This document shows, one piece after another, positions 1 through 64,000 of a DNA stretch of 64,000 bases. The DNA comes from Planctomycetota bacterium (lineage in GTDB: Bacteria > Planctomycetota > UBA8108 > UBA1146). Both the position numbers and the translations under genes were made by a program. The notes beneath the pieces are model-generated. The model did no database searches. It was not told the origin of the DNA and saw only the letters and a list, made by a program, of their open reading frames with translations. Positions within the stretch are counted from its first letter, which is position 1. The number at the start of each line of letters is the position of its first letter. The DNA lies in NCBI GenBank assembly GCA_014240375.1, contig JAAZXB010000012.1:15829-79828 (forward strand), read 5' to 3'.

Positions 1-946
1 GGGATCCGAGTCCACCGTTCCAGTTGAGGCTGGTCGCGGCACCATCGGTGTCTCCGGTCAGCGTTCCTGCGACCGTCGAGTATCCCACCTCTGCCACCGT
101 CTCCTCGGCAGTGTAACTGATCGTCTCTGCTCCGATGAAGGAGTAGACACAGCCGATGGTGATCCCGTCAGGATAGATGCTGGACTCTGCGAAACTGGGA
201 CCGTTGCCACCATCGAGGGCGGCGACCGGGCCAACCAGAGTCACCGAGGTCGCCTCGAGAAGGGTGGAATCGTGCCCCAGTCCCATCGAGAAACCCTGAG
301 TGGTGTTGGGGAAAGGGGCTCCGAGGGCACTGTTGTCCGTCTCGGAAACCGAGAGATCGGCAGTGAATCCGGAGATCCCATCGTCGGGATTGTAGGCCGC
401 AGTGACATCGGCGGCGGCGTAAGTGAACGTCGGACCAGGAATGGCGATCACTTCCATGTTGCCGGCATTCTGGGTCGGAACCAGGGATGCGCCGCCGACC
501 ACGGCAACCGTTGTGACCACCGGAGATCCGAGACTGTTGCAGAACTGAACCGGGTAATTACCCGGATTTACAGCACTGTCGATGGCGTAATCGGCACTCG
601 ACATGGTCAGCGTCTGCCCCTCGGGAATCGGGTTACAGCCGGTGAAGCAAATCACCACTCCCTGGGTCCATCCCCCCGGGAAAATCGACGACTGATTGAA
701 ATCGACTCCGTCACTCTCTTCGTTGTGGACGAGGCTGACGCTTCCGATGGAACTGTCATGACACATGCCAAAGGACCAGCCCTGAACTGCACCTCCGGAG
801 CCGGAGTTGTCGAGGGTCGCAGTGATGTTCATGGTGCCACCCGCGGCTGCGGAATCACTTCCGGCGCTGAAGATCTGAGCCTGAAGTGTCGGTGAGCCGA
901 ACAGGCCAAACAGAAGCCCGATCGTGACAAAATACATGCGATACAT
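1..946 (-). CDS. Secreted hypothetical protein (3'-truncated by window edge)
   Basis: My reverse-complement translation from the CAT at 944-946 reads MYRMYFVTIGLLFGLFGSPTLQAQIFSAGSDSAAAGG... A GGAGG lies 7 nt upstream and the N-terminus looks like a signal peptide. The ORF runs off the window start, so the ORF track did not list it. The +strand ORF 272-895 is its antisense. No family recognised. Confidence 0.5.
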   Translation of the reverse strand, partial: MYRMYFVTIGLLFGLFGSPTLQAQIFSAGSDSAAAGGTMNITATLDNSGSGGAVQGWSFGMCHDSSIGSVSLVHNEESDGVDFNQSSIFPGGWTQGVVICFTGCNPIPEGQTLTMSSADYAIDSAVNPGNYPVQFCNSLGSPVVTTVAVVGGASLVPTQNAGNMEVIAIPGPTFTYAAADVTAAYNPDDGISGFTADLSVSETDNSALGAPFPNTTQGFSMGLGHDSTLLEATSVTLVGPVAALDGGNGPSFAESSIYPDGITIGCVYSFIGAETISYTAEETVAEVGYSTVAGTLTGDTDGAATSLNWNGGLGS

Positions 947-1127
947 GAGCAGGATTCCTCCCAGAGAATAACCGTTCGAGGTGCCTACGATACAGGACCG
1001 GCAGGCATAACAAAAACATACTAACCTAGACAATAGGCTTGTTGATAATAGTGCCGGGTGGAGGGTATTGGTGCAAGTAGTTAATGTTAACTTGTGGGCA
1101 CGGAACGGAAAATGGAGCGACATCGGC

Positions 1128-1805
1128 CTAAAATGTGCGAATTGACAGGTTTCTGAATTGCAGGCGGGATCCATGAGACTGCAATTCGATCGCTCCTTTG
1201 TTAATGATCGGCTTTTCTCGGTCCCAGTAGTTCTCCAGCACCACATCATCGACCACTCGTTGGCCGTTGAGATCGACCGTGACCCGCTCTCCCTCCATGC
1301 GGATGCGGAAGTGATTCCACTGCCCGGTGGGAAGGTCGGCGGCGACTTGGGGCCGCGATGCGCCGGACTGGTTGTTGTAGAGACCTCCGGAACCCTCCGG
1401 ATGTTGCGCAATATCCCAGATTTGCACCTGGGGAGAGCCTCTCAGGTAGATGCCGCTATCTCCCCCCGGTTCGATCAGCCACTCCAGCTGCAACTCGAAA
1501 TCGGTGAATTGCTCGATGGTGCACAGGTGCGAGCCGTGGCCATCGAAGATCAGCATCCCCTGATCGACGCTCCAGTGCTCTCTCATCTGCTGGTCTGCCC
1601 GCTGCTGCGCCTCCGCTCGCGCCTCGGGTGCCAGCTGGGCCCGGCTGTAGGGGTTCCCCACCAGCCCCTGCCAGCCGCTCAGCGATTGGCCGTCGAACAG
1701 TGGCTGAAATGGCTCAGAGCGCGGATCGGTGGCGCCGCATCCCACCAGCAGTGAGAGGATCCCGAGCCACAGCAGCGGTGATCGGGCAGCCGTTTTGATC
1801 TTCAT
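1128..1805 (-). CDS. DUF1080 / 3-keto-disaccharide-hydrolase-like family lipoprotein (LamG-like jelly roll)
   Basis: The internal Met start gives MKIKTAARSPLLWLGILSLLVGC, which reads as a lipoprotein signal. The C-terminal KGAIELQSHGSRLQFRNLSIR is the typical end of DUF1080 proteins. The upstream 33 codons of the tracked ORF look non-coding. Confidence 0.7.
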   Translation of the reverse strand: MKIKTAARSPLLWLGILSLLVGCGATDPRSEPFQPLFDGQSLSGWQGLVGNPYSRAQLAPEARAEAQQRADQQMREHWSVDQGMLIFDGHGSHLCTIEQFTDFELQLEWLIEPGGDSGIYLRGSPQVQIWDIAQHPEGSGGLYNNQSGASRPQVAADLPTGQWNHFRIRMEGERVTVDLNGQRVVDDVVLENYWDREKPIINKGAIELQSHGSRLQFRNLSIRTF

Positions 1806-2023
1806 GATGAGTGTCCCCCTGGAGGAATATGGCACGGGAAGCGCCGCGAGACCAGCCCGGTCAGTCGTGGCCCCTCGCGGTCCGATGGCGTACGATCCTT
1901 CCACCGGACTCGAATCCAGTTGCGTTGAACCCCTTCGGGAGGAGTGGTGTATTGTCCGAAAATGGCCATGACGGTGCCGTTCTAGCCCCTCTGGACGGGG
2001 GACTGAAGTTCCGCCTGTCGATC

Positions 2024-3307
2024 ATGATGTTTCTCCAGTACGCCATCTGGGGCGCATGGTTACCGCTGCTGTGGGATCTGTTGATGAACGCCAAGGGCTT
2101 CACCGGTGCCGAGGTGGGGAATATCTTTGCAGTCGGGGCGGTGGGAGCGATCTTCGGCCCCTTCATCGCGGGTCAGGTCGCCGATCGCTGGTTCAGAACC
2201 GAGAGATTTCTGGCCCTCAGCCATCTGATCGGGGGAGGGCTGGCGTGGAAGATGGCCTCGCTCGATGATTACAACACCTTCTTCTGGTACGCCCTGATCT
2301 ATGGCCTGATCTATTCCCCGACACTGGCGCTGACCAACAGCCTCTCCTTCCATCACCTTACCGATCGGGATCGAGATTTCGGCAAGATCCGGTTGTGGGG
2401 TACCGTCGGCTGGATCGTCGCCGGAATCGGCATCGGCCAGTGGCTGTTGCATATGCATGCCGGTGGATCGTCGGATAACGCCAAGGCGCCGGAGGTGTAT
2501 GCGGGCATGGCGGATGCCTTCAGGCTCAGCGGCATCTGCGGCATCACCATGGGTTTCTTCTGTCTGTTCGGATTGCCCAGTACTCCTCCGAGCAAGTCTC
2601 AGGATGGAGACAATGCCACGGTAAAGGCGCTGGGCGAGGTCTCTCGTCAGCCGCTGCTGACGCTGTTTCTCATCGCAGTCCCTGTTTCCTGTATCCACCA
2701 GTTTTACTTCGTTCATACCGCGCCTTTTCTCAACACCATTCAGAGTGAACTGGGTGGCTCCGGGCTGGCCGCGAGCCTCAACTCCATCTTCGGCATTGGC
2801 GGTGGCGGATTGATGACGATCGGCCAGATGTCGGAGATCTTCGTACTGGCGATGATTCCGCTGCTGGCGCTGACGCTGAGTCGCAAGAAGTTACTGATGA
2901 TCGGGTTGCTCGCCTATGCCGCCCGGATGGCGCTCTTCGCCTACGCTCCGATGCTAGGTGGTGTGTACGGCATGTCACTGGTGATCCTCGGGGTGGCGCT
3001 TCATGGATTCTGTTTCGGCTGCTTTATCTTCGTCGCCTTCATGGTGGTCGATGAGGAGTGCTCGACGGATGTTCGGGCCAGCGCCCAGAACCTGTTCAAT
3101 CTGGTGATCATCGGTATCGGCATCATCGTCGGTAGCAAGGTCGCCAGTTCGGTGGCCGAGTGGGCGAGTGCCCGGGTCGCCGATGGAGCCCCTTGGTATG
3201 CAAAGACCACCGAAATGTTCCAGGTACCGATGGCCGCCAGCCTGGTGTGTCTGGTACTGCTGGCTCTGCTGTACCCCTCGACCGGAAAGAAGGAGATGTC
3301 ATCATGA
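2024..3307 (+). CDS. MFS transporter, nucleoside:H+ symporter (NHS, NupG/XapB-like) family
   Basis: [16 protein letters not shown]...[15 protein letters not shown]...[13 protein letters not shown] aligns by eye with the XapB/NupG N-terminal motifs (FLQYxxWGSWL, IVADKW, IRxFGTVGFI). About 12 TM segments. The first 71 codons of tracked ORF 1811-3307 are Arg/Pro-rich and look non-coding, so the start is moved to ATG 2024. The start is uncertain. Confidence 0.7.
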
Positions 3308-4263
3308 GACCAGAAGATCCCAACTGGAATCGCCGAGAGTTTTTCGGATGGAGTGTTGGATCGTTGGCTGTCATGGCGAGCCTGACCGGCTGTGCAGGCG
3401 TCGGTTACGGCGTCGTGAGTTCCCGCTGGGGAGCCGCTCCGAAGCCGAACTTCGATGTTTCACTGGCGCAGTGGTCCCTGCATCGCACCTTGCGAAGTGG
3501 AACGATGACGAATCTCGACTTCCCGCGCGTGACCCGTGAGGTGTACGGACTGGGCGCGGTCGAATACGTCAATTCTTTCTTCAAGGACAAGGCCAACGAC
3601 ACTGCGTACCTGACCGACTTGAAGAAACGTTGCACGGATCATGATATCCAGAGCCTGCTCATCATGTGCGATGGCGAGGGACGACTGGGGGATCCCGATG
3701 CCGGTGCCAGGAATCAGGCGGTGAAGAATCATCACCGCTGGGTCGACGCTGCGAAGTTCCTCGGTTGCCACTCGATACGGGTCAATGCCGCGAGCGCAGG
3801 GAGTTACGACGAACAGATGAAACTGGCAGCGGACGGATTGTCGTCGCTGACCGAATACGGCGCGGCCCAGGGGCTCAACGTGATCGTCGAGAATCACGGA
3901 GGGCTCTCCTCCAATGGTGCATGGTTGGCCGGGGTGATGAAGATGGTCGATCAGCCTCGCTGTGGAACCTTGCCCGACTTCGGAAACTTCAACCTCGGAG
4001 GTGGCAAGAGTTACGACCGCTACCTCGGTGTCGAGGAATTGATGCCGTACGCCAAGGCGGTCAGCGCCAAGAGTCACGCCTTTGATGAGAAGGGCAACGA
4101 GACTGCGACTGATTACAAGAGAATGATGAAGATCGTCATGGATGCGGGATACAGGGGTTTCGTCGGAATCGAGTTCGAGGGGGGCGGGGATGAAAAAACC
4201 GGCATCCTGGCGACCCGGGACCTGCTGTACCGGATCAAGAACGAATACTCGAGCAGTAGTTGA
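3304..4263 (+). CDS. Tat-exported sugar phosphate isomerase/epimerase (xylose-isomerase-like TIM barrel)
   Basis: ATG 3304 overlaps the MFS stop (ATGA), with AAGGAG 10 nt upstream. [24 protein letters not shown] is a twin-arginine signal. VIVENHGG...LPDFGNF is typical of PF01261-type TIM barrels. Confidence 0.75.
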
Positions 4264-4345
4264 AATACTCGATCCGTCGGGCCACTCGATCAGTGGTGAC
4301 GGTCGTGAAGAAATAGCAACAGATCTACCTTGAAGAGGAGACGAA

Positions 4346-5686
4346 ATGAACGATGAAGAAACGATGAAGCCGGCAGGGAATGACCGCCGTGACTTCCTCA
4401 AAGGCGCAGCACTGGCAGCCGGTGCCATCGCCATCAGTGGGAACAGTTTGCTCGGCTCGGAGCGGATCGGTGCCAAGACCGGTGTCATCGGTAGAGCCGC
4501 TCGTCGCACCCCCCTGGGCGACGATGGAGTGGTGCGAATGGGAGTCATCGGGACCGGAGGGATGGGCGGTGGCCACATCGATTCCTTCCTCCGCTTTGCC
4601 ACCCGTGGCGAGGACAAGGTCAAGATCGTTGCAGTCTGCGATGTCAACCATAAGCGCCGCGCTGTTGCCGAGAGTAAGATCAACAAGGCGCAAGGGGATG
4701 AGTGCACCGTCTACAACGATTACCTGGAACTGCTCGCTCGCGATGACATTCACGGAGTGCTGATCGCTTCCCCGGAACACTGGCACGCCCAGATGGCTGA
4801 AGATGCGTTGATGGCGGGCAAGGATGTGTACCTCGAGAAGCCGATGACGCTGCGTTTGCCGGAGGCGTTGCGCCTGCGTCAGGTGGTTCTCAATAACCCC
4901 GATGTGCTGCTCCAGGTCGGTACCCAGAAGATCATGCTGCCGAAGTACAAGGCGGCTCAGGCGATGGTTGCAGAGGGCGCGATCGGCAAGCCGACCTTCA
5001 GTCAGACCTCCTACTGTCGCAACTCCAGAGATGGGGAGTGGAAGTACTACGGCATCGATCCCGAGTGGAAGCCGGGGGTCAATGTCGACTGGGATCGCTG
5101 GTGTGGCCCGGCCGGAGTTCGCGACTGGAACCCGGCATTGTGTGCTCGCTGGCGTCGCTACAAGGATTTCTCGACCGGCATCGTCGGTGACCTGCTGGTT
5201 CACGAGATCACTCCGTTGATGATGGCGCTCGATCAGGGCTGGCCCACTCGGGTGGTGGCCACCGGTGGCCATTACATCGACAAGGCGATGGAAAATCACG
5301 ATCAGGTCAACTTGCAGATCCAGTTCGAGAAGGGGCACACCCTCATCGTGGCGGGGTCGACCTGCAACGAGATGGGTCTCGAGACGATGATCCGGGGCCA
5401 TCAGGGCACCATTTACCTCAACGGGGGCAACTGCAAGATGGTCCCTCAGCGCTTGTTCGCCGACGATGTCGAACCGCAAGAGGTGATCTGCGAGAGCATC
5501 GGCAATGATCAGGATGCGCTTCGTCGTAACTGGCTCGATTGCATTCGCACCCGTCGTCAACCCGATTCCAATGTCGATCTGGGGACCAAGGTGATCGTTG
5601 CGGTCGACCTGGCGACCCGTTCGATGTGGGAGGGCAAGGCGTTCGAGTTCGATCCTTCCTCGATGACTGCCACGAGCATCGGCTAG
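4346..5686 (+). CDS. Tat-exported Gfo/Idh/MocA family oxidoreductase
   Basis: GAGGAG precedes the ATG. The RRDFLKGAALAAGAIA Tat motif is followed by a Rossmann fold (MGVIGTGGMGGGH) and the EKP motif (VYLEKPMT). Confidence 0.85.
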   Translation: MNDEETMKPAGNDRRDFLKGAALAAGAIAISGNSLLGSERIGAKTGVIGRAARRTPLGDDGVVRMGVIGTGGMGGGHIDSFLRFATRGEDKVKIVAVCDVNHKRRAVAESKINKAQGDECTVYNDYLELLARDDIHGVLIASPEHWHAQMAEDALMAGKDVYLEKPMTLRLPEALRLRQVVLNNPDVLLQVGTQKIMLPKYKAAQAMVAEGAIGKPTFSQTSYCRNSRDGEWKYYGIDPEWKPGVNVDWDRWCGPAGVRDWNPALCARWRRYKDFSTGIVGDLLVHEITPLMMALDQGWPTRVVATGGHYIDKAMENHDQVNLQIQFEKGHTLIVAGSTCNEMGLETMIRGHQGTIYLNGGNCKMVPQRLFADDVEPQEVICESIGNDQDALRRNWLDCIRTRRQPDSNVDLGTKVIVAVDLATRSMWEGKAFEFDPSSMTATSIG

Positions 5687-5705
5687 TCGGTCGCGGGGAT
5701 ACGAG

Positions 5706-6608
5706 ATGATGCACAGGGGAGCTCTCCCGGCGATGGGAACTCGATTCGAGATCGTCGCCGGGGGAGCGGATCCCGCTCTTCTACGTGCTGCAGTGGAGGA
5801 AGCCTTCGAGGAGATCTCCACCTGTCATCGGTTGTGGAATGTTTTTTCCAACGACAGCACACTGGCACGAATCGATGCCGAATCTGCCGGTAAACCGGTG
5901 ACCATCGATGGGCTGACACTGGAACTGCTGCAGATCTGTTCCCGACTTCATCAGCAGACTGGCGGTTTCTTTGATCCGGTCATCGGAGCGGACCTGGCGG
6001 CCGGGGATCCGCGTCGCGCTCCGATCTTCGGTGTCGCTCCTCGAGATGGTTTCGGGGGAATCGAACTCGATGCTGCGGCTTCCACTGTACGGCGACACGA
6101 TTCTCGATTGAGGTTCGACCTGGGGGGGATCGCCAAGGGCTTTGCCTGTGATCTGGCCGCCTCGATCCTGCTCGAAGCGGGAGTGGAGTGTGCGTTGATC
6201 CATGGCGGCACCAGTAGCGTGGTGGCGTTGGGAGCGGCTCCGGGAAGGCAGGACTGGTCGATCGAGGTGAAGGGTTACGAGGGGAAGCAGATCGGACTGG
6301 TCGACCGTGCGATGGCGGTCACCTCCGCCGGAGGCGGCGGCGCAGGGGGCCACCTCATCGATCCCTTCAGCGGCGATCGACTCGGGCGTGATCGCGGTGG
6401 AGCGATGGTGGTCGGAGACAGTGCAACCGACTGTGATGGCTGGGCCACCGCACTGACTGTGGCTGGCTTTGAAGGAGATGTGGCCCGACAGATTCCTGCA
6501 ACGATGCAGGGCTATCGGCTCAACAATGAAGAATCGACTCACATGAAACCGGAAGCTGAGGCATCCGTGGAAGAGGAACGATGGAAACGGACCGTAGAGA
6601 TTTCTTGA
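5706..6608 (+). CDS. apbE: FAD:protein FMN transferase ApbE (no signal peptide)
   Basis: The AMGTRFEI (MGT motif), DLGGIAKGFA and AVTSAGGG motifs are characteristic of ApbE. The N-terminus starts directly at the catalytic core with no signal peptide or lipobox. It overlaps the next gene by 28 nt. Confidence 0.75.
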   Translation: MMHRGALPAMGTRFEIVAGGADPALLRAAVEEAFEEISTCHRLWNVFSNDSTLARIDAESAGKPVTIDGLTLELLQICSRLHQQTGGFFDPVIGADLAAGDPRRAPIFGVAPRDGFGGIELDAAASTVRRHDSRLRFDLGGIAKGFACDLAASILLEAGVECALIHGGTSSVVALGAAPGRQDWSIEVKGYEGKQIGLVDRAMAVTSAGGGGAGGHLIDPFSGDRLGRDRGGAMVVGDSATDCDGWATALTVAGFEGDVARQIPATMQGYRLNNEESTHMKPEAEASVEEERWKRTVEIS

Positions 6609-7810
6609 TCCAGAGCGCAGGTGCACTGGCCGGGATGGCACTTCTTCCAGGACTGGAAGCGATGGCGACGAATGTCCCGAAAGGCTATCCGGTTGCCATC
6701 ATCGGCATGGGCCGACAGGGTCGAGCGATTGCCGCAGAGTTGCAGAAACTGGGAGCGGCCATCGTGGCGATCTGTGACCTCGATGAGCCGCGATTGAGAA
6801 GTGCCAGGAGGCGCGTCTCGGATGCCACTCCCTATGCCGATTCGGATTCGTTGCTGACGACCGAGAAGGGAGTGGAGGCGGTCTTCATCGCCACCCCGAC
6901 CCACCAGCATCGGGCGATTGCCGAGGCGGCAGTGGCGGCGGGCAAGCATGTCTACTGCGAGGCGCCGCTGGCACATACCCTCGAGGATGCTCGGGCCATC
7001 GCCTTGGCCGCCCGTTCCAATCCGCGAGTTTTCCAGGTCGGGTTGTTGGCGCGATCCAATCCGGTCTACTCGCTGGCTCGCTCCTTCTTCCGCACCGAGG
7101 CGTTCCTCAAGTTGGTCTCGATGCGCGCCCAGAACTCACGGAAAACCTCCTGGCGTCAAGCGGCCTCGACTGCCGAGCGGCAAGCTCGTCTCGACTGGCG
7201 TCTCGACCCCACCGTGTCGCTCGGATTGCCGGGAGAATGGGGCACCCATCAGTTTGATGTCATTCATTGGTTCACCGGGCAGTATCCCCATCGTGTGTCG
7301 GGAAATGGCGGAGTGTTCGTGTGGGAAGATGGGCGCAAGGTCGCCGATACCGTCAACTTGACCCTCGAGTTTCCCAAGGGCCAGAGTCTCCAGTACCAGG
7401 CGACGCTGGGCAATTCATATGGTGGCCGCTACGAGGTGCTCCATGGCGTCAACTCCGCATTCAAACTGGCCTGGAGTCATGGCTGGATGTTCAAGGAAGC
7501 GGATGCGGCGACGCAGGGCTGGGAAGTCTACGCCAACCGTCAGCGCTTCTTCAATGACGAGGGGATCACCCTCATCGCTGATGCGACCAAACTCGCCAGT
7601 CAGAACAAGTTGAAGGATGGGGTTGGACTCCCCAATGATTCTCTCCATTACGGTGTGGCAGATTTCCTGCTGAGTTGTGCAGAGCAGATGAAGGTCAAGA
7701 CGGGGGTCAGTGAAGGACTGCGAGCGACTGCCGTGGGGATCGCTGCACAGCGTGCGGTGGTCGAGGGTGGCGTGATCGAGATCTCACAGGACGATCTGAA
7801 GGAGGCCTAG
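6581..7810 (+). CDS. Tat-exported Gfo/Idh/MocA family oxidoreductase
   Basis: The RRDFLIQSAGALAGMAL Tat signal is followed by a VAIIGMGRQGRA Rossmann fold and a CEAPLA (EKP-variant) motif. Confidence 0.8.
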   Translation: METDRRDFLIQSAGALAGMALLPGLEAMATNVPKGYPVAIIGMGRQGRAIAAELQKLGAAIVAICDLDEPRLRSARRRVSDATPYADSDSLLTTEKGVEAVFIATPTHQHRAIAEAAVAAGKHVYCEAPLAHTLEDARAIALAARSNPRVFQVGLLARSNPVYSLARSFFRTEAFLKLVSMRAQNSRKTSWRQAASTAERQARLDWRLDPTVSLGLPGEWGTHQFDVIHWFTGQYPHRVSGNGGVFVWEDGRKVADTVNLTLEFPKGQSLQYQATLGNSYGGRYEVLHGVNSAFKLAWSHGWMFKEADAATQGWEVYANRQRFFNDEGITLIADATKLASQNKLKDGVGLPNDSLHYGVADFLLSCAEQMKVKTGVSEGLRATAVGIAAQRAVVEGGVIEISQDDLKEA

Positions 7811-7813
7811 TCG

Positions 7814-8611
7814 ATGGGATCAATGCCAATCGCTGGAGAGGGGCTCAGTTCTCAACCGATGGGCATCCGGACCGGGATCAGCGCCCTGATCGTGGTGCTC
7901 TATATCGGACTCCTCGCCAGTGCGACGCACATGGTGAGTCACTTCGAGAATCGTGATGAACGACCCGGTTTCACCCTGGATGATGTGACCGGCGCGTACC
8001 ACGGTATCGACAGCCCTGGATTGCTCGGTACAGCCCTCGAAAGGGGACATCCGGAGACGCTGCCTGCGGCGCAGAGGGAGTTGCTACTGAGCTGGCTCAC
8101 GGGTGGGCGTATCGTCGAGGATTACGACAGCCTCGACCTGGAAATCCCACCCGCCGAGATCATCGATCTGAGTTGCATCGAATGTCACACCAGGGCCGCC
8201 GGTGCCGCGACCGGCTCGGTGATCCCACCGCTGGAGTACTTCGACGATATCAAGGAGATCGCCTTCTCCCGCAAGGTGCTGCCCACGCCGGTCGAGGTGC
8301 TGGCCGCCTCGACCCATGCCCATGCCCTGGCGCTGTCGATCCAGGGATTGGTGGTGATCGCACTGGCGTGCATGACACGCTGGCGGCGCCGCTGGATCTC
8401 CTTATTGATCGCCATCATGGGGCTGGGACTGGTCGGCGATGTAGGGGGTTGGTGGTTGGCCCGTTTCAGTCCATCCTGGACGCTGTGCATCATCGTCTCG
8501 GGGACGGCATACAGCGTTTCTCAGGGGATCTTGCTCGCCTCGGTGCTGGCGGATCTCTGGTGGCCCGGGGCCAGTACGAGCGGAACAAAACAGCAAACGG
8601 ACACGGAATAG
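7814..8611 (+). CDS. Small polytopic membrane protein with one CXXCH (c-type heme) motif
   Basis: AGGAGG lies 9 nt upstream. I count four hydrophobic helices (ISALIVVLYIGLLASA, LALSIQGLVVIALAC, ISLLIAIMGLGLVG, TLCIIVSGTAYSVSQGILLASVL). SCIECH sits in the loop between TM1 and TM2. No family recognised. Confidence 0.6.
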   Translation: MGSMPIAGEGLSSQPMGIRTGISALIVVLYIGLLASATHMVSHFENRDERPGFTLDDVTGAYHGIDSPGLLGTALERGHPETLPAAQRELLLSWLTGGRIVEDYDSLDLEIPPAEIIDLSCIECHTRAAGAATGSVIPPLEYFDDIKEIAFSRKVLPTPVEVLAASTHAHALALSIQGLVVIALACMTRWRRRWISLLIAIMGLGLVGDVGGWWLARFSPSWTLCIIVSGTAYSVSQGILLASVLADLWWPGASTSGTKQQTDTE

Positions 8612-8616
8612 GAGTC

Positions 8617-9891
8617 ATGATGAGCCAGCAGAAGCCAGGTGCGAGCCGTCGAGAGTTTTTGAAGGGTGCTGCGGTCGCTTCAGCGGCGACCTTGTTGACC
8701 CCCTCACTGTTGCAGGGCAAGGCGCATGCCGATGGCTCGGATGTGATCCGGGTTGGATTGATCGGCTGTGGAGGCCGAGGATCCGGTGCCGCCAACAACT
8801 GCGTGAACTCCTCCGAAGGAGTCAAGATCACCGCGATGGCGGATCTGTTCCGCGACCGTCTCGACTCGAGTCGAAACAACCTCAAGGGGCTGGGGGATCG
8901 CTTCGATGTTCCCGAGGAGCGCTGCTTCGTCGGCTTTGATGCCTACCAGCAACTGCTCGACTCCGGTGTCGACATGGTGATCCTGGCGACGCCTCCCGGA
9001 TTCAGACCGATCCACTTCGAGGCGGCTGTGGCTGCGGGTAAGCATGTCTTCATGGAGAAGCCGGTCGCCACCGATGGGCCGGGAATCCGCAAGGTACTGG
9101 CTGCCGCCAAGGTCGCCAAGCGCAAGGGGCTGGCGGTGGTCGCCGGAACCCAGCGTCGTCATCAGAAGAGCTATATCGAAACGATGCAGCAGATCCACGA
9201 CGGTGCCATCGGAGAACTGGTCGGCGCTCAGGTCTACTGGAATCAGGGGGGACTGTGGGTGACGCGTCAAACCCCGCAGATGTCCGACATGGAGTGGCAG
9301 GTGAGAAACTGGCTCTACTTTGCCTGGGCCAGCGGCGATCACATCGTCGAGCAGCACATCCACAACATCGATGTGATGAACTGGGCCTTCGGTGGACCTC
9401 CCGAGAAGGCCAACGCCATGGGTGGCCGCCAGGTGCGTACCGGTCCGGAGTACGGCCATATCTTCGACCACTTCGCAGTCGAGTACGTCTACCCGGGTGG
9501 AGTGAGAACCCTCAGTGAATGCCGTCAGATCGACGGCTGCTGGAACCGGGTTTCGGAGAAGATCATCGGCACCAAAGGGGTCGCCAATCCCTCCGGACGC
9601 ATCACCGGCGAAAAGAACTGGAGCGCCCCTGGCGGTGGAAGAAACGCCTATGTTCAGGAACATGCCGATCTGATCGCCAGTATCCGCGCCAATGAACCGC
9701 TGAATGAGGCGGAGCGGGTCGCGATGAGTACCCTGACCGCCATCATGGGTCGGATGAGTGCTTACACCGGCAAGGAAGTCACCCTCGAGTTCGCACTCAA
9801 CTCGCAGAACAGCCTGCACCCCGAGAAGTGGCAGTTTGGTGATCTGGCGCTGCCTGCAGTTGCGATCCCCGGACGCACGGCTCTGGTCTAG
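8617..9891 (+). CDS. Tat-exported Gfo/Idh/MocA family oxidoreductase
   Basis: AGGAG is 4 nt upstream of the ATG. The SRREFLKGAAVASAATLL Tat signal is followed by a VGLIGCGGRGSGAA Rossmann fold and the FMEKPVA (EKP) motif. The tracked ORF 8173-9891 extends upstream as an in-frame read-through of gene 7814-8611 and was trimmed. Confidence 0.85.
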   Translation: MMSQQKPGASRREFLKGAAVASAATLLTPSLLQGKAHADGSDVIRVGLIGCGGRGSGAANNCVNSSEGVKITAMADLFRDRLDSSRNNLKGLGDRFDVPEERCFVGFDAYQQLLDSGVDMVILATPPGFRPIHFEAAVAAGKHVFMEKPVATDGPGIRKVLAAAKVAKRKGLAVVAGTQRRHQKSYIETMQQIHDGAIGELVGAQVYWNQGGLWVTRQTPQMSDMEWQVRNWLYFAWASGDHIVEQHIHNIDVMNWAFGGPPEKANAMGGRQVRTGPEYGHIFDHFAVEYVYPGGVRTLSECRQIDGCWNRVSEKIIGTKGVANPSGRITGEKNWSAPGGGRNAYVQEHADLIASIRANEPLNEAERVAMSTLTAIMGRMSAYTGKEVTLEFALNSQNSLHPEKWQFGDLALPAVAIPGRTALV

Positions 9892-9900
9892 GGGGCAGCG

Positions 9901-10821
9901 TTGGATCGCAGAAATTTTATCTCCGCGGCAGCTCTGGGAGTGGTCGGCAGTAGCTGGGTGGGTGCCATGAAACCGGGGGCAGAAATGTCGACCCCAGCGG
10001 ACTCTTCGCTTCAGCCTCGCCTCAAGAAGTCTCTCAAGATCGGCATGGCGAATGTCGGAAAGACACTGGAGGAGAAGTTCGAAATTCTCAAGGAAGTCGG
10101 ATTTGACGGAGTCGAACTCGATTCGCCTTCCGCTCTCGACTGGCGAGAAGTGTTGCGCGCGAAGGCGGCGACCGGTCTCGAGATTCCCGGAGTGGTGTGC
10201 TCCTCACACTGGGGAAAGCCACTTTCTGCGACGGACGAAAAGGTCCGTCAGCAGGGGATCGAGGGAGTCGAAACCGCGCTGAGAGATTGCCGCCTCTTCG
10301 GTGGCACCACGGTGCTGGTGGTGCCGGGAGTTTGCCGAGATGGAGTCACCTACGAGCAGGCGTGGAAACGATCGACCGAGGCGATTCATCAGTTGATTCC
10401 TCTGGCGGCAGAATTGCGCGTTCGAATCGCCTTCGAGAATGTCTGGAATGATTTCATCACCGATGCCGATGAAGCGGTGAAGTATGTCGATCAGTTCAAC
10501 AGTCCATGGGTCGGCTGGTACTTTGATACCGGTAACATCGTTCGTTATGGCAGTCCCCCCGAGTGGGTGAGAAAACTGGGCGCACGAACCATCAAGGTCG
10601 ACATCAAGGATTATTCCCTCTCCCGCAAGGAGAAGGATGGAGTGTGGGCCGGATTCGCCTGCAAGATCGGAGATCCGGACTCATCGGTTCAGTGGTCTGA
10701 AACGATGAAGGCGCTCGTGGAGATAGGCTACCGTGGTTGGGGGTCTGCCGAGGTGAGCGGCGGAGATCAAGAGCGCCTGGCCGATATTTCCCGTCGTATG
10801 GATGACGTGTATTCCAGGTAG
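9901..10821 (+). CDS. Tat-signal sugar phosphate isomerase/epimerase (xylose-isomerase-like TIM barrel)
   Basis: A TTG start sits 7 nt after a GGGGG run. RRNFISAAALGVVGS is a Tat motif. IAFENVW...WYFDTGNIVRYG...IKVDIKD is typical of the family. Confidence 0.7.
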   Translation: MDRRNFISAAALGVVGSSWVGAMKPGAEMSTPADSSLQPRLKKSLKIGMANVGKTLEEKFEILKEVGFDGVELDSPSALDWREVLRAKAATGLEIPGVVCSSHWGKPLSATDEKVRQQGIEGVETALRDCRLFGGTTVLVVPGVCRDGVTYEQAWKRSTEAIHQLIPLAAELRVRIAFENVWNDFITDADEAVKYVDQFNSPWVGWYFDTGNIVRYGSPPEWVRKLGARTIKVDIKDYSLSRKEKDGVWAGFACKIGDPDSSVQWSETMKALVEIGYRGWGSAEVSGGDQERLADISRRMDDVYSR

Positions 10822-10921
10822 TGGTTTCCCGTGGAAGCCTCTATCATCGAAGAGTACCCCCGACTCGTATCGGGACGAGAGAACCTGACCGCAGTATTGA
10901 TCCCCATGAGAGGTCATCTTC

Positions 10922-13900
10922 ATGTCTCTGACGACTAAAAGCGTGTTCCTGTTGCTTGCACTGTCCCTCTGCTCTGGCCTATCGGGACAGGTTAGCGCGG
11001 ATTCCTGGGTCAACTGGGAAAGCCCTCCTGTTCATCCACTGGAACTGGTTTCGGGCAGTGACCTGCTGCTGGCAACCAACACGGCAGATTCCCATCTGGA
11101 GATCTACAACATCAGTTCCGGTGTCCCGGTGCCGCTCATGTCGGTGCCGGTAGGACTCGATCCGGTATCGGTGCGAGCTCGCAATGCCACCGAGGCGTGG
11201 GTGGTGAATCGAATTTCAGACACCATCAGTATCGTCGACCTTCAAAATGGCTATGTCCGATGGACATTGATGACAGCGGATGAACCTGCGGATGTGATCT
11301 TTGCTGGCACGCCGGAACGCGCTTATGTTTCCTGCTCGGGAACCGATGAGATCATGGTGTTCGATCCATCCGATGTGACGGCCTCCCCCGAGATCATTTC
11401 CTTGGTGGGTGAGGAGCCTCGGGCACTTGCCAAGAGCCCCGACGGATCGATCGTCTACTGCGCCATCTTTGAATCGGGCAATGGCACCACCGTGCTCGGC
11501 GGTGGTTTCGATATCGGGGCCAATGTCATCGCTTTTCCGCCCAATGTCGTCAATGATCCAGCAGGGCCTTATGGTGGCGTCAATCCTCCGCCCAATTCCA
11601 ATGGCGAGTTTGAGCCACCAATTAACCCCAGCATCGGTACACCTCCACCCGTGGCACTGATCGTCAAGAAGATCGACCAGGATGTGTGGGTCGATGATAA
11701 CGGAAGTGACTGGGGAGATCTGGTCAGCGGGCCACAGGCAGGCCTCTCGGGTCGCCAGGTCGGCTGGGATCTGGCAGATCATGATGTCGCGGTCATCGAT
11801 ACCACCGACAACTCGGTCACATACATCCAGTCGCTGATGAACATCTGCATGGCGATCGGTGTTCGTCCGACCGATGGAGCCATCTCGGTGGTCGGAACAG
11901 AGGCATTCAATCACATCCGCTACGAACACAATCTCAACGGGAACTTCATCGATGTGCTGCATGCGATGATCGCCCCGGGAGGTGCGGCCATTGCGCAGAT
12001 TGATGATCTCAATCCGCATCTACCCGCCAGTGGTGTCAGTGTTCCCCTCGATCAGCAGTTGCTGAGCATAGGAGATCCGCGTGCCATCGTCTGGAATGCC
12101 GCAGGTACCGAGGCTTTTGTCGCAGGCAAGGGATCCGGGAATGTGGTCCGGCTCCAGGCGGACGGAACCCGGGATCTTGTGGCGGATCCCATCGACGTGG
12201 GTGCCGGTGCGACCGGTCTCGCCCTCGATGAATCGAGGGGAAAGCTCTACGTGCTGGAGCACTTCGATGCCTCGGTCGCTTCCATCGATATTCAGACCGG
12301 CACCGTCAGTGGTCGAGAGACCTATCACGATCCCACCGGAGCAGTGGTGCGCTCGGGTCGAAAGTTCCTCTACGACACACACCTCACCTCCGGAATGGGC
12401 CAGGTCTCCTGTGCTTCTTGCCATGTCGATGCGCGGACCGATCGCCTGGCGTGGGATCTGGGAGATCCGGCGGGAGAGGAGGCTCCATTCGTCGATGTCT
12501 GCAACATGGGTCTGCCGCTTCCGGGTGTTCCTCCGTGTGATGATTTCCATCCGATGAAGGGGCCGATGTTGACCCAGACATTGCAGGACATCATCGGGAA
12601 GGAACCTCATCACTGGCGTGGAGACAAATTTGGTATCGAGGCCTTTGGTGGCGCATTCATGTCGATCAATGGGGATGATCTCCCGGTCGGAGGGGTAGCG
12701 ATGCAGGAGTTCGAGGCATACCTCGCCAGCATCTATTTTCCGCCCAATCCGTTTCGCGGCATGAGAAATGAGTTGCCCACCGCATTGCCACTCGACGGCC
12801 ATTTCACGACCGGTCGCTTCGGTTCTGAAGGTGAAATACTGGGCAGTGGAAATGCAGAGACAGGGCTGGATCTTTATCGCAATGCTGGCCTCGATGGAGG
12901 TTTGCAGTGTGTGACCTGCCACGCGCTTCCCATCGGAATCGGACCCAACTCTGAATTCAGTTCTGGTTTTGTCATGGCAACGATTCCCGACGGTCCGATG
13001 GGGGAAAAGCACCATGGTATGGTCAGTGTCGACGGTTCCGTTCAGCGGAACATCAAAATCCCTCAGTTGCGAAACGTCTACAAGCGCACCGGTTTCAACA
13101 CCACCCAACTGCTCAATACAACCGGATTTGGATACCTGCACGACGGGTCGGTGGATTCTGTTGAACGCTTCATCAGTGAGCCGGCCTTCTCGGTGACCAA
13201 TGATCAACAGATTGCAGATCTGACCGCCTTCATGCTGGCATTCTCTGGATCCGACCTACCAGAGGGAAGTAACCAGACTCCCTTCGAACCACTCGGGTCG
13301 CCGAGCCAGGATTCGCACGCTGCAGTGGGGATGCAGATCACCCTGGACGAGACCAATAGAGATGACGCTGAAGTGCTCGCAGATGCGCAGATCATCCTCG
13401 ATGAGGCGAGTCTGGGCAGGGTCGGTGTGATCGCCAAGGCGTGGCAAGGCGGATTCCTTCGTGGATGGGTAATGGTGGGCGCCGGCACCGGTGTGTTCCA
13501 GTCCGACATCCTCGCAGAAGCCACCACCTTCACCGACCTTCGCAACTCGGCGGTAGCCGGTGCGGAAGTGACCTTCACCGTGGTTCCGACCGGTTCGGCG
13601 CTGAGGATGGGGATCGATCGCGATCTCGATGGTCATTTTGATGGGGACGAACGCCTTGCCTGTTCCGATCCTGCCGATGCACTGTCTCAACCTGGATCCT
13701 GCTCTGGCGTGTTCTTTGTCCGTGGCGACGGAAATGGCGACGGCGCACTTGATATCTCCGACGCTATTTCAACGCTAACGCTCCTGTTCAGCGGTGGCAG
13801 TTCCAGCACCACCTGTGAGGATGGTCACGACAGTAATGATGATGGGGCCATCGATATCGGAGACCCGATCGCTCTGCTCTCGTACCTCTTTGCTGGAGCC

Positions 13901-13984
13901 GCAGAGTTGCCGGCCCCGGGGGCCAACTGCGGTGAGGATCAGACGGGCGACACCTTGCAGTGTAGCGAGACCGTCTGTCCCTGA
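10922..13984 (+). CDS. Secreted fusion protein: N-terminal beta-propeller-like region, di-heme cytochrome c peroxidase (CCP/MauG)-like domain, C-terminal dockerin-like module
   Basis: The signal peptide is MSLTTKSVFLLLALSLCSGLSGQVSA. FLYDTHLTSGMGQVSCASCH matches the CCP-family first-heme signature, and a second CXXCH is present (CVTCH). The C-terminus carries two Ca-binding dockerin-type repeats (GDGNGDGALDISDAISTLTLLF, DSNDDGAIDIGDPIALLSYLF) and then a CGEDQTGDTLQCSETVCP tail. Confidence 0.8.
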   Translation: MSLTTKSVFLLLALSLCSGLSGQVSADSWVNWESPPVHPLELVSGSDLLLATNTADSHLEIYNISSGVPVPLMSVPVGLDPVSVRARNATEAWVVNRISDTISIVDLQNGYVRWTLMTADEPADVIFAGTPERAYVSCSGTDEIMVFDPSDVTASPEIISLVGEEPRALAKSPDGSIVYCAIFESGNGTTVLGGGFDIGANVIAFPPNVVNDPAGPYGGVNPPPNSNGEFEPPINPSIGTPPPVALIVKKIDQDVWVDDNGSDWGDLVSGPQAGLSGRQVGWDLADHDVAVIDTTDNSVTYIQSLMNICMAIGVRPTDGAISVVGTEAFNHIRYEHNLNGNFIDVLHAMIAPGGAAIAQIDDLNPHLPASGVSVPLDQQLLSIGDPRAIVWNAAGTEAFVAGKGSGNVVRLQADGTRDLVADPIDVGAGATGLALDESRGKLYVLEHFDASVASIDIQTGTVSGRETYHDPTGAVVRSGRKFLYDTHLTSGMGQVSCASCHVDARTDRLAWDLGDPAGEEAPFVDVCNMGLPLPGVPPCDDFHPMKGPMLTQTLQDIIGKEPHHWRGDKFGIEAFGGAFMSINGDDLPVGGVAMQEFEAYLASIYFPPNPFRGMRNELPTALPLDGHFTTGRFGSEGEILGSGNAETGLDLYRNAGLDGGLQCVTCHALPIGIGPNSEFSSGFVMATIPDGPMGEKHHGMVSVDGSVQRNIKIPQLRNVYKRTGFNTTQLLNTTGFGYLHDGSVDSVERFISEPAFSVTNDQQIADLTAFMLAFSGSDLPEGSNQTPFEPLGSPSQDSHAAVGMQITLDETNRDDAEVLADAQIILDEASLGRVGVIAKAWQGGFLRGWVMVGAGTGVFQSDILAEATTFTDLRNSAVAGAEVTFTVVPTGSALRMGIDRDLDGHFDGDERLACSDPADALSQPGSCSGVFFVRGDGNGDGALDISDAISTLTLLFSGGSSSTTCEDGHDSNDDGAIDIGDPIALLSYLFAGAAELPAPGANCGEDQTGDTLQCSETVCP

Positions 13985-14017
13985 AGAACTGTGAGCCGCT
14001 GAGGCGATCGGAACCGA

Positions 14018-15847
14018 TCAGGAATAGAGGGGCCAGAAGTAGGGGATCAAGGTCCCTGCGATGGCCCAGATGATCAGTACCAGCGGGGCACCCACCTTGG
14101 CAAAGTCACTGAAGCGGTAGCCTCCGGCACCGTAGACCAGTGTGTTGGTCTGGTAACCGATGGGGGTCAGAAACGACAGTGAAGCGCCGAACGCCACCGC
14201 CATCACGAAGGGGATCGGCGAGACATCTCGCTCCATGGCGAGTCCCAATTGAGTAGAGATCTTCAGTGCGACCGGAACCAGCACTGCGGCGACCGCTGCA
14301 TTGGAAATCATCTCGGTGAGTAATGCTGCGGCGACCAGCGTCACCACGATCAGTCCGTAGGGGCCGACGTAAGGTTGCAGGTGAAGCACCTGGTCTGCCA
14401 GCCAGCCGGCGGTCTGGGTCGTCTCCATCGCTTTCCCTAGCGCCAGCGTTCCAGCGATCAGCACCAGGACTTTCCACTGCACCGCCTCGTAGATCTTGGT
14501 TCCGCTGATGCAGCCGGTCACCACCATCGCCACGGCGCCTGCCAGAGCGACCGTGGCCATCGGCCAGATCTGGGTGGAGAGTAATCCGATGATGGCGATG
14601 AGGATCAGGATCGCCAGCGGGGCCTTGCCCTTGCGCACCACCACATCGTCGACCCCGGACATCAGGACCAACCCCTCCTCGCCGCGAATCCTATCGAGGC
14701 CCTCGGGAGTCCCCTGGATCAGCAAGACGTCGCCGATGCGCAGCGGGTGTTCGCTGATCTTGCTGCGCATGTGCATGCCGTGGCGTTGCAAGCCGATCAC
14801 GTTGAGCCCGAAGCGGCGGCGCAATTCGACAGAACCGAGTAACTGGCCCACATAGGGACTGCTCGGAAGTACCAGCAACTCCGCCAGTTGCGCCTCCTTC
14901 TGAGTGGTACTTCCCTGCGTCTCCGAGACGATCTCCGACAAACTGGCCACTCCCGTTTGATCTTGAACTTCCATCAGATCTTCGATGGTGCCGGAGATCA
15001 CCAGAGCGTCACCGAGATCGAGCATCTCATCATCGAGTGGTGGCCAAAGGATGTCTTCACCGCGGATGATCTGGAGGATACGAACCTTGCCAGCGGTGGC
15101 GAGGATGGTGTCGCCGAAGCGCTTTCCGATCAGTTCTCCACCGCGGATTTCGATCTCTGTGATGTACTCCCGGTGGCGACGATCGCCTCCCAGGCTGGCG
15201 AGGGAGGTGATTGTCTGGCGTACTGGAAGAAGTTTCGGAGCGACCGTGAGCAGATAGACCAGGCCCACTGCGGCGAGAATCGCACCCATCTTGGTGAACT
15301 CGAACATGCCGAGTTCGATGCCGGCACTCTCCCGCGCGATGGATGCCACCAGGATGTTGGTGGAGGTTCCGATCAGGGTACATGTGCCACCGAGGATAGC
15401 TGCGTAGGAGAGGGGAATCAGAACCGCAGATGGGTTCATGCCACTGCGCAGGCAAATTCCCAGAACCACCGGGATGAACATCGCCACGACCGGGGTGTTA
15501 TTGAGAAATGCGCTGGCGATCAGCACGATGATCAGGATCAACGCGGTCATGATTCGATGGCTTCCGCGACTCCACTCCTGCAAATGATTGGACAGGAAAC
15601 CGAGAGCCCCGGTACGGAGCAGCCCCTCACTGACGATGAACAGGGCGCCCACTCCGATCACCGCCGGATGGCCAAAGCCCTCCAGCGCGTCCTCGATGGG
15701 GAGGATGCCCCGAGTGGTGAGGTAGAGCAGCAGTGAGATCGCAATGACATCGACCGAGAGAACCTCACTGGCGAAGAGCAACAACGCGGCAGCGAGCAGG
15801 ATCAACACCTCGATGATCTGAGGATTCAGCACCAAATCAGTCGTCAA
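14018..15847 (-). CDS. SLC13/DASS family anion:Na+ symporter with two central TrkA-C (RCK_C) domains
   Basis: A TTG start (MTTDLVLNPQIIEVLILL...) is preceded by GGAAGGGAAG. About 12 TM segments flank two soluble TrkA-C-like inserts. The 5' 74 codons of tracked ORF 14018-16069 look non-coding. Confidence 0.75.
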   Translation of the reverse strand: MTTDLVLNPQIIEVLILLAAALLLFASEVLSVDVIAISLLLYLTTRGILPIEDALEGFGHPAVIGVGALFIVSEGLLRTGALGFLSNHLQEWSRGSHRIMTALILIIVLIASAFLNNTPVVAMFIPVVLGICLRSGMNPSAVLIPLSYAAILGGTCTLIGTSTNILVASIARESAGIELGMFEFTKMGAILAAVGLVYLLTVAPKLLPVRQTITSLASLGGDRRHREYITEIEIRGGELIGKRFGDTILATAGKVRILQIIRGEDILWPPLDDEMLDLGDALVISGTIEDLMEVQDQTGVASLSEIVSETQGSTTQKEAQLAELLVLPSSPYVGQLLGSVELRRRFGLNVIGLQRHGMHMRSKISEHPLRIGDVLLIQGTPEGLDRIRGEEGLVLMSGVDDVVVRKGKAPLAILILIAIIGLLSTQIWPMATVALAGAVAMVVTGCISGTKIYEAVQWKVLVLIAGTLALGKAMETTQTAGWLADQVLHLQPYVGPYGLIVVTLVAAALLTEMISNAAVAAVLVPVALKISTQLGLAMERDVSPIPFVMAVAFGASLSFLTPIGYQTNTLVYGAGGYRFSDFAKVGAPLVLIIWAIAGTLIPYFWPLYS

Positions 15848-15992
15848 TCGTTCTTCCCTTCCAGGGATCGTTGCGAGCCCGCATCTCTGATGTAGGCTGA
15901 GAGGATACCGGGGAGAGTGTCGCTCTCTCCAGTCGATTTCTGGAAGCGGGCCTCGAAGGCTCGCAGTTGGCACCCTGCACGAATGGAGCCCG

Positions 15993-17129
15993 ATGGCGCC
16001 GAGTCGGCGAGATGTCGGCCGTAACTGGCAACTGGTGATTGTCGGGGGCGGATTGGCGGGATTGGCCACTGCCGCCAGTTGTGCCCGCAGGGGGATCGGA
16101 CCGATTTTGCTGGTCGAGCAGGAATCGAGACCAGGAAGTCACTCCAGCGGCAGAAATTCCGGTCTGATCCGAAGGGTCGCGGAAAACCCCATCACCACCC
16201 GGCTCTGCATCGAGGGGGCCGATGAGATCGAATCGCTGTGGAGTTCCCGGCGAGAAAACTCCCCTTTTCGTAGGTGCGGATCGGTGATCTTTGACCCCTC
16301 GGGTGAGATCGCCGATGGTTGCTGGAGTCAGGTTTCGTTCAACCGTTGGGACGAAACCCAGTTTCGATCGATGTTTCCAGAGTTCCAGCAGCTGCCGGCA
16401 GGGGAAGCACGATTTGTCGAGGCGGACGGGATCCTCGAAGTCCCGGCGCTACTGGGTCACTTCGCAGCACAGGCCAGAGATGCCGGCGTGGAGTTGCGGA
16501 TGGGGTCTCTCGCTCATCATCCACGAATCGAGGGCGGTCGATTCACCTCGATCCACATCGATGGAATCGAGATGAAATCAGAGGCACTGGTGGTGGCGAG
16601 CGGGGCGTGGGCGGGTCAATGGTCGCAGGCGGCGGGTGTCCCCATCGAGATGACTCCGTACCTGCGAAGTTGTGTTCACTCCGATCCGATCGGCCACCCA
16701 CCACGTCTTCGACCGTGGATCTGGGCCCATGATCCAGGGTGGTATCTCAAATTTGGCAACGAGAATACGCTCTGGAGCGCTTGTGAAGAGATCGCCGATC
16801 AGCCGGGTCGAGCGACTGTTTGCGGCGATCCCTGGCAACGAGTGAAGGAACGGGTCGGCCCCTCGATCGACGCCATCGAGGATCTGGAGCCTCGTCATAT
16901 CTGGGCCGGACATCGGAACTTCTGTCGCGACCGTCAATTCCTCTTGGGTCCCGATCCGCGGATCGAAGGCTGGCACTGGGCGGTCGGTCTCGGGGGGCAC
17001 GGTGTGACCGCTTCACCGGCGGTGGGTCAACGGGTGGCGGCGGGAATCATCGAGGGACTCGACGGGCTCGAGCCGGAACTGTGCTGGAGTGAAGAGCGAT
17101 TCCCGATGAACCGTGCAGGAACAACTTGA
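15993..17129 (+). CDS. FAD-dependent oxidoreductase (DAO / glycine-oxidase-like family)
   Basis: N-terminal LVIVGGGLAGLATA dinucleotide-binding motif; size and layout typical of DAO-family flavoenzymes. Confidence 0.7.
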   Translation: MAPSRRDVGRNWQLVIVGGGLAGLATAASCARRGIGPILLVEQESRPGSHSSGRNSGLIRRVAENPITTRLCIEGADEIESLWSSRRENSPFRRCGSVIFDPSGEIADGCWSQVSFNRWDETQFRSMFPEFQQLPAGEARFVEADGILEVPALLGHFAAQARDAGVELRMGSLAHHPRIEGGRFTSIHIDGIEMKSEALVVASGAWAGQWSQAAGVPIEMTPYLRSCVHSDPIGHPPRLRPWIWAHDPGWYLKFGNENTLWSACEEIADQPGRATVCGDPWQRVKERVGPSIDAIEDLEPRHIWAGHRNFCRDRQFLLGPDPRIEGWHWAVGLGGHGVTASPAVGQRVAAGIIEGLDGLEPELCWSEERFPMNRAGTT

Positions 17130-17210
17130 GAAGTGGTCTGAAGTCCGGATGATCTGTCGGAGTGGTTCAAGCGATATCCGGAGTGCAACTGCAGTGAGTA
17201 AGGGGAAGAC

Positions 17211-18059
17211 GTGGTAGCCGAGGCGAAGAACAACAAGAAGAAGAAGAAGAACAAGAAGAAGAAACCCGATCGACAGGCTTTTCTGGCCAACAAGCACGAC
17301 CTTTACCAGAGAGCGGTTCAGGAACCATCGGCAGACAACGAGTTCATGTCCAAGCTCTTTGCGCAGAAGTTCCAACGAGATGCCATCGTGATGAGGGAAG
17401 ACTTCTGTGGTACCGGCCTGCTCTCGGCCACCTGGGTCGAGGAAGATCCGCAGCGCAAGGCGATCGGTTACGATCTGGATGTGGAGACGGTGGAGTGGGG
17501 CATCGAGAACAATCTCGCCAAGCTGGATGATGAACAGCGCTCCCGTGTCGACCTGCGAATCGCCGATGTCCTGGATGCCCCGAAGGATCCGGTCGACATC
17601 ATCTGTGCGATGAATTTCTCCTGGTGGATCTTCAAGAAGCGTCAGGAGTTACTCGAATACTTCAGATCAGTTCGGTCCAGCCTTCATCCAGAAGGGCTCT
17701 TCATTCTCGACATCTATGGCGGCAAGGAAGCCTATGAGGAGATGGAAGAGGAACACGAGAAGGATGGTTTCGATTACATCTGGGATCAGGATGCGGTGTG
17801 CGGGGTCAGTGATGAAATTCTCTGCCATATCTCCTTCCACTTCCCCGATGGGTCGAAGATGAAAAGGGCGTTCACCTACGACTGGCGTCGCTACGGTATG
17901 CGTGAAAGCCAGGAGATCCTCCTCGATGCCGGTTTTTCCAAGGTCGAGGTCTACTGGGAGGGCGTCGATGATGAAGGTGACGGTGACGGCGAGTTCACCC
18001 TCACCACTCGGGCGGAGAGTACCGATGCCTGGATCGCCTACCTGGTCGCCATTCCTTAG
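17211..18059 (+). CDS. Class I SAM-dependent methyltransferase with poly-lysine N-terminus
   Basis: FCGTGLLS (motif I-like) plus downstream acidic motifs. An imperfect (AAG/AAC)n tract at 17225-17264 encodes KNNKKKKKNKKKKPD. Alternative start ATG 17346 (MSKLFAQ...). Confidence 0.65.
   Translation: MVAEAKNNKKKKKNKKKKPDRQAFLANKHDLYQRAVQEPSADNEFMSKLFAQKFQRDAIVMREDFCGTGLLSATWVEEDPQRKAIGYDLDVETVEWGIENNLAKLDDEQRSRVDLRIADVLDAPKDPVDIICAMNFSWWIFKKRQELLEYFRSVRSSLHPEGLFILDIYGGKEAYEEMEEEHEKDGFDYIWDQDAVCGVSDEILCHISFHFPDGSKMKRAFTYDWRRYGMRESQEILLDAGFSKVEVYWEGVDDEGDGDGEFTLTTRAESTDAWIAYLVAIP
17225..17264 (+). repeat. Imperfect (AAG)n trinucleotide tract (in-frame, encodes poly-Lys)
   Basis: gaagaacaacaagaagaagaagaagaacaagaagaagaaa. 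Confidence 0.9.
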
Positions 18060-18907
18060 GGTGCCGTCGGAATCACGGCAGTCGAAGTTCCCGAACTCGC
18101 TCCACTGACGCTGGCGACCAGCCACAACACCACCGGATACCCTGCCGCTTCGAGGGCTGCGGTTGCCGCACCCATCGTGGCCCCGGTGGTCAGAACATCA
18201 TCGACCAGCACGATCGATGGAGCGGTGGGACTCTTTGGCGCGGCTCCACAGTAAAAAGCACGGGCCGCGAGTGCTCGCCGTCGATGTGCCGGGAGAGTGA
18301 CTTGCGCTCTACCTGGGTTCCTCCTCAGTAGCCTTCGGTACGGCAGACCGCGCTGACGAGCGATCGGGATTGCCAGCCGTTCGGCGAAGGAGAGCCCCTC
18401 GATCCAGCTTCGGCGCCAGTGTCTGGGTATCGCCACCACAGTCCAGTGGCTGCACTCCTCGAACTGCAAAGAGCGGGATGGGCACTCCAGCGAGCGCCAC
18501 CGATCGACCAGGGTGGACGCCAGTAGCCCGGCGATATCGTCCCTCTGTTGGCTCTTTCCCTTGAGGATCAGACCCCGCAGAGAACCTTCATGAGTCGAGA
18601 TGTGGATCAGCGGGCGTTGCGGAGCCGTATCGAGGCAGGCGGCACAGCGCCCCTCGAACCGCTCCTCTCGCTGGAGGCAGCGGGGGCAGGTGGGGGACAG
18701 CGGCGGCAGATCACCGAGGCAGGTGCCGCAGAGAGCCCTGGCGGGGAGAGGATTCCCACCACAGAGACGGCACTGCTCCGGCCACAGTAGTGCCGCCAGT
18801 GCGGCCAGTGCGGCCCAGGCCGGAGGCGGTCTCCGGCCGTCCTCTTGTCCAGAAGTGGACGGTCGATCTGGACAGCCAGCGCTTGTACCGCTATCGTCGG
18901 TGCCCAT
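18056..18907 (-). CDS. comF: ComF family phosphoribosyltransferase (ComFC-like)
   Basis: An N-terminal Zn-ribbon (CRLCGG...CGTC...CPRC) is followed by the PRT motif VLVDDVLTTGAT. The start ATG (MGTDDSG...) lies at 18905-18907, directly abutting the tRNA on the other strand. The longer tracked ORF would overlap the tRNA and was trimmed. Confidence 0.7.
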   Translation of the reverse strand: MGTDDSGTSAGCPDRPSTSGQEDGRRPPPAWAALAALAALLWPEQCRLCGGNPLPARALCGTCLGDLPPLSPTCPRCLQREERFEGRCAACLDTAPQRPLIHISTHEGSLRGLILKGKSQQRDDIAGLLASTLVDRWRSLECPSRSLQFEECSHWTVVAIPRHWRRSWIEGLSFAERLAIPIARQRGLPYRRLLRRNPGRAQVTLPAHRRRALAARAFYCGAAPKSPTAPSIVLVDDVLTTGATMGAATAALEAAGYPVVLWLVASVSGASSGTSTAVIPTAP

Positions 18908-18983
18908 GCCGGTGTAGCTCAGTTGGTAGAGCAAAGGAATCATAATCCTTGGGTCCGGGGTTCGAGTCCCTGCGCCGGTACCA
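18908..18983 (+). tRNA. tRNA-Met (anticodon CAU), elongator-like, CCA encoded
   Basis: I folded the cloverleaf by hand. The D arm is GCTCAGTTGGTAGAGC, the anticodon loop is AATCATAAT (CAT at 34-36), the T arm is GGTTCGAGTCC, and the acceptor stem is 7 bp with two G-U pairs. It resembles elongator tRNA-Met. Confidence 0.8.
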
Positions 18984-18997
18984 ATTTGCGATGTGCA

Positions 18998-19030
18998 CTC
19001 CCGACCGACCGGGTCGGTCGGGAGTTTTTC
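18998..19030 (+). terminator. Rho-independent terminator downstream of tRNA-Met
   Basis: CTCCCGACCGACC-G-GGTCGGTCGGGAG is a perfect inverted repeat followed by TTTTTCTT. Confidence 0.75.
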
Positions 19031-19143
19031 TTCGATATCAGCGCTCATTCGTTGCACCATCGCTGGCGAGGAACTCGGGGGGCACTGCAACTCGAGTACC
19101 GATGGATCGAAATCGATGAATCGAAATCGAGAGGGGAAGCGAC

Positions 19144-19503
19144 ATGGCACAAGATGGGCCTTCTCACCATCCTCGGCCGGATCCTGATCGACCGGTGATC
19201 GACGAGGCGCTGGTGCGAAAAACCGCTCACCTGGCGCGGCTGGAAGTCTCTGACGATGAAATCCCGGGACTGGTCGAGCACCTGGAAAAGATTCTTGATC
19301 TGGTCGATACACTGCGATCGGTCGAGATTCCCGAGGGCCATCGGTCCGATCTTCACGTCTCGCAAGCGACCGTCTCGATGACCCGTGAAGATCAATCCGC
19401 AACCCCGACCGATGCCGGTGGCCCCAGAGACCCGGCAGCGTTCGGCGGAAATGCTCCCGACTGGCGAGATGGTTCCTTTGTCACCCCAAGAGTCGTCGGC
19501 TAG
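19144..19503 (+). CDS. gatC: Asp/Glu-tRNA amidotransferase subunit C
   Basis: IDEALVRKTAHLARLEVSDDEIPGLVEHLEKILDLVDTL matches the GatC core. Alternative GTG start at 19195. Confidence 0.8.
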   Translation: MAQDGPSHHPRPDPDRPVIDEALVRKTAHLARLEVSDDEIPGLVEHLEKILDLVDTLRSVEIPEGHRSDLHVSQATVSMTREDQSATPTDAGGPRDPAAFGGNAPDWRDGSFVTPRVVG

Positions 19504-19509
19504 GGGATC

Positions 19510-20973
19510 ATGTCGAATCGATCATCCCTACCTCCGATGGACGCCACGGTCGGTGAAGCGCAGCAATGGCTCACCGATGGCCACTGCACCTCGCGTCAGT
19601 TGATCGACGGCTACCTCGAGTTTCTTCAGGGGGTCGGCCGGGAGTTGAACGCTGTGGTCGAGATCTTCATCGAGTCCGCGCAGCAAACTGCCGATCAGAG
19701 TGACCAGAGGCGAGCCCAGGGGAAGTGCTTTGGGCCACTCGATGGAATCCCCTTTACCGCAAAAATGAACATCACGACACAACTCGGCAGTAGCGATGCT
19801 TCGAGCCCGATGCTCCGAGGATTCCAGGCTCAAGAAGATGCCACTGCGGTTCGCCGCCTCCGTGCTGCCGGTGCAGTACTGGTGGGGAAGACCAGTTGTG
19901 ATGAGTTCGCCATGGGAGCTTCCAACGAGACATCTTCCCACGGTGTGGTCTCCAATCCGTGGGACCGAGAGCGGGTGCCGGGGGGGTCGAGCGGTGGTTC
20001 CGCCGCACTGGCCGGGAGTCACGGTTGGTCTTTTCATCTCGGCAGCGATACCGGCGGATCGATCCGCCAACCGGCGGCTTTTTGCAATGCCACTGCCATC
20101 AAGCCGACCTGGGGCCGGGTCTCCCGACGTGGCCTGATCGCCTTCGGCTCGAGCCTCGATCAAATCTGTCCGATTGCCCGGGATGCCGTCGATTGTCAAA
20201 GCGTCTTGCAGGTGCTGGAGGGGCACGATCCGCTCGATAGCACCAGTTTGCGCCTGGACAGCTCTTCTCTGCCACCGATCGGTCGCGTCGCCTTGATCAG
20301 CGACGGTCTCGGGCCGGGCATCGATGCTTCCATCGCCACGGCGGTACGATCTGCTGCACAGCAGATGGCCAGTCAGGGGATCGAGATCATCGAGAGGTCA
20401 TTGCCGCATCTAGAGGCTGCGAACGCTTGCTACCAGGTGATCTCCACCGCCGAGGCGTCGTCGAATCTGGCTCGCTACGACGGGGTTCACGTCGGAGTGC
20501 GAGGGCAATCTGAAGATCTCCAGCAACTGTACGAGACCAGTCGCCATCAAGGATTCGGCAGCGAGGTTCGTCGAAGAATATTGCTCGGAACCTTCGTGCT
20601 CTCGGCGGGGTATCAAGATGCGTATTACAACCGTGCACTGGCAGTACGAGAGTTAATCCGTCAAGGGATCGATCAGGTACTGGAAGAGTGTGATGCACTT
20701 CTGTTGCCGGTTTCGCCCTTTGCTCCCTTCCCCATCGGTGAGCGTATCGACGATCCATTGGCGTTGTACGCCTGCGATATCTTGACGGTGACCGCGAACT
20801 TGGCCGGAGTTCCGGCGCTGGCGTTGCCGTGTGATTTTGATGAAGAAAAATTACCGATCGGAATGCAACTGATGGGGGCCCACGGTAGCGACCATGCACT
20901 ACTGGAGTTTGGCCAGCGTTGGCAGCGCTGGAACGATAAGCATCGGGCACTCCCGCAAGGGAGCGCACGATGA
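19510..20973 (+). CDS. gatA: Asp/Glu-tRNA amidotransferase subunit A
   Basis: Amidase signature GGSSGGSAALAGS and the size (487 aa) fit GatA, and it sits between gatC and gatB. Confidence 0.9.
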   Translation: MSNRSSLPPMDATVGEAQQWLTDGHCTSRQLIDGYLEFLQGVGRELNAVVEIFIESAQQTADQSDQRRAQGKCFGPLDGIPFTAKMNITTQLGSSDASSPMLRGFQAQEDATAVRRLRAAGAVLVGKTSCDEFAMGASNETSSHGVVSNPWDRERVPGGSSGGSAALAGSHGWSFHLGSDTGGSIRQPAAFCNATAIKPTWGRVSRRGLIAFGSSLDQICPIARDAVDCQSVLQVLEGHDPLDSTSLRLDSSSLPPIGRVALISDGLGPGIDASIATAVRSAAQQMASQGIEIIERSLPHLEAANACYQVISTAEASSNLARYDGVHVGVRGQSEDLQQLYETSRHQGFGSEVRRRILLGTFVLSAGYQDAYYNRALAVRELIRQGIDQVLEECDALLLPVSPFAPFPIGERIDDPLALYACDILTVTANLAGVPALALPCDFDEEKLPIGMQLMGAHGSDHALLEFGQRWQRWNDKHRALPQGSAR

Positions 20974-22415
20974 GCGGGAAAACGACGAGCTGGAAAACGG
21001 TGGTTGGCCTCGAGATCCATGCCCAGATGTCGACACGGAGCAAGATGTTCTGTGCCTGTGTGCGATCGACGGGAACCACTCCGAACCAGCATCTCTGTCC
21101 GGTTTGCACCGGCTGGCCCGGTGCATTGCCGGTGATCAACCAGGCGGCGGTTCGCCGGGCGATCCGAGCCGCGATCAGCCTCGACTGCGGAGTTCAACGA
21201 GAGAGTCGATTCGATCGCAAGAACTACTTCTATCCCGATCTTCCCAAGGGCTATCAGATCAGCCAGTTCTATCGCCCTTATGCCCTCGGTGGCGCCATCC
21301 AATTTGAACGAGACGATGGTTCCCCCGGGGTTCTGCCGCTGGTCCGAATTCACATGGAGGAGGACGCTGGCAAGTCGGTCCATGCCGAAGATGGCACCAG
21401 TCGTATCGATCTCAACCGATGCAGCAGTCCGTTGCTTGAAATTGTTACCGAACCGCTGCAGATGAGCGGGATCGAGGCGGCACGCTGCGTCCGCTCGACC
21501 CGAGAACTGTTGCGCTGGATCGGTGTTTGCGATGGCGATATGGAGAAGGGAAACCTTCGTGCGGATGTCAATGTGTCGATTCATCGCGAAGGGGATACTG
21601 TCCTGGGAACTCGCACCGAACTGAAGAACCTCAATTCGTTCGTCTCCATCGAGAGATCGGTCGAAGTGGAGTCTGCTCGCCAGGCGGTGGTACTGGAAGC
21701 GGGAGGCATGATTCGTCAGGAAACTCGTCTGTGGGATCAGGATCTGGAGCAGACCGAGGAGATGCGTGGCAAGGAAGACTCTCCAGATTACCGCTACTTT
21801 CCCGATCCGGATCTGCCCGTACTGATCATCGAAGCGTCAGACATCGATCGAGAACGGGACTCTTTACCCGAGTCCATCGGTGCCAGGAGAACTCGATACA
21901 TCGATCAGTTGAAGATCGATGCGCGAGATGCCGAATCGATCCTGGCGCGGCGAGAGTTCGGTGACTTCTTTGATCAATTGCTGGCCGCTGGTCTCTCACC
22001 CGCCTCGGCATCGAACTGGTTTCGTGGCGAGGTCCTCAAGCACCTCAATGATCGAGAGGAATCGATCGAGGAGTACCCACTGACCGCGGCTTCCATCGTA
22101 GAGGTGGTCGAGGCGGTGGAGGGGGATCGGATCAGCGTGGCCAAGGGGCGAGAAATCCTTCAGGCGGCCCTCGACCAGGGCTGCTCTCCGGCGAATATCC
22201 TTGCACAAACGGGTGAGCAGGTCAGTGACGAGGCTGCGCTGATCGGTTGGGTCCAGCAGGTCGTGGATGCCAATCCCGATGCCGCGACAAAGATCCGCGC
22301 CGGCGACAGTAAGCCGCTCGGCTTCCTCATGGGACAGGTGATGAAGGCCAGCTCGGGGCAGGCCCACCCTCGCCGGGTTCAGGAGATCCTCCAGCGGTTG
22401 ATTCAACACGACTGA
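20970..22415 (+). CDS. gatB: Asp/Glu-tRNA amidotransferase subunit B
   Basis: N-terminal WKTVVGLEIHAQMSTRSKMFCAC...CPVCTGWPGALP matches GatB. The start overlaps the gatA stop (ATGA). Confidence 0.9.
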   Translation: MSGKTTSWKTVVGLEIHAQMSTRSKMFCACVRSTGTTPNQHLCPVCTGWPGALPVINQAAVRRAIRAAISLDCGVQRESRFDRKNYFYPDLPKGYQISQFYRPYALGGAIQFERDDGSPGVLPLVRIHMEEDAGKSVHAEDGTSRIDLNRCSSPLLEIVTEPLQMSGIEAARCVRSTRELLRWIGVCDGDMEKGNLRADVNVSIHREGDTVLGTRTELKNLNSFVSIERSVEVESARQAVVLEAGGMIRQETRLWDQDLEQTEEMRGKEDSPDYRYFPDPDLPVLIIEASDIDRERDSLPESIGARRTRYIDQLKIDARDAESILARREFGDFFDQLLAAGLSPASASNWFRGEVLKHLNDREESIEEYPLTAASIVEVVEAVEGDRISVAKGREILQAALDQGCSPANILAQTGEQVSDEAALIGWVQQVVDANPDAATKIRAGDSKPLGFLMGQVMKASSGQAHPRRVQEILQRLIQHD

Positions 22416-22442
22416 ACTTATGTCACCGGTGAGCACTGCGTC

Positions 22443-24566
22443 TCAGGGGGTCGGCAATACGATCGTTTCCGGACCCTCCGAGGTGATCACGAAGGTGCTG
22501 TACCTGCCGTTGGCTTCGATCCGGATCTGTCTCGATCCGAATGCGGGGACCTCGAGCCAGCCGGGTGGTATCAGCGTTTCACCGGAATCGAGGATCATTC
22601 GGGCCGGTGAACTGGTTTTTACCCGAACCGGAATCGTCAAGCCTGCGGTCGCGTCATTCGATGGGTACTGCTCGAGTAACTGGAAATTGATGCGCCTCAC
22701 CTCGGTCAGGTTGTGCTGGACCCGTGCCTCATCGGCTCGGCGGCGCAGTGCCGCGGCCTGATGATCTTGCGCTTCCCACTGCTCCCTCAAACTCCGGGTT
22801 TCGGCAACAGCACCGTATTGGCTCGCCAATTTCAACTGCTGGCGGACCGCCTCGGAGTTGCCGAGGATGCGGGCGCCCTTGGCGGCCAGGATGGCACTGT
22901 GGGCGAGAGTTGAGTAGTGGCTCCGACCGTCCTGTCTGCGCTTCTCGACCAGCGCTTCCGCACTGTCGAGACCTTCTTTCCACGGACCGGGGGGGAGCCA
23001 TTGGAGCCAGGGCTGGGCTTCTTTTTGCCACTGTTCCGGGGGCATGGTATCGGCAGTGGCGATCACATGTTGCAACGAAAACTCTGCATAGATGAGAATC
23101 ACTGCGGTGGCCAGGAAGGGTGCAAGCATGCAGAACCTGCGGATGTGGCGAAGTGCTTTCTGTCCCGTTCGAGCTTGTGTCTCCTCGACTCCTCTGTTTC
23201 TCCGTAGCACCCGTACGCTTTCTGCAATCTCTCGCGCCCTGTGGATGTTTCCCTCGGAGGCCTGGCGTGCTGCGAGGCGTTCGAGTGCCTGTTCGGAGGC
23301 CTGTTCCTCGCCATGGTCGAGCAGGAAGTCAATTTTAGCCTGTTGCATCTCGTGATCATCCGGGTGCAAAGCCTCGAGGCTATCGATGATTCTCAGCGCC
23401 CTGCGGCGGTGTGTCCCTCTGTGCAAGTGAGAAGCGACGCGAACTCCTTCGCGGATCTGCATCGAAGGAGTCTCATGGGTCGCGATCAGTTGGAGTCTCA
23501 GTTGGTCTTCATCGGAGACCTCGATGGCTCTCCTGAGGTAGCGCCTACCCTCCTCCGGTTGACTGCCACCGAGCAATTGTTCGGAGCGTTCGACGAGGAT
23601 CTCGATGCGAGTGTTGTGGGCCAGATCATCTTCGGGTGATTCCGTCAGGATCTGGTCGAGAATGGCGATGGCGGACTCGGGATCCCTGGCAGTTCGGTGG
23701 GCTTCGACGATGCGGATCTCCGCCGATCGCTTTGCATGGCGATCTCCGCTCAGTTGATGCAAATGCCGCAACTTCTCGAGAATCTTGATCGGTTCCGCTG
23801 CCATCGGTGTCGCCTGTTCCAGTTTCTCTACCAGTTCAGATCGGGAAGTTTCGTCGATCTGGTCGAGCCTGACCCGGGCCAGTTCGGGGAATTTCTTCTT
23901 GAAGAGCCAACCCTGGCGAGTTCCTCCTGCCAGGTAGTGCAGCGTCCAGATGGGAGAGAAGGGGGAGTCCGCTTCGATCTCCCGTATGGTCCTGAAACCG
24001 TCCACCAGCATGGCGATGCGAGCGAAGCACCAGTGACCCTGTTCGTCTCGAGCCTGGATCCCACCGGGAGAGAGCAGCACGAGTTCCTCAGGAGCCGGTA
24101 GTATACTTCTGGCTTTTTCCAGTATCGCCAACTGCTGATCCAACTGATCCATCAACGTCTTGGCGTCGATACCACTGGTGATCTCCACCGTGCTGCCCGA
24201 TTGTTCCTCGAACAGGAAACCCTCGCCATTTCCGGTGAAAGCGTGGATCAGGATCGAGACCGCCTGTTGTTGGCAGATCTTGTTCCGGACACCCTCATCG
24301 AGGTCCTTTACCGAGGATAGGATCACTTTCAGATCGCGACTTTCGGTGTACCAGAGAGCCAGCAGCGAGTCGAGTTGCTCCGGTGCCAGCACATTGGACC
24401 AGTCACTGACATCGGGGAAGTGCTGGGCGGTGGGCTCGGAATAAAACTGGAATAGAGTTCCATCGAAGAGGATCCTCTGGGCGTCTTGTCCACGACCCAG
24501 ATGGAATGTTCCGGCGGTCTTCTCTGCGACCTTTTGCTCGAGAATTTTTTTCAGATCGTCATTCAT
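22443..24566 (-). CDS. Hypothetical protein (N-terminal DUF4388-like region, TPR-like middle, one TM helix, C-terminal PEGA-like beta domain)
   Basis: Start MNDDLKKILEQ with GGGAG 9 nt upstream; the stop of the upstream gene is 2 nt before it (TGA-ac-ATG). The TM segment is FCMLAPFLATAVILIYAEF. Domain calls are tentative. Confidence 0.55.
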   Translation of the reverse strand: MNDDLKKILEQKVAEKTAGTFHLGRGQDAQRILFDGTLFQFYSEPTAQHFPDVSDWSNVLAPEQLDSLLALWYTESRDLKVILSSVKDLDEGVRNKICQQQAVSILIHAFTGNGEGFLFEEQSGSTVEITSGIDAKTLMDQLDQQLAILEKARSILPAPEELVLLSPGGIQARDEQGHWCFARIAMLVDGFRTIREIEADSPFSPIWTLHYLAGGTRQGWLFKKKFPELARVRLDQIDETSRSELVEKLEQATPMAAEPIKILEKLRHLHQLSGDRHAKRSAEIRIVEAHRTARDPESAIAILDQILTESPEDDLAHNTRIEILVERSEQLLGGSQPEEGRRYLRRAIEVSDEDQLRLQLIATHETPSMQIREGVRVASHLHRGTHRRRALRIIDSLEALHPDDHEMQQAKIDFLLDHGEEQASEQALERLAARQASEGNIHRAREIAESVRVLRRNRGVEETQARTGQKALRHIRRFCMLAPFLATAVILIYAEFSLQHVIATADTMPPEQWQKEAQPWLQWLPPGPWKEGLDSAEALVEKRRQDGRSHYSTLAHSAILAAKGARILGNSEAVRQQLKLASQYGAVAETRSLREQWEAQDHQAAALRRRADEARVQHNLTEVRRINFQLLEQYPSNDATAGLTIPVRVKTSSPARMILDSGETLIPPGWLEVPAFGSRQIRIEANGRYSTFVITSEGPETIVLPTP

Positions 24567-24568
24567 GT

Positions 24569-25672
24569 TCAGCGGCTCCCTCTGCTTTTGAGGACTTTCC
24601 ACGGGTGTTTTCTTAACTGTGTCGCTAGCGGTAACAGAGGGTCGGTAGTGTCGAGTTGGTCGATGGTTTCCCGCAGAAGTTGCCACGCACCGGGGGTTCG
24701 ACTACGAGCGAGTCCGAACATTGTTGCAGTTCGTATCTGGTCATTGGTCGAGAGCAATAGCGATTGCAAGGTGCTGCGAGATTCCATCTGGACGCAACTG
24801 GCCAGCGATTCGATGCAATTCCAGCGCAAACTTGGATGTTCCGAGGTGACACCCTGGAGTAGCCAAGGGCTTGCCTCCTCGAGAGCAAGGATGCGATACG
24901 CTTGGGCGAGTCGCTTCTTGCCGGTCAAGTCGCTGGCGGGCCAAGCCGTGACCAGTCGTGCCTTCTGGCGTACGGTGCCGCGATTTTTCAGGTATTCGAT
25001 CGTCAGCATCGACACCGCTGGGTCTTGCGAGTGGGGGATCAGATCAGCGATTCCCGGCGCAGCGAAGAGCCAGTTTTTCTGCAGGTACAGTTCGAGGTAG
25101 GAGCGTTGTACTGCCGGTGCGCTCTCGCGACCGAAGGCGGTATCGATGATCTTCAACTGCTGTGCATCGGGATCCGGCCCATACGTGCGCCACCAACCGA
25201 TGGCGATCCTACGTACCACCTCGTCGGTCGCTTCCAGCAGTGACAAGGCGATCGCTGGATCTGTTTTTGCCTGTAACAGTTGCTGCAGGGGCTGTAACAC
25301 CGAGGAGTCATTCACCCGTAGATATCCGCCGGGTAGGACCGTGGCATCTGCGGTTGAAAATTCTCCTTCGACCTCAGCGACCACGAGCCATGCCCCGCGT
25401 TGACCGATGAGGGCACCGATTCCCTCGGTGCCCTCTCCTTCCGGCTCTCTCAACCACCAACTATCACGACCAGCGACTCGCTGGCGATCGGTGGTGATGT
25501 GATAGAGACGGTCCCTCTCTCCTCCGAGCAGTTCGACCACGGTCCCGTGAAGGACCTGATCCGATCTGCGAAACAGCAGCCAGGGGTCTTCGGCCCCCAA
25601 CAGCGATGGTCCCAGCAGTTGGCTGCCGACGAGGAGTATCATGATTTTGAAAATCGAGTTTTTGTTGATCAT
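24569..25672 (-). CDS. Secreted hypothetical protein (signal peptide; alpha-helical repeat-like)
   Basis: Signal peptide MINKNSIFKIMILLVGSQLLGPSLLGA. The start ATG directly abuts the upstream stop (TAG-ATG). Confidence 0.55.
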   Translation of the reverse strand: MINKNSIFKIMILLVGSQLLGPSLLGAEDPWLLFRRSDQVLHGTVVELLGGERDRLYHITTDRQRVAGRDSWWLREPEGEGTEGIGALIGQRGAWLVVAEVEGEFSTADATVLPGGYLRVNDSSVLQPLQQLLQAKTDPAIALSLLEATDEVVRRIAIGWWRTYGPDPDAQQLKIIDTAFGRESAPAVQRSYLELYLQKNWLFAAPGIADLIPHSQDPAVSMLTIEYLKNRGTVRQKARLVTAWPASDLTGKKRLAQAYRILALEEASPWLLQGVTSEHPSLRWNCIESLASCVQMESRSTLQSLLLSTNDQIRTATMFGLARSRTPGAWQLLRETIDQLDTTDPLLPLATQLRKHPWKVLKSRGSR

Positions 25673-27778
25673 CTACGGCTCCAGGGTGGTCCACTCGGCG
25701 ATGTACGCCTCGTTCAGTTCGTTGAAACGGTAACCCGATTCACCCTCGACCAGTGCCGAGGTCAGGCCCAGTGCAGAAGACATCACATTCAGTCCAGGGG
25801 TGTCGACGTGATAAGCAGTGGTGAAGGGGCCGGTGAAGTCGGCACTCGAAACTCCGCCGAATAATCCGCTAGGTGGAGCTCCATTGGCGCACAGACCCAC
25901 GGCATGCCCTACCTCGTGTGCTGCGACCACTGCGACGATCCGACTCCATGCGTCGATGGCGTTCCAAACTCCGTCATAGCGCTGATTCTCAGCGCTGCTA
26001 TTGGTTGGATCGAGGCGCTCAAAGTTCTCCCCCAGTACCACAGCATCGATGGGGTGTTCTCCGACCGCCACTCCCAGTCCTGGGAGCACTTCCTCGAATC
26101 GATTCCGAAAGGTCCAGGAGTTCCAGTAGAACTGCACCATGTTGCTGGTGAAGACCCCTCGATTGGGGGCTCGTTCATCGTTGGTATTGCTGTTTCTGAA
26201 ATCGAAAGTGGCGCGGCCCAGTGCGTAACTGTTGCCATCCACGTCGTCTCCACCGATGCCGAGGGCGCTGGTCGAGTTGACCGGGCTGACCTGGAATTTC
26301 AGTTGTGGTTGCAGGTCTTGTCCGTCGAGCAGTGAGCCCTCGCCATAGAGGTACTGGATGCGCTCGAGGATCGATTGCTCGACCCAAAACTGCACTCTCA
26401 GATCACAACCGGCCGCTACCGCAGCCGTGGTGGGTTGATTCGATTGCAGCCCGATGGTCACCAGGTCCTGCTGGTGATCGGCGCTCCCATCTGCTCCGGT
26501 GTTGGCGAAGGGGACCAGATCTCCTACCGAGTCCAGGTGCCAACCGATGCTGTAATTGTCGCGGGAGAAGTCGAGGTTCCAGCGATCCTGCCAGTCGAAG
26601 GGCAGGGAAGCGGTCGACGCCGGGTGAACATGGAGCTGGTATTGCTGTGCTTCGGAAGGGTTACCCCGCACATCATCGATGACAGCGGTGATGGTGAGGG
26701 TGCCCGTGGGCAGCGATTGTGCGGCGGAGACTTGCCAGCTTGCCGAGCTTCCATCGATGGTGAACAGGTCCGCCAGGTTGGTGTTGGAATCTCGATTGGC
26801 CAGTGGCAGGTTCGCCACGATCGATAAGGTTTGCGCATCGGCGGCGGCTCCTCCAGCTCCTGCGCTCCAATTGACCTGGATCAGGGTACCGATGGCGGGA
26901 ATCGACAGGGTGAAGGGGATGGTTGAGGAGTTGTTGTCGATGTAAGGCTCGCTGCCATTGAGGTAGGGGGGGATCTCGCCGATGGTGATCGAGTTGACGA
27001 TCGGTGCGATGGTATTGAGTGCGATGTAGGGACTGACGGCGGTGGACGATCCGCTCGCATCGGAAGCCACCACACGAACCCTGGCGAAGGGACTCACTAC
27101 TCCGGGAGTATCGATGTGCGAGTTCCAGATCATCTCGACCTGGGAAATCCCCTTGTCGCCGGGAATCACCAGTTCGACACCCGTTTCGAGGGTGGCGATG
27201 TTCCACGGCTCGCTGCCGTCGAGAGACCATTCGAGATGGACCGTGAGAAAGTCCCCATCCGCATCCGAAATCAGGCTGTTGACCGGGATCGGGCCTCCCA
27301 CGGCGCCGGTCGGAATGGTCACCGAATCGACGATGGGAGGGGAGCCCTCTCCGATGGAGAGAGGGTCACTGCGTCGGAATGCATGAACATGGTCATCGAG
27401 ATCGAGCAGTCGTACTTCGAGCAAAATGTCTGCCTGTGGTAGGGTCGTGAGATCTCCGCGGAAGGACCATTCGGTCTGCACCGACTCGAAGGGTGGAGTC
27501 AATGAGATGATGCCATCACTTCCGGAGACTGGAGTGACCGAGTGCCACTGCTGGCCAAGATCGTCGCTGTAATAGAGCCAGGCGTCCCAGGTCCGTGCAG
27601 CGGGATCCACCACATCGAAGCCCACCACGGCGGAACTACTATGTATCTCTACGGTGAAGTTATCGATGGTCGGGGCAGCGGCCTGAGCGAAGACGCTCTT
27701 CTTCTGGCAGCCGCAGGTCAGCAACAGTAAACCGATGAAGAGCAGCCCGATGGTTCGGGAATGGAGGGGTTCGTGCAC
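25673..27778 (-). CDS. Secreted/lipoprotein-like putative zinc metallopeptidase (HEXXH)
   Basis: A GTG start gives MHEPLHSRTIGLLFIGLLLLTCGCQ (signal, possible lipobox), preceded by GAGG. A C-terminal AAHEVGHAVGL HEXXH motif is followed by NELNEAY, a possible gluzincin-type third ligand. The upstream 70 codons of the tracked ORF were trimmed. Confidence 0.6.
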   Translation of the reverse strand: MHEPLHSRTIGLLFIGLLLLTCGCQKKSVFAQAAAPTIDNFTVEIHSSSAVVGFDVVDPAARTWDAWLYYSDDLGQQWHSVTPVSGSDGIISLTPPFESVQTEWSFRGDLTTLPQADILLEVRLLDLDDHVHAFRRSDPLSIGEGSPPIVDSVTIPTGAVGGPIPVNSLISDADGDFLTVHLEWSLDGSEPWNIATLETGVELVIPGDKGISQVEMIWNSHIDTPGVVSPFARVRVVASDASGSSTAVSPYIALNTIAPIVNSITIGEIPPYLNGSEPYIDNNSSTIPFTLSIPAIGTLIQVNWSAGAGGAAADAQTLSIVANLPLANRDSNTNLADLFTIDGSSASWQVSAAQSLPTGTLTITAVIDDVRGNPSEAQQYQLHVHPASTASLPFDWQDRWNLDFSRDNYSIGWHLDSVGDLVPFANTGADGSADHQQDLVTIGLQSNQPTTAAVAAGCDLRVQFWVEQSILERIQYLYGEGSLLDGQDLQPQLKFQVSPVNSTSALGIGGDDVDGNSYALGRATFDFRNSNTNDERAPNRGVFTSNMVQFYWNSWTFRNRFEEVLPGLGVAVGEHPIDAVVLGENFERLDPTNSSAENQRYDGVWNAIDAWSRIVAVVAAHEVGHAVGLCANGAPPSGLFGGVSSADFTGPFTTAYHVDTPGLNVMSSALGLTSALVEGESGYRFNELNEAYIAEWTTLEP

Positions 27779-28059
27779 GATGTCATCTACCTCTCGATTC
27801 CATCCCCCCCCTCTCAAAACGGGAATGGTTTCGGTTTCTTCCGTTCGGCTGGGCCGAAATGGGTTCAGGCACGAGGCTGCCCGAGAAGCCAGTGACACGG
27901 GACATCCACAGGGATGCGATCCGTCAGAGAAGAATACGATAATCTGCTGCTGCAGCCCAATCGACAATGGTGGCAGGGTCCTATCCATCGGCCAATAACA
28001 CCTCTACAATGACCTCTGGTCGGAATTCAACGATTCCGCCTCCGGAAGGAAGCCCGGCG

Positions 28060-29466
28060 ATGTCCCACGCCCATTGCTCTCATCCGGCCTCACGATCCAG
28101 TGCCCTCCGTCGATCCGGAGTCGGTGCTCTTTGTGTGGCCATCCTGACCTTTTTCGCCTCGGTCTGGCTAATTCCAGCGACCACCGTCCACGGCGGAAGT
28201 GAGCGGAGCCTCGAGGCCTCCACCTCCGATGTCTCCCGTGCCAGGTCGCAACTGGCCGAGGCGATCCAGAAGGACCGCTTTGACGAGGCTTCCCGTGCGG
28301 TCGATGAACTGGTCAAAGATGGCAGCAAGAAGGCGATCAATGCGCTGGTCCAGGTCGGTCTCGGCGGCAAGTCCTACGGAATCGAACGCTACATCGGATC
28401 GAAGTTGGTGGGCATCCCGGCCGGCGCAGGACTCGATCAACTCTGTCATCTGGCGAACAAGGATAAGCGCTCCTCCGCGCGGATCATCTTGACGCTGGTG
28501 CTGTCCGCACGCTCGGAGAGCAACGCCTACAAGGCAGTTCTGACCAACTTGTACGATCCCGACGACTCGGTTTCCCTCACCGTCATCGAAGCACTGGAGA
28601 AGAAGGACGACCTCGGTTCGGTCGAGCACCTGATCACTGCGCTGGCTCGTCAAGAAAAAGCCGGTCGGGCAGAGACGTTGCTCGCTTACGAGATTCGCAA
28701 GTGTCTGCTGAAACTGGTCGGAGAAGATTTCAGGGCGGCTGCGGACTGGAAAAACTTCTGGGAGCCGCGAAAGCACGATTACAAGAGGCCTCCTCCAGGG
28801 GAACAGAAGCGAGGAGTGACATCGGTCAAGCGCGATCCTCCAGCCTTCTTCGGAATGGAAGTGGCGGCCAAGAATGTTGTCTTCTTGCTCGATGTGTCCG
28901 GCAGCATGGAAGTGATCGATGACCTCCCGGAAGATCCGGGCGACGGAGTCGGTGGGCGTCGCACCGGGGTCGGTGAAGAGGAAGAAAAACCGAAACCGAC
29001 CCCCAAGCAGCAGGAAGCTCGCCAGCGAATTCGACGGGTGCAGGATGAGTTGATCCGGACCATCGATAAGTTGCCGAGTGATGTTCGCTTCAACATCATC
29101 ACTTTCAATCACGAGGTGCATGCGATGTCGAAGGGGTTGATCGCTGCATCGTCTCGCCGCAAGAGGGAAGCGATTCAATACGTGAGGAAGTTCAGCGCTC
29201 AGGGGGAGACCTGGACCGATCACGCCCTGCGTGAGGCATTCGGTGCGCCCAACCTGAAGGCGATCTTCCTCCTCTCCGATGGCGCACCGCGGCGCGACAA
29301 TCAGCTGCTCGAGACAGCGCCGATCTTGCAGTGGGTGCGAGAGGCCAATCGATTTCGGCGCATCCGCCTCAATACCGTCGGGTTCGAGCAAGCAGGCAAG
29401 AAATTGCGCGCCTTCATGAAAAAACTCGCACTGCAAAATAATGGCGAATACATCGAGCTTCGCTGA
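28060..29466 (+). CDS. vWA domain protein with N-terminal membrane anchor/signal and HEAT-like repeats
   Basis: ATG 28060 follows GGAAGGAAG. The hydrophobic segment is VGALCVAILTFFASVWLI. A vWA MIDAS-like DVSGSM motif is present, and the C-terminal half has the expected vWA layout. Confidence 0.65.
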   Translation: MSHAHCSHPASRSSALRRSGVGALCVAILTFFASVWLIPATTVHGGSERSLEASTSDVSRARSQLAEAIQKDRFDEASRAVDELVKDGSKKAINALVQVGLGGKSYGIERYIGSKLVGIPAGAGLDQLCHLANKDKRSSARIILTLVLSARSESNAYKAVLTNLYDPDDSVSLTVIEALEKKDDLGSVEHLITALARQEKAGRAETLLAYEIRKCLLKLVGEDFRAAADWKNFWEPRKHDYKRPPPGEQKRGVTSVKRDPPAFFGMEVAAKNVVFLLDVSGSMEVIDDLPEDPGDGVGGRRTGVGEEEEKPKPTPKQQEARQRIRRVQDELIRTIDKLPSDVRFNIITFNHEVHAMSKGLIAASSRRKREAIQYVRKFSAQGETWTDHALREAFGAPNLKAIFLLSDGAPRRDNQLLETAPILQWVREANRFRRIRLNTVGFEQAGKKLRAFMKKLALQNNGEYIELR

Positions 29467-29666
29467 ATCCTCTCGAATTATATGCAAGTCCTGTTTCTGG
29501 CAAGACTTGGTTCAGGTCCGGTAGGGCCGATCCGGTTGCCGCCCATCGCCGTTTCTGGTAGAAGCACCTTTTCCGGATGAGCGGCACGCCCTGAGGGTTG
29601 ATTCTGCTCCGACGAGGCCTGATCCGCAGGGCTCGAGTTTCGACCGTTAAATGAAGGAGAACCAAG

Positions 29667-31784
29667 ATGGATTCGTGGGTGGACTACCTGACCAGCGATA
29701 AGGGTGCGATGCTCGGCATCGGCATCTCCGTGATTTCCCTGATCTATGCATTTTACCTCAACAGCTGGATCAAGAAGCAATCTGCCGGCACCGAGCGAAT
29801 GCAAGAGCTGGCTGGATTCGTCCAGCAGGGTGCGATGGCATTTCTCAAGACCGAATACAAGATGCTGGGAGTGTTCGCCGTTTGCGTGGCGATTGCCCTC
29901 AACTTCGGGGTCAACTCTCAAACCGCCATCTCTTACGTGGTGGGGGCTCTCGCCAGTGGCGTCGCCGGCTGGATCGGCATGAAGACTGCCACGGTCAGTG
30001 CAGTGCGTACTACCGAAGCGGCGAAGACCGGACTCACCGGAGCCTTGACCGTGGCGTTTCGCTCGGGAGCGGTGATGGGATTGACCGTGGTCGGCCTCGG
30101 CTTGCTCGGCGTCTCGACCCTGTTCATCTACTGGCACGGCAACACAGCCCCTGGAGGGAACTTCGTCCAGCCACTCTTTGGCTTCTCCTTCGGTGCCTCC
30201 AGCATCGCGCTCTTTGCCCGGGTGGGCGGAGGCATCTTCACCAAGGCTGCCGATGTGGGCGCCGACCTGGTCGGCAAGGTGGAGGCGGGAATCCCCGAGG
30301 ATGACCCGCGCAACCCGGCCACCATCGCGGATAACGTGGGTGATAACGTTGGCGACGTTGCTGGCATGGGTGCGGACCTGTTCGAATCCTATGTCGGTTC
30401 GATCATCGCATGCATGGCTCTCGGGATCGCGGCTTTTGCGACGGTCGAGGGTGCAGACATGGACGTGGATATCATGCCGTGGGTGGCACTACCACTGGTC
30501 CTCTGTGCTCTGGGAACCCTTTCCTCCATCATCGGCACCGCAGTGGTCAAGACCAAGGACGAGAACAAGGTTCACTCGGCGCTGTTCAATGGCCTGTTGA
30601 CCGCAAGCGTCATCTTCGCCGGATTGGCCGCCTTCGTCTTCAGCAAGATGCCAGGGGATAACCTGCCGTTTGCCGATGGCGCCACCAAGTGGGGTATCTA
30701 CGGAACGCTGGTCGGGGGCCTGCTGCTCGGGATCATCATCGGAAAGATCACCGAACATTACACCTCCGAGCAGGCGCCTCATGCGCGGAAGATCGCCGCC
30801 GATTCGGAACAGGGAACCGCCACCAACATCATCAGTGGACTGGCCATCGGAATGCAATCGACGGTGTGGCCGGTGATCTGGATCTGTGTCGCGATCTACT
30901 CCGCACATCACTTCGGAGGCCTCTACGGAATCGCTCTCAGTGCCGTCGGCATGCTCTCGACGCTGGGCATCTCGCTTGGCATCGACGCCTACGGACCGGT
31001 CGCTGACAATGCCGGCGGCATCGCCGAGATGGCGGGTTGCGATCCGGAAGTGCGTCAGCGCACCGATGCTCTCGATGCGGTAGGAAACACCACCGCCGCC
31101 ATCGGTAAGGGATTCGCCATCGGTTCGGCCGCCCTCACCGCTCTGGCCCTGTTCAACACCTACTCCAACGAGGTGAAGGCAGGACTCGATCGACTTGGTC
31201 TCGATCCTGCGATCTTCGAGAATCTCGACATCCTCAATGTCAACGTGACCATCGGACTGTTCCTCGGAGCGGCGATGACCTTCCTCTTCTCCGCCCTGAC
31301 GATGAAGGCGGTGGGCAAGGCAGCGGGCTCGATGATCGAAGAGGTGCGGCGTCAGTTCCGCGAGATTCCTGGAATCCTCGAAGGAACCGGAAAGCCTGAC
31401 TATGCCGCCTGCGTGGAGATCTCGACCAAGGGATCGCTGCGCGAGATGGTGTTACCCGGATTCCTCGCCATCGTGGTGCCGGTCGCGGTCGGCTGCTGGT
31501 CGATGCAGGTGCTCGGCGGACTGTTGGCGGGATCGCTGGCTACCGGGGTGCTGTTTGCCATCTTCATGTCGAATGCCGGTGGCGCCTGGGACAATGCCAA
31601 GAAGTACATCGAAACGGGACAGCATGGCGGCAAGGGCTCCGAGGCTCACAAGGCTTCGGTGGTCGGCGACACCGTGGGCGATCCGTTCAAGGATACCAGC
31701 GGGCCTTCACTGAACATCCTGATCAAGTTGATGACGATTGTCAGTCTGGTGTTCGTGCCGCTGTTCCTGAAGATGGCCGGGTAG
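29667..31784 (+). CDS. hppA: Membrane-bound H+-translocating pyrophosphatase (K+-stimulated type)
   Basis: [22 protein letters not shown] and the other PPase motifs are present, with 15-16 TM segments. [10 protein letters not shown] has Ala at the K+-dependence position. AAGGAGA precedes the start. Confidence 0.9.
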
Positions 31785-31810
31785 ACCGATTTGTTCTGAT
31801 CGATCCTCGA

Positions 31811-31850
31811 GGGGCCGCCCGCCGGTTGCCGGTGGGCGGCTTCTCTTCAT
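31811..31850 (+). terminator. Probable intrinsic terminator after hppA
   Basis: GGGGCCGCCCGCCGG-ttgcc-GGTGGGCGGC hairpin (one G-U pair) followed by TTCTCTTCAT. Confidence 0.5.
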
Positions 31851-31906
31851 CTGGACTTGTGGCAGGGGATTGGCCTGATACTCTCTGTAGGATCGAAAGG
31901 TATCGA

Positions 31907-32329
31907 ATGGATCTGAACATGAACTCGGAAGCAAGCCAGGGTGTGGAACAGCTGGAGTTGATCGCTGCCGATACGGCTCGTTTTCTGTTTGATCAGAAGG
32001 CGGACCAGATCCTGGTATTGCGTGTACGAGAGATGATCCACATCTCTTCCTACTTCATCCTCGCTTCCGGACGCTCGGCGCGTCAGGTCCGAACGATGGG
32101 GGACTCGGTCGAACGATTCCTCAAGCCGATGCACTTGCCCCGGATCGGCTTTCACGGCCGAGACGACTCCCGCTGGTATTGCCTGGATCATGGTGAAATT
32201 GTTATTCACCTGTTCGAGGAGGAAGCACGGGAATATTACGACCTGGAAAATCTATGGGTGAAGGCCCCTCGCCTCGAGGTGGATTTCATGAGTCGGGCGA
32301 TCACTTCGGAGCCTGAAGACGCCGCCTAG
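31907..32329 (+). CDS. rsfS: Ribosome silencing factor RsfS (Iojap family)
   Basis: ADTARFLFDQKADQILVLRVREMIHISSYFILASGRSARQVRTMGDSVERFLK...IVIHLFEEEAREYYDLENLW is the Iojap signature. The ATG at 31907 sits inside the TTG-initiated tracked ORF. Confidence 0.8.
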   Translation: MDLNMNSEASQGVEQLELIAADTARFLFDQKADQILVLRVREMIHISSYFILASGRSARQVRTMGDSVERFLKPMHLPRIGFHGRDDSRWYCLDHGEIVIHLFEEEAREYYDLENLWVKAPRLEVDFMSRAITSEPEDAA

Positions 32330-32350
32330 GGCGTGGATTCGCCGGGGAGT

Positions 32351-34516
32351 TTAACGCCCATCTTTGGCCTCCTCAGAGACTTCTTCCTGAGCATTTTGCT
32401 GGGCTTCATCCTGGGCTCCATCTTGGACTTCATCCTGTTGCGGGATCGGTCTCACCAACTCGATCACACTGCTCGATGGCATCGACTGATCGGCGCGTCG
32501 TGCGATCAGCAGTTCACCACCCTCGAGCGGCAGCGGCGTGCCTCCCCTCGAACTCTCCGGCCACGGTAGAATTGCCAACGCGGAACCATCGCGCAGCGAG
32601 TGGACCTCGATACCGGCAGCGGAAGGGATCCAGATACGGCCGGAGAAGATCCTCGGTTGGCCCCTCAGCAGTGGCTCCTGGAGAGACGTGGGATCATCCT
32701 TTTCTGTCATCGATTGTGCCGCCAGGGCGATGGCCCACGGTCCCGCCACTACCTCACCATTGCGTGGGTCGAGACCGGTCAGGTGAATCGTACTTTTCCC
32801 CACCCCGATGCTCCCATCGAACAGCCAGGCGATGCCATCGACGATCCCCAGCAGCGAGGTCTGGCGCCCCGCCGGATGGCTCCAGCGGATGTGCCAGGAA
32901 TCTTTCTCGAGGGCGATCAACATCCGTCCATCTGGCGGCAATAGAAGCCACGGGATCGACTCATCCTCCGGCACCTGGATCGGTGAGTTGGAACGGGGTC
33001 GTAATCCCGGGTAGGCAAGGAAACGCTGGTTGCCCCAACGAATATCACTGAGGCTCGGCAACTCCTCGAAGCGCCATCGTGGCAGATAGAAGGTGGCACG
33101 GTGTGCTCCGCTACTGGCGGACAGGCATTCGATGGCTCCGCCGGAACGACTCACCAGAAGATCATCTCCAGATCGTGCCAGCGAAGCGGAGAGGATCTTG
33201 TCGCGAAGGTCATTGAGAGAGTGGGCTTCCAGTTCTCGTACCTCGAGTTGACGTCGCCACAATTCCTTGCCGTGGGCCAGATCGAAGGAGAATACCCACG
33301 TCTCGAGGGTCGACCACCCGCGTGTCGCCAGCAGCCATAGCCGATCGCCTTCGATCAGCGGCACCGGACAGGCACTGAATCCTTCGCTGGCGATGGGGGC
33401 GACCCAGGAGGAGCTGGGAGGTTTCTGAGGATCTGGAATTTCGAGCACCACCGCTTCCAGCCAGCCAAGATCTTTCCACGGCCCGCTCTCGATAATGATG
33501 TTGGTGGAAGGTCGCTGATATTGGCGTGGCGTCCGAAGCAGGAAGACGCAGCGATCACCGCTACTGACCGGAATCTCGGGAACACTGATGAACGGCAGTT
33601 GGGTGCGACCGGGGGACTCATCGGGGCGTGGGACCTGCCATTGCCACGCTTCTCGGGTCGGTTCATCGAGATCGATCGCCACTACACGATGGCCGTTGCC
33701 GAAGAGTGCCGTCCTCTGGCCCAGTAGCGGGAACAGGTCCGACAGCGGATGGCGCCGCGTCCACACCCGGGCTTTGCGATGGGCGGTCGCCTCCGGACCT
33801 GTCTCCGGCATCGGGATCGCCAGTGAACCCTCGACGCGGCTTGCCGCCGACTGTACCGGTGGTTGGATCAACGGTCCGTCACTGCGTCTCCAGGGCCCTT
33901 CCAGCGGCGGCGTACCCGCCAGCCAGCGCAGCCAATTGGGGTCGATCCCTGCACCAATTCCAGGTCGCTGCAGGAGTGCCCAGGCGGCACTTCGATCGGC
34001 TCGCTCGAGCGCCTCTTGCAGGGCACGATTTGCCTCGATCGCTCGATCGGGTTGCCAGACCAGCGGATGGGCTCCATCGATGGGAATCGGACCGAGTCGT
34101 TTGAGGGCCACATCGAGAAAGCCATCCGGCAGCGACCGGCCAAATCGTTCCAGTTGCCGAGAGGTACGCCCGATGCGAAGGGTTCCACGGCTGCCGATCG
34201 AGATGGTCCGCAGTGGAAAGATCAGCGATCCATGCCGCGTCTCGAGCCAGTCTTGCAACTGCTGGGCTGCCGCGGCAGGATTCTCGCCGGCTCGTCGGGA
34301 GATCTGCAACAGCGAATCCACATCTTGGTGATGAGGGATTCGCCCGGGGCCAGCGGCGGGGGGGCCAGGCAACTCGTACTCCTGTGGAACTACCGCCTGT
34401 GGATCAGCCTGTGGATCAGCCTGTGGATCAGCCTGTGGATCGGCACTCCACACGGTCAGCAGTGGCAGCAGCAGCCACGTCACCAGCAGCAGGGTGAACT
34501 TCAAGCGGAAAACCAT
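32351..34516 (-). CDS. Secreted hypothetical protein with (ADPQ)4 repeat after the signal peptide; possible beta-propeller
   Basis: Start MVFRLKFTLLLVTWLLLPLLTVWS is a signal peptide, followed by ADPQADPQADPQADPQ. A C-terminal acidic QDEVQDGAQDEAQQNAQEE tail is present. No family recognised. Confidence 0.65.
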   Translation of the reverse strand: MVFRLKFTLLLVTWLLLPLLTVWSADPQADPQADPQADPQAVVPQEYELPGPPAAGPGRIPHHQDVDSLLQISRRAGENPAAAAQQLQDWLETRHGSLIFPLRTISIGSRGTLRIGRTSRQLERFGRSLPDGFLDVALKRLGPIPIDGAHPLVWQPDRAIEANRALQEALERADRSAAWALLQRPGIGAGIDPNWLRWLAGTPPLEGPWRRSDGPLIQPPVQSAASRVEGSLAIPMPETGPEATAHRKARVWTRRHPLSDLFPLLGQRTALFGNGHRVVAIDLDEPTREAWQWQVPRPDESPGRTQLPFISVPEIPVSSGDRCVFLLRTPRQYQRPSTNIIIESGPWKDLGWLEAVVLEIPDPQKPPSSSWVAPIASEGFSACPVPLIEGDRLWLLATRGWSTLETWVFSFDLAHGKELWRRQLEVRELEAHSLNDLRDKILSASLARSGDDLLVSRSGGAIECLSASSGAHRATFYLPRWRFEELPSLSDIRWGNQRFLAYPGLRPRSNSPIQVPEDESIPWLLLPPDGRMLIALEKDSWHIRWSHPAGRQTSLLGIVDGIAWLFDGSIGVGKSTIHLTGLDPRNGEVVAGPWAIALAAQSMTEKDDPTSLQEPLLRGQPRIFSGRIWIPSAAGIEVHSLRDGSALAILPWPESSRGGTPLPLEGGELLIARRADQSMPSSSVIELVRPIPQQDEVQDGAQDEAQQNAQEEVSEEAKDGR
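34397..34444 (-). repeat. 12-bp tandem repeat x4 (encodes ADPQ x4)
   Basis: +strand ctgtggatcagc x4. Confidence 0.9.
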
Positions 34517-34731
34517 GCCTCTCTCTAGACCTCTTCTTGCCACTTCTGGCGATTGAAAGCGTTATCGAACTGGATCACTGAACTGCGGCGATCGCGCTGT
34601 GCGGATGACTCGAAGTCTCCGTTTGGGCCCACATCACGACCCCATCCTTGCGTGTGAAACGGCTTCGCGCTACCAGGGTTGTTCCCGATACAGGTGCCCG
34701 ATAGGCTCGCCGTTTCGGAAAGGCAGATACC

Positions 34732-35220
34732 GTGACCGAATCCAAAACTCCATCGACGCGGCTGATGCTCGCCTCCGAGGCCCAGACCGAGGCGCTAGGT
34801 GAGCGGATCGGCGCTGTGGCCCGGGCCGGCCTGGTGGTGGGCCTGTACGGGGATCTGGGAGCTGGAAAAACGGCTCTGGTGCGTGGTCTGGCCCGGGGAA
34901 TGGCTCTCGATGGCCGGGTTCGCAGCCCTACCTTTACCATCGCCTCACTCCACCGAGGAGTGGTGCCACTGCTTCATGTCGACGCCTATCGCCTTGAGGA
35001 TCCCACCGAACTGGCGCTTCACGGCTGGCAGGAATGGCATCAAGAGGGGGTGATCGCGGTGGAATGGGCGCAACGGGTCGAATCGATGCTCCCACCGCGA
35101 CATCTGAGGATCGAACTGTCTCATCGGGGTGAGGAACTTCGTCAGGGCCACATCCAGGTGCGGGGAGAGGGGCAAGACGATGCGGTGGAGCAGGCTTTTC
35201 TTGCCGCGATCGTTTGCTGA
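34732..35220 (+). CDS. tsaE: tRNA t6A37 biosynthesis ATPase TsaE
   Basis: GDLGAGKT P-loop, RSPTFTI and HVDAYRL motifs. GTG start; alternative ATG 34765. Confidence 0.8.
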   Translation: MTESKTPSTRLMLASEAQTEALGERIGAVARAGLVVGLYGDLGAGKTALVRGLARGMALDGRVRSPTFTIASLHRGVVPLLHVDAYRLEDPTELALHGWQEWHQEGVIAVEWAQRVESMLPPRHLRIELSHRGEELRQGHIQVRGEGQDDAVEQAFLAAIVC

Positions 35221-35305
35221 AGCAACTTGAAAGCAATCTCGTGGGCTTCACAATCAGTGGGCCCGACATTTCCATTTCCCCAGACCCGGGCAGGATCGAG
35301 AAACG

Positions 35306-35578
35306 ATGCCGAGACGCCGCCATGGTGGAGCCGGGAGAGGCTCCGAACCCGATGACGCCACCGATCAAGATGCCGCAGGCTGGCTTCTCGATGGCCTGGC
35401 GATCCGTCCGCCTCTCGAGGAGTTCCGGCGACTGTTCGAGATGAAGAAGAGAGCTTTTGAAGGCAAGGTCGATGCCGAGAGTTTACGCAAGTACGAGCAG
35501 GCGCGTCGTCTCGGAGAGAAATTCATCGCAGAGCAGGACTACGACCAGGAGACGGGTCCGAGGGGGGCGTCTTGCTGA
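35306..35578 (+). CDS. Small hypothetical ORF (doubtful)
   Basis: 90 codons with no recognisable family and rare codons (tta, aga). It overlaps the likely ribosome binding site and start of the next gene. It may simply be a 5' UTR. Confidence 0.2.
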   Translation: MPRRRHGGAGRGSEPDDATDQDAAGWLLDGLAIRPPLEEFRRLFEMKKRAFEGKVDAESLRKYEQARRLGEKFIAEQDYDQETGPRGASC

Positions 35579-38500
35579 TTCGCAGCCTTCGAGCCGAGGG
35601 ATTCTTGAAGTTCAGAAAACTTCGTATCGATAATTTTCCCCGTCGCGCCCTGATCGGAATTGTCGGACCCAACGAGAGTGGCAAATCGAGTATCGGGCAA
35701 CTGTTCCAGTTCGCTCTCTTTGGTTCAACCCATCACATGGTGCGCGGTTCGATCACCGACTTGATTCACTGGGACGATGATCATTGTGTGGTCGAACTCG
35801 ATTTCGAACATGCCGATGAAGGGTATCGGATCTGGCGCGAGATGGACCGCTTCGGCACCTCCTTTGCGCGACTGGTTCGGATCGACAAGTCGGGGGGGCC
35901 GCCGGGTGAAGAGATCGCCTCGGGAGCACTCCAGGTGCAGCGAGAAGTGCAGAGACGCTTTCACCTCGGCGCCGGAGAAACGATGCACTCCTTCTACCTG
36001 GCAGAGCGGGAATCGGTCACCACCCCGGAGCAGTTCAGATCCTTCCTCGATCGGGTGGCGGGAATCGATGTGCTCCAGGGAGCACGGGGAGAAGCGAGTC
36101 AGGCCCTCGATCTGCTGGAGAAAGATTTCACCTCGGTGCAGGAAGAGATCCACCGCAATGACCTGCACATTCAGCGTCTACAACCCAATATCGACAAGAT
36201 TCCAGATCTCGAAGAGGAACTGAAGGTCAGAGATTCCAAGGTCGAGGAAGCTCGCGCTCACGGGCGTGAGATGCAACGACTGGTGGAGCAGGAACTGAAA
36301 AAGCGTGACGAGGTTCAGAAGATCCAGCTCGAATTGCGATCCATCGATACTCTGATCGCTTCCGAGTCGCTGAGAAAGAGCAATGGCTTGATCGGGTTGC
36401 TACAAGCGGACCTGGCTCCGGAGCCTTTGCGCGACCAGGATTCCATCATCACTCCGCTGCGCGATGGATTGGAGCAGGTCTCCGATGCATGCAAGATCCG
36501 CGCAGAACTCGAGCAATGCGTGATCGACTCCATCGAGTCGTTAAAAGCACGTCTCGAAGGAGATCAAGAGGGGTCGATTGGCACCGAGAAAGAACTCCAG
36601 GAGCAAGAGATTCGCAACTCCTCGACCTCGCGGGTGCGCCATCGCGCAGGAGCCTTGGTGCTCTTCATCGCTGGCTTGGTGGGGATGGTGCTTGGCCTCG
36701 ATCTTGAACTGGACTGGGGAATCGGCCAGAAGATTCAATTCCTGGCCCAGATGGAGCCGGAAAAGGGGATCGGATTTCTGGTGGCTGCATTCTTTGCCTT
36801 CCTCTTCGTCGCTGCCTGTTGGTTGTCGACCCGCGCATCTCAATGTCTTCAGAAGACCTTCGATGCTCAGGGCATCCTGTCGCGATTGCAGATGGAGCAG
36901 AATGTCGGAAACAGTTCACTGGAAGCGGCGAGGGCGCATGTGTCCCGTTCATCGGGTGGGCTCGATCCTGGCGACGACATCGGAGAATGTCGGGTCCGTT
37001 CTGTACAAGAACACCTGGAATCTTTACGTGCTGCTCGCCGTGAGATCCACGGAGTCATGGGCGATCTGCCAGGCGAATTCTTGGCGGGGAAGTTGAAGAG
37101 TGCACTCGATCGAGTGCGCGCGACCCTCAAGGAGCGTCGTAAGTCGATGGATGAGTCCAGTGACTCGGTCAAACGCCTACGCTCCAAGAGTGATCGCATC
37201 CAGTCGGAGATTCGTGAGTATCAGAATCAGGACGGGCGTCGCCAGGCGTTGTCCGAGGTTTCTGACGGGAGTCGCAAGAAGTCACTGGCGATTCGCGATG
37301 AGATGGACATTCATCGACTGCTGGTCGAGTTGCTCGATGAAACCATCGAGTCGGTGCGGATGCGTGCTGGTCCCAGTCTTGGCAAGGGACTGTGCCGACT
37401 GCTGCCGCATCTGACCGGCGGCCGCTACCGTGATGCTCAGGTGACGCCAGAGTTCGAGATCCGTCTCTTCACTGGAGATAAGAGTGATTTTCTCCAGACT
37501 CATGAGCTTTCAGGGGGCACCTTGCAGGGGCTTTCCTTTGGCTTCCGTCTCGCCTTTGCCCAGGCTTTTGTGCGGGCGGTCACGGGTGCGCCACAGTTCC
37601 TCTTCCTCGATGAACCGTTCCCAGCGATGGACCGTGAGCGAGTCTTGCGAACCCTCCAGGCACTTCCACGTTTGAGTCAAGAATTGAGCCAGGTGATCGT
37701 TGCGCATCCCGATCTGGATCCCGCAGCTCGTCAGAGTTTTGATCTGTTGATCGAGACCGATCAATCTTCCGACCGGCTCGAGATCGATCTGGAGGATATG
37801 TCTCTGCCAGAGGTCTCTGCCCCTCGACGAGAACCGGTACAGATGAGCCCCACGATCCCCAGAAGTGAACCTGCCGCTCGTCGGGAGTCCGCGTCACGTC
37901 GAGAGTCCAGACCACGTCGCGATTCTGCTCCGCATCGCGAGTCTGCGCCACGTCGCGATTCTGCTCCGCATCGCGAGTCTGCTTCGCGAGGAGAGTCTGC
38001 GCCACGTCGGGAGTCTGCGCCACGTCGGGAGTCAGCGCCGCGTCGCGATTCTGCTCCGCGAGGAGAGTCTGCGCCACGTCGGGAGTCTGCGCCACGTCGA
38101 GAGTCTGCGCCACGTCGAGAGTCAGCGCCGCGTCGCGATTCTGCTCCGCGAGGAGAGTCTGCGCCGCGAGGAGAGTCTGCGCCGCGTCGCGATTCTACTC
38201 CGCGAGGAGAGTCCGCGTCACGTCGGGAGTCTGCTCCGCGTCGAGAGCCTTCTCCGCGTCGCGATTCTGCTCCGCGTCGAGAAGCCGGTTCCGGTCGAGA
38301 GTCCGCGGGACCACCGATCGAGTCGGATGACACCACTCGGCCCGCCAGATCCAGCGGCGACGATGGTCGCCGCCGTAGAGAAGCACGCAGTAACGAAGCA
38401 CGCAGTAACGAAGCACGCAGTAACGAAGCACGCAGTAACGAAGCACGCAGTAACGAAGCACGCAGTAACGAAGCACGCAGTAACGAAGCACGCAGTAACG

Positions 38501-39150
38501 ACCGACGAGAGCCTTCGCAAACGGCTCCATCGGACAAAGCAGTCGACGATTCGAGGAGACGTCGGAAGCCGCAGTCGCCCGCCGCATCGTCCGCCGCATC
38601 GTCCGCCGCATCGTCCGCTGCATCGTCGGCAGAATCGTCGGCAGAATCGTCGGCAGAATCGTCGGCAGAATCGTCGGCAGAATCGAAACGTGAAATGAGT
38701 TCGCGTAAGCCTGTCCGGGATGGCCGATCGAACGCCACTCCCGAGAGGAGGGGATCCGCGGCCCGCGAACCGCAACCCCAGACCACGGAAGATGCCGCCG
38801 AGTCTGGTACGCGCCGCCCGGCAAAACCGTCGAAACGACCTGCAGAGAAACGACCTGCAGAGAAACAATCTGCAGAGAAACGACCTGCAGAGAAACAATC
38901 TGCAGAGAAACGACCTGCAGAGAGACGACCATCCCCCGACTGGCCGAGTTACGCCGACTCGAAGCGAGGGCCCGACCCGGAGGCGAAGCCTCGTTCGCCT
39001 GCGGCGGCGAAGCCTGCCCGCAAGGAGTCGCGACAGCAGAAGCCTCCCGCTGCGGCACCCGAGTCCCCTCCGGCGGCCTCGACCCCTCCGCCAAAACGAT
39101 CTGCCATCAGCGACTTCAAGCCCGATGACTGGACGATTCCGGAAGCATGA
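35572..39150 (+). CDS. Rad50/SbcC/SMC-like ABC ATPase with transmembrane hairpin in the coiled-coil region and a ~400-aa low-complexity repeat tail
   Basis: TTG start with GAGGGGGG 6 nt upstream. The N-terminal head has LKFRKLRIDNFP...IVGPNESGKSS (Walker A, AAA_23/SMC_N-type). The C-terminal head has THELSGGTLQG (signature motif) and FLFLDEPF (Walker B/D-loop). Between them are coiled-coil-like segments and two hydrophobic helices (ALVLFIAGLVGMVLGL, IGFLVAAFFAFLFVAACWL) near nt 36640-36840. The tail is encoded by four tandem-repeat arrays: ESAPRR-like about 24 times, EARSN 8 times, AASS/AESS 9 times, KRPAEKQSAE about 3 times. Confidence 0.8.
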   Translation: MLIRSLRAEGFLKFRKLRIDNFPRRALIGIVGPNESGKSSIGQLFQFALFGSTHHMVRGSITDLIHWDDDHCVVELDFEHADEGYRIWREMDRFGTSFARLVRIDKSGGPPGEEIASGALQVQREVQRRFHLGAGETMHSFYLAERESVTTPEQFRSFLDRVAGIDVLQGARGEASQALDLLEKDFTSVQEEIHRNDLHIQRLQPNIDKIPDLEEELKVRDSKVEEARAHGREMQRLVEQELKKRDEVQKIQLELRSIDTLIASESLRKSNGLIGLLQADLAPEPLRDQDSIITPLRDGLEQVSDACKIRAELEQCVIDSIESLKARLEGDQEGSIGTEKELQEQEIRNSSTSRVRHRAGALVLFIAGLVGMVLGLDLELDWGIGQKIQFLAQMEPEKGIGFLVAAFFAFLFVAACWLSTRASQCLQKTFDAQGILSRLQMEQNVGNSSLEAARAHVSRSSGGLDPGDDIGECRVRSVQEHLESLRAARREIHGVMGDLPGEFLAGKLKSALDRVRATLKERRKSMDESSDSVKRLRSKSDRIQSEIREYQNQDGRRQALSEVSDGSRKKSLAIRDEMDIHRLLVELLDETIESVRMRAGPSLGKGLCRLLPHLTGGRYRDAQVTPEFEIRLFTGDKSDFLQTHELSGGTLQGLSFGFRLAFAQAFVRAVTGAPQFLFLDEPFPAMDRERVLRTLQALPRLSQELSQVIVAHPDLDPAARQSFDLLIETDQSSDRLEIDLEDMSLPEVSAPRREPVQMSPTIPRSEPAARRESASRRESRPRRDSAPHRESAPRRDSAPHRESASRGESAPRRESAPRRESAPRRDSAPRGESAPRRESAPRRESAPRRESAPRRDSAPRGESAPRGESAPRRDSTPRGESASRRESAPRREPSPRRDSAPRREAGSGRESAGPPIESDDTTRPARSSGDDGRRRREARSNEARSNEARSNEARSNEARSNEARSNEARSNEARSNDRREPSQTAPSDKAVDDSRRRRKPQSPAASSAASSAASSAASSAESSAESSAESSAESSAESKREMSSRKPVRDGRSNATPERRGSAAREPQPQTTEDAAESGTRRPAKPSKRPAEKRPAEKQSAEKRPAEKQSAEKRPAERRPSPDWPSYADSKRGPDPEAKPRSPAAAKPARKESRQQKPPAAAPESPPAASTPPPKRSAISDFKPDDWTIPEA
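37870..38930 (+). repeat. Four adjacent in-frame tandem repeat arrays (18-bp x~24 at ~37870-38300; 15-bp gaagcacgcagtaac x8 at 38379-38500; 12-bp gccgcatcgtcc/gcagaatcgtcg x9 at 38581-38686; 15/30-bp cctgcagagaaacga/caatct at 38836-38926)
   Basis: Read directly from the sequence. The unit lengths are all multiples of 3. The long minus-strand ORFs across this region are repeat artifacts. Confidence 0.9.
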
Positions 39151-39911
39151 GCCCATCAGGAACTGCCACGGTGATCGATTCGACATCCACTCGTCGATGC
39201 ATCATCGCAGCGGACTTGCACTGCGATGGGTCGGCGCGGCGGCTGGCGATGCTGGAGGCTCTTTTGCGCAGCTGTCGCCAGCTGGATGCGAGTTGTTACC
39301 TGCTCGGAGACCTGTTTGACGTCTGGCTTGGACCGGGACAGTTGGCTCTCCAGCAGACGCGTCGGGAAGTGGAAGCCTTGCAACGTGCGGTGGCTGCGAA
39401 CATCGATGTGGTGGTGATTCCGGGAAATCGCGACTTCTTGCTCGACGAAGCGTTCGAACGTGCCACCGGGGTGGTTGTCGGGGGCGATCATCTATTGCTC
39501 GAGACCGGCGATCAACGGTGGCACCTGTCCCATGGAGACCTGTTCGGTACAGCCGATGTCGGATACCAGCGCCTTCGCAAGATCTTGCGAAGCGGACCGT
39601 TCCGAATGCTGGTTCGCCACATGCCGCTGCTGTTGTGTCGCGCCCTCGCCACTTTTTTGCGTCGTCGTTCTCGCAAATCTTTGCAGCGCAAGGATCCGGC
39701 GCGGATTCAGCCGGACCTGCAGGTGATCGGGCAACTGGTGGAGAGCGGTTTTGACCAGGTGGTGTGTGGCCACTACCATCGACCCAGTGAGGAATTTCTG
39801 GAGCGGGGGGGGAGTTGCGGAATCTTCACCGTTCTCGAGGCGTTCGAGGATCGCGGGGCCCATCTCTTCATCGAGGACGGAGTGGTGGAACTCCGATACC
39901 TTCCGTCATGA
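39147..39911 (+). CDS. LpxH-like calcineurin-type metallophosphoesterase (UDP-2,3-diacylglucosamine hydrolase family)
   Basis: The motifs are AADLHCDG, LGDLFDVWLG, GNRDFLLDE, SHGDLF and GHYHR. The GDLFDxW plus GNRD pattern matches LpxH rather than SbcD/Mre11, which have GDxFD plus GNHD. The start overlaps the ATPase stop (ATGA); an alternative GTG lies about 24 nt downstream. Confidence 0.7.
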   Translation: MSPSGTATVIDSTSTRRCIIAADLHCDGSARRLAMLEALLRSCRQLDASCYLLGDLFDVWLGPGQLALQQTRREVEALQRAVAANIDVVVIPGNRDFLLDEAFERATGVVVGGDHLLLETGDQRWHLSHGDLFGTADVGYQRLRKILRSGPFRMLVRHMPLLLCRALATFLRRRSRKSLQRKDPARIQPDLQVIGQLVESGFDQVVCGHYHRPSEEFLERGGSCGIFTVLEAFEDRGAHLFIEDGVVELRYLPS

Positions 39912-39948
39912 GCCGTGCAAGAATGCCTTCGGTGGCACGGAACCGCCG

Positions 39949-40944
39949 ATGATCGGACTCAAGGCTCCACCACTGGCGGTCATCGTCGCAGGACCGACTT
40001 GCGGTGGCAAATCGCAACTGGCGCAGAAGATCGCCGAGCAGATGAACTGGCCGGTACATGTGATGGACTCGATGAAGGTCTATCGAGGTATGGATATCGG
40101 CAGCGCCAAGCCGTCTGAGGAGCTACGGCAGGGGCGTCCCTTCACGATGGTTGATCTGGTCGACCCCTGGCAAGAGTTCACCGTGTTCGACTGGTTACAG
40201 GCGTTGGCCGCCCAGGTCCCCACCGATCAGCCCTGGCTCTTCAGCGGTGGCACCAGTTTCTATCTACACGCCTTGCGAGAGGGGATCTTTGCCGGGCCCG
40301 GGTCCGATCCGCAGATCCGTCAACGTCTCGCCCACCAGGGACAGACCTCACCTGCGGGTACTCTCCATCAGCGCCTGGTGGAGGTCGATCCGGAAGTCGC
40401 ACGACAGATCCACCCCAACAACCACAAGCGCATCATCCGGGCGCTGGAGGTGTATGAGATCAGTGGCGAACCGATCACCGTGTGGCACCAACGACGGGTT
40501 CCCATCATCGATGCCCGGCGGACACTTCTACTGGGGGTGCATCGCCAGCGAGAAGAGATCCATCAGAGGATCGCTCGGCGCATCGAGGCGATGTTCGAGG
40601 CGGGTTGGGTGGCGGAGGTGGAGCAGTTACTGGCGAATCACGATCCTCCCTGGAGTCATACCGCGGCCCAATCGATCGGGTACCAGCAAATCGCCAAGGC
40701 ACTACAAGACGGCACCGACCCCCACCAACAAGTTGAATCGATCCAGGTCAAGACTCGTGCGCTGGTTCGATCCCAGATGGCCTGGGCTCGCAAGTTGCCC
40801 ATCGAATGGTATTCACCTGAAGAGGCAGCACTCGCTCTCGAGCGAGTGCAACAGGTGATGTCCGAGGTGGAGTCAGGAGGCGAGATCACTGCCGCTCCCG
40901 CCAGCCGATTGAAGTTGCATGAGAATCAGGAGAATCAGGATTGA
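39949..40944 (+). CDS. miaA: tRNA dimethylallyltransferase
   Basis: VIVAGPTCGGKSQLA P-loop, VMDSMKVYRGMDIGSAKP, and the overall MiaA layout. The upstream 66 codons of the tracked ORF were trimmed. Confidence 0.85.
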   Translation: MIGLKAPPLAVIVAGPTCGGKSQLAQKIAEQMNWPVHVMDSMKVYRGMDIGSAKPSEELRQGRPFTMVDLVDPWQEFTVFDWLQALAAQVPTDQPWLFSGGTSFYLHALREGIFAGPGSDPQIRQRLAHQGQTSPAGTLHQRLVEVDPEVARQIHPNNHKRIIRALEVYEISGEPITVWHQRRVPIIDARRTLLLGVHRQREEIHQRIARRIEAMFEAGWVAEVEQLLANHDPPWSHTAAQSIGYQQIAKALQDGTDPHQQVESIQVKTRALVRSQMAWARKLPIEWYSPEEAALALERVQQVMSEVESGGEITAAPASRLKLHENQENQD

Positions 40945-40988
40945 CGATTCTGCCGCGCATCTCTGCTGCTGGATCTCGCGATATAATC

Positions 40989-41038
40989 AGGCACGATAAA
41001 AAAACAGGCACAAAAAAACAGGCCCGGATGCTTGAGCA
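40989..41038 (-). terminator. Intrinsic terminator for the minus-strand lipoprotein gene
   Basis: On the minus strand a CAGGCCCGG/CCGGGCCTG hairpin (11-nt loop) is followed by TTTTTTTGTGCCTGTTTTTTT. Confidence 0.6.
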
Positions 41039-41081
41039 CCCGGGCCTGAGTCGATCGCTACTGGCCGACGAAAACGTGCGA

Positions 41082-41309
41082 CTAGTACTGTTCGATCGGA
41101 CGGTCGTCGAGATCCCAGACGATGCGGTCGATGTCGGTGCGTGCAGCCCGCAGGTCATCACCCATCTGACGGAAGACTCGCTTCCAGTACAGGCTCGAGG
41201 CCACGGTACTCTTGGGGCCCGAGGAACAGCCGGCGAAGGCCAGGGTCATTCCAAGGCACAGGAGCAGGACGAAAGTACGTGTAGTTCGACGATTGGAGTT
41301 AGGACTCAT
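41082..41309 (-). CDS. Small secreted/lipoprotein-like hypothetical protein (75 aa)
   Basis: Strong GAGGGAGGG Shine-Dalgarno before the ATG. Signal peptide MSPNSNRRTTRTFVLLLCLGMTLAFAGC. A terminator follows. Confidence 0.55.
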   Translation of the reverse strand: MSPNSNRRTTRTFVLLLCLGMTLAFAGCSSGPKSTVASSLYWKRVFRQMGDDLRAARTDIDRIVWDLDDRPIEQY

Positions 41310-41659
41310 GGTCCCTCCCTCATTTCTCTCTCTGGCGGCCGGACGCTGGACCGGAGTATACGGTCCAGTTTCGGCGGGTTTTCTTTCCGAGGCTCCCTCG
41401 ATACCGCTGAAGGCATCGCTAGGAAGGGAGAAGAGTAAGTGCCACCGGCCTCGAAGTCAACGAACCCGATCCGGTCTCTTTGACCCCTGTGGCTGAGCGG
41501 GCTAGGATCCGGGTAATAGCGGACCGGATCTCTTCCCACCGGGGGGGCTGGAGCGGTCCGCACCTGGCCGTACCAGGCTGCTTTTGGCTGCATCCGGCCA
41601 GAGATCATGCCTGGTCAGGGACTGTACAGGCTGTACCGGAGCTGGAGACAGGGGGAATC

Positions 41660-43189
41660 GTGTCTGAGGAGCGGATCCGCGAGATCAAGATCGAGAAGAT
41701 CCAGAAGTTGCGAGATCAGGGGATCCAACCGTATCCGGAGCGCTGGGAACGGACCCACACACCGGAGCAGGCTGCACGGCTCGAGCCGGAGGTGACAGGA
41801 GTTCGTGTCTGTGGACGGATTGTCAGCCGCCGAGATTTTGGCAAGTTGACCTTCTTTGACCTGCAAGATGCCAATGGACGCATCCAGTGTTCGCTCCAGC
41901 GAGATGGCATCGGCAAGGAGTCCTATTCTGATTTCATCAAACTGGTCGATGTCGGAGATTTCGTCGGCATCGAGGGAGAGACCTATCACACCAAGATTGG
42001 TCAGTTGACGGTACGAGGAGCGAGCTGGCAGCTGCTCGGCAAGATGTTGCGTCCGATGCCAGAAAAATTCCATGCCATTTCCGATCGAGAAATTCGCTAC
42101 CGTCGTCGCTACCTCGACCTGATTACCGACGAGCAGTCGCGCGCGCGCTTCCGTTTGCGCCGCGATTTCATCCGGGGACTTCGTCAGGGTCTGGAAGAGG
42201 CTGATTTCGATGAGGTCGAGACGCCGGTGTTGCAGACCAAGCCATCGGGAGCGTTGGCGACTCCCTTCGAGACTCACCACGCAGCTCTCGACATGCCGGT
42301 ATACCTGAGGATCGCTCCAGAGACTTATTTGAAGCGCTGCGTGGTGGCGGGTTTCGACCGTGTTTACGAGTTTGCACGGGTGTTCCGCAACGAGGGAATG
42401 GATCCCTCTCACCTGCAGGACTTCACGATGCTCGAGTATTACGCGTCCTACTGGAACTACATCGACAACATGGACTTCACCGAGAAGTTGCTCAGTACGG
42501 TGATCGAGCAATGCACTGGATCGCTCCAGGTGCCTCATGCCGCCGGTGAGATCGATTTCTCAGGGCCGTGGCCACGGCGATCGCTGCTCGAGTTGATCGA
42601 GCAGAGTACTGGCATTGCCGTTGAATCCTGCCCCGATGCAGATTCGTTGCGATCGGCACTCGAGGCGGCCGGAATCCACATCGATGGGGCACCAAAGCTG
42701 GGTCGAGGCGCACTCATCGATCAGTTGTACAAGAAAACAGTTCGTCCCAGCATCACGCAACCGACCTTTATCACCTCGCATCCGGTGGACCTCTCGCCGT
42801 TGGCCCGCAGGAACGATGATGAACCGACCATCTCCGACCGTTTCCAGCTGGTGATCCACGGCTGGGAGGTGATCAATGCGTACTCCGAACTGGTCGACCC
42901 GATCGACCAGCGGCAGCGTCTTGAAGAGCAGGCCAAGCTCAATGCCGAGGGCGACGATGAGGCGATGATGATGGACGAGGACTATCTGCTGGCGATGGAA
43001 CATGGGATGCCACCCATCTCCGGCTGGGGGATGGGGATCGACCGCATCGTGGCACTGCTCTGCGGTGCCGAGAATCTGCGCGATGTCGTGCTGTTTCCAT
43101 TACTCAAGCCTGAAGAGGGCAGCGCCATCGATGATGCGATCCTCGAAGCGGGCGAGGAGGCTCCCGCCATCGAGGGGGCAGAGGCCTGA
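41660..43189 (+). CDS. lysS: Lysine--tRNA ligase (class II)
   Basis: GTG start with AGGGGGA upstream. N-terminal anticodon-binding OB fold (RVCGRIVSRRDFGKLTFFDLQD) and class II motifs (FRNEG, GWGMGIDR). The upstream 60 codons of the tracked ORF were trimmed. Confidence 0.85.
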   Translation: MSEERIREIKIEKIQKLRDQGIQPYPERWERTHTPEQAARLEPEVTGVRVCGRIVSRRDFGKLTFFDLQDANGRIQCSLQRDGIGKESYSDFIKLVDVGDFVGIEGETYHTKIGQLTVRGASWQLLGKMLRPMPEKFHAISDREIRYRRRYLDLITDEQSRARFRLRRDFIRGLRQGLEEADFDEVETPVLQTKPSGALATPFETHHAALDMPVYLRIAPETYLKRCVVAGFDRVYEFARVFRNEGMDPSHLQDFTMLEYYASYWNYIDNMDFTEKLLSTVIEQCTGSLQVPHAAGEIDFSGPWPRRSLLELIEQSTGIAVESCPDADSLRSALEAAGIHIDGAPKLGRGALIDQLYKKTVRPSITQPTFITSHPVDLSPLARRNDDEPTISDRFQLVIHGWEVINAYSELVDPIDQRQRLEEQAKLNAEGDDEAMMMDEDYLLAMEHGMPPISGWGMGIDRIVALLCGAENLRDVVLFPLLKPEEGSAIDDAILEAGEEAPAIEGAEA

Positions 43190-43201
43190 GGGTCTCAGTC
43201 A

Positions 43202-44191
43202 CTACTGTTGCAGGTGGAACGGATCCCACCCTTGGGTTTCGCGCTGTAACGTTGCTCCGCCCAGTCGCACCTGCACCCGATCCGTGGTGATCGGCGCTCT
43301 GTCGGCGGAATCGATCACTCCAATCTGGTGCCAGCGTGTCGAATGTTGCACAGCGATCTCTGCAAATCGGTCGATGGCGTCGGGCTCGATCGCCATCAGT
43401 AACTCGTAATCTTCTCCACCCGCCAGCACCTGATCGGCAGTCGGGGCCAGGGCAGTGCCGACCAACGCATCGATGTCGATGGTGGCGCGCTGGCCACTGG
43501 CCTGGCAAAGGCGTTCCAGATCGATGTGAAGTCCGTCACTCACATCGATGGCCGCGTTGACGATCGGGCCATCGACTTGCGCCTGCGCCAGTGCCCGGGC
43601 AACATCGAGGCGCGAGATCGGCGAACTCCAGCGATCTTCACCGTGCGGGGGGAGATCGACTCCACCGCCGCCCGCAATTTTCTCTCGTGCCTGGGCAGCC
43701 ATGCCCGGGTCACCGGTCACCAGCAGCAGATCACCCTCCTTGGCGCCGCTGCGGCGCCATTCGCGCCCGCTCTGGATCCGTCCAAGGCAGGTACAGTGGA
43801 GCGAGAGGGCGCCGTCGCTGGCGGTGACATTGCCCCCCAGTAGGCGGATTCCGAGGCGCGCGCACTCCTCGTCGATGGCTCGCCAAAACCGATCACCCAG
43901 TCGGCCAGGAAGGCGCGGTGTTGCGACCGATAGCAAGAATCCGACGGCGCTCGCTCCCATTGCGGACAGGTCGCTGAAGCTGCAGCGAAGCAAGCGACGC
44001 GCCAGCGTTTCATCGTCGAGCCAATCAGCGATGAAGTGTTGCCCCTCGACCATCGCATCGACGGTCAGAACCGGTGAATCGGTGGCCAGAGGGGGGCCGA
44101 CGGCAGCGTCGTCACCGGGTCCGAGGAAGGAGCGAGAGGGCTCACCGCTGCGTGGCAGGATGTAAGTCTCGATCCACTGCGATTCGGTCAT
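43202..44191 (-). CDS. thiL: Thiamine-monophosphate kinase
   Basis: AIR-synthase-related fold with the ThiL-typical GEDYELL and DAMVEGQHF motifs. Confidence 0.8.
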   Translation of the reverse strand: MTESQWIETYILPRSGEPSRSFLGPGDDAAVGPPLATDSPVLTVDAMVEGQHFIADWLDDETLARRLLRCSFSDLSAMGASAVGFLLSVATPRLPGRLGDRFWRAIDEECARLGIRLLGGNVTASDGALSLHCTCLGRIQSGREWRRSGAKEGDLLLVTGDPGMAAQAREKIAGGGGVDLPPHGEDRWSSPISRLDVARALAQAQVDGPIVNAAIDVSDGLHIDLERLCQASGQRATIDIDALVGTALAPTADQVLAGGEDYELLMAIEPDAIDRFAEIAVQHSTRWHQIGVIDSADRAPITTDRVQVRLGGATLQRETQGWDPFHLQQ

Positions 44192-45828
44192 GACGAGGCT
44201 CTCGCGCCGTCGCCACCGGGGACCGGATCGGGGAACTCTTCCAGCAGTAACTGATCGATTTCCGCCTGCACATCTTGCAGCGCTTCGTCGGATAGGATTC
44301 CTTCTCGATAGGCCTCTTCCACCGCAGATCGCTGACGATGGAGCAGCCGGATCACCACATCCCTGACCTGTTCTGCCGCGAATTCGGGGTGATCTTCCAG
44401 CACTTGTTTCAGATCCTCGCGGATCGAATCACGAATCGACAGCAGGCGATCGCGCAAAGACTCGATGCGTTGCGGATCGATCTCGGTGCTGGAGACCGCA
44501 TCGGCGAGCTCCTCGATGGCGGTCTCGACGGCGATCGAACGCGCCTGGTGTCGTTCCCAACGCCTTCTCGCCTCGAGCGGACGAACGATCTTGAGCCGTC
44601 TCAACAGCCACTTGAGTGAGGTGCCCTGGATCAACATCGATAACATCACGACCCCTGCGACGATGGCTTGGAGCCGTGGTGCCACATCGATGAGGGCGAT
44701 CGAGCCGGTCAGGCCGAGCGCCAGTGCCACCGGCACCGTGCCCTTGAGGCCGCCCCAGTGAATGATGTGCAGCCACGATCGCGGATAGGTGCCACGCACC
44801 GCCTGATCGACACCGCCGATGGCGTAGGTCATCAATGCTCGCGCTGCAGTGGCGGCGAGCCAGACCAGTAGAACCAGGTGGAAGTTCTCGACCACCAGCA
44901 CCGGATCGACCGCAAAGCCGATGGCGATGAAGGCGAGCGAGTTGGCGATGAAGGCGATGACCTCCCAGGTCAAGCCGAGGCTCAAGATGGCGGTGGCACT
45001 CATGGCGGTCTGGCGACCGACATTGCCGACCATCAATCCGGCAAACACCACGGCGATCACCCCGGAAGCCTCGAATCGTTCCGCCAGCATGTAGGATCCA
45101 TAGGCGAGCAGGATCGAGAAGAGCACCTCGATCAGATGCTCGTCGATCCGTTCGATCAGCCAGTTGACCAGCGAGCCGAGCGATAACCCCACCAGCGCTC
45201 CGACTCCAATCATGTGGACGAAGGTGAGCAATCCCTCCGCGACGGTGATCTCTTGCCACCCCTGTTCCAGGCCACGCATCAGCAACAGGTAGAGCACCAC
45301 CACCAGGCCATCATTGAACAGTGATTCCCCCTCGACGATGGTCGAGAGTCGCTTTTCAACAGCCTGTTCACGGAAGATCGCCAGTACGCTGACCGGATCG
45401 GTGGGACTGACCATCGCTCCCAGGAGTAACGACAGATCCCAGTCCCAACCGGTCAAAGAACGGATCGCCGCGGTGGTGAGCAAGATGCAACCCAAGGTGC
45501 CGAGCAGCGCCATGGTGGCGATCAGCGTGCCATTTTCCTTCAGTTTCGAGAAGGCGGTGTTCATCGCCCCTTCGAAGAGCAGAGGAGGCAACAGGATCAG
45601 CAGGATCAGTTCCTCGGTCAGTGCGAAGTGGTCGGCACCACTCGGGAGAGCGCCCTGATGACGCAAGAATCCGATCGCTGCACCGGCGACCACCAGCCCA
45701 ACGGTGTAGGGGATGCGCAGCCTACGGGTGACCAGGGCCACCAGCATCGCCCCCAGCAGCAGCAGCACCAGGTCATCGAGCAGTGGCAAGGATTGGCTCG
45801 CCAGGGCCAAACTGTGGACCGAGATCAT
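44188..45828 (-). CDS. Na+/H+ antiporter, CPA1 (NhaP-type) with C-terminal cytoplasmic regulatory domain
   Basis: Start MISVHSL with GGAGGAG 6 nt upstream. About 12 TM segments and a FNDG motif. The stop overlaps the thiL start (ATGA). Confidence 0.85.
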   Translation of the reverse strand: MISVHSLALASQSLPLLDDLVLLLLGAMLVALVTRRLRIPYTVGLVVAGAAIGFLRHQGALPSGADHFALTEELILLILLPPLLFEGAMNTAFSKLKENGTLIATMALLGTLGCILLTTAAIRSLTGWDWDLSLLLGAMVSPTDPVSVLAIFREQAVEKRLSTIVEGESLFNDGLVVVLYLLLMRGLEQGWQEITVAEGLLTFVHMIGVGALVGLSLGSLVNWLIERIDEHLIEVLFSILLAYGSYMLAERFEASGVIAVVFAGLMVGNVGRQTAMSATAILSLGLTWEVIAFIANSLAFIAIGFAVDPVLVVENFHLVLLVWLAATAARALMTYAIGGVDQAVRGTYPRSWLHIIHWGGLKGTVPVALALGLTGSIALIDVAPRLQAIVAGVVMLSMLIQGTSLKWLLRRLKIVRPLEARRRWERHQARSIAVETAIEELADAVSSTEIDPQRIESLRDRLLSIRDSIREDLKQVLEDHPEFAAEQVRDVVIRLLHRQRSAVEEAYREGILSDEALQDVQAEIDQLLLEEFPDPVPGGDGARASS

Positions 45829-45870
45829 CGAGACTCCTCCCGGCAAGAGAGTGCCCCGTGACGGCGCTGT

Positions 45871-45888
45871 GAGCAAGGAACCTTGCTC
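45871..45888. promoter_or_regulatory. 18-bp perfect palindrome (candidate operator) in divergent intergenic region
   Basis: GAGCAAGG-aa-CCTTGCTC lies between the nhaP start (45828) and the downstream +strand gene. Confidence 0.35.
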
Positions 45889-45909
45889 CAACGATCTCGA
45901 TACGATCTG

Positions 45910-47058
45910 ATGGTGCGGAGAAGGAGGCGCGAGTTGTTACCATCAGGTCCATCGATCGGTCACGGGTGGAGGAGATGTGCAGTTCAGCAATGGCTGATCT
46001 GGCCCATCTTCTCGTTGCTGATCGGCTGCACCCCGTCCATCCCGCTCGATCCAGCAGCGACCTTTTCGTCGAGGATCCTTGATGCGGGACTCGCCAGCAC
46101 CGATCCCTGGGCTGGGGCTCACCTGATGCTGGCATTCCCCGAAGCGAACCGTCTCGCAGCAGTTCGGGCGAGGTGGATCGGACAGATCGAGGATGAAGAG
46201 GTGCAGATCCCCTTACATGGTGCCGATGGTCACCGTGGGGAGCAGCACCCTCACCTGCTCCTTCGCACCGCCGCCTGGGTGCTTCCATCGACTCACACTC
46301 CACATCTGAAGCAGCGAATTGAGCGTGCGCTGGCCGCCACCCCCATGCCCACCCACTGGAAGCAGATCAACGATCTCGCCTGGTTGGTCGAGGCGGCGGC
46401 GGTGTTGAAACTGCCCGCCACGACCGCCACCGCCGATGCCGATCTTGCGACACTGGCCCGAACGCTGCTCGATGCGGTCGAACAATCGGACCGGGTCGTG
46501 CACCGCTGCCTGGAGGAGGGGGGGCGTCCCGATGGATCCCTGGGTCCGGAACAGTCGGGCACCTGGGCCTACACCTGTGGCGGATTGCATCTCTTTTCTG
46601 CGCTGGTCGAGTCGGTCGGAGCGGGCTACCTGAGCGCTGCAGATCGACTGCGTTTGATCGATGGATTGTTACTGACGACCCGGCGCATCTCCTGGGAACT
46701 GCAGTTTCGACTCGATGAGGAGCAGCGAGCGCTGGCGGCAGGAGTCTCTCCTCGCCGGGCGGCGCGCCATGCGCTGTTGGCGCGCATGAAATTGGCGGGG
46801 CATGGGCTCGACCTGTTCGGTCGCTGTCGTGCCCTCGACCTGCTCACCGCCCAGCAAGTTGAACTCGCTGTCGAGCAAAGCCTGGAGGCGGCGAGCCAGA
46901 TCCAGACCCGCCTCCTCGAGGTGGTGGATCCGCAGGGAAAACTGCTTTCGGCGCAAACCGAGACGCAGGACCGAGAGACCTGGGAACGAACTTTCGGGGA
47001 TGGCTGTCATCTGTTACGAGGTCTGAGGATCTGGCAGGCCAACTCGGCTCGCCCTTGA
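45910..47058 (+). CDS. Hypothetical lipoprotein-like protein
   Basis: The tracked ORF begins with a TTG inside the palindrome. The first ATG gives MVRRRRRELLPSG...WLIWPIFSLLIGC, a hydrophobic stretch plus LIGC lipobox. No family recognised. The start is uncertain. Confidence 0.45.
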   Translation: MVRRRRRELLPSGPSIGHGWRRCAVQQWLIWPIFSLLIGCTPSIPLDPAATFSSRILDAGLASTDPWAGAHLMLAFPEANRLAAVRARWIGQIEDEEVQIPLHGADGHRGEQHPHLLLRTAAWVLPSTHTPHLKQRIERALAATPMPTHWKQINDLAWLVEAAAVLKLPATTATADADLATLARTLLDAVEQSDRVVHRCLEEGGRPDGSLGPEQSGTWAYTCGGLHLFSALVESVGAGYLSAADRLRLIDGLLLTTRRISWELQFRLDEEQRALAAGVSPRRAARHALLARMKLAGHGLDLFGRCRALDLLTAQQVELAVEQSLEAASQIQTRLLEVVDPQGKLLSAQTETQDRETWERTFGDGCHLLRGLRIWQANSARP

Positions 47059-47166
47059 CCGGGAGCAGGGTCACGATGAGGGTTGAGTCCCTTGCTAGCG
47101 ACCCTCTTCGCGACCAGTATCAGCGCAGTTCCCCGACCTGGTGAGGACCAACCGGAGAGGATGACG

Positions 47167-48345
47167 ATGGGTATCGGATCGAACAGGATCTCCAGTATAG
47201 GCACCTATGCGATGGCCGCTGTTCGCCAACGCACCGAGGAACTACGGGCCAAGGGGCTCCATCCGGTCGACTTTGGCATGGGCGACCCTTCGGCAGCCAC
47301 TCCCGAGTTCATTCGCCGCGCCTGTGCCGAGGGGATCGAGCGACATGCAGCCAGCGGCTATCCACCCTTTGCCGGGAGTCAGCCTTTTCGCCAGGCGGTG
47401 ACCGATTGGTTTGAAGGTCGTTTTGGTGTCTCGATCGATGCCGAAACTGAAATCGTGTCGTCGGTCGGTTCCAAGGAATCGATTTTTCACCTGCCGGAAG
47501 CATTGCTCAATCCAGGTGACGTGGCGATTTGTCCCGATCCTGGTTATCCGCCCTATGGCGGTGGAACCTTGTTTGCCGAAGGGGTGCCTTATTTCACGCC
47601 GATCCAAAAAGCGACTGATTTCTTGCCCGATCTCGATTCGATTCCAGATGAAATCGCAGAGCGAGCCAAGATCTTCTGGTTGACGACACCTTCGAGCCCC
47701 TCGGGTCGGGTCGCTTCGCCACAGTTTTTGAAACGGTGGGTGCAGTGGTGCCGTGATCGAAACATCATCGCCTGCAGCGATGAGGCCTATTCCGAGATCT
47801 ACTTCGACGAGCCGCCACATTCGGCGCTCGAAGAAGGGAAGGAGGGGGTGTTGGTCTTCAACTCTCTCTCGAAGCGATCGGCCATGACCGGATACCGGGT
47901 GGGGTGGGTTGCCGGTGATCCTGAAGTGATCGCTCTCTATCGCAAGCTGAAGGCCAATATCGACACGGGGACTCCCTGGTTCATCCAGGAAGCCGCCATA
48001 GCGGCCTATTCGGACGAGTCCCATGTGGCCGAGATGCGAGCGGGCTATCGAAAGCGACGCGATCTGTTTGTGGCGGCGTTTGAACAGGCCGGACTGCCGA
48101 GAAGTGAACCTGAGGCGAGCCTCTATGTGTGGCAAAGAGCGCCGGAAGGAATCACCAGTACACAGCTGTCGGAAGCCTTGCTCGATGAAAAAATCCTGGC
48201 CGTGACGATCCCTTCGGCGGCGTTGGTCGGGGATCCGGATCAACACGGTCCGGGGGAGCAATTTGTTCGTCTATCGATGGTCGCTAGCTGGGAAGAAAGT
48301 GAAAGAATCGCCTCTGCCATTTCGCAATATTTGAAACTGGGGTAA
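47167..48345 (+). CDS. PLP-dependent aminotransferase, class I/II (LL-DAP/aspartate aminotransferase-like)
   Basis: FNSLSKRSAMTGYRVGW is the class-I PLP-lysine motif. GGAGAGG lies 6 nt upstream of this ATG. The tracked ORF started further upstream. Confidence 0.8.
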   Translation: MGIGSNRISSIGTYAMAAVRQRTEELRAKGLHPVDFGMGDPSAATPEFIRRACAEGIERHAASGYPPFAGSQPFRQAVTDWFEGRFGVSIDAETEIVSSVGSKESIFHLPEALLNPGDVAICPDPGYPPYGGGTLFAEGVPYFTPIQKATDFLPDLDSIPDEIAERAKIFWLTTPSSPSGRVASPQFLKRWVQWCRDRNIIACSDEAYSEIYFDEPPHSALEEGKEGVLVFNSLSKRSAMTGYRVGWVAGDPEVIALYRKLKANIDTGTPWFIQEAAIAAYSDESHVAEMRAGYRKRRDLFVAAFEQAGLPRSEPEASLYVWQRAPEGITSTQLSEALLDEKILAVTIPSAALVGDPDQHGPGEQFVRLSMVASWEESERIASAISQYLKLG

Positions 48346-48353
48346 ATAGATTC

Positions 48354-48881
48354 GTGACGAAATCTCATTCAAACATGCTTCCGGTCCGAGTGATGGTTCA
48401 TGACTCGATGCAAGAGGGCTACATTTATCAGCGGACAGTCGCCGTGGGGAAGAAGTTCGATCCTGAATTTGAACCGGAACTGACACCTCGACAGATGCTG
48501 GAACTGGGGGTTTTCGGTGGCTGTTACATGACCGATTGTCGCGACGAGTTCCCGGACTCGTGGTTTCGAAAGGCCAAGTTGTCGCCCGGGATTCCCGATC
48601 CTCAACTCAATTTGTTCAAGATTCGTGCCTCGCAGCCTCTACGCGAATGGTATGTCCGTGGCTGGATAGATGAGAATGATCCGCGCGGTTGGTTCCAGTG
48701 GTATTGCAGGTACTACATGGGGCGTCGTGGCGAAGATGACGCCCGACAGATTCGTCGTTGGCGACAGATGCGTCGTCATCGTAGTCAGGTGGTCAAGAAC
48801 TGCGCGCCGGGTGACCTGGATTGTCGTCCCCGCCAACGACAGGCACTTCTTCACTGGGCCTATGATTCGCGCCAGTTCTGA
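48354..48881 (+). CDS. Hypothetical conserved-looking protein (Trp/Arg-rich, 175 aa)
   Basis: Long ORF with coding-like composition. GTG start; alternative ATG 48375. No family recognised. Confidence 0.45.
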   Translation: MTKSHSNMLPVRVMVHDSMQEGYIYQRTVAVGKKFDPEFEPELTPRQMLELGVFGGCYMTDCRDEFPDSWFRKAKLSPGIPDPQLNLFKIRASQPLREWYVRGWIDENDPRGWFQWYCRYYMGRRGEDDARQIRRWRQMRRHRSQVVKNCAPGDLDCRPRQRQALLHWAYDSRQF

Positions 48882-48899
48882 TGGAGTTGGAGCCGCAAC

Positions 48900-49538
48900 T
48901 CAGTGATCGGGTTGGTCCTTGAGGGTCAATTGGCGCAGCAATTCGCGGCTCGCTTCCAGTACTTCTGGGTGTGCTAGCGGTTCGAGCGAGTCGAGTAGTT
49001 CCTTCAGTTCGGACGCTTTTACGCCGGTTCGTAATGCGCCGCGAAGATGGGAGTGCAACGGGCTCATTCGCCCCTGGCCGATCAGCGAGGCGACCGCCAG
49101 CGATTCGATCTGGGCGGCTCCGAACCACGACGAGTCCATCACCGTCTGGTAGGCGAACTGTTCGATCCAGGATTCGAGATCGGGGTGTCGCTTTCGAAGT
49201 GAGTCGAGAACCCGTTCTCGTGCAGTTCCGTAGACGCTGTCGAACAGACCTGTAGCCCTTGCTGAAGAAGTGGGGCGTTGTGAAGATGCTGTGGGGTAGC
49301 GCTCTCGAAGCCAGCCGAGTGCTTCCACCGCAGCAGGAAAACCACTGTAGGGGATCGATTGAAGAATAGTTTCTTCCACTTCTTCGGCGGTGTGATGATG
49401 AAGAGAGCGTGAAAGGGCGGTTTGGACTGCCAGCCGCTCGGGGGCAGCGAGGGCAAAGGATAAGTGGCAGCAGCTGAGGTTCTTCATGCAGAAAGAATAA
49501 TCAGCGATGCTCGCCACATCCAGAGTTGTGGATCCCAC
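48900..49538 (-). CDS. Hypothetical protein (possibly carboxymuconolactone-decarboxylase/AhpD-like helical fold)
   Basis: ORF of 212 aa. ILQSIPYSGFPAAVEALGWL is reminiscent of CMD-family helices. The codon usage is somewhat atypical, so this is a weak call. Confidence 0.35.
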   Translation of the reverse strand: MGSTTLDVASIADYSFCMKNLSCCHLSFALAAPERLAVQTALSRSLHHHTAEEVEETILQSIPYSGFPAAVEALGWLRERYPTASSQRPTSSARATGLFDSVYGTARERVLDSLRKRHPDLESWIEQFAYQTVMDSSWFGAAQIESLAVASLIGQGRMSPLHSHLRGALRTGVKASELKELLDSLEPLAHPEVLEASRELLRQLTLKDQPDH

Positions 49539-49600
49539 TTGCTGAAGACACTGCAGCGGTTTAGTCTCATCGAACGGGCTGGGGAAAGAGGGGGGAGTGA

Positions 49601-50428
49601 ATGTCGAATCGACGTCGAGATGTTAGGATTGCATTCATCAACCAGAAGGGCGGTGTCGGCAAGACGACGCTGACCCTCAACTGTGCGGTGGGTTGGGCGA
49701 GACTCGGCTATCGCGTGTTGATGATCGACCTCGACCCCCAGGCGCACCTGACTCTCTCCCTTGGCGATTCTCTGGCCGAGGGCAGCCTCGAACGAATTGA
49801 ACACAACACCATCGAGTCGGCCTTGCGACGTGAGAAACCACTGGCGGAGTGTATCTTCGAGGTCGCTGGCGAGGGGGTGTCGCTGGTACCGTCCCATATC
49901 GACCTTTCCGGTGCCGAGGGGGAACTCTCGCAGGAACTGGGTCGCGAAATGTTGCTTCGCGATGCTCTCGACACCCTCGAAGATGACTTCGATCTGATAC
50001 TTCTCGATTGTCCTCCCTCCCTTGGTCTGCTGTCGCTCAACGCACTTGCCGCCGCAGACGAGGTGGTCGTTCCGGTGCAGGCGGAGTACCTGGCATTACA
50101 GGGTATGGCTCAGTTGATGAAGATCATCACGCTGGTCCAGGAGCGGCTCCATCCCGGCCTCAAGTGGAACGCGGTGGTGCCGACGATGGTCGATCCTCGC
50201 ACGCGACTTTCGCGCGAGGTGGTCGAGGAACTCCGACGCCATTTCCCCGATCAGTTGACCCGCACGCAGATCCCTTCGCGGGTCAAGGTGGCGGAGGCAC
50301 CATCTTTTGGAGTGTCGATCTTTGGTCATGACCCGCACGGTCCCGCTGCCGGTGAGATCGAGGACCTGTGTCTGGAGCTGGTCGAGCGGTTATCGCTCAC
50401 CCTGGCCGAGCGAGATATCGTCATCTGA
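49601..50428 (+). CDS. ParA/Soj/MinD-family P-loop ATPase (orphan ParA)
   Basis: Deviant Walker A (INQKGGVGKTT), Walker B (LILLDCPPS), and a Soj-like length. No ParB gene is adjacent. Confidence 0.85.
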   Translation: MSNRRRDVRIAFINQKGGVGKTTLTLNCAVGWARLGYRVLMIDLDPQAHLTLSLGDSLAEGSLERIEHNTIESALRREKPLAECIFEVAGEGVSLVPSHIDLSGAEGELSQELGREMLLRDALDTLEDDFDLILLDCPPSLGLLSLNALAAADEVVVPVQAEYLALQGMAQLMKIITLVQERLHPGLKWNAVVPTMVDPRTRLSREVVEELRRHFPDQLTRTQIPSRVKVAEAPSFGVSIFGHDPHGPAAGEIEDLCLELVERLSLTLAERDIVI

Positions 50429-50509
50429 CCCTTCAGTTCTCACTTCGGAAGACCGAAGAGTGGTGTAGAGACTCACACACCACCCGGAACAGATCAGTCA
50501 GGAGGCCAC

Positions 50510-50743
50510 GTGGCCAAGTCACTCAATCAAGAAGAACTCGAGTTTGTCCGCGCCATCGAGGAATACAAGAAGCAGAACGATAAGTTGTTCCTTTCCTGGA
50601 CAGAAGTGCTCGGAATTGCCAAGCGATTGGGGTACAGCCGCCCGGTCCAGTCACGAACCGGATCCGCCCGATGCGGCGCCGCGCCGACCAAGGCTACCCG
50701 CAAGGCGGCGGCCAACGGAGACGGCAGCAAGAAAGCGTCCTGA
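50510..50743 (+). CDS. Small protein (77 aa), helical N-terminus plus basic disordered tail; candidate ParA partner
   Basis: GTG start with AGGAGG 6 nt upstream, 81 nt after the parA stop. The sequence is MAKSLNQEELEFVRAIEEYKKQNDKLFLSWTEVLGIAKRLGY followed by a K/R/A-rich tail. Confidence 0.5.
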   Translation: MAKSLNQEELEFVRAIEEYKKQNDKLFLSWTEVLGIAKRLGYSRPVQSRTGSARCGAAPTKATRKAAANGDGSKKAS

Positions 50744-51045
50744 AGCGGGAACCCCACCATCCCCACCCTGCTTCTTCCCTGAACCTCTGGATCGCTTTGG
50801 CCCCACCGGGTGCCAGAAGCGCTCCAGAGGCTCTTTTTAGCCCCTCCACCGTCGATTTCGGTAAGTCGTTACCTTGGCAGGGGAAAGGGCAATTCTGCTC
50901 GTTGCGGGAGCGTCCACTGCGTGCTAGCCTCGATTGTCACAAACCCGTATGCCACAGGGGTCTACAGGATGAACCCCTGAATTCAAGGTGGCTCGATCTC
51001 GACGGTCGATGGGGCGGGTGTATTGTTGAAGAAGGAGCTCGCTCC

Positions 51046-51381
51046 ATGAATACCATCACCAAGCGTGATCTGGTCCAGCGGATCTCCGAAAATACCAAAG
51101 TCCAGCAGCAGAAGGCCAAGGAAGTGATCCAGGGTTTTCTCGATGAAATCATCAAGGAACTGGCTTGCGGGAATCGTCTCGAGTTCCGAGACTTTGGCGT
51201 CTTTGAACCGAAATCAAAAGCACCCCGCACCGCTCGGAATCCGCGCACTGGTGCCCGTATCCAGGTGCCCGAGAAGGTCACGGTCAAGTTCAAGGCGGGT
51301 CGCATGATGAAGGAAAAGATGCAACCGGCTACCGAGAGCGGGTCAGACCCTTCCAGTCCTCCTGCGCCACCGGCTGTTTAG
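51046..51381 (+). CDS. HU/IHF family DNA-binding protein with Pro/Ser-rich C-terminal extension
   Basis: GAAGGAG 8 nt upstream. MNTITKRDLVQRISE...GFGVFEPKSKAPRTARNPRTGARIQVPEKVTVKFKAG has the HU arm motifs. The tracked ORF was trimmed by 125 codons. Confidence 0.85.
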   Translation: MNTITKRDLVQRISENTKVQQQKAKEVIQGFLDEIIKELACGNRLEFRDFGVFEPKSKAPRTARNPRTGARIQVPEKVTVKFKAGRMMKEKMQPATESGSDPSSPPAPPAV

Positions 51382-51384
51382 AGG

Positions 51385-52569
51385 GTGACACCGGTCGAGG
51401 ATCGCCCGCTGATTCCCGAGGTAGCCCCTGCGGGAGCAAAGGGTGTGGTTCATCCCTGGCGCATCGCTCTTTCATCTCCGGATATCGATCACCACGACCG
51501 TGCTGCCGTCGATGCCGTTCTGCGGAGTGGCCGACTCGCGGGTGGTCCTGCCATCGGGCAACTGGAACAACTCGCCTCTGACACCTTCCGTCGACCCACC
51601 GTCTCCTGCAGTAGTGGCACCGCAGGTCTGATACTGGCCTTGCGTGCACTCGGTGTTTCGGGGGGGGAGGTGATCACGCCGGCTCTCGGATTCATCGCCA
51701 CGGCCCACGCCATTCGTGCCGTCGGTGCCACGCCGCGCTTCTGCGATGTCGATCGCGAGACGCTCTGCGTCGGCCTCGAGCAACTGGAGGCGGCCTGGAG
51801 TGATGATGTCAGTGCGGTGATTCCCGTCGATCTGCTCGGAGTCCCGGTGCCCATCGACGCCATCGTCGAGTGGGCGAAACAGCGCGCTGTTCCGGTCATC
51901 GAAGATGCCTGCGAGGCGCTCGGGTCTCGTCACGGTGACAGTCCTTGCGGCGCTGCCGCCGATGCCGCGGTGTTCGGTTTTTACCCCAACAAGATCATCA
52001 CGATGGGCGAGGGGGGGCTGGTCAGTTGTCGCGATCAGCCGCTCGCCGATCGGGTGCGGCAACTGGCCAACCAGGGCCGCACCGCCGCCGGCTTCTGCTT
52101 CGAGGGGGAGGGCTACAACTTCCGCCTGACCGAGATGCAGGCGGCGCTCGGTGCCAGCCAGTGGCTTCGTCTCGACGCTCTGATCGAGCGACGGCAGCAG
52201 CTGGCCCAGTTGTATCTGGAGCGGATCGAGGCGATCCCGGGAGTCATTCCTGCACCGGCACCGACCCGCATCGATGAGGGGGACCGCCGCAGTTGGTTCG
52301 CCTTTGTCGTGCTGCTCGAAGATTCTCGCTGGCGGACTCCGTTACGCGATGCGATGGCCCAGCACGGCATCGAGACCGGTCTCTACTTCCCCTCCATCGC
52401 CACCTTTACTCCCTACGACGAGGCTCCAGCGGCAGCGCTTCCCGTCACCGAACAGATCTCGCCGAGGATGCTCGCCTTGCCGCTGCATCCGCGATTGAAG
52501 CCGGCCCAGATCGACGAGGTGGTGGCGACGCTGGAGGAATCGCTGGGGCGCATCCGGCTCGAGGGGTGA
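51385..52569 (+). CDS. DegT/DnrJ/EryC1/StrS family PLP-dependent sugar aminotransferase
   Basis: DAVLRSGRLAGGP, the AVFGFYPNKIITMGEGG region, and the overall length. GTG start 3 nt after the HU stop. Confidence 0.75.
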   Translation: MTPVEDRPLIPEVAPAGAKGVVHPWRIALSSPDIDHHDRAAVDAVLRSGRLAGGPAIGQLEQLASDTFRRPTVSCSSGTAGLILALRALGVSGGEVITPALGFIATAHAIRAVGATPRFCDVDRETLCVGLEQLEAAWSDDVSAVIPVDLLGVPVPIDAIVEWAKQRAVPVIEDACEALGSRHGDSPCGAAADAAVFGFYPNKIITMGEGGLVSCRDQPLADRVRQLANQGRTAAGFCFEGEGYNFRLTEMQAALGASQWLRLDALIERRQQLAQLYLERIEAIPGVIPAPAPTRIDEGDRRSWFAFVVLLEDSRWRTPLRDAMAQHGIETGLYFPSIATFTPYDEAPAAALPVTEQISPRMLALPLHPRLKPAQIDEVVATLEESLGRIRLEG

Positions 52570-52705
52570 CATCTTCTGAATCCTCACCGAAGTGGCCAAC
52601 CTGCCCTTGTTCCGTCGTCGCCAAAACGCCATCCTGTGCTGCTGGCCTCATCGAGGGGGCCACACTGGAACGAGGCAACTGGAACTGGAACGATAAGGGA
52701 TCGGT

Positions 52706-52779
52706 GGGTCCTTAGCTCAGCTGGTTAGAGCGACGGACTCATAATCCGTTGGTCGCAGGTTCGAGTCCTGCAGGACCCA
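52706..52779 (+). tRNA. tRNA with CAU anticodon, most similar to lysidine-type tRNA-Ile2 (alternatively Met)
   Basis: The hand-folded cloverleaf has a perfect 7-bp acceptor stem (GGGTCCT/AGGACCC) and the anticodon loop CTCATAA. The sequence closely tracks E. coli ileX as I recall it (UUAGCUCAG..GGUUAGAGC..ACUCAUAAU..UUGGUCGC.GGUUC.AGUCC). CCA is not encoded. Confidence 0.75.
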
Positions 52780-52898
52780 CACCTTTATCCAACCCCATCT
52801 GGTGAGTGGTCGACATTTTACGTCGTTCGCAGAGCGATCCTGTAGGACCCACACCTTTTTCGCTTCTTGCTGCACCCTGCGAGAGAGGATTCCTCGGT

Positions 52899-54077
52899 AT
52901 GAATATTCTGGCCAGTAGGAGGAGCCGCAGTTTTCTGGCCATTGCTCTGTGGTCAGTGTTGCTGATTTTCTTGGGATTCTTTCTTCTCGATCGATACCGC
53001 ACTGAAAATCAACGTCTCACGGTAGAGATTCATCAGTTGCTCGGTGCCAGTAGTGTGGCGCAGCACATCGGAAACATCTCTGCTGGGAGAGATCCGAGAT
53101 ATTTCCCGCTGCTCCATCGGATGGCCCTGCTCGATTACCTCGCTTCAAATCCGTCAACGTTGACGCCAGAGCAGGAGGTCGAAGGGGTTCCTTTTCAGGT
53201 TTTTATCGATCGATACGAGGCGATCTGGGCGTTGACCCATCAGCCACAAGCCAGAAAAGCGCGCACCGTTCAGCAGTTTGGCTCCGGTGCGAATCAACTG
53301 TTCGCGCTGAATCCAGAATTCGAGAGCATGAACAGTTTGTCGATTCCTTTCTCGGGTAACGCTCTTTTGCTGGAAGAGCGAGTGGAGTGGGCGGCTCGAT
53401 CTCTTGAATGTATCGAAGGGTACACAGGAGGAAGCTTCCTGATCGATGAAACGACCCGTATCGGGCTGATTTCCGATTGGATCAACAAGTGCAGATTCTC
53501 GCTGCTCAAACTGAAAAGCGTGGATCACTTGCGGCGACTTCTGGTCGCTCTGGATGGTATCGAGCCGCCAGTCGTGGCGTTCCGGAGCGCGATGAAAATG
53601 GAATACGTCGCTACGATGGGAGTGCTTCAGACTTCTCGCAACGCAGCGCCGGGTGGGTCGATGCCATTATATCGTGAGCCCGAGCTTCACTATGTACTCT
53701 CTCATCTTAAAACCAGAATCCTCGATCTCGCCGAGCCAGTGGAGCCGTTGGATTCACCCTGGTATGGCACTCTCAACGAGGTCATTGATTCCAACACCCG
53801 CTACGGAATCTACACGTATTATGACGGCTGGTACGATGACGAGTTCATCAATCACACACTGGCATTGAGTCATGAACTGGCCGATGGAATCAAGTTCTTC
53901 CGAGAGGCGCTCAGATATCGTATCGCCCGTCTCGAACTGGGGGATCTGGCAATCCTTCGAGAGGACTTGACGGTGGACTCCCTGAACTCGGGGCAGATTC
54001 GCGTGACCTGGGTCGGTAAGCGGGTCACAACTCCGACACTGCCGGAGCTGTTCGACCCCTATCTTTTTCCAGAGTAG
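52899..54077 (+). CDS. Hypothetical membrane-anchored protein (lower GC than surroundings)
   Basis: Start MNILASRRSRSFLAIALWSVLLIFLGFFLL is an N-terminal TM anchor. The first about 400 nt are visibly AT-richer than flanking DNA. No family recognised. Confidence 0.55.
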   Translation: MNILASRRSRSFLAIALWSVLLIFLGFFLLDRYRTENQRLTVEIHQLLGASSVAQHIGNISAGRDPRYFPLLHRMALLDYLASNPSTLTPEQEVEGVPFQVFIDRYEAIWALTHQPQARKARTVQQFGSGANQLFALNPEFESMNSLSIPFSGNALLLEERVEWAARSLECIEGYTGGSFLIDETTRIGLISDWINKCRFSLLKLKSVDHLRRLLVALDGIEPPVVAFRSAMKMEYVATMGVLQTSRNAAPGGSMPLYREPELHYVLSHLKTRILDLAEPVEPLDSPWYGTLNEVIDSNTRYGIYTYYDGWYDDEFINHTLALSHELADGIKFFREALRYRIARLELGDLAILREDLTVDSLNSGQIRVTWVGKRVTTPTLPELFDPYLFPE

Positions 54078-54352
54078 GTCTTTCCTATCCCCTCTCAGTA
54101 CCACAGGAGTTTCCGGCTGACCTACGATGCATCCTCGAGAAAAGGTGTATGCAACTCGCCAGGCGAGGATCCGTCGCTACCCGCTCGGTTTGCAGCTCTC
54201 GTATTTCTCTTCAGGTATTCTTCTCCGCGTTCTGGCCAGCCCCGACCTGTACATGTGCCTGTTGGTAATTGTCATACGATGCACTTAGTCCTGGGTAGGG
54301 CATGGTGAAAGACTTGAGCGATGAATCGTGCGACAATGGCGGGGGAGGACTC

Positions 54353-55777
54353 ATGAACGTTCGATACACACTTCTCGCCCTGCTGACGGCGGCGCTATTG
54401 CCCGCAACTGGCCAATCTCAGCAGGCTGCCATCGAATTTGCCCCGCCCGTATCGGTCGTGATGGCGGACAAGGTCAATGCCGTCAAGATGGCGGACGTCG
54501 ATTCCGATGGCCACCTCGACATCATCGCCTTGCAGGGGGAGCCGGCACTCACTTCGGGGATGTTCGTCGCTCTCGGCGATGGCAGCGGCAATTTCGATGC
54601 CCCCGTCTTCAACGCGATCTCCATCAACTGGCCCTGGGCGATCGATTTCGGCGACATCAACGAGGATGGAGTCATCGATGCGGTCGTGACCGATTTCCTG
54701 AGCGGCCAATTTGCCTACATGGAAGGAAACGGCGACGGAACCTTCAGCGAACAGCCGAGGTTGGTGCCCGGCTGGGGAGGCGGAAATCCGCAGGTACAAC
54801 TCGCCGATATCGACGATGATGGGCACCTCGATGTGATCGCCGTCGAATTGTTCGGTTCGCGGTTACAGGTGGCATGGGGCACAGGAATCGATGATCCGCT
54901 GGCAGCGTTTGACGGTCTGTCGTCGATCCTGCTGACGGGATATCCACTCAGCTTTGATATCGCCGATCTCGATGGCGATGGCGACCTCGACCTGTGCTGC
55001 GGATTCAACGCCGGCAGCGGCGGTGGGGTGGCGACCAGCCTCTACCTGGGGGGCAGAACCTTCTCCGCCGAGGAACGCTCGATCGGCGGGCTGACCGATT
55101 CTCACTGGTCGACGATCGCCATCGATCTCGATGGCGGACTGCCAGAGATCGTGACCGTCGAGGAGGGGCTGGGGAACCTTGGAATCTTCACCGTGGCTGC
55201 AGGGATTCCCCAGGCCGGAATCCCGATCTTCACCGGATCGAATCAGCGCCATGTGGACGGTGGGGATCTCGACCTCGATGGCATCACCGACCTGGTGATC
55301 AGAAACTACTCTTCCGGAGATCTTGTCATCCTGCAGGGTATCGGCGCCTTGGAATTCCTGGATGTGTGGACCCTCGACGGATCGGTTTCCTTCTCGGGGC
55401 TGGAGCTGGTCGATGTGAACGGGGATGGAGGTCTCGATATCGTCGTCGGCAACTACGATCAATCGACCGTCTCCTACTACCTGAATCTGACGGTCAGCGG
55501 AGCCTTCAGGCGCGGCGAACTCAACGGCGATGGCAACACCAACATCGCCGATGCCGTGTTCCTGCTCGCCTACCTCTTCAACAATGGGTTCACGCCGGGT
55601 TGTCTGGATGCCGCCGACACCAACGATGATGGGGGGGTCAACATCTCCGATGCGGTGACGTTGCTGGCGGTTCTCTTCAGCGGGGCCCCGCCACTGCCGG
55701 AGCCGATCGGCTCGTGCGGTCCGGATCCGACCGATGATGCGCTCGAGTGCGAAGATTCAGGAGATTCCTGCCTGTGA
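54353..55777 (+). CDS. Secreted FG-GAP/VCBS-repeat (integrin-alpha-like beta-propeller) protein with C-terminal dockerin-like module
   Basis: GGGGGAGG 5 nt upstream. Signal peptide MNVRYTLLALLTAALLPATG. Repeated Dx(D/N)xDGxxDhhh motifs are present (DVDSDGHLDIIAL, DINEDGVIDAVVTDF, DIDDDGHLDVIAV, DLDGDGDLDLCCG, DVNGDGGLDIVVGN). The C-terminus has GELNGDGNTNIADAVFLLAYLF and DTNDDGGVNISDAVTLLAVLF, then a CGPDPTDDALECEDSGDSCL tail. Confidence 0.8.
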   Translation: MNVRYTLLALLTAALLPATGQSQQAAIEFAPPVSVVMADKVNAVKMADVDSDGHLDIIALQGEPALTSGMFVALGDGSGNFDAPVFNAISINWPWAIDFGDINEDGVIDAVVTDFLSGQFAYMEGNGDGTFSEQPRLVPGWGGGNPQVQLADIDDDGHLDVIAVELFGSRLQVAWGTGIDDPLAAFDGLSSILLTGYPLSFDIADLDGDGDLDLCCGFNAGSGGGVATSLYLGGRTFSAEERSIGGLTDSHWSTIAIDLDGGLPEIVTVEEGLGNLGIFTVAAGIPQAGIPIFTGSNQRHVDGGDLDLDGITDLVIRNYSSGDLVILQGIGALEFLDVWTLDGSVSFSGLELVDVNGDGGLDIVVGNYDQSTVSYYLNLTVSGAFRRGELNGDGNTNIADAVFLLAYLFNNGFTPGCLDAADTNDDGGVNISDAVTLLAVLFSGAPPLPEPIGSCGPDPTDDALECEDSGDSCL

Positions 55778-55815
55778 GGGCGATCGCCGCAATGCCGGAT
55801 CCCATCGACTCCTTC

Positions 55816-55869
55816 CACCTTGTCGACCTCATGCACCTTGTCGACCTCATGCACCTTTTCGACCTCATC
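55816..55869 (+). repeat. 18-bp tandem direct repeat x3 (imperfect) in long non-coding leader
   Basis: caccttgtcgacctcatg x2 then caccttttcgacctcatc. Other direct repeats are nearby: gcgcccccctccaac at 55883 and 55915, and tgagggcgctggcaatt x2 at about 56290-56325. Confidence 0.85.
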
Positions 55870-56101
55870 GGTACCCTGGCAGCGCCCCCCTCCAACTTCC
55901 GAGGGTAGGCTCCTCGCCCCCCTCCAACGGGCGTCATTGGGCCCGTAATGGGCTCCAGGCGCTGCTAGCAGCGCCCCTCAGAACCTATTTGAAATAATCG
56001 GTCCGGCCCCCCCGGTGAAGCGGATCACCCAGTAGCGGGCATGAGCCTGCTGGGCCGCCGGGACCCGCCTCCGGAGTCTAGAGAATGAAAGTTGGTGAAA
56101 C

Positions 56102-56215
56102 ATGACAGCAATCGTCAAACGCTTCGGAGTCTGGGGTCTGATCTTCTTCACGGTGAAGGGCCTCTTGTGGTTGGCAGTGCCGAGCATGGCCGTTTATCTG
56201 GGAATCGGTGGCTAG
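56102..56215 (+). CDS. Unannotated 37-codon ORF encoding a hydrophobic peptide (candidate small membrane protein)
   Basis: The ORF reads atg aca gca atc gtc aaa ... ggc tag, giving MTAIVKRFGVWGLIFFTVKGLLWLAVPSMAVYLGIGG. It is below the 60-aa cutoff of the supplied ORF track. The Shine-Dalgarno is weak (GGTGAAAC). Confidence 0.3.
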   Translation: MTAIVKRFGVWGLIFFTVKGLLWLAVPSMAVYLGIGG

Positions 56216-56542
56216 CCGCACCGATCGGGTACCCACTGATTCCTCGGAAAGTGGCCTCCACGCCCTCTACTGCCGGATCTCACGGGAGTTGAGGGCGCTG
56301 GCAATTGAGGGCGCTGGCATTTGAAGGCTGCAGATCCGCGGGCTCTGCCAGGAGCAGGAAACTGTAAAACCACGCGTATCGCCACTAATCAGCGATTTAT
56401 ACCAATTCCGACCCCATTTCTCGATCTACAGAAGTTTTCCGGTCCGGTGATCCCCTGGCTACGGATAGATAGGTAGCGGGCGAGCGCCCGCAGGGTGAGC
56501 GGGCCCGCACCCCGCGACTTCTGGACCAAAAGGTGGTGAATC

Positions 56543-57334
56543 ATGACCGAGATCAAGAACAACGAAATCGAGCGCGAGACCGAGTCGAACGAGAAGGCCA
56601 AGCAGTCCGGCAGCGGACGCGTCGACGCTCCCACCAGAACAGAGGAAGAGGTCACCTTCGCTCAGAGGCTTCGGTCCGAGACCGCCCAGGCACACCGCTT
56701 CGCCGAGTCCACCAACTTCATCAAGGGGATCCTGAAGGGCGTCATGGACCTCGAGAGCTTCGGTAACATGCAAGCGGGGATGTACCTCGTGTACGAGGCG
56801 CTGGAAGAGGAACTCGAGCGCCACAGGGATCACCCTCTGCTGGGCCAGATCTACTTCCCCGTACTCAGCCGCAAGGCTTCACTGGAAACCGATCTCGAGA
56901 GTCTCTACGGGGCTCACTGGCGCAGCCAGGTGCGCAGCACTCCCGCTCGCAGCGAGTATGTCGACCGCATCCACTGGCTCGGCGACAACGACCCCACCCT
57001 GCTGGTCGCCCACAGTTACACACGATACCTCGGAGACCTTTCCGGCGGTCAGGTGATCGCCAAGATCGCTCGACGCTCGTTGAATATCGAGGGGAGCATC
57101 GGCCTCACCTTCTTCCAGTTTGACGAGATCGAAGATGGCAAGGCGTTCAAGAACGAGTTCCGCAACCGGCTCAGCGCCCTGCCACTCGACGAGGATCGTG
57201 CTCAGGAGGTGATCGAAGAGGCCAAGGAGGCCTTCGCCTTCAATCAGCGCATCTTCGAGGAGCTGGAAGGCAGTTGGATCCGCACCCTCGCGAACTTCCT
57301 CCCACTCGGTTTTAATAGGCGCAAGCGGGCTTGA
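56543..57334 (+). CDS. Heme oxygenase (HO-1/HmuO/PbsA family)
   Basis: AGGTGGTGA Shine-Dalgarno. [28 protein letters not shown] closely matches the HO-1 distal-helix region ([28 protein letters not shown]). A proximal His-containing helix ([14 protein letters not shown]) is also present. Confidence 0.85.
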   Translation: [263 protein letters not shown]

Positions 57335-57447
57335 TTCTGCGCCCCGGCCACAGGGTCCGGGCGCTCGGGTCCGAGGATGTCAGCCCGTTCAATATTCAAC
57401 AGGACGAAATTCAACAGGGCGAAGAGTTGAATCAGGAGTGTGAATCG

Positions 57448-58638
57448 ATGGAAATCGTAGAACTGGGCGGTGAGACCGCCTCGCAAGATGCAGATCATGG
57501 CTTCGACCCCGAAACCTTCAAGGATTTCATCTCCTTCGATGTGGGGGACGGCGAGCCGATCTATTACCACAGTGTCGGTAAACTCTATCGCCAACCCGGT
57601 GGAGAGATCATCGCCGGAGTCGAGGCGCTGGTGAGTAACCGACTGGTGAAGATGGAAGGGAACCAGGCGGAAGCGGTGTGTCGGACGCTGGTGATCTATC
57701 GTGATCCCGATACCGGCGAGATCTTGCAGGATGAAGATGGTAGCCACATCATCCGCGAGTATCCCTACATCGTCGCTCAGTTCGAATTGAAGAAGAACCG
57801 GGTGGTGATCCATACCGAGGGCCTCAGTGGGCCGCACCAGAATGGGCTCTACGGCCTCGCAAGGGTCAGCAATGACAAGGTCTTTGCGCAGCGCTCCGGC
57901 GACACCACCTTCTTCTACTGGACCCTCTACGGCGAGGTCGAGACCCCCATCGGCAAGGTCTGGTTCAACGAGGCCTACAACGGCTCGACCGCTCCCGGGG
58001 TGCCCGATGTGATGGTGATGAACCGCTACGGCACGCTGCCGGCATTTGCCGGGATGGGAGACGGTTTCATGCAGACCACCGCCGCACGTATCGACTCCTA
58101 TGATGATCTGCCTGAGCACCTGCGCGAGTATGTTGCAGAGTACGCGCCTTCGCACTGCGGGCCGCCCGCCGACGATGCGGAGATCGAAGCCCTCAAGGAG
58201 CAGTACCTCGGCGATCATCCGCCCGAGGCACCGAAATCAGCGGCCCCCGAGCAGTTGAGCAAGGAGCAGATCGCCGAGGTCGTGGGCGGATACTTCTCGT
58301 GCCTTCGCAACATGCAGGTCGACGAGTTGCTCGAACTCTTCAGTGAAGATGCACTGAGCTGGGATCCGGTCGGCACGCCGCCGCTGCTGGTCCGCGACAA
58401 GTCGACCAACTACTTCAAGGCACTCTCCGGCTTCTTCGAGAAGATGGCCTTGACCGAGGATGACATGTTCGTGGCGGGTAACGAGGCCGCTGTCCGGTGG
58501 ACCGGTGTCGCAAAGTTGCGCAAGAAGGAGAAGGAACTCACCTTCGAGGGAGTCTCTGTCTTCACCGTCAATCCCGATGGATTGATCTCCTGCGTCCGTT
58601 CCTACTGGGACAAGAAGACGCTGATGTCGAGTCTTTGA
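57448..58638 (+). CDS. Hypothetical two-domain protein: ~280-aa uncharacterised N-terminal domain plus C-terminal SnoaL/NTF2-like domain
   Basis: AGGAG 10 nt upstream. The C-terminal roughly 120 aa (SKEQIAEVVGGYFSCLRNMQVDELLELFSEDALSWDP...TFEGVSVFTVNPDGLISCVRSYWD) have an NTF2-like/SnoaL-like pattern. I cannot place the N-terminal domain confidently. Confidence 0.65.
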   Translation: MEIVELGGETASQDADHGFDPETFKDFISFDVGDGEPIYYHSVGKLYRQPGGEIIAGVEALVSNRLVKMEGNQAEAVCRTLVIYRDPDTGEILQDEDGSHIIREYPYIVAQFELKKNRVVIHTEGLSGPHQNGLYGLARVSNDKVFAQRSGDTTFFYWTLYGEVETPIGKVWFNEAYNGSTAPGVPDVMVMNRYGTLPAFAGMGDGFMQTTAARIDSYDDLPEHLREYVAEYAPSHCGPPADDAEIEALKEQYLGDHPPEAPKSAAPEQLSKEQIAEVVGGYFSCLRNMQVDELLELFSEDALSWDPVGTPPLLVRDKSTNYFKALSGFFEKMALTEDDMFVAGNEAAVRWTGVAKLRKKEKELTFEGVSVFTVNPDGLISCVRSYWDKKTLMSSL

Positions 58639-58649
58639 GGAGGAATGCG

Positions 58650-59303
58650 ATGAGTGAAGCCGCCGACAATCCAGTGCTAGTCGATCCCGAAAAGTACGCC
58701 GCCGTTGCGGATAATTTCGTCTATGTCCACCGTGCCCTGCGTCGGGATCTGGCGCGAATCATCGGCGGCGGAGACGAGCTCTTCGCCAGCGACTTCCTGC
58801 GTTTTGCGCGGATCCTCGAGAAGCACTCGGAACTGGAGGACACGCTCTTCTTTCCACCGCTGGAGGAGCGCGCGCCCGGATCGACCGGTGCCAGCGTCGA
58901 TCAGCACCGTCAAATCGAAGCCCTCGTGACCACTCTATCAGGCGGCAATTCCACCGACATCCAGGGCGACCTGGCGAAACTGCAGGAACTACTGCTGACT
59001 CACCTCGATGATGAGGAGCAGCAGATCATGCCGGCGATGATGAAGCACTTCGAGGCGGCCGAGATCTGGGCCCTCGACGGCAGGATCATGGAGTTCTGCT
59101 CGCCGGAGTTCATGCAGGAGATGATGCCGTGGTGGTTCACCCACATCGATGCCGCCGATCGAGTCTGCGTCGCCCAGAACATACTTGCTGGGGTTCCCCC
59201 GGAGTTTCTGCCGGTGCTGAGCCAGTGGATCGCGAGCGGTCTCGATGAGACGCAGTGGAACGAGTTGGTCGGGCAAGTTCCTGCGCTGGCCGCGACCGCC
59301 TGA
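58650..59303 (+). CDS. Hemerythrin-like (HHE cation-binding) domain protein
   Basis: GAGGAGG 7 nt upstream. Two H...E...FP-type helices are present: VYVHRALRRDL...ILEKHSELEDTLFFPPLEER and LLTHLDDEEQQIMPAMMKHF. Confidence 0.7.
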   Translation: MSEAADNPVLVDPEKYAAVADNFVYVHRALRRDLARIIGGGDELFASDFLRFARILEKHSELEDTLFFPPLEERAPGSTGASVDQHRQIEALVTTLSGGNSTDIQGDLAKLQELLLTHLDDEEQQIMPAMMKHFEAAEIWALDGRIMEFCSPEFMQEMMPWWFTHIDAADRVCVAQNILAGVPPEFLPVLSQWIASGLDETQWNELVGQVPALAATA

Positions 59304-59318
59304 GTCGCGTCTGCAGTT

Positions 59319-59705
59319 CTATCGCTCCGGTGAGAAGGGCGCGGTGGGATCCCGGAGCATCGCCGATTCGAGCAGGATATTCCCTTCCTCACATTCTTTT
59401 AGAATGCCGTCGACAAAACAAATGTCACCGGGCTTCTTGCTTTGTGCCATCGCGGGTAAACGGCTGAAATCGCAACGGATTCCGTTTCCAAGATGGATCC
59501 ATCCGGCTTGCGGGTCGCTGACATCGGTCCGGGTCACGGTTCCTTTGATGGTGATTTTCTTGCCCAGATATTTCTGTCCTAGTGCTGCCACATCCTTTTC
59601 CAGAAACTGCGCTGCAGGCTGCCCATAGTCCATCTTCAACGCCTGGCACCCGACACTCAGGCTGACCAGGATCAAGATTGACATCTTCAGGAGTGTGCTT
59701 TTCAC
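59319..59705 (-). CDS. Hypothetical lipoprotein
   Basis: Signal plus lipobox MKSTLLKMSILILVSLSVGC. 128 aa. No family recognised. Confidence 0.55.
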   Translation of the reverse strand: MKSTLLKMSILILVSLSVGCQALKMDYGQPAAQFLEKDVAALGQKYLGKKITIKGTVTRTDVSDPQAGWIHLGNGIRCDFSRLPAMAQSKKPGDICFVDGILKECEEGNILLESAMLRDPTAPFSPER

Positions 59706-59801
59706 TGAGAGATCCTTTCGTGGAGTTCCCTGGTAGAAGGGCTGGAATCCACTCTATCGGAGTCCTACTCGATGACAACGAGGAGTCGATAGGATCTCGG
59801 C

Positions 59802-61385
59802 TCACTCCAACGACTTGTCGAGAAGCCGTTGATAAGCCTTTGTTCCCACCAGCATCTTGTTTTTCTTGGCGTAGTCGATCGCCATCTTGCCGTCGTTGTT
59901 GCGGGCGAGGGGATCGGCGCCCTTGTCGAGGAGTGCCTGAACGATCTCGGGGCTGGAGGAGAACTGAGCGGTGTACATCAGCGGGGTCATGCCGAGTGGA
60001 TCGGCGACATCCAGCCCAGCGCCGCTGTCGATGAGCAGCTTCACGATCTCGGGGGGCGAGGAGTTGCCGGTGGCGAAAAGCAGCGGCGTCATGCCGAGCG
60101 GATCACTGGCATCCAGTTCAGCGCCGCTGTCGATGAGTAACTTCACGATCTCGGCGCTGGTGGAGTGCGCTGCGGCGACGATCAGCGGGGTCATGTCGAA
60201 CTTGTTTCTGGCTTCCAGTTCAGCGCCGTTGTCGATGAGCAACTTGACGATCTCGGGGGTCGAGGAGTAGGCTGCGGCTTGCATCAGCGGGGTCGAGTCG
60301 GCACTGGAGGATGGGTCTCTGGCGAGCATCTGCGGGATCTTGTCGTCGTTGTTGTTGGCGTTGTTGCCCCTGGCTTCCAGTTCAGCGCCCTCATCCAGGA
60401 GAACTTTTACGATCTCGGGGCTGGTGGAGTGACGGGCGGCGATCATCAACGGGGTCGCGCCGGCGTTGCTCCTGGCTTCCAGTTCAGCGCCGCCGTCGAT
60501 GAACCGCTTCACGATCTCGGCGCTGGAGGAGTGTGCTGCGGCCAACATCAGCGGTGTCCTGCCCGAGCCGTCGTCAATCCTGGCTTCCAGATCAGCGCCC
60601 TTGTCGATGAGCAGCGTTGCGATCTCGGCGCTGGAGGAGTAACGAGCGGTGTACATCAGCGGAGTCATCCCCTTGTTGTTCTTGACCTCGACCCGGGCAC
60701 CCCTGTCGAGGAGCATCTGAACGATCTCGGGTTCTGAGGATCGCGCCGAGGCGAAATGGAGCGGCGTCATATCAATATTACTGCTGGTCTGGACATCGGC
60801 GCCCTTGTCGAGAAGCAGCTGAACGATTTCTGGCATGTAGGAATGCTGTACAGCGAACATCAACGGCGTCATGCCGCCCTTGTTTCGGTCGACGATCTGG
60901 GCACCGTGATCGAGCAGCATCTGAACGATCTCGATGGTCCTGGAATGTGCGACGGAGTACATCAATGCGGTCCCGCCCCCGTCGCTTCTGTTGTCGATCC
61001 TGGCGCCCCTGTCGAGCAGTAATTGAACCATCTCTGGAATATGGGATCGTGCTGCGGCAGCCATCAGCGGGGTCCCACCATCCGGGCCTCTGGCATCGAT
61101 CTGGGCACCCCTGTCGAGCAGGTACTCTGCGATCTTCGGGTTTGAAGAGCGTTGAGCGGCAAACCACAGCGGCGTCAAACTGTTCTTGTTCCTCGCATCG
61201 ATCACCGCACCCTCATCGACCAGCTGCTGGACCAGGGCTAAATTGTGAGTGCTGGCGGCGATGTGCAGTGGAGTGTCGTTGAAGCGGTTGGGTTCCTGAG
61301 CTTCAGTGGTGGCGACGAGGAATAGCATTGCCAGTAAGCAGGTCTGGGCTCGATCGAAAATTCGACTCTCGCTCTCTGGTTTCAT
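59802..61385 (-). CDS. Secreted ankyrin-repeat protein (~14 ANK repeats)
   Basis: Signal-like N-terminus (CLLAMLFLVATTEAQ), then reiterated 33-aa units of the form G(M/A)TPL(M/H).AA....S.EIV(K/Q)LL(I/L)D.GA.(L/I)(D/E)A(R/S). The strongly periodic DNA gives many overlapping spurious ORFs on both strands. Confidence 0.85.
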   Translation of the reverse strand: MKPESESRIFDRAQTCLLAMLFLVATTEAQEPNRFNDTPLHIAASTHNLALVQQLVDEGAVIDARNKNSLTPLWFAAQRSSNPKIAEYLLDRGAQIDARGPDGGTPLMAAAARSHIPEMVQLLLDRGARIDNRSDGGGTALMYSVAHSRTIEIVQMLLDHGAQIVDRNKGGMTPLMFAVQHSYMPEIVQLLLDKGADVQTSSNIDMTPLHFASARSSEPEIVQMLLDRGARVEVKNNKGMTPLMYTARYSSSAEIATLLIDKGADLEARIDDGSGRTPLMLAAAHSSSAEIVKRFIDGGAELEARSNAGATPLMIAARHSTSPEIVKVLLDEGAELEARGNNANNNDDKIPQMLARDPSSSADSTPLMQAAAYSSTPEIVKLLIDNGAELEARNKFDMTPLIVAAAHSTSAEIVKLLIDSGAELDASDPLGMTPLLFATGNSSPPEIVKLLIDSGAGLDVADPLGMTPLMYTAQFSSSPEIVQALLDKGADPLARNNDGKMAIDYAKKNKMLVGTKAYQRLLDKSLE

Positions 61386-61741
61386 GATGGCAGTGGTCGC
61401 TGGATTTTATTCGAGTAGCCGATGGAGATGAACCAGGGTGCTGCAGTATAAGCACAGCCCTGGGGCCCTTTGCCCGAGTCAGAGGTGGTGCAGATCTGGT
61501 CAGCAGTGTAGGGCGTGACCGAATCCGCTACTGGGCACCTTCCTATAACCCATGGAGGACCGGATATGGTCCTGTGGAGGCTCTAGTCACCACTATCGGA
61601 ACGGTCCTTTGAGGTCGAACTCCACGATCTGGTGGAGGGCGGGCAAACCCTGATTTGGAGCCACTTCCTGGACCCGTTTGGTAGGAAGTCGCACGGTTGC
61701 GGTATAAACTTGATCACTGGGTCCTCAGTGGTAAGGGAGTA

Positions 61742-62641
61742 ATGATGAACAGTCCCAGTAGTTTTGTTCGGCGGCACGGAGGATTACTCTTCGCAGCGCT
61801 GCTTCTATCCGGGTGCTCTTCGGAGGTGCCCGGTCCAGCCGCATCTACCGTGACTGAATCGGTGGAGACTCCCCAGAAGCAGGTCAGATCCATGACCTTT
61901 GGCATCGTCCCGCAGCAATCGGCGAGCAAACTTGCTCGATTGTGGATTCCCATCATGGAGCAACTGAGCCAAGAGGTCGGCGTTCAACTGGTATTTCAGA
62001 CTGCACGCGATATCCCTGAGTTCGAAAAGAACTGCAGGGATGGGAAATATGACATCGCTTACATGAATCCGTTTCATTACACCCAGTTTCATGAGGATCC
62101 AGGCTACGTTGCGGTGGGCAAACAAAAGGGCAAGAAGATTCAGGGGATCCTGGTCGCTCGAAAAGATCTGGAGACCGATGAGCAGTTGAAGGCTCTCCAC
62201 GGCCAGACTCTGGCGTTCCCCGCACCAGATGCGTTTGCAGCGACAAAACTGCCCGCCAAGGACCTGGAAAATAAGAAGATCGAATTCTCGCGGAAGTACG
62301 TGTCTTCCCATGATTCGGTCTACCGCAGTGTCGCCCAGGGGCTCTACATCGCAGGTGGGGGGATCGTTCGAACTTTCAAGAATGTGGACAAGGTTGTTTC
62401 CGACCAACTCCACATCATTCACAGGACAGCCAAGTACACTCCACATGCTTTCGCGGTCCATCCTTCCGTCGACGAGGAGACTCGAAATCGGCTCGCAGCG
62501 GCTCTGATGGGTCTCGGAAATTCCGAGGTTGGCCTTCAATTGCTGGAGAGTATCAAGTTTGCCGGTATCGAGTCCGCAGTGAACGAGGATTGGAAAGATG
62601 TACGAGATCTGAATCTGGCACCGAGCGAATTGAGTGACTGA
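61742..62641 (+). CDS. PhnD/SsuA-like periplasmic substrate-binding lipoprotein
   Basis: AAGGGAG 7 nt upstream. Lipoprotein signal MMNSPSSFVRRHGGLLFAALLLSGC. Type-2 periplasmic-binding-protein-like layout (FGIVPQQSASKL...). Confidence 0.7.
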   Translation: MMNSPSSFVRRHGGLLFAALLLSGCSSEVPGPAASTVTESVETPQKQVRSMTFGIVPQQSASKLARLWIPIMEQLSQEVGVQLVFQTARDIPEFEKNCRDGKYDIAYMNPFHYTQFHEDPGYVAVGKQKGKKIQGILVARKDLETDEQLKALHGQTLAFPAPDAFAATKLPAKDLENKKIEFSRKYVSSHDSVYRSVAQGLYIAGGGIVRTFKNVDKVVSDQLHIIHRTAKYTPHAFAVHPSVDEETRNRLAAALMGLGNSEVGLQLLESIKFAGIESAVNEDWKDVRDLNLAPSELSD

Positions 62642-62675
62642 TTGAGTTCCTTCCCTGTGCTTGAAAGAGTGTGAT

Positions 62676-64000
62676 ATGTCTTTCCGTCTCAAGACCGTTC
62701 TTGGGATTGCCGCCATCGAGGGTTTCTTACTACTGCTACTCGTCTGGAGCAGCAGTCAAACCCTTGAGGATTCAACGCTTAAAGAACTGGAGAAGCGCGG
62801 AGAGACAGCGGTTGAATTACTGGCCACCACTGCCAAGACCCCGATTCTTGAGCATGATCTGGCGACTCTCGTCGAGTTCGTCAACTCCGTGGTGACCAAT
62901 GAAGGATTTGTCTACGCTCGCATTCTTGGTCGTGATGGCATCGAACTCGCATCTGCGGGCGATGAGCAGTACTTCTCCGTGGCGAGGAAAGTGGATCTGA
63001 AACCCGAAGATGTCGATGATGGCATCTACGATTTGAGAAGAGAACTGCCGGAGTCCAATCAGGTGCTCGGAGTGATCGAACTCGGCATCTCTACCGATGC
63101 ACTGGACAGGCTTCAAAAAGATGCTCTACAGCGGCTCGGCCTCATCGCTCTGGTCGAGATGATCCTGGTGGCGCTGTTTTCGCTGGCTCTAGGGAATTAC
63201 CTGACGGGTGAACTGGCAAGACTCGAAACAGCAACCCGTACCGTTGCCGAAGGTGATCTGGGCCACCAGGTGGAAGTCACAGGCACCGATGAGATCGCTC
63301 GTACCATCCGTAGTTTCAACGACATGTCTCGTCGGGTTGAGGGTTCCTACCGGGAACTGCAGCAGAGTGAACTGCTGTACCGCTCCAGCCAACAACGCCT
63401 CGATGGGCTGGTGGCTTCGCTGCTGGAAGGTGTTTGTCTGCTCGATGATCAGCAACGAATACTGTTCATCAATCCGGCGGCAAGAGATCACATGCAGAAA
63501 CTGGGTAATTCGAGTGTCGAGATTGGGGCCACGGTTCAGTTTCCCGATCTGAAGCGGGAGCAGATAATTGTCGACAGTGGATTGACGGGCTTCGAACTGA
63601 CCACCACCTGGAATGACATCCCACATGTCTTCGAATTGACATCTCGCCTGGTTCCAAACCAGCAGGACCAGCAGAAGGAGTATGTGGTGGTGCTGCGAGA
63701 TGTCACCGATTTTCGAAAATCGCAGAATGCTCTCTTGAAACATCAAGAGTTGACCACGGTTGGTCAACTCGCAGCCGGAATTGCTCACGATTTCAACAAC
63801 ATTCTCACCGTGATCCTGGGCTACAGCGAACTCACCTTGAAGTCTGAAGAGCTACCGGAGCTGGTGCGCGAGTACTCCAATCGAATTCTGCTGCAGGGCG
63901 AGCGAGCAGCCCAGTTGATCCGTCAGATCCTCGATTTCAGCAGGAAAGTGGATGCCGAGAGTGAGCGAATCGATCTCGTGGAGTTCCTTCCCGAGGCGGT
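62676..64000 (+). CDS. Sensor histidine kinase (TM, periplasmic region, HAMP, PAS, HisKA), 3'-truncated by window end
   Basis: MSFRLKTVLGIAAIEGFLLLLLVW is TM1. LIALVEMILVALFSLALG is TM2, followed by a HAMP-like segment (TRTVAEGDLGHQVEVTGTDEIARTIRSFNDM). A PAS-like region follows, then the H-box LAAGIAHDFNNILTVILGYSEL. The ORF runs off the window end, so it is not in the ORF track. Confidence 0.8.
   Translation, partial: MSFRLKTVLGIAAIEGFLLLLLVWSSSQTLEDSTLKELEKRGETAVELLATTAKTPILEHDLATLVEFVNSVVTNEGFVYARILGRDGIELASAGDEQYFSVARKVDLKPEDVDDGIYDLRRELPESNQVLGVIELGISTDALDRLQKDALQRLGLIALVEMILVALFSLALGNYLTGELARLETATRTVAEGDLGHQVEVTGTDEIARTIRSFNDMSRRVEGSYRELQQSELLYRSSQQRLDGLVASLLEGVCLLDDQQRILFINPAARDHMQKLGNSSVEIGATVQFPDLKREQIIVDSGLTGFELTTTWNDIPHVFELTSRLVPNQQDQQKEYVVVLRDVTDFRKSQNALLKHQELTTVGQLAAGIAHDFNNILTVILGYSELTLKSEELPELVREYSNRILLQGERAAQLIRQILDFSRKVDAESERIDLVEFLPEA

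Follow-up and report, generated by a model that had tools for sequence, protein, structure and literature searches.

How exported, NAD-dependent sugar dehydrogenases might dispose of their electrons is the question raised by a group of genes in a 64,000-nucleotide stretch of contig JAAZXB010000012.1 from a marine Planctomycetota bacterium, in the following called the window. The initial annotation had proposed a candidate periplasmic oxidative pathway for glycosides or cyclitols with a built-in electron outlet, and its parts list was borne out. Five of the encoded proteins have twin-arginine leaders, namely three members of the Gfo/Idh/MocA family and two TIM barrels resembling xylose isomerase. 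They are accompanied by a lipoprotein with DUF1080, an MFS transporter of the NHS type, an ApbE that lacks a signal peptide, and a membrane protein of 265 aa with four helices and a CXXCH motif (TMcyt). Nine genes form a run on the + strand from 2024 to 13984 with gaps of at most 100 nt or overlaps, while the DUF1080 gene lies divergently on the - strand. An RRx[FL]-type motif is found at the N-termini of 65/65 GfoA, 77/77 GfoB, 31/31 GfoC, 22/22 TIM barrel B, and 42/44 TIM barrel A orthologues. The Tat motifs of the exported enzymes are thus conserved well above the background of this loose pattern, which amounts to about 11-12% in the upstream regions of ApbE, the TM protein, and the NHS transporter. 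The region is best explained as a single operon with a conserved module of four genes at its center.

This module consists of the genes for GfoA (4346-5686), ApbE (5706-6608), GfoB (6581-7810), and TMcyt (7814-8611), which are all encoded on the + strand in this order and abut or overlap in the window, with a 28-nt overlap between the ApbE and GfoB genes. Of 60 species-level genomes of Planctomycetota, all of them uncultured MAGs, with 3.9 kb or more of sequence upstream of the TMcyt gene, 58 have the same order on one strand, and it is maintained at identities as low as about 40%. Relative to the proteins of the window, the median identity is 59% for GfoA, 38% for ApbE, 56% for GfoB, and 47% for TMcyt. 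One of the two exceptions is caused by an insertion (L030), and the other has no detectable GfoA (L085). The core was also recovered when the search started from distant TMcyt homologues or from GfoB homologues, and in two loci found via the latter it stands alone without TIM barrel or transporter. The suggested co-occurrence of the 7814-8611 protein with Tat-dependent Gfo/Idh/MocA enzymes was therefore strongly confirmed, as practically all genomes with TMcyt encode it immediately after Gfo-ApbE-Gfo. The whole run, which had originally been regarded as the unit, does not hold as such: the functional unit is the four-gene core, and the TIM barrels, DUF1080 protein, and transporter are variable accessories (58-72% of full loci).

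Owing to the loss of the catalytic lysine from GfoB, the three Gfo proteins cannot be treated as equivalent paralogues. GfoA and GfoB share the leader motif DRRDFL and the Pfam domains PF01408, PF22725, and PF02894; GfoA additionally has GFO_IDH_MocA_C2 (PF19051) and a TAT_signal (TIGR01409, 24.6 bits with a cutoff of 16.7). In 64 GfoA orthologues, R14 and R15, E164-K165-P166, D282..H286, and G337-[S/A]-T339 are invariant. The catalytic EKP and DxxxH motifs are kept, and GfoA is presumed to be the catalytic subunit. Its best PDB matches are 8TDF/8TDH (E 1.5e-18). The relationship of GfoA to BT2158 is no more than distant, with 103 bits against BT_2158_fam, for which the cutoff is 750. GfoB retains the NAD-binding motif G42xG44xxG47 and D66, but has lost the catalytic lysine: the window protein reads E127-A128-P129, and position 128 is A, T, S, or M, with lysine in 0/77 orthologues. 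This points to a division of labor between GfoA with EKP and DxxxH and a putatively NAD-binding GfoB without the lysine, in support of the best explanation. A segment of about 50 residues in GfoB (298-351, W302...P351), which includes GITLIA[D/G]AT336, is nearly invariant, and residues 299-349 have a pLDDT below 50 in the AF2 monomer model, as would be expected for an interface or a cofactor arm. In AL3, a characterized relative, a loop enters the active site of the partner (bioRxiv 10.1101/2024.03.25.586180).

ApbE belongs to the FAD:protein FMN transferase family (PF02424, E 5e-34). The description of ApbE as merely embedded in the run has to be revised, because it is an obligate and always signal-less member of the core. 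Every orthologue begins at most 12 aa before the motif AMGTRFE, leaving no room for a signal peptide. In an alignment with Ftp from T. pallidum, DLGGIAKGF, H216-LIDP, and TDxDxxAT248A are kept, and the N55/Y position is occupied by an aromatic residue. The canonical flavinylation motif D-x-x-[S/T]-G-A-[S/T] is absent from all core proteins and from the whole window. Candidate sites are near-motifs at T336 of GfoB and at T339 of GfoA (AG[S/A]T), which match two of the four core positions in most orthologues and read AGAT in seven GfoB and four GfoA orthologues. Substitutions in the motif are tolerated to some extent, as D to A has a minor effect and about 50% flavinylation is left after G to A or A to V exchanges. 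Cytoplasmic ApbEs are known to flavinylate soluble enzymes in K. pneumoniae (PMC12052999). In some loci, a second ApbE is encoded nearby.

TMcyt was assigned to the family Aq_1264_TM (PF27139) via the 100%-identical database protein P0001. Its CXXCH motif (CIECH) is invariant in 24 aligned homologues, and the alignment also has H79-P80, C121, C124, H125, H168, H170, D209, and W213 as invariant residues. The AF2 model (pLDDT 89.9) has transmembrane helices at 16-44, 160-186, 192-215, and 222-249 and places the CXXCH loop on the side opposite to the Arg-rich TM2-TM3 loop, from which a periplasmic CXXCH domain and a cytoplasmic Arg-rich loop are predicted. TMcyt has a single heme motif and no recognized quinone site, and neither the domain search nor the AF2 model revealed a regulator or signaling domain. 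The family comprises 920 clusters at 50% identity, and its distant members retain CXXCH, HxH, and D..GWW. Their contexts are unrelated, being either beside Metallophos, beside Hdr/NuoF-like genes, or isolated, and no one partner or function can be given for the family as a whole.

The accessory genes were counted over 43 full loci. The DUF1080/3keto-disac_hyd lipoprotein (1128-1805, - strand; PF06439, E 4e-42) has the leader MKIKTAARSPLLWLGILSLLVGC with the lipobox LVGC and PDB relatives that include the DUF1080 proteins 8TDA/8TDE, 8RR2, and 9FBE; in 25 loci, a related gene is found at a distance of up to 10 kb from the core. The transporter (Nuc_H_symport, 2024-3307, + strand; PF03825, E 1e-82) is found near the core in 31 loci. 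Its start is either 2003 (CTG) or 2024, the first in-frame ATG, with the Pfam match beginning at about 2003; a start at 1811 is too far upstream. Its assignment as a nucleoside permease equivalog was rejected (TIGR00889, only 228 bits with a cutoff of 446). TIM barrel A (AP_endonuc_2, 3304-4263, + strand; PF01261, E 5e-23) has the twin-arginine leader NRREFF followed by a lipobox, is most similar to the solved structure 4OVX (E 2e-112), for which no function is given, and adjoins the core in 28 loci. Clade-specific distributions (26-42% of full loci) are found for the remaining three + strand genes. GfoC (8617-9891; leader SRREFL; PF01408, PF22725, PF02894, and TAT_signal; TIGR01409, 23.5 bits) contains EKP (HVFMEKPVA), has inositol dehydrogenases and the periplasmic aldose-aldose oxidoreductase 5A02 as PDB relatives, and is present in 18 loci of the close clade only. 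TIM barrel B (9901-10821; PF01261, E 1e-37), with the leader MDRRNFISAAALGVVG containing DRRNFI, is weakly related to sugar 3-epimerases and the 3-keto-D-glucoside 4-epimerase 6WN6 and is likewise restricted to the close clade (14 loci). The last gene of the run (10922-13984) encodes a secreted CCP-like protein of 1020 aa with an N-terminal beta-propeller weakly matching Lactonase and YncE-like families, two CXXCH motifs (CASCH and CVTCH), and C-terminal Asp-rich repeats; the CCP_MauG match is marginal (26.8 bits with a cutoff of 25.6) and covers about 25 residues. As this protein is clade-specific, occurring in 11 loci, all with a TMcyt of at least about 54% identity, it is not the general electron outlet for which it had been considered.

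The link of these parts to 3-keto-glycoside cleavage agrees with a published pathway comprising two Gfo enzymes, a TIM-barrel lyase, and a DUF1080 lyase/hydratase (PMC8121099; bioRxiv 10.1101/2024.03.25.586180). Periplasmic Gfo enzymes of the BT2158/AL3 type hold NAD tightly and require its re-oxidation, for which cytochromes have been named as a possibility by the authors of these studies. However, the initial statement that such dehydrogenases need an electron acceptor was too strong, as the characterized relatives are redox-neutral and cytochrome-free and use the reduction of 3-ketoglucose to regenerate bound NAD (bioRxiv 10.1101/2024.03.25.586180).

With about as much confidence as doubt, we interpret the cassette as a Tat-exported dehydrogenase pair that is flavinylated before export and passes electrons via a membrane heme c to the respiratory chain, serving a pathway of the 3-keto-glycoside type. 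GfoA and GfoB would reach their folded, tightly NAD-bound state in the cytoplasm, and the signal-less ApbE would attach FMN to one of them, with T336 of GfoB and T339 of GfoA as candidates. After Tat-dependent export in the folded state, probably as a heterodimer, the two proteins would dock on TMcyt from the outer side of the membrane. There, GfoA with its catalytic Lys, Asp, and His would oxidize a hydroxyl group of a sugar or glycoside, probably the one at C3. When the electrons of a hydride have to be delivered singly to a heme, a flavin is the standard intermediary. The tethered flavin would re-oxidize the bound NADH and transfer electrons one by one to the heme c of TMcyt, from which the menaquinone pool or a terminal oxidase may receive them. 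Keto-sugar processing and product import would fall to the accessory proteins: the TIM barrels and the DUF1080 protein, which belong to families of 3-keto-glycoside lyases/hydratases, together with GfoC and the NHS transporter. Arguments against this reading are the missing canonical flavinylation motif, the redox-neutral mode of the characterized relatives, the distance of GfoA from BT2158, the unrelated contexts of distant Aq_1264_TM members, the single heme motif of TMcyt without a recognized quinone site, and the origin of all genomes from uncultured MAGs.

Since Tat-Gfo enzymes in two or three copies, a TIM barrel, and a DUF1080 protein match the characterized cytochrome-free pathway, the locus could also encode a redox-neutral pathway like BT2156-BT2159/AL1-4, in which the Gfo enzymes recycle NAD on 3-ketoglucose, and ApbE and TMcyt serve a different purpose without any electron outlet, for example maturation, anchoring, or stabilization of the exported enzymes. 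The missing canonical flavinylation motif would fit as well. This is nevertheless unlikely in view of the strict four-gene order across distant genomes and of cores that also occur without TIM barrel or DUF1080 protein; furthermore, the invariant CXXCH and the kept catalytic residues of ApbE argue for functional redox cofactors, and GfoB is unlikely to be a 3-ketoglucose reductase because its catalytic lysine is lost.

A reverse flow, in which electrons from quinol or cytochromes drive the reduction of a keto-sugar or another carbonyl by the periplasmic Gfo pair via TMcyt and flavin, is quite improbable: given the established redox potentials, electrons of menaquinol or heme c would have to move uphill to reach an NAD-level couple, and GfoA is closer to glycoside 3-dehydrogenases than to reductases. 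The conserved cassette is also compatible with this direction, Gfo/Idh/MocA enzymes include ketoreductases, as seen among the PDB matches of GfoA, and the ApbE-dependent systems described so far mostly send electrons outward to extracytosolic reductases (PMC8238504). However, the neighboring lyase/hydratase families take oxidized (3-keto) sugars (bioRxiv 10.1101/2024.03.25.586180). There is also only a slim chance that TMcyt is a heme-based membrane sensor or generic anchor, that the target of ApbE is encoded elsewhere (e.g., NQR/RNF subunits), and that the synteny reflects co-regulation with no shared electron path. The unrelated contexts of distant Aq_1264_TM members and the lack of the motif in the cassette would agree with this, as would the additional ApbE copies, but the latter rather suggest that the cassette ApbE is a dedicated paralogue. 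A housekeeping ApbE would be expected to have a signal peptide and to be encoded beside its targets, whereas the cassette ApbE is always signal-less and lies between two Tat-Gfo genes; in addition, a sensor would be at odds with the domain content of TMcyt.

A description of a cassette of Gfo, ApbE, Gfo, and membrane cytochrome was not found in the literature. With the exported dehydrogenase pair as the preferred reading, the cassette looks like an undescribed route from exported NAD-dependent sugar dehydrogenases into membrane electron transfer.

The gene inventory of the initial annotation is confirmed in every item by an ORF listing combined with Pfam and NCBIfam scans of the window. A DUF1080/3keto-disac_hyd lipoprotein with the lipobox LVGC is encoded on the minus strand (1128-1805). 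The plus strand then encodes the Nuc_H_symport MFS transporter NHS (about 2024-3307, the ORF start at 1811 being too far upstream), TIM barrel A (TIMa, 3304-4263; leader NRREFF, then a lipobox), the 446-aa Gfo/Idh/MocA protein GfoA (4346-5686; leader DRRDFL, GFO_IDH_MocA_C2 domain), a 300-aa ApbE without a signal peptide (5706-6608), the 409-aa second Gfo/Idh/MocA protein GfoB (6581-7810; leader DRRDFL), the 265-aa membrane protein TMcyt with a CIECH motif (7814-8611), the third Gfo/Idh/MocA protein GfoC (8617-9891; leader SRREFL), TIM barrel B (TIMb, 9901-10821; leader DRRNFI), and a 1020-aa propeller/CCP-like protein with two CXXCH motifs (10922-13984). These plus-strand genes are separated by at most 100 nt or overlap, ApbE and GfoB by 28 nt. 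The mechanical ORF start of GfoC at 8173 would create an overlap of about 440 nt with the TMcyt gene; translation actually begins with the ATG at 8617, 6 nt past the TMcyt stop codon and directly 5' of the Tat leader. No terminator-like sites were found on the plus strand between 3300 and 14000, a result of little weight as the scan returned fewer sites than shuffles overall, which makes the promoter/terminator scan of 900-14500 uninformative. The nearest relatives share 87-98% protein identity and come from marine MAGs that bear the label Planctomycetes bacterium UBA1146 or Planctomycetota. Downstream of the cluster, region 14018-39150 carries unrelated housekeeping or transport genes, including a CitMHS/TrkA_C transporter (14018-16069, minus strand), a DAO-family FAD oxidoreductase (15993-17129), a GatA/GatB amidotransferase (19510-22415), a H+-pyrophosphatase (29667-31784), and a SMC-like protein (35572-39150); among the ten large ORFs scanned there, no more Gfo, TIM-barrel, or cytochrome genes were found.

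TMcyt has 96 close database homologues, and its assignment to the family PF27139 (Aq_1264_TM) is based on precomputed Pfam matches, which cover the identical protein P0001 as well as 88 of the 96 homologues. In a scan with one genome per species, relatives were found in 125 species, the best 80 of which are almost all Planctomycetota MAGs from the Phycisphaerales and the UBA1146-like lineage. A tblastn comparison of the ten window proteins with all TMcyt loci revealed GfoA, ApbE, and GfoB in this order and on the same strand upstream of TMcyt in 58 of the 60 loci with at least 3.9 kb of upstream sequence. The two exceptions are L085, which has no detectable GfoA, and L030, which has an insertion. 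This insertion of about 1.7 kb (2862-4529) lies between ApbE and GfoB. Compared with the window proteins, GfoA has a median identity of 59%, ApbE of 38%, GfoB of 56%, and the membrane protein of 47%. The same cassette was recovered independently from distant TMcyt homologues (38-47% identity) and from GfoB homologues, and it stands alone amid unrelated genes in L091 and L092. The gene order typical of planctomycetes is also found in a MAG that goes by the name 'Bacillota bacterium' (L016), and one TMcyt homologue is labelled Pyrinomonadaceae (P0079); both are probably binning or labelling errors.

The accompanying genes are variable. In 43 loci, at least 9 kb of flanking sequence was available in either direction. 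Within 10 kb of the core, NHS is encoded in 31 of them, TIMa in 28, DUF1080 in 25, GfoC in 18, TIMb in 14, and the CCP-like protein in 11, the last three being limited to the clade closest to the window. From the conserved core order, the stand-alone cassettes, and the variable accessories it follows that the functional unit is GfoA-ApbE-GfoB-TMcyt and that the remainder of the span is a variable periphery. The initial annotation had proposed a periplasmic oxidative glycoside/cyclitol pathway with a built-in electron outlet. Its main intuition of an outlet appears right, but the proposal has to be refocused on this four-gene core, in which ApbE and the pseudo-dehydrogenase GfoB are central. 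The CCP-like protein, which had been named as a further candidate outlet, is to be dropped as a general component because of its restriction to the closest clade.

All three Gfo proteins pass the Pfam gathering scores for an N-terminal Rossmann fold and a C-terminal alpha/beta domain (PF01408 with PF02894/PF22725), and the GxGxxG glycines are invariant in GfoA (G69, G71, G74) and GfoB (G42, G44, G47). In GfoA orthologues, E164-K165-P166 and D282..H286 are invariant, and GfoC has the motif MEKP. GfoB keeps its NAD-binding motifs, the three glycines together with D66; at the position of the catalytic lysine, all 77 orthologues have E127-[A/T/S/M]128-P129, and H223 of the Asp/His pair is replaced by Gln in 15 of them. 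GfoB furthermore contains an invariant block from W302 to P351 (WMFKEADAxTQGWEVYANRQ...GITLIA[D/G]AT[K/Q]L...GxGLP), which in the AF2 monomer has a pLDDT below 50, with values above 90 in the Rossmann domain. Such a pattern is typical of segments that form an interface or of arms that carry a cofactor.

The best NCBIfam match of GfoA is the BT2158-type glycoside 3-dehydrogenase family (NF058561). At a cutoff of 750 bits, GfoA reaches 103, GfoB 76, and GfoC 50 bits, and judged by these scores the three proteins are remote relatives only. Matches to the NCBIfam equivalogs of sugar epimerases and of dehydrogenases acting on glycosides, disaccharides, inositol, and levoglucosan all lie far below the respective cutoffs, so that no substrate can be assigned. 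The top PDB matches of GfoA are 8TDF/8TDH (E 1.5e-18, residues 77-306), and its prediction as an active sugar dehydrogenase is plausible.

TIGR01409 scores above its cutoff in GfoA and GfoC. An N-terminal twin-arginine motif with a hydrophobic stretch is present in all orthologues of GfoA (65/65), GfoB (77/77), GfoC (31/31), and TIMb (22/22) and in 42 of 44 TIMa orthologues, against a background of 11-12% for a loose RR pattern in the upstream regions of ApbE, the TM protein, and NHS. The leader arginines R14/R15 in GfoA and R5/R6 in GfoB are invariant. All five leaders are of the S/T-R-R-x-F-L-K type of Tat substrates and conserved among orthologues, and export of the five proteins is predicted. 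As far as sequence tells, this conservation above background upholds the original reading of the RR motifs as Tat signals.

The cassette ApbE (PF02424, 118.5 bits at a cutoff of 25.6) was aligned with Ftp from T. pallidum (Ftp_Tp) and ApbE from V. cholerae. It keeps the Ftp motifs DLGGIAKGF, H216-LIDP with the catalytic His, and the metal site TDxDxxAT248A, and has an aromatic residue at the position separating transferases from pyrophosphatases; conservation reaches at least 95% at D138, G140, K144, G145, H216, and T248. Based on fold, FAD-binding, and Mg/His motifs, the protein is predicted to be an FAD:protein FMN transferase. A secretion or lipoprotein signal is typical of ApbE proteins, though not universal. 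All orthologues of the cassette ApbE start at most 12 residues before the mature-domain motif AMGTRFE and are thus without a signal peptide. Cytoplasmic ApbEs are known, for example from Klebsiella pneumoniae (reviewed in PMC12052999). A second, longer ApbE is encoded a few kb from the cassette in L003 (12119-13126, minus strand), L028, L041, L057, and L086, which suggests that the cassette ApbE is a dedicated paralogue.

The canonical flavinylation motif D-x-x-[S/T]-G-A-[S/T] is absent from the ten cassette and window proteins and from all window ORFs, and none is conserved in core orthologues. Degenerate motifs surround the invariant residues T339 of GfoA (A-G-[S60/A4]-T) and T336 of GfoB (I-A-[D67/G7/E3]-A-T, with AGAT in seven orthologues). 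According to published mutagenesis, single changes in the motif are tolerated; D to A has a minor effect and G to A or A to V leaves about 50% flavinylation. Of the two candidate flavin sites, T336 of GfoB is slightly favoured because it is part of the flexible, invariant stretch in the paralogue that is not catalytic. T188 of TMcyt was rejected as it has no motif and is not conserved family-wide.

The AF2 model of TMcyt (pLDDT 89.9) consists of TM1 (16-44), a helical extracytoplasmic domain (45-159), and TM2-4 (160-249). The invariant C121-I-E-C124-H125 belongs to the loop of residues 45-159, on the side facing away from the TRWRRRW loop. The latter, which is rich in arginine and connects TM2 and TM3, places the CXXCH domain on the periplasmic side. 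With a periplasmic CXXCH, TMcyt has the hallmark of a c-type cytochrome, and heme attachment is predicted from sequence and model. H79-P80, H168, H170, D209, and W213 are invariant as well. In the Aq_1264_TM family, which comprises 920 clusters at 50% identity, the CXXCH is kept, as are an HxH and a D..GWW, which lie at the outer ends of TM2 and TM3, respectively. Distant members have no common partner: their contexts differ (Metallophos, Hdr/NuoF-like, none, or contigs too short), and no general function can be given. One of them is encoded within a cluster of Hdr-like (CCG, Fer4) and NuoE/NuoF-like (2Fe-2S_thioredx, Complex1_51K) proteins (L089, 1661-12602), another directly after a Metallophos gene (P0217). 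Beyond the cassette, the family thus serves in other redox contexts as well.

Regarding the periphery, TIM barrel A has a very close structure in PDB 4OVX ('Xylose isomerase domain protein TIM barrel', E 2e-112), to which no function is attached. Its twin-arginine motif is combined with a lipobox (LTGC), which is found in 7 of 44 orthologues and is thus mostly not conserved. The gene of the CCP-like protein follows that of TIM barrel B only in the clade nearest to the window. The protein is secreted and has an N-terminal YncE/lactonase-like beta-propeller, the CXXCH motifs CASCH and CVTCH with a marginal CCP_MauG match, and C-terminal Asp-rich repeats (DGNGDGALDISD / DSNDDGAIDIGD) resembling dockerin or EF-hand motifs. 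About 2.5 kb downstream of the stand-alone cassette in L092, a 604-aa fusion of ThuA with two DUF1080/3keto-disac_hyd domains is encoded (11542-13356, plus strand).

We propose that the cassette is a respiratory periplasmic sugar dehydrogenase with an undescribed set of subunits. In its specific form, which we put forward tentatively and hold to be possible rather than probable, this would be a new class in which the dead GfoB is flavinylated in the cytoplasm by the signal-less ApbE at a non-canonical site and exported via Tat with the NAD-bound GfoA, so that its FMN could re-oxidize the non-exchangeable NADH of GfoA and feed single electrons to the mono-heme c protein TMcyt and on to the quinone pool or an oxidase. 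GfoA and GfoB would fold in the cytoplasm with NAD, FMN would be attached by the cassette ApbE before export, and the folded, cofactor-loaded proteins would be exported via Tat. These three steps draw on sequence and synteny; those that follow we infer. The exported proteins would associate with TMcyt at the outer face of the membrane, GfoA would oxidize a hydroxyl group of a sugar or glycoside, and the tethered FMN would re-oxidize the NADH. Single electrons would then pass from the flavin to heme c, which is probably bis-His ligated, and further to menaquinone or an oxidase. A loop of AL3, a BT2158-type enzyme, enters the active site of its partner (bioRxiv 10.1101/2024.03.25.586180); structurally, this is a precedent for an arm that extends across a dimer of Gfo proteins. 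In the window and in many other genomes, the keto-sugar products may be processed and imported by the neighbouring TIM-barrel, DUF1080, and further Gfo proteins and by NHS; TIM-barrel and DUF1080 proteins are families of 3-keto-glycoside lyases/hydratases (PMC8121099; bioRxiv 10.1101/2024.03.25.586180).

The same genes could belong to a redox-neutral pathway in which ApbE and TMcyt are bystanders, but the almost absolute synteny, the stand-alone cassettes, and the dead catalytic site of GfoB are difficult to reconcile with this view. If, on the other hand, TMcyt served as a sensor or anchor and ApbE acted elsewhere, a dedicated signal-less ApbE paralogue would not be expected to be fixed between two Tat substrates, and this explanation is weakened accordingly. 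A reverse flow of electrons through the cassette is thermodynamically unattractive.

The periphery of the cassette resembles the BT2156-BT2159/AL1-4 systems of Bacteroides and relatives (PMC8121099; bioRxiv 10.1101/2024.03.25.586180), in which a Tat-exported Gfo/Idh/MocA dehydrogenase that binds NAD tightly is encoded together with another Gfo paralogue, a TIM-barrel lyase resembling xylose isomerase, and a DUF1080 lyase/hydratase, all of them periplasmic. However, these systems have neither ApbE nor a membrane cytochrome and recycle NAD via reduction of 3-ketoglucose. In the cassette, by contrast, GfoA reaches only 103 bits at the 750-bit BT_2158 cutoff, the second Gfo lacks the catalytic Lys, and the core can occur without TIM barrel or DUF1080. 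GFOR from Zymomonas mobilis and the aldose-aldose oxidoreductase from Caulobacter (PDB 1OFG, 5A02) are also periplasmic, Tat-exported Gfo/Idh/MocA proteins, with non-dissociable NADP, but they follow a ping-pong mechanism with a second sugar as hydride acceptor and have no flavin, heme, or membrane partner.

LacABC/FAD-glucoside 3-dehydrogenase and the membrane-bound fructose and gluconate dehydrogenases share with the proposed system the periplasmic location, the formation of 3-keto or keto sugars, Tat-dependent export, and the transfer of electrons via a c-type cytochrome subunit to the respiratory chain. In the LacABC/G3DH type, an FAD-containing catalytic subunit of the GMC family is joined by a small Tat subunit and by a multi-heme cytochrome c. 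Its catalytic subunit is thus not an NAD-bound Gfo/Idh/MocA protein, ApbE is not involved, and its multi-heme cytochrome is soluble or anchored, in contrast to the four-helix mono-CXXCH protein TMcyt. Neither a GMC catalytic subunit nor a multi-heme cytochrome c was found in the cassette by Pfam and NCBIfam scans, and the resemblance is functional only. With the ApbE-dependent systems of extracytosolic electron transfer NQR, RNF, NosR, PplA/FmnB, DUF2271, and DUF3570 (PMC8238504), the cassette shares a dedicated ApbE beside membrane and extracytosolic redox proteins and the combination of flavin and cytochrome modules. Those systems have targets with the canonical [S/T]GA[S/T] and a secreted ApbE, whereas the cassette has a cytoplasmic ApbE, Tat substrates as neighbours, and only degenerate motifs. 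The cytoplasmic ApbE of Klebsiella pneumoniae is likewise signal-less and acts on a soluble oxidoreductase, fumarate reductase, but this target does not leave the cytoplasm and carries the canonical motif in an FMN_bind domain (PMC12052999).

Literature searches found no paper combining ApbE with Gfo/Idh/MocA proteins and no mention of aq_1264. On 3-ketoglycosides with cytochrome c, DUF1080, and Tat, PMC8121099 alone was relevant; Gfo/Idh/MocA was absent among the 12 listed of 30 matches for Planctomycetes, cytochrome c, and twin-arginine. The cassette is described in none of the papers found. PMC8238504 does not mention Gfo, Planctomycetes, or Tat. Periplasmic Gfo/Idh/MocA glycoside dehydrogenases contain non-exchangeable NAD, and its re-oxidation in vivo has been stated as open by the groups characterizing the pathway, with cytochromes being suggested (PMC8121099). 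The cassette is a concrete, conserved, and testable candidate for this missing link; it also provides a set of genetic partners for an uncharacterized family of membrane cytochromes and points to an ApbE target outside the canonical set, with flavinylation taking place ahead of export via Tat. If the specific form of our proposal is correct, it would explain how periplasmic Gfo proteins with tightly bound NAD can be re-oxidized when no sugar serves as co-substrate. To our knowledge, it would also bring to light the first ApbE substrate exported via Tat and give PF27139 its first function. The cassette would enable Planctomycetota of marine and freshwater habitats, chiefly Phycisphaerae and members of the UBA1146 lineage, to obtain energy by respiration already from the initial oxidation in extracytoplasmic glycan breakdown.

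Follow-up and report, generated by a model that had tools for sequence, protein, structure and literature searches.

It was found that a stretch of Planctomycetota DNA (the window; 64 kb) encodes a complete ApbE-family protein, and that this protein has no export signal. The characteristic fold is present, as are the Mg site and the catalytic Ser, His, and Asp. Its gene lies in a conserved module (Table 1) between the genes of two Tat-signal Gfo/Idh/MocA proteins, named GFO_A and GFO_B in this study, and the gene of a membrane cytochrome c comes next. These observations suggest, as the most economical reading, a cytoplasmic transferase acting on a folded protein that is exported by Tat. I would give an even chance to the more specific proposal that a flavin transferase acting in the cytoplasm completes a Tat substrate ahead of its export. 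This substrate would most likely be GFO_B, which lacks the catalytic Lys, and the site would be non-canonical.

Table 1. Predicted genes of the module and of its surroundings in the window
Feature	Position	Strand	Length (aa)	Remarks
Secreted 3-keto-disaccharide hydrolase (PF06439) protein	1128..1904	-		accessory
MFS (Nuc_H_symport/LacY-like) transporter	1811..3307	+		accessory
Xylose-isomerase-like TIM-barrel protein	3304..4263	+		accessory; RR motif and lipobox-like LTGC
GFO_A, Tat-signal Gfo/Idh/MocA dehydrogenase	4346..5686	+	446	GxGxxG and EKP intact
Signal-less ApbE-family FAD:protein FMN transferase (predicted)	5706..6608	+	300	ATG start; PF02424
GFO_B, Tat-signal Gfo/Idh/MocA paralogue	6581..7810	+	409	Pfam and NCBIfam matches
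Membrane monohaem cytochrome c, PF27139 (Aq_1264_TM)	7814..8611	+		PF27139 matches on homologues (precomputed)
Third Tat-signal Gfo/Idh/MocA oxidoreductase	8617..9891	+		accessory, non-core
Tat-signal xylose-isomerase-like TIM-barrel protein (AP_endonuc_2)	9901..10821	+		accessory
Secreted beta-propeller protein	10922..13984	+	1020	accessory, non-core

The ApbE-family protein and its N-terminus

The product of the apbE gene begins with MMHRGALPAMGTRFEI and matches the Pfam family PF02424 (ApbE) at 118.5 bits, against a cut-off of 25.6. Since residues 10-257 cover profile positions 1-250 out of 266, the domain is complete from its first position; the tail (residues 277-300) is disordered. The narrower NCBIfam equivalog for the E. 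coli type of ApbE, PRK10461, gave 31 bits against a cut-off of 498. An AF2 model of the protein (pLDDT 90.6, pTM 0.88) has the ApbE fold, which consists of two T-fold domains and a helical insert. In a Foldseek search, in which solved ApbE, Ftp, and FmnB structures were counted as matches at E <= 0.001, the model matched 4ifu, 3pnd, 6nxi, 4xgv, 5mgy, 1vrm, and 7esa with TM-scores of 0.70-0.78 and E-values of 1e-15 to 1e-19.

In an alignment with Treponema pallidum Ftp, residues S206/207, H216, D244, and T248 fall on the TSG, HHIIDP, and DALAT motifs of that protein. By this alignment, both the Ser/His/Asp triad and the Mg-site D-x-x-x-T are present in the window ApbE. The corresponding catalytic triad of Vibrio cholerae ApbE is S241/H257/D285 (PMC12052999). 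Among 74 orthologues, which reach down to about 35% identity, K144 (the Lys of the GIAKG motif) and H216 are kept in all 74 and T248 (the Mg-site Thr) in 73, while S206 is always Ser or Thr and D244 always Asp or Glu. Because the catalytic residues of ApbE are so strictly conserved, the protein is, as judged from its sequence, likely to be a working transferase. The short loop between the Ser and the His (9-10 residues versus the canonical 16) was considered as a clade-specific change of the active site and rejected; it is confined to the subclade of the window protein, and many orthologues have a loop of the canonical length.

The first-pass annotation had described this ApbE as having neither a signal nor a lipobox, and the present analysis agrees. 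The nine residues ahead of the MGT motif are non-hydrophobic and contain no Cys, and beta-strand 1 already occupies residues 2-9 of the AF2 model. An N-terminal Sec or lipoprotein signal with a lipobox Cys was sought in the window ApbE and not found. A NosX-type Tat signal is also absent, as the N-terminus (MMHRGALPAMGT) has no RR motif and no hydrophobic region. The earlier statement that a stop codon 20 nt upstream precludes a longer N-terminus needs a correction in one part. That codon (TAG, 5684-5686) is in another frame and ends the preceding gene, while the in-frame stop codon is TGA at 5664-5666. The other part stands: the 13 codons from this TGA to the ATG of apbE read LPRASASRSRGYE, which is not signal-like, and include no ATG, GTG, or TTG, so that no in-frame upstream start that could provide a signal peptide exists.

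In all of the 120 best ApbE homologues (243-376 aa), the MGT motif comes within 0-28 residues of the start (position 10 in most cases), and none of them has a hydrophobic leader; no signal was found in 73 orthologous loci either. Because these 120 homologues share the short N-terminus, the absence of a signal is a property of the clade and not an annotation error. In some relatives (L038 and L045), another ApbE of the canonical kind is also encoded, with a lipobox and a hydrophobic leader. Therefore, the signal-less copy is a specialised paralogue. Its location is presumably cytoplasmic.

Gene order and members of the module

The gene order of the module is GFO_A, ApbE, GFO_B, and the cytochrome with four transmembrane helices. 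In TM-anchored and GFO_B-anchored scans, ApbE immediately precedes GFO_B in 132 of 133 loci, the cytochrome comes after GFO_B in 144 of 145, and GFO_A is upstream of ApbE in 101 of 106, although these counts overstate independence because some of the loci, which are MAG and metagenome contigs of one phylum (Planctomycetota), are duplicates. Random placement of ApbE in relatives, against which the first-pass annotation had cautioned, is thus not what is found; the gene stands ahead of the same Tat-signal Gfo/Idh/MocA gene. One locus (L212) has GFO_B and the cytochrome and no ApbE within the 1.1 kb that the contig offers upstream. Five loci (L102, L187, L195, L211, and L214) have a DUF7133/GSDH-like/HEAT/CxxCH protein in place of GFO_A, and in L196 GFO_A has been relocated downstream of the cytochrome. 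ApbE still adjoins GFO_B in all six. Since only GFO_A can be replaced, the constant triad is composed of ApbE, GFO_B, and the cytochrome. Look-ups anchored on six ApbE homologues at 35-46% identity all gave the order GFO_A, ApbE, GFO_B, and PF27139. The gap between ApbE and GFO_B has a median of 32 nt among the loci. In the window, the two genes overlap by 28 nt, as had been noted from the sequence (GFO_B starts at 6581, ahead of the ApbE stop codon at 6606-6608), and GFO_A is separated from ApbE by 19 nt. No description of an association of ApbE, Tat-signal Gfo/Idh/MocA proteins, and PF27139 was found in the searchable literature.

GFO_A resembles the glycoside 3-dehydrogenase (BT_2158) family, with 8tdf and 8tdh as its best PDB matches, while its NCBIfam scores are far below the equivalog cut-offs (103 versus 750 bits). 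Its Tat motif is matched by TIGR01409 and PF10518, and the RR is kept in at least 95% of 70 orthologues. GFO_B opens with METDRRDFL, a twin-arginine motif, and the RR is present in all 75 orthologues listed. From a twin-arginine motif followed by a hydrophobic region, both GFO_A and GFO_B are predicted to be Tat substrates. The picture of an ApbE embedded among Tat substrates was borne out more widely, with RR motifs in the products of 4346-5686, 6581-7810, 8617-9891, 9901-10821, and 3304-4263.

GFO_B matches PF01408 (78.5 bits), PF22725, and PF02894, and has the Rossmann domain with GxGxxG and the C-terminal alpha/beta domain of the superfamily. A G-x-G-R-Q-G-R motif is conserved, and the NAD-type Rossmann motif seems to be intact. 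On the other hand, the catalytic Lys of the E-K-P motif is replaced by Ala. The sequence is C-E-A-P in the window GFO_B and in five of the six sequences compared (C-E-C-P in L092). E127 and P129 are invariant among 47 orthologues, and no Lys is conserved between them among 78. The most conserved part of GFO_B is a near-invariant insertion of about 65 aa (residues ~295-360; GWMFKEADAxTQGWEVYANRQ...GITLIADATKLA...GVGLP), in which T330 and T336 are invariant. This insertion has no counterpart in solved GFO structures and no Pfam match. Since the Lys of EKP is Ala and the most conserved part is an insertion new to solved GFOs, GFO_B looks, at the sequence level, more like an electron-transfer subunit than an ordinary dehydrogenase.

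The cytochrome has four transmembrane helices and a periplasmic domain (residues ~43-160) in an AF2 model (pLDDT 88.3). Its CxxCH motif (C121, C124, and H125), the predicted haem-attachment site of a c-type cytochrome, is invariant in 80 orthologues and in nearly all of 148 family representatives. The positively charged loop at residues 189-194 and the helices of the AF2 model place this motif, by prediction, on the periplasmic side. H79 is probably the sixth haem ligand; it is invariant, with Met in its place in remote homologues. A pair of His residues in TM2 (HxH; H168 and H170) is also invariant. A fold search of the PDB with the cytochrome model gave no specific match. In the case of remote PF27139 homologues, the gene is found by itself, with neither ApbE nor GFO genes beside it.

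Two of the accessory genes are less constant. An orthologue of the third Gfo/Idh/MocA gene is present in L001 and L006-L025 and absent in L003, L004, and L091. The beta-propeller protein, which has a weak match to CCP/MauG-type haem peroxidases (CxxCH), has no counterpart beside the module in L003, L004, L091, L092, and L093. The true start of the MFS transporter is probably downstream of 1811; its orthologue in L001 has 450 residues.

Acceptor motifs, the proposed mechanism, and its rivals

Which protein might receive the flavin? The ApbE substrates described in two studies all have a [S/T]GA[S/T] motif (PMC8238504; PMC11334425). As in the first-pass annotation, a strict D-x-x-[ST]-G-A-[ST] search gave nothing, in this case in the six-frame ORFs longer than 150 aa of the window. 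No conserved strict motif was found in about 2.5 million residues of six-frame ORFs covering the flanking ORFs of about 200 loci, and no conserved [S/T]GA[S/T] motif in GFO_A, GFO_B, or the cytochrome. The window contains no FMN_bind, Nqr, or Rnf genes, and neither the window nor the module neighbourhoods examined contain an FMN_bind or fumarate-reductase-like gene.

The two near-miss motifs that had been pointed out earlier have other explanations. DVGAGATG sits in the beta-propeller protein, outside the conserved core, and GSGAAN is the GxGxxG dinucleotide-binding loop (IGCGGRGSGAANN) of the third GFO paralogue. The only D..[ST]GA. match in the window is DDVTGAY in the cytochrome (residues 56-62). 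It was considered as a flavinylation motif with a Tyr acceptor and rejected: T59 is variable among close orthologues, remote members of the family have lost the Gly-Ala pair and have Phe and never Ser or Thr in place of Y62, and these remote members have no ApbE alongside. A match to a relaxed motif, VDDVLTTGATMG at ~18187 on the minus strand, is a PRPP loop of the phosphoribosyltransferase type and not a target.

Because no partner carries [S/T]GA[S/T], the acceptor would have to be non-canonical. T330 and T336 of GFO_B and T339 of GFO_A are the candidates, chosen by their conservation. T311 of GFO_B (EADAxTQGW) was dropped; since it is Val or Ile in the distant PF27139-linked orthologues L087, L089, L090, and L094, it is a less likely acceptor than T330 or T336. 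In these four contigs, which are too short to show ApbE, GFO_B adjoins the PF27139 gene.

I infer the following order of events, including flavinylation before export, the acceptor, and the electron path. The specialised ApbE paralogue would stay in the cytoplasm as a maturation factor of a conserved periplasmic electron-transfer module. From cytoplasmic FAD, it would transfer FMN onto a folded Tat substrate, with a phosphoester linkage to Thr or Ser. This substrate would most likely be the product of the gene after apbE, GFO_B, and the site T330 or T336 in the insertion; an alternative acceptor may be T339 of GFO_A, in V-A-G-S-T. The cofactor-loaded protein would then be exported by Tat and dock in the periplasm on the monohaem cytochrome encoded next. 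There, the flavin may serve as a two-electron to one-electron converter, from a tightly bound nicotinamide to the haem, and the haem would pass the electrons on to the respiratory chain. The nicotinamide would be that of a sugar dehydrogenase, either GFO_A or the DUF7133/GSDH-like protein of the variant module.

Tat exports folded, cofactor-loaded proteins, and the glucose-fructose oxidoreductase of Zymomonas is exported with NADP already bound. The need for FMN in GFO_B, whose own Rossmann motif seems intact, is argued here from chemistry: a hydride of NAD(P)H can be passed to a haem, which takes up single electrons, only through a mediator of the flavin type. Gfo/Idh/MocA proteins are not known to carry a flavin. 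Cytoplasmic ApbEs that flavinylate cytoplasmic targets are known, as in the case of Klebsiella fumarate reductase (PMC12052999).

In its full form, in which the motif-less GFO_B is flavinylated at T330 or T336 in the cytoplasm and the FMN-loaded protein goes by Tat to the membrane cytochrome c, the proposal is tentative. If true, it would be the first ApbE flavinylation coupled to Tat export, and GFO_B would represent a new class of ApbE substrates with a new recognition rule. The module would then form a periplasmic NAD-to-FMN-to-haem wire, feeding the respiratory chain from Tat-exported, NAD-locked sugar dehydrogenases.

Flavinylation might take place on the other side of the membrane, if ApbE folds and binds FAD in the cytoplasm, crosses together with GFO_B or GFO_A, and modifies its target in the periplasm, either one of the GFO subunits or the cytochrome in its periplasmic domain. 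The same synteny and the tight coupling of ApbE and GFO_B, including the overlap in the window, are expected in such a case, and the supply of FAD outside the cytoplasm would also be solved. Most of the characterised ApbEs work in the periplasm, ApbE homologues of the NosX type are exported by Tat themselves, and it is established that a Tat-signal subunit can take signal-less partners along in export (PMC10924467). However, a stable complex of ApbE and GFO is unsupported, and both GFO proteins have a signal of their own, which is unusual for hitchhiker pairs. Furthermore, the periplasmic domain of the cytochrome offers DDVTGAY as its sole motif-like sequence, and this is no flavinylation site. 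For work in the periplasm, genomes with the module can have a normal lipoprotein ApbE as well. Thus, I consider the joint export of ApbE unlikely.

It is similarly improbable that the protein is no transferase at all and serves as an FAD-binding or FAD-pyrophosphatase subunit, or as a REMP-like chaperone for cofactor insertion or proofreading, with the flavin or nucleotide bound non-covalently. The lack of the canonical acceptor motif in every partner and the low score against the NCBIfam equivalog are consistent with this possibility. T. pallidum Ftp, the closest relative with a solved structure, has two activities, as an FAD pyrophosphatase and as an FMN transferase, and the ApbE of the variant module is reduced (238 aa), with E-A-E-A-x-S-T where D-A-W-x-T is expected. 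On the other hand, the general-base His, the Ser, the Asp/Glu, the Mg-site Thr, and the Lys of GIAKG are essentially invariant to about 35% identity, and the ApbE fold is not known to have a REMP-like role.

Very unlikely is a target elsewhere in the genome, namely an unlinked cytoplasmic protein with the canonical motif, such as an FMN_bind protein of the fumarate-reductase or urocanate-reductase type, the place of apbE in the operon reflecting co-regulation only. The known cytoplasmic ApbE does act on a cytoplasmic FMN_bind-domain reductase, and the motif inspection of this genome covered 64 kb. However, the near-constant adjacency of ApbE and GFO_B at 35-46% ApbE identity would be difficult to account for if the two had no direct link in function, and the motif and gene searches of the window and of the other loci described above argue against such a target. 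Finally, an assembly error, a frameshift, or a misplaced start codon that conceals a signal peptide is refuted by the in-frame TGA 13 codons upstream, the preceding gene only 19 nt away, the equally short N-terminus in 120 homologues and 73 loci, and strand 1 starting at residue 2.

If a cytoplasmic ApbE loads a Tat substrate with flavin, as is preferred here, the question of FAD supply to the periplasm would be avoided. Tat-signal Gfo/Idh/MocA enzymes that bind their nicotinamide tightly are numerous in Planctomycetota and their relatives, and the mechanism would answer, in a testable manner, how such NAD-locked enzymes are re-oxidised in the periplasm. A large survey of ApbE flavinylation set aside by design those gene clusters in which no signal peptide was predicted on ApbE or on its known substrate domains, and left genomes with an 'orphan' ApbE unexplained (PMC8238504). 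The signal-less clade is in the blind spot of this survey. The clade is tied to motif-less partners, and if flavinylation is confirmed, both the recognition rule and the substrate range of ApbE would be widened.

Comparison with known systems

The periplasmic lipoproteins of the ApbE/Ftp type (ApbE of V. cholerae, E. coli, and S. enterica; Ftp of T. pallidum; FmnB of L. monocytogenes) belong to the same Pfam family, have the same fold, and share the Ser/His/Asp triad, the Mg-site D-x-x-x-T, and the GIAKG Lys with the window ApbE. In contrast, the window ApbE has no signal or lipobox and is only 15-25% identical to the solved structures, and its clade has HGGTS and VSAPxGR in place of GGD/N and TSGxYER, respectively. 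No NqrC, RnfG, NosR, PplA, DUF2271, or DUF3570 partner with [S/T]GA[S/T] is encoded near it; its predicted neighbours are Tat-exported Gfo/Idh/MocA proteins and a cytochrome c. The cytoplasmic ApbE of Klebsiella pneumoniae and the ApbE fusions of trypanosomatid fumarate reductases also lack a signal peptide and act inside the cell (PMC12052999). Both act on an FMN_bind domain that is cytoplasmic, has the canonical motif, and is not exported, whereas the proteins linked to the window ApbE have a Tat signal, no FMN_bind domain, and no canonical motif.

NosX is a Tat-exported ApbE homologue that flavinylates NosR in N2O respiration. It resembles the present case in that a member of the ApbE family is connected with the Tat pathway and with a redox module of the periplasm. 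However, NosX has its own Tat signal and acts on a canonical motif in the periplasm, while in the window the Tat signals are on the neighbours and none is on ApbE.

The 3-keto-glycoside pathway is also related, since the glycoside 3-dehydrogenases of this pathway (the BT_2158 family; 8tdf and 8tdh) are the best NCBIfam and PDB matches of GFO_A. The accessory families of the pathway, xylose-isomerase-like TIM barrels and PF06439 proteins, flank the module in the window, L001, and L004. The pathway is redox-neutral on tightly bound NAD and needs neither a flavin transferase nor a cytochrome. The triad of ApbE, GFO_B, and the cytochrome is an addition relative to it.

The FAD-dependent glucoside 3-dehydrogenase, gluconate 2-dehydrogenase, and fructose dehydrogenase are Tat-exported and transfer electrons from a flavin to a membrane cytochrome c subunit. 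The proposed module would share the overall logic of these membrane-bound periplasmic flavoprotein-cytochrome c dehydrogenases. They consist of a GMC-type flavoprotein, with a histidyl-linked or non-covalent FAD, and a multihaem cytochrome, whereas the module combines the NAD-Rossmann Gfo/Idh/MocA fold, an FMN that would be installed by ApbE, and an uncharacterised family of monohaem cytochromes with four transmembrane helices.

Genomic setting and N-terminus of the signal-less ApbE

The nine genes from 1811 to 13984 all point the same way at intervals of -28 to 100 nt, and terminator-like sites are not enriched among them. A PF06439 3-keto-disaccharide hydrolase gene lies upstream in a divergent orientation. 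The coordinates of these and other features are collected in the table below.

Features of the window and of related loci on other contigs (L numbers)
Feature	Position	Strand	Remark
Gene 1			MFS transporter
Gene 2			TIM-barrel protein (AP_endonuc_2)
Gene 3, GFO_A	4346-5686	+	Tat-signal Gfo/Idh/MocA protein
Gene 4, ApbE	5706-6608	+	300 aa, starts MMHRGALPAMGTRFEI
Gene 5, GFO_B	6581-7810	+	Tat-signal Gfo/Idh/MocA protein
Gene 6	7814-8611	+	265-aa membrane protein
Gene 7			third Tat-GFO
Gene 8			Tat TIM-barrel protein
Gene 9			1020-aa propeller and haem protein
Gene 9 orthologue	L002:14305-17364		one 1019-aa gene
Gene 9 orthologue	L001:14305-17364		two genes (479 and 526 aa)
Long ORF	18056-19402	-	3' part ComF/phosphoribosyltransferase-like
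tRNA-Met	18908-18983	+	
tRNA-Met	52706-52780		
Ankyrin-repeat protein	59802-61385	-	527 aa; Ank_2, 312 bits
Second ApbE	L038:15169-16242	-	leader, lipobox
Second ApbE	L045:12116-13330	-	leader, lipobox
Second ApbE	L030, L077		leader; lipobox not evident
Second ApbE	L071		runs off contig end
Variant modules	L102, L187, L195, L211, L214 (e.g. L211:7799-11200, minus strand)		1133-aa protein in GFO_A slot

L001 and L002 are near-identical contigs, and the split of the gene 9 orthologue probably reflects a frameshift or an assembly difference. The long ORF on the minus strand is partly spurious since it crosses a plus-strand tRNA-Met gene. The 527-aa protein consists almost entirely of ankyrin repeats, which is unusual in bacteria, and is unrelated to the ApbE finding.

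The ApbE ORF matches Pfam PF02424 with 118.5 bits. Since profile positions 1-250 of 266 align to residues 10-257, the domain starts nine residues from the protein start. The first-pass annotation had placed a stop 20 nt upstream; this TAG (5684-5686) is the end of the preceding gene in another frame, and the in-frame stop is a TGA at 5664-5666. The 13 codons between this TGA and the ATG include no ATG, GTG or TTG, their encoded residues are not hydrophobic, and with a gap of only 19 nt after the preceding gene, a signal peptide cannot be accommodated. The annotated lack of a signal peptide was thus borne out, and so was the overlap of 28 nt with the gene that follows (METDRRDFL...). In an AlphaFold model built with 54 homologues (pLDDT 90.6), strand 1 runs from residue 2 to residue 9, and residues 277-300 form a disordered tail. 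Against those solved structures of ApbE, Ftp, and FmnB that were retrieved, TM-scores were 0.70-0.78.

Among the best 120 of 550 homologues (243-376 aa), the MGT motif always lies 0-28 residues (mostly 9) after the start, no hydrophobic leader was found, and all named sources are Planctomycetota or Phycisphaerae MAGs. In 73 orthologous loci, the frame upstream of ApbE either hits a stop after a few codons or is a non-coding overlap with the preceding gene. The signal-less N-terminus is a property of the clade, and an annotation artefact is refuted.

The conserved catalytic residues of Vibrio cholerae ApbE are Ser241, His257, and Asp285 (PMC12052999). Across 74 orthologues, their counterparts hardly vary, nor do the Mg-site Thr and the GIAKG Lys: H216 and K144 (the GIAKG Lys) are kept in all 74 and T248 (Mg site) in 73, while S206 is always Ser or Thr and D244 always Asp or Glu. 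Judging from these residues, the enzyme is probably active. On some related contigs there is another ApbE, which has a hydrophobic leader, a lipobox, and a canonical TSGDxEQ...HIIDP loop; together with the kept catalytic residues, this makes the signal-less gene a specialised paralogue rather than a decayed copy. In the five loci listed, the second gene is only a few kb away from the module and has the full-length loop.

A conserved core of ApbE, GFO_B, and a membrane protein

At all six ApbE homologues looked up (35-46% identity), a core of GFO_A, ApbE, GFO_B, and the membrane protein (family PF27139, Aq_1264_TM) was found, while the flanking genes differ. Two independent scans, one of GTDB genomes anchored on the membrane protein (80 loci) and one of metagenomes anchored on a GFO_B peptide (120 loci), both supported this core. 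Where enough sequence was available, ApbE is directly upstream of GFO_B in 132 of 133 loci, the membrane protein directly downstream of GFO_B in 144 of 145, and GFO_A directly upstream of ApbE in 101 of 106; these counts come from MAG and metagenome contigs of one phylum with some duplicates and are not fully independent. The suggested conservation of ApbE beside Tat-Gfo/Idh/MocA genes in relatives therefore holds, and the synteny is strong.

All five loci without GFO_A have in its slot a 1133-aa DUF7133 protein (GSDH-like beta-propeller, HEAT repeats, and one C-terminal CxxCH), after which come a signal-less ApbE reduced to 238 aa, GFO_B, and the cytochrome. At L196, GFO_A lies downstream of the membrane protein. 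Since GFO_A can be replaced or relocated, the constant unit is ApbE, GFO_B, and the membrane cytochrome. The variant modules suggest that this triad serves different periplasmic dehydrogenases.

The partner proteins and the search for a flavinylation site

In GFO_A, the RR signal is conserved, and both GxGxxG and the catalytic E-K-P are present; its top-scoring family is that of the BT_2158 glycoside 3-dehydrogenase, and its top-scoring structures are 8tdf and 8tdh. Three of its Cys residues are near-invariant, C224 (SQTSYCRNS), C253 (WCGP), and C363, and two more, C340 and C399, occur in about 80% of the orthologues. All are widely spaced; disulfide formation or the binding of a metal or cluster is a possible role for them in this Tat substrate. 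GFO_B has a conserved RR signal and Rossmann motif, and E-A-P at residues 127-129 where the family has E-K-P, so that the catalytic Lys is lost. Its best-conserved segment is a ~65-residue insertion (about 295-360) that no solved GFO structure contains and no Pfam model matches. Within GITLIADATKLA, both T330 and T336 occur in every one of 83 orthologues, which were gathered without this peptide as a search pattern. GFO_B resembles a docking or electron-transfer subunit more than it does a dehydrogenase.

The membrane protein was confidently modelled by AF2 (pLDDT 88.3) with four TM helices, the second bearing an invariant HxH pair, and a periplasmic domain bearing an invariant CxxCH; comparison with the PDB gave no specific or informative fold match. 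H79 is invariant in close orthologues and Met in remote homologues, a swap expected of a sixth haem ligand. Across the family, members linked to the module have His (GHP) as this putative ligand, and remote members, which stand alone with no ApbE or GFO genes nearby, have Met. With CxxCH, HxH in TM2, and a D...WW motif in TM3 throughout its 890 clusters at 50% identity, PF27139 is a widespread, uncharacterised family of predicted membrane monohaem cytochromes c.

Every ApbE substrate described in PMC8238504, PMC11334425, and PMC12052999 has an [S/T]GA[S/T]-type motif. In its strict form, this flavinylation motif was found in no six-frame ORF above 150 aa of the 64-kb window. None is conserved in GFO_A, GFO_B or the cytochrome, nor is there a conserved one in the six-frame ORFs of all loci, ~2.5 million residues in total. 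The near-misses proposed earlier, DVGAGATG (10922-13984 protein) and GSGAAN (8617-9891 protein), were rejected on comparison with orthologues, as was DDVTGAY of the cytochrome. VDDVLTTGAT in the long minus-strand ORF is a PRPP loop and a false match to the relaxed motif. The ApbE active sites of L054/L204, L171 (same contig as L092), and L198 read H-[IV]-[IL]-D-P-R-T-G-A-[ST], which fits the consensus D-x-x-[ST]-G-A-[ST]; this is probably a coincidence, because it is not conserved (HLIDPFSGD in the window). The nearest motif-like site is V-A-G-S-T339 of GFO_A (T339 in 73/73), and T330 and T336 of GFO_B are alternative candidate acceptors. Since mutagenesis cited in a review indicates that the motif tolerates changes to its Asp, Gly, and Ala (PMC12052999), a non-canonical site is conceivable.

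Possible flavinylation before export

The central claim, an inference, is that a Tat substrate is covalently flavinylated at a site that departs from the canonical motif. In the cytoplasm, ApbE would attach FMN ahead of export, most probably to GFO_B, because the ApbE-GFO_B adjacency outlasts the replacement or relocation of GFO_A; I give this reading about an even chance. In the periplasm, the flavin would bridge the nicotinamide-locked dehydrogenase and the haem of the membrane cytochrome. Besides the synteny, two considerations argue for this reading: Tat exports folded, cofactor-loaded proteins, and a hydride donor chemically needs a flavin to pass electrons to a one-electron haem. It is unlikely that ApbE instead hitchhikes via Tat and works in the periplasm, and equally doubtful that it is a non-covalent FAD-handling protein or chaperone. 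A canonical but unlinked target is less probable still.

An eLife survey dropped clusters without signal peptides on ApbE or its known substrate domains (PMC8238504), so that this clade would have been missed. A literature search yielded no paper tying ApbE to Gfo/Idh/MocA proteins, Tat-substrate targets or PF27139. NosX is a Tat-exported ApbE homologue. Cytoplasmic ApbEs, like the one proposed here, are already known from Klebsiella and from trypanosomatid fusion proteins (PMC12052999). With these and NosX, the enzyme class itself is not new.

Follow-up and report, generated by a model that had tools for sequence, protein, structure and literature searches.

Glycans can be broken down by an alternative route through periplasmic Gfo/Idh/MocA glycoside 3-dehydrogenases, and this route is now seen to be widespread. 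The re-oxidation of the tightly bound NAD(P)H in the periplasmic Gfo-type enzymes is treated as open, and cytochromes are named as one possibility (10.1101/2024.03.25.586180; PMC8121099). The described Gfo glycoside clusters contain neither a membrane cytochrome nor an ApbE, and NAD(H) is thought to be recycled by the reduction of a second sugar (PMC8121099; 10.1101/2024.03.25.586180). The window analysed here is a 64-kb stretch of Planctomycetota DNA. As in the BT2156-2160 / AL1-AL5 clusters and in Zymomonas GFOR, a Tat-exported Gfo enzyme presumed to hold tightly bound NAD(P) is encoded, and as in BT2156-2160 / AL1-AL5, a 3-keto-disaccharide hydrolase (DUF1080) and xylose-isomerase-like TIM barrels are encoded around it. 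The module in the window differs from those clusters by an extra Gfo protein that has lost the EKP lysine (GfoB), an ApbE, and a putative membrane cytochrome, which is the focal protein of this study.

Dehydrogenases of the LacABC type belong to the FAD/GMC enzymes, and class I multihaem proteins act as the cytochrome subunits. In systems of the kind cited in PMC8121099 (LacABC / glucoside 3-dehydrogenase type), the genes of a cytochrome c and of a Tat-exported sugar dehydrogenase go together; the cytochrome accepts the electrons of the dehydrogenase and delivers them to the respiratory chain, and a flavin is placed between substrate and haem, as we propose for the focal module. In the focal module, however, the dehydrogenases are of the NAD(P)-type Gfo/Idh/MocA family, any flavin would be an ApbE-attached FMN, and the cytochrome shows no Cytochrom_C match.

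The NapC/NirT/NrfH/CymA proteins (PF03264) are inner-membrane cytochromes c with a periplasmic haem domain, and share operons with their partners. They link the quinone pool to periplasmic redox enzymes or to Mtr/Mto conduits, which is the job proposed for the focal protein. They have one N-terminal helix and four haems, whereas the focal protein has four helices, one CxxCH motif and an HxH/D motif in the membrane, and comparison of the focal protein with them gave neither an HMM match nor a structural match. CbcL/MtoC/MtrH and ImcH also combine TM helices with periplasmic haem c. The genes of CbcL/MtoC/MtrH adjoin mtrAB-like porin-cytochrome genes, as do two distant members of the focal family (L083 and L084); no mtrAB/mtoAB was found next to imcH (PMC6295460). 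CbcL/MtoC/MtrH and ImcH are, in contrast to the focal protein, multihaem (3–23 haems), CbcL has a b-type dihaem membrane domain, and there is no sequence or fold relation.

In the ApbE systems NQR, RNF, NosR, PplA, NapH-like and MsrQ-like (PMC8238504), the ApbE gene lies beside genes of a membrane electron-transfer protein and periplasmic redox enzymes, as in the focal module. Unlike in those systems, the ApbE of the module lacks a signal peptide, and the substrate domains FMN_bind, DUF2271 and DUF3570 are all absent from the module. One flavinylation survey left out clusters without a signal peptide or lipidation site in any target gene (ApbE, FMN-binding, DUF3570, DUF2271) (PMC8238504), and two such surveys, including this one, make no mention of Gfo/MocA or Planctomycetes. 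Our literature search on ApbE with Gfo/MocA found nothing relevant.

The focal cytochrome is likely the missing link from exported sugar dehydrogenases to the respiratory chain. The module is a concrete candidate for the re-oxidation of NAD(P)H by a dedicated membrane cytochrome c and a flavin-attachment enzyme. If this is true, periplasmic sugar oxidation would be directly respiratory in marine and freshwater Planctomycetota. The module also points to an unrecognised ApbE substrate, which would be flavinylated in the cytoplasm ahead of Tat export. In addition, it gives a first functional hypothesis for the abundant PF27139 family, some members of which are found beside MtrB/PioB-type conduits in lineages that cycle Mn and Fe. 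Should the focal protein prove to bind no haem, it would be no more than a conserved hypothetical membrane protein of an ordinary kind.

Gene organization and the conserved module

The features are listed in Table 1. The stop codon (TAG) of the GfoB gene ends at 7810, leaving a 3-nt gap before the focal ATG, and the GfoC gene starts 5 nt after the focal ORF. The initial annotation had placed the gene at such short distances between two Tat-exported dehydrogenase genes. The measured gaps agree with this, and both neighbours were identified as Gfo/Idh/MocA genes with twin-arginine leaders. The strong Shine-Dalgarno sequence that it had described is also present, and falls within the 3' end of the GfoB gene.

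Table 1. Features of the focal gene and of the surrounding genes. Positions are those of the window.
Feature	Position	Strand	Remarks
3-Keto-disaccharide hydrolase (PF06439)	1128..1805	-	Domain scan, gene tables
MFS / nucleoside-H+ symporter-type transporter	1829..3307	+	Domain scan, gene tables
Second xylose-isomerase-like TIM-barrel protein	3304..4263	+	Domain scan, gene tables
GfoA, Tat-signal Gfo/Idh/MocA dehydrogenase, C2 domain, EKP intact	4346..5686	+	Module gene 1; Pfam, NCBIfam
ApbE-family flavin transferase, without signal peptide	5706..6608	+	Module gene 2; PF02424, E 5e-34
GfoB, Tat-signal Gfo/Idh/MocA paralogue, EKP lysine lost (EAP)	6581..7810	+	Module gene 3; leader DRRDFL
Shine-Dalgarno AGGAGG	7800..7805	+	8 nt before focal ATG; read from sequence
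Focal gene, predicted 4-TM monohaem cytochrome c	7814..8611	+	265 aa, ATG start; Pfam PF27139 (Aq_1264_TM)
TM1	7871..7939	+	Residues ~20-42, in to out; hydropathy, AF2 helix 16-44, charge bias
Periplasmic helical domain, acidic	7940..8299	+	Residues 43-162; predicted
CIECH haem-c attachment motif (C121, C124, H125), predicted	8174..8188	+	Conserved in relatives, rare in shuffles
TM2	8300..8371	+	Residues 163-186; S-T-H168-A-H170 motif (nt 8315-8323) at periplasmic end
Cytoplasmic loop MTRWRRRW (4 Arg) between TM2 and TM3	8372..8395	+	Predicted; family mean net charge +1.5
TM3	8396..8458	+	Residues 195-215; D209 (nt 8438-8440), W213-W214 (nt 8450-8455) near periplasmic face
TM4	8480..8557	+	Residues 223-248; G230 99% conserved
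GfoC, third Tat-signal Gfo/Idh/MocA dehydrogenase, EKP intact	8617..9891	+	Pfam, NCBIfam; leader SRREFL
Xylose-isomerase-like TIM-barrel protein (AP_endonuc_2), signal-like N-terminus	9901..10821	+	Domain scan, synteny

The narrower alignments A2 and A4 were used for the locus scans, as A1 and A3 were too diverse. For 71 Planctomycetota loci, 2.5 kb or more of upstream DNA was available. In 65 of them, apbE-gfoB lies directly upstream of the cytochrome gene, and in 64 gfoA is present there as well. The cytochromes of the loci with the module have identities to the focal protein down to 38%. The module was also found in five independently looked-up contigs and in one 5.5-Mb contig. The co-occurrence with Tat-Gfo/Idh/MocA genes proposed as a check in the initial annotation is, at least in Planctomycetota, very strong. 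GfoC is located downstream of the cytochrome gene in closer relatives only; it matches TIGR01409 with an E value of 4.8e-5.

GfoA shows a partial match to BT_2158_fam (E 1.4e-29), and its best PDB matches are 8tdf and 8tdh. The EKP motif is kept in 62/62 alignable orthologues, and GfoA is likely the catalytic subunit of glycoside 3-dehydrogenase type. In the case of GfoB, the EKP lysine is absent in all 68 orthologues. The segment GITLIAxAT, including T336, is invariant and belongs to the most conserved stretch of GfoB, and the conserved segment 291–350 has pLDDT values below 50 in the AF2 model, as would be expected for an interface to a partner or a cofactor. The A-x-A-T of this segment agrees only in part with the known ApbE motif [S/T]GA[S/T] (PMC8238504). 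The ApbE proteins start at the MGTRFE core without a signal peptide in five of five loci, and ApbE is therefore predicted to be cytoplasmic. The motifs GHxxDPxxG and DAxxTA are retained in most of these five loci.

The signal-less ApbE of the module and the loss of the EKP lysine in the upstream GfoB were absent from the initial annotation.

We also considered whether ApbE acts on the focal protein. A conserved flavinylation motif of the [S/T]GA[S/T] type is missing from it, and only the clade that has the Gfo module shows the link with ApbE. Its sole flavinylation-like string, A35-S-A-T38, is located in TM1, and T38 is not conserved. This candidate was rejected.

Family assignment

The initial annotation had left the focal protein unassigned to any family. 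This statement has to be corrected, as the database entry identical to the focal protein has a precomputed match to Pfam PF27139 (PF27139.1, 'Aq_1264_TM'), and so have almost all of the 96 homologues listed for it. Our local Pfam-A, which is older than the PF27139 model, and NCBIfam gave no family match in scans of the focal protein; an 11.9-bit match to an aminotransferase in these scans was judged meaningless. No match to PDB sequences was obtained at E<=10, and a Foldseek search against the PDB gave nothing below E = 1. A profile search for the family yielded 907 cluster representatives, and one sub-clade has more than 570 metagenome matches. A literature search on PF27139 and aq_1264 found nothing relevant.

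Three known cytochrome families were compared and rejected. A member of NapC/NirT/NrfH was taken to combine one TM helix at the N-terminus with four CxxCH motifs and a match to the HMM, and the focal protein does not show this combination. Cytochrome b561 (CybB, PF01292) is a four-helix bundle in which conserved His residues of separate helices ligate two b haems; these features together with an HMM match were not found. The class I cytochrome c models (PF00034 / PF13442) gave no HMM match for the focal protein.

Membrane topology

According to the Kyte-Doolittle plot, the focal protein has four hydrophobic segments (TM1–TM4 in Table 1). The same four are found as helices in the AlphaFold2 model (residues 16–44, 160–186, 192–215 and 222–249; mean pLDDT 90.1), in agreement with the four hydrophobic helices noticed initially. 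The 120-residue loop between TM1 and TM2 contains 22 Asp/Glu and 9 Lys/Arg residues. Over 204 relatives, the mean net charges of the N-terminus, loop 1, loop 2 and the C-terminus are +1.7, -8.3, +1.5 and +1.4, respectively. According to the positive-inside rule, the charge pattern of the focal protein and of the whole family places the loop with the CxxCH motif on the periplasmic side. The earlier location of the motif in the first extracytoplasmic loop is consistent with this prediction. The CxxCH motif is thus predicted to lie on the side where Ccm or Ccs acts. Both termini would be cytoplasmic, and the helical domain of about 120 residues between TM1 and TM2 would be periplasmic.

The CxxCH motif and conserved residues

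The sequence S-C-I-E-C-H corresponds to residues 120–125, inside the TM1-TM2 loop. It had been cautioned that a CXXCH motif might occur by chance. A CxxCH motif appeared in 216 of 200,000 shuffles of the focal protein (0.1%), whereas it is kept in 208/210 full-length relatives, down to about 26% identity. These results indicate that the motif is not a chance occurrence. The two full-length relatives without CxxCH look frameshifted or chimeric. In the alignment of 204 sequences, C121, C124 and H125 are each 100% conserved; the homologue family, whose lack of the motif would have spoken against the initial reading, keeps it. Ccm/Ccs-type maturation machinery would attach one haem c covalently to C121 and C124, and H125 would be the proximal ligand. 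The initial reading of the focal protein as a membrane-bound mono-haem c-type cytochrome is supported, and a single haem c is almost certainly present on the outer side of the protein.

No cytochrome c maturation genes were found in the window, neither by a search for the CcsA WWD motif nor among the 37 larger ORFs scanned. In the adjacent 1020-aa ORF, two CxxCH motifs occur, and CCP_MauG is matched weakly. From these two motifs, the organism probably makes c-type cytochromes.

The CxxC might instead be a thiol-disulfide or metal site. The focal protein would then not be a cytochrome but a membrane protein with a structural role, or one in assembly, for the Tat-exported enzymes. The family is uncharacterised and haem binding is read from sequence, which leaves room for this explanation. 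However, the His residue that follows CxxC shows the same invariance as the two cysteines, which is the signature of haem c attachment and is not expected of CxxC redox proteins. Moreover, relatives with several modules show weak matches, sub-threshold to marginal, to Cytochrom_C, Cytochrome_CBB3 and Haem_bd at their CxxCH sites. We regard a non-cytochrome function as extremely improbable.

Other residues are also highly conserved in the 204-sequence alignment. H168 and H170 are conserved at 99%, D209 at 97%, W213/W214 at 86–89%, and W213, W214 and R217 together at 81–89%; all of them are located where TM2 and TM3 reach the periplasmic side. In the periplasmic domain, D48, D57, Y62, G64 and W94 are conserved across the family. 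These residues of TM2 and TM3 argue that the focal protein is more than a passive anchor. H168-x-H170 of TM2 and D209/W213 of TM3 would share one depth at the periplasmic membrane interface. Our guess is that H168 or H170 ligates the haem on the distal side, and that the other polar residues of the interface may form the site where the haem contacts a lipid-soluble acceptor. H79 was rejected as the distal ligand, as it is conserved in the close subfamily only and not family-wide.

The HxH motif with the Asp at the membrane interface resembles a metal site. H168, H170 and D209 might bind Fe, Cu or Zn, and the protein would then be an oxidase, a reductase or a metal-handling enzyme with a haem and a metal rather than a relay. 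That the family adjoins very different partners would fit such a catalyst. No sequence or fold likeness to haem-copper, NOR, NnrS or PuuD-type proteins was found, however, and electron transfer explains the tight operon coupling to the dehydrogenases more simply. We consider a metal catalyst very improbable.

Proposed electron-transfer mechanism

We propose that the focal protein is an inner-membrane monohaem cytochrome c, which takes electrons from a periplasmic dehydrogenase complex and passes them probably to menaquinone (probability roughly 0.6). Haem attachment, complex formation, GfoB flavinylation, the direction of the electrons and the quinone acceptor are parts of this proposal that we infer. 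The cytochrome would be the membrane subunit of a module consisting of Tat-exported GfoA, cytoplasmic ApbE, Tat-exported GfoB and the cytochrome. In the first step, GfoA with tightly bound NAD(P) would oxidise a periplasmic glycoside or sugar by chemistry of the 3-keto-glycoside type. In the second step, the reducing equivalents would go via the degenerate GfoB, which is perhaps loaded by ApbE with covalent FMN before Tat export. In the third step, single electrons would be transferred to haem c and then to the respiratory chain, most likely for the reduction of menaquinone. The catabolic neighbours (transporter, hydrolase and lyase-type genes) fit the oxidation of a substrate for energy. On the other hand, the 3-keto-glycoside pathway as published may run in a redox-neutral way that requires no external acceptor (10.1101/2024.03.25.586180), which counts against the proposal.

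A bolder form of the proposal can be put forward only tentatively and is rather doubtful. GfoA/ApbE/GfoB/PF27139 would be an undescribed respiratory glycoside dehydrogenase, with an FMN-carrying GfoB and a new family of quinone-reducing cytochromes c. The FMN site of GfoB would be located at or near the invariant T336 in GITLIAxAT, and be filled before the folded protein is exported. GfoB would turn the hydride of the GfoA-bound NAD(P)H into single electrons for the cytochrome. PF27139 would then be a fourth class of inner-membrane quinone-linked cytochromes, also serving porin-cytochrome conduits, e.g. those of Ca. Manganitrophaceae.

The electrons might also flow in reverse, so that the cytochrome oxidises menaquinol and feeds Gfo proteins acting as reductases of 3-keto-sugars or other carbonyls. 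Gfo/Idh/MocA enzymes are reversible, the published pathway includes 3-keto-sugar reduction (10.1101/2024.03.25.586180), and CymA-type proteins operate both ways (PMC6295460). However, electron transfer from menaquinol through haem and flavin to bound NAD(P)+ would be uphill, and the catabolic gene context suits substrate oxidation. The potentials are about -75 mV for menaquinol (textbook value) and about -320 mV for bound NAD(P)+. The reverse direction is judged quite improbable.

Distant family members

The cytochrome gene is found without the module in 6/71 of the Planctomycetota loci. In the distant clade the neighbours are heterogeneous, and a fixed partner for the whole family was rejected; ApbE is not among the commonest neighbour families of this clade. 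Judging from these loci and neighbours, the function of PF27139 cannot be specific to sugar dehydrogenases. Cytochromes c are moderately enriched in the distant clade (10/115 neighbouring ORFs), and a CxxCH protein is encoded within two genes in 10 of the 43 metagenome loci, four of these proteins being multihaem. In L083 and L084, the PF27139 gene is located directly downstream of an MtrB/PioB porin gene. A multihaem cytochrome c gene lies upstream of the porin in L084, and a small cytochrome c is encoded nearby in L083. Neighbours such as the MtrB/PioB porin and the cytochromes were counted for a general electron-transfer role of the family. In the Manganitrophaceae paper, the gene after the porin is not described. 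In another locus (L081), faint matches to cytochrome c' and to Haem_bd were obtained beside the gene.

These neighbours bear on whether the acceptor is a quinone. The focal protein might be a membrane-tethered shuttle like cytochrome c_y or CycM, in which haem c passes electrons straight to a terminal oxidase or another cytochrome and the helices serve as anchor or docking site. The single haem, the periplasmic haem domain and the c-type cytochromes as the commonest distant-clade neighbours are consistent with such a shuttle, and the computed evidence indicates no quinone site. For an anchor, however, one helix suffices, whereas the focal protein has four, with near-invariant H168, H170, D209, W213 and G230 at the membrane interface, which speaks for a chemical role within the membrane. 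Furthermore, the position after the porin gene in L083 and L084 is that where characterised Mtr/Mto clusters encode a quinone-linked inner-membrane cytochrome (PMC6295460). We consider a shuttle unlikely, and prefer the transfer of electrons to menaquinone.

Two orphan Planctomycetota copies of the gene have other neighbours, as read by eye from the N-termini. One (L076) is located beside ORFs like the flavoprotein and cytochrome b of succinate dehydrogenase/fumarate reductase. The other (L073) is located beside long hydrophobic ORFs resembling antiporter-type subunits of NADH-dehydrogenase (Nuo).

Family assignment and topology

The protein encoded by the focal gene belongs to PF27139 (Aq_1264_TM in the gene tables) according to the precomputed database matches of the identical protein and of nearly all its homologues, and the initial annotation as unassigned to any family is corrected on this point. 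Our own Pfam-A and NCBIfam scans of the protein gave no match; the Pfam copy was evidently older than the PF27139 model. These scans also gave no match to NapC/NirT/NrfH, CybB or class I cytochrome c, and the protein is not a member of these families. In function it most resembles quinol dehydrogenases of the NapC/NirT/CymA type and the cytochrome c subunits found in membrane-bound sugar dehydrogenases of the periplasm, but it belongs to neither group. The family name presumably refers to the Aquifex aeolicus ORF aq_1264. The source names of the members are "hypothetical protein" throughout, and no mention of the accession or its namesake ORF was found in the literature searched. PF27139 is a catalogued family that is functionally uncharacterised.

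Four hydrophobic segments are detected by hydropathy (residues ~20–42, 163–186, 195–215 and 223–248). The AlphaFold2 model, calculated with 26 homologues, is confident (mean pLDDT 90.1, pTM 0.77), and shows helices at 16–44, 160–186, 192–215 and 222–249 and a small helical domain at 55–155. Both results bear out the four helices noticed initially. The SCIECH motif (residues 120–125) is located in the long TM1–TM2 loop, which is acidic (22 D/E versus 9 K/R), and the TM2–TM3 loop is MTRWRRRW. The mean net charges of 204 relatives are +1.7 at the N-terminus, −8.3 in loop 1, +1.5 in loop 2 and +1.4 at the C-terminus. According to the positive-inside rule, the charge patterns of the protein and its relatives therefore predict a periplasmic CxxCH loop and cytoplasmic N- and C-termini, in agreement with the extracytoplasmic placement of the motif in the initial annotation.

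Features of the window discussed in the text
Feature	Position	Strand	Remarks
GfoA	4346–5686	+	Tat signal
ApbE	5706–6608	+	28-nt overlap with GfoB gene
GfoB	6581–7810	+	Tat signal
Shine-Dalgarno sequence	7800–7805	+	AGGAGG; ends 8 nt ahead of the focal ATG
Focal ORF	7814–8611	+	265 aa
GfoC	8617–9891	+	Tat signal
Secreted-looking protein	10922–13984	+	1020 aa; two CxxCH (CASCH, nt 12410; CVTCH, nt 12908)
Membrane H+-translocating pyrophosphatase	29667–31784	+	H_PPase, E 1.6e-271
Ankyrin-repeat protein	59802–61385	-	527 aa, almost wholly ankyrin repeats; Ank_2, E 6.5e-95

Putative haem-binding motif and conserved residues

Searched by word index, 5.8 billion proteins yielded 96 homologues. Among 1.84 billion cluster representatives, a profile search detected 907 at E ≤ 1e-3, of which 459 reached ≤ 1e-10 and 111 reached ≤ 1e-30. 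The CxxCH motif is more than a chance occurrence: it arises in 216 of 200,000 shuffled versions of the protein (~0.1%), versus 208 of the 210 full-length relatives retrieved. The two exceptions show an apparent frameshift and an apparent chimeric N-terminus. In the alignment of 204 sequences, Cys121, Cys124 and His125 are conserved at 100%, His168, His170, Trp94 and Gly230 at 99%, Gly32, Asp48, Asp57, Gly64 and Asp209 at 96–97%, and Trp213, Trp214 and Arg217 at 81–89%. The invariant motif and the predicted periplasmic loop support the initial reading of a membrane-bound monohaem c-type cytochrome, and we predict that the protein very probably binds haem c. That it is not a cytochrome at all is extremely unlikely, as the histidine after CxxC is invariant. 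His79 is invariant in close relatives and is not conserved across the family, which speaks against it as the sixth haem ligand.

According to their positions along the helices, His168-x-His170 is located at the periplasmic end of TM2, and Asp209 and Trp213 at that of TM3. This suggests conserved polar chemistry at the membrane interface, beside the required haem-domain site. The HxH motif and the aspartate could instead build a haem-plus-metal catalytic site, which is very unlikely because the protein has no similarity to any such enzyme. The protein could also be a membrane-tethered carrier that delivers electrons to an oxidase or a further cytochrome and performs no quinone chemistry. We consider this unlikely, and the conserved polar residues inside the membrane region disfavour a pure anchor.

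Gene neighbourhood

The genes on both sides encode Gfo/Idh/MocA oxidoreductases bearing twin-arginine leaders, and they are separated from the focal gene by 3 nt upstream and 5 nt downstream. This arrangement and the strong Shine-Dalgarno sequence are as first described. The exact protein and four homologues (down to 38% identity) were looked up, and the gene order is the same every time: GfoA (Tat signal, C2 domain, ~446 aa), ApbE, GfoB (Tat signal, ~410 aa) and the PF27139 gene. A locus scan covering a single genome for each GTDB species yielded 73 loci, almost all of them from lineages labelled Planctomycetota, chiefly Phycisphaerae and UBA1146-type; the exceptions are two contigs of a Bacillota-labelled MAG and a few labelled bacteria only. 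Of these loci, 71 extend 2.5 kb or more upstream of the gene; by tblastn, apbE and gfoB are directly upstream in 65 of the 71, and gfoA is also present in 64. The expected co-occurrence with Tat-Gfo/Idh/MocA genes is thus observed, and the fixed synteny supports the earlier suggestion that the cytochrome couples periplasmic dehydrogenases to the membrane. The cytochrome is likely to be a functional partner of the Gfo module.

In the window, the module is surrounded by a 3-keto-disaccharide hydrolase, an MFS/nucleoside-H+ symporter-type transporter, two xylose-isomerase-like TIM barrels and the third Tat-Gfo protein. On a 5.5-Mb contig the module is found again, with genes for an MFS transporter and a 3-keto-disaccharide hydrolase ahead of it. 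GfoA partially matches the BT_2158 glycoside 3-dehydrogenase model, and the PDB entries closest to it are 8tdf and 8tdh. The same gene set constitutes the oxidative route by which glycans are broken down via 3-keto-glycosides (PMC8121099; 10.1101/2024.03.25.586180). This pathway is able to run redox-neutral (10.1101/2024.03.25.586180), so an external acceptor need not be involved.

Two loci have an additional, longer ApbE gene within a few kb of the module (L006, 10119–11126; L165, 15032–16069), with FGE-sulfatase/YceI-type genes and further Gfo and TIM-barrel pairs as its neighbours.

GfoA, GfoB and ApbE

The EKP motif of Gfo/Idh/MocA proteins is kept by GfoA in all 62 alignable orthologues. 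None of the 68 GfoB orthologues retains the EKP lysine; 60 have Ala in its place, five Thr, two Gly and one Met. The conservation of GfoB peaks at residues ~291–350, which contain GITLIA[D/G/E]AT[K/Q]L and the invariant Thr330 and Thr336. In the AlphaFold2 model of GfoB the Rossmann domain is confident and this stretch is unplaced (pLDDT 29–46). This combination of conservation and low pLDDT typically marks a segment that adopts its fold on a partner or cofactor. In the five loci inspected, ApbE starts right at the MGTRFE core and has neither a signal peptide nor a lipobox; GHxxDPxxG is kept in four of the five and the DAxxTA-type motif in three.

GfoB may be a substrate of ApbE, flavinylated in the cytoplasm ahead of Tat export. 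This is a lead rather than a finding, because the A-x-A-T of GfoB only partially matches the known [S/T]GA[S/T]-like target motif (PMC8238504). The flavinylation survey left out clusters with no signal peptide on any target gene; it does not mention Gfo/MocA proteins, and states that unidentified substrates remain (PMC8238504). As far as we found, no description exists of a PF27139 protein tied in this fixed way to an ApbE lacking a signal peptide and to a catalytically degenerate Gfo paralogue exported by Tat.

Proposed mechanism

GfoA would oxidize a periplasmic glycoside with tightly bound NAD(P), and GfoB would split the hydride into single electrons, possibly via an FMN installed by ApbE before export. 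In the cytochrome, haem c would be attached at Cys121 and Cys124 with His125 as the proximal ligand; His168 or His170 would be the distal ligand, and the other interface residues would contact a lipid-soluble acceptor. The cytochrome would then hand the electrons to menaquinone. This is the least certain step, and we give a quinone acceptor an even chance. For the whole proposal, comprising the haem c cytochrome, the Gfo partnership and the quinone acceptor, we estimate a probability of about 0.6. Flow in the opposite direction, in which menaquinol would supply the Gfo proteins and these would act as reductases, is thermodynamically awkward and distinctly improbable.

Other members of PF27139

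Distant members (26–40% identical) retain CxxCH, and nearly all have the HxH and D-x-x-x-W-W element. Two are encoded immediately 3′ of an MtrB/PioB outer-membrane porin gene. In the Ca. Manganitrophaceae contig (L084, 7001–7714), monohaem and multihaem cytochrome c genes precede the porin, and in L083 (6515–7219) a small cytochrome c is nearby. A third (L081) has a faint cytochrome c′ match on one side and faint Haem_bd and Cytochrome_CBB3 matches on the other. The fourth distant member looked up has lost the HxH and the aspartate, and its context is uninformative. In characterized Mtr/Mto clusters, an inner-membrane quinone-linked cytochrome (CymA, MtoC) is encoded alongside the porin genes (PMC6295460); a monohaem four-helix protein directly after the porin gene would, if confirmed, be a further class.

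A metagenome scan gave more than 570 relatives of the distant clade. Neighbours vary among the 43 loci that have flanks, and cytochrome c families are the commonest; a CxxCH protein is encoded within two genes in 10 of the 43, and is multihaem in four of these. The Gfo module is absent at six Planctomycetota copies of the cytochrome gene. PF27139 seems to be a general component for electron transfer at the membrane, which the Planctomycetota clade recruited into a fixed dehydrogenase module.

As read from translations, the N-termini adjacent to one orphan copy (L076) resemble a succinate dehydrogenase/fumarate reductase flavoprotein and cytochrome b, and the long hydrophobic ORFs adjacent to another (L073) resemble Nuo antiporter-type subunits.

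In some relatives the periplasmic CxxCH module is duplicated, with weak Cytochrom_C, Cytochrome_CBB3 and Haem_bd matches there. Three relatives of 461–598 aa (P0218, P0243 and P0237) have two or three such modules, and also carry extra C-terminal hydrophobic and low-complexity regions. Thus, the family includes multihaem forms too.

Other genes in the window

No Ccm or Ccs genes were found in the 64-kb window, in which 37 larger ORFs were scanned and no CcsA WWD motif was detected. The 1020-residue protein has only a weak match to CCP_MauG; this match and its two CxxCH motifs suggest that the organism makes c-type cytochromes. D-x-D-x-D-G repeats resembling those of dockerins or EF hands occur at its C-terminus, and the closest relatives (L001–L003) keep its gene downstream of the module. 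The H+-translocating pyrophosphatase is a bioenergetic feature of the organism. The ankyrin-repeat protein has no relation to the cytochrome; proteins consisting almost entirely of such repeats are uncommon in bacteria.
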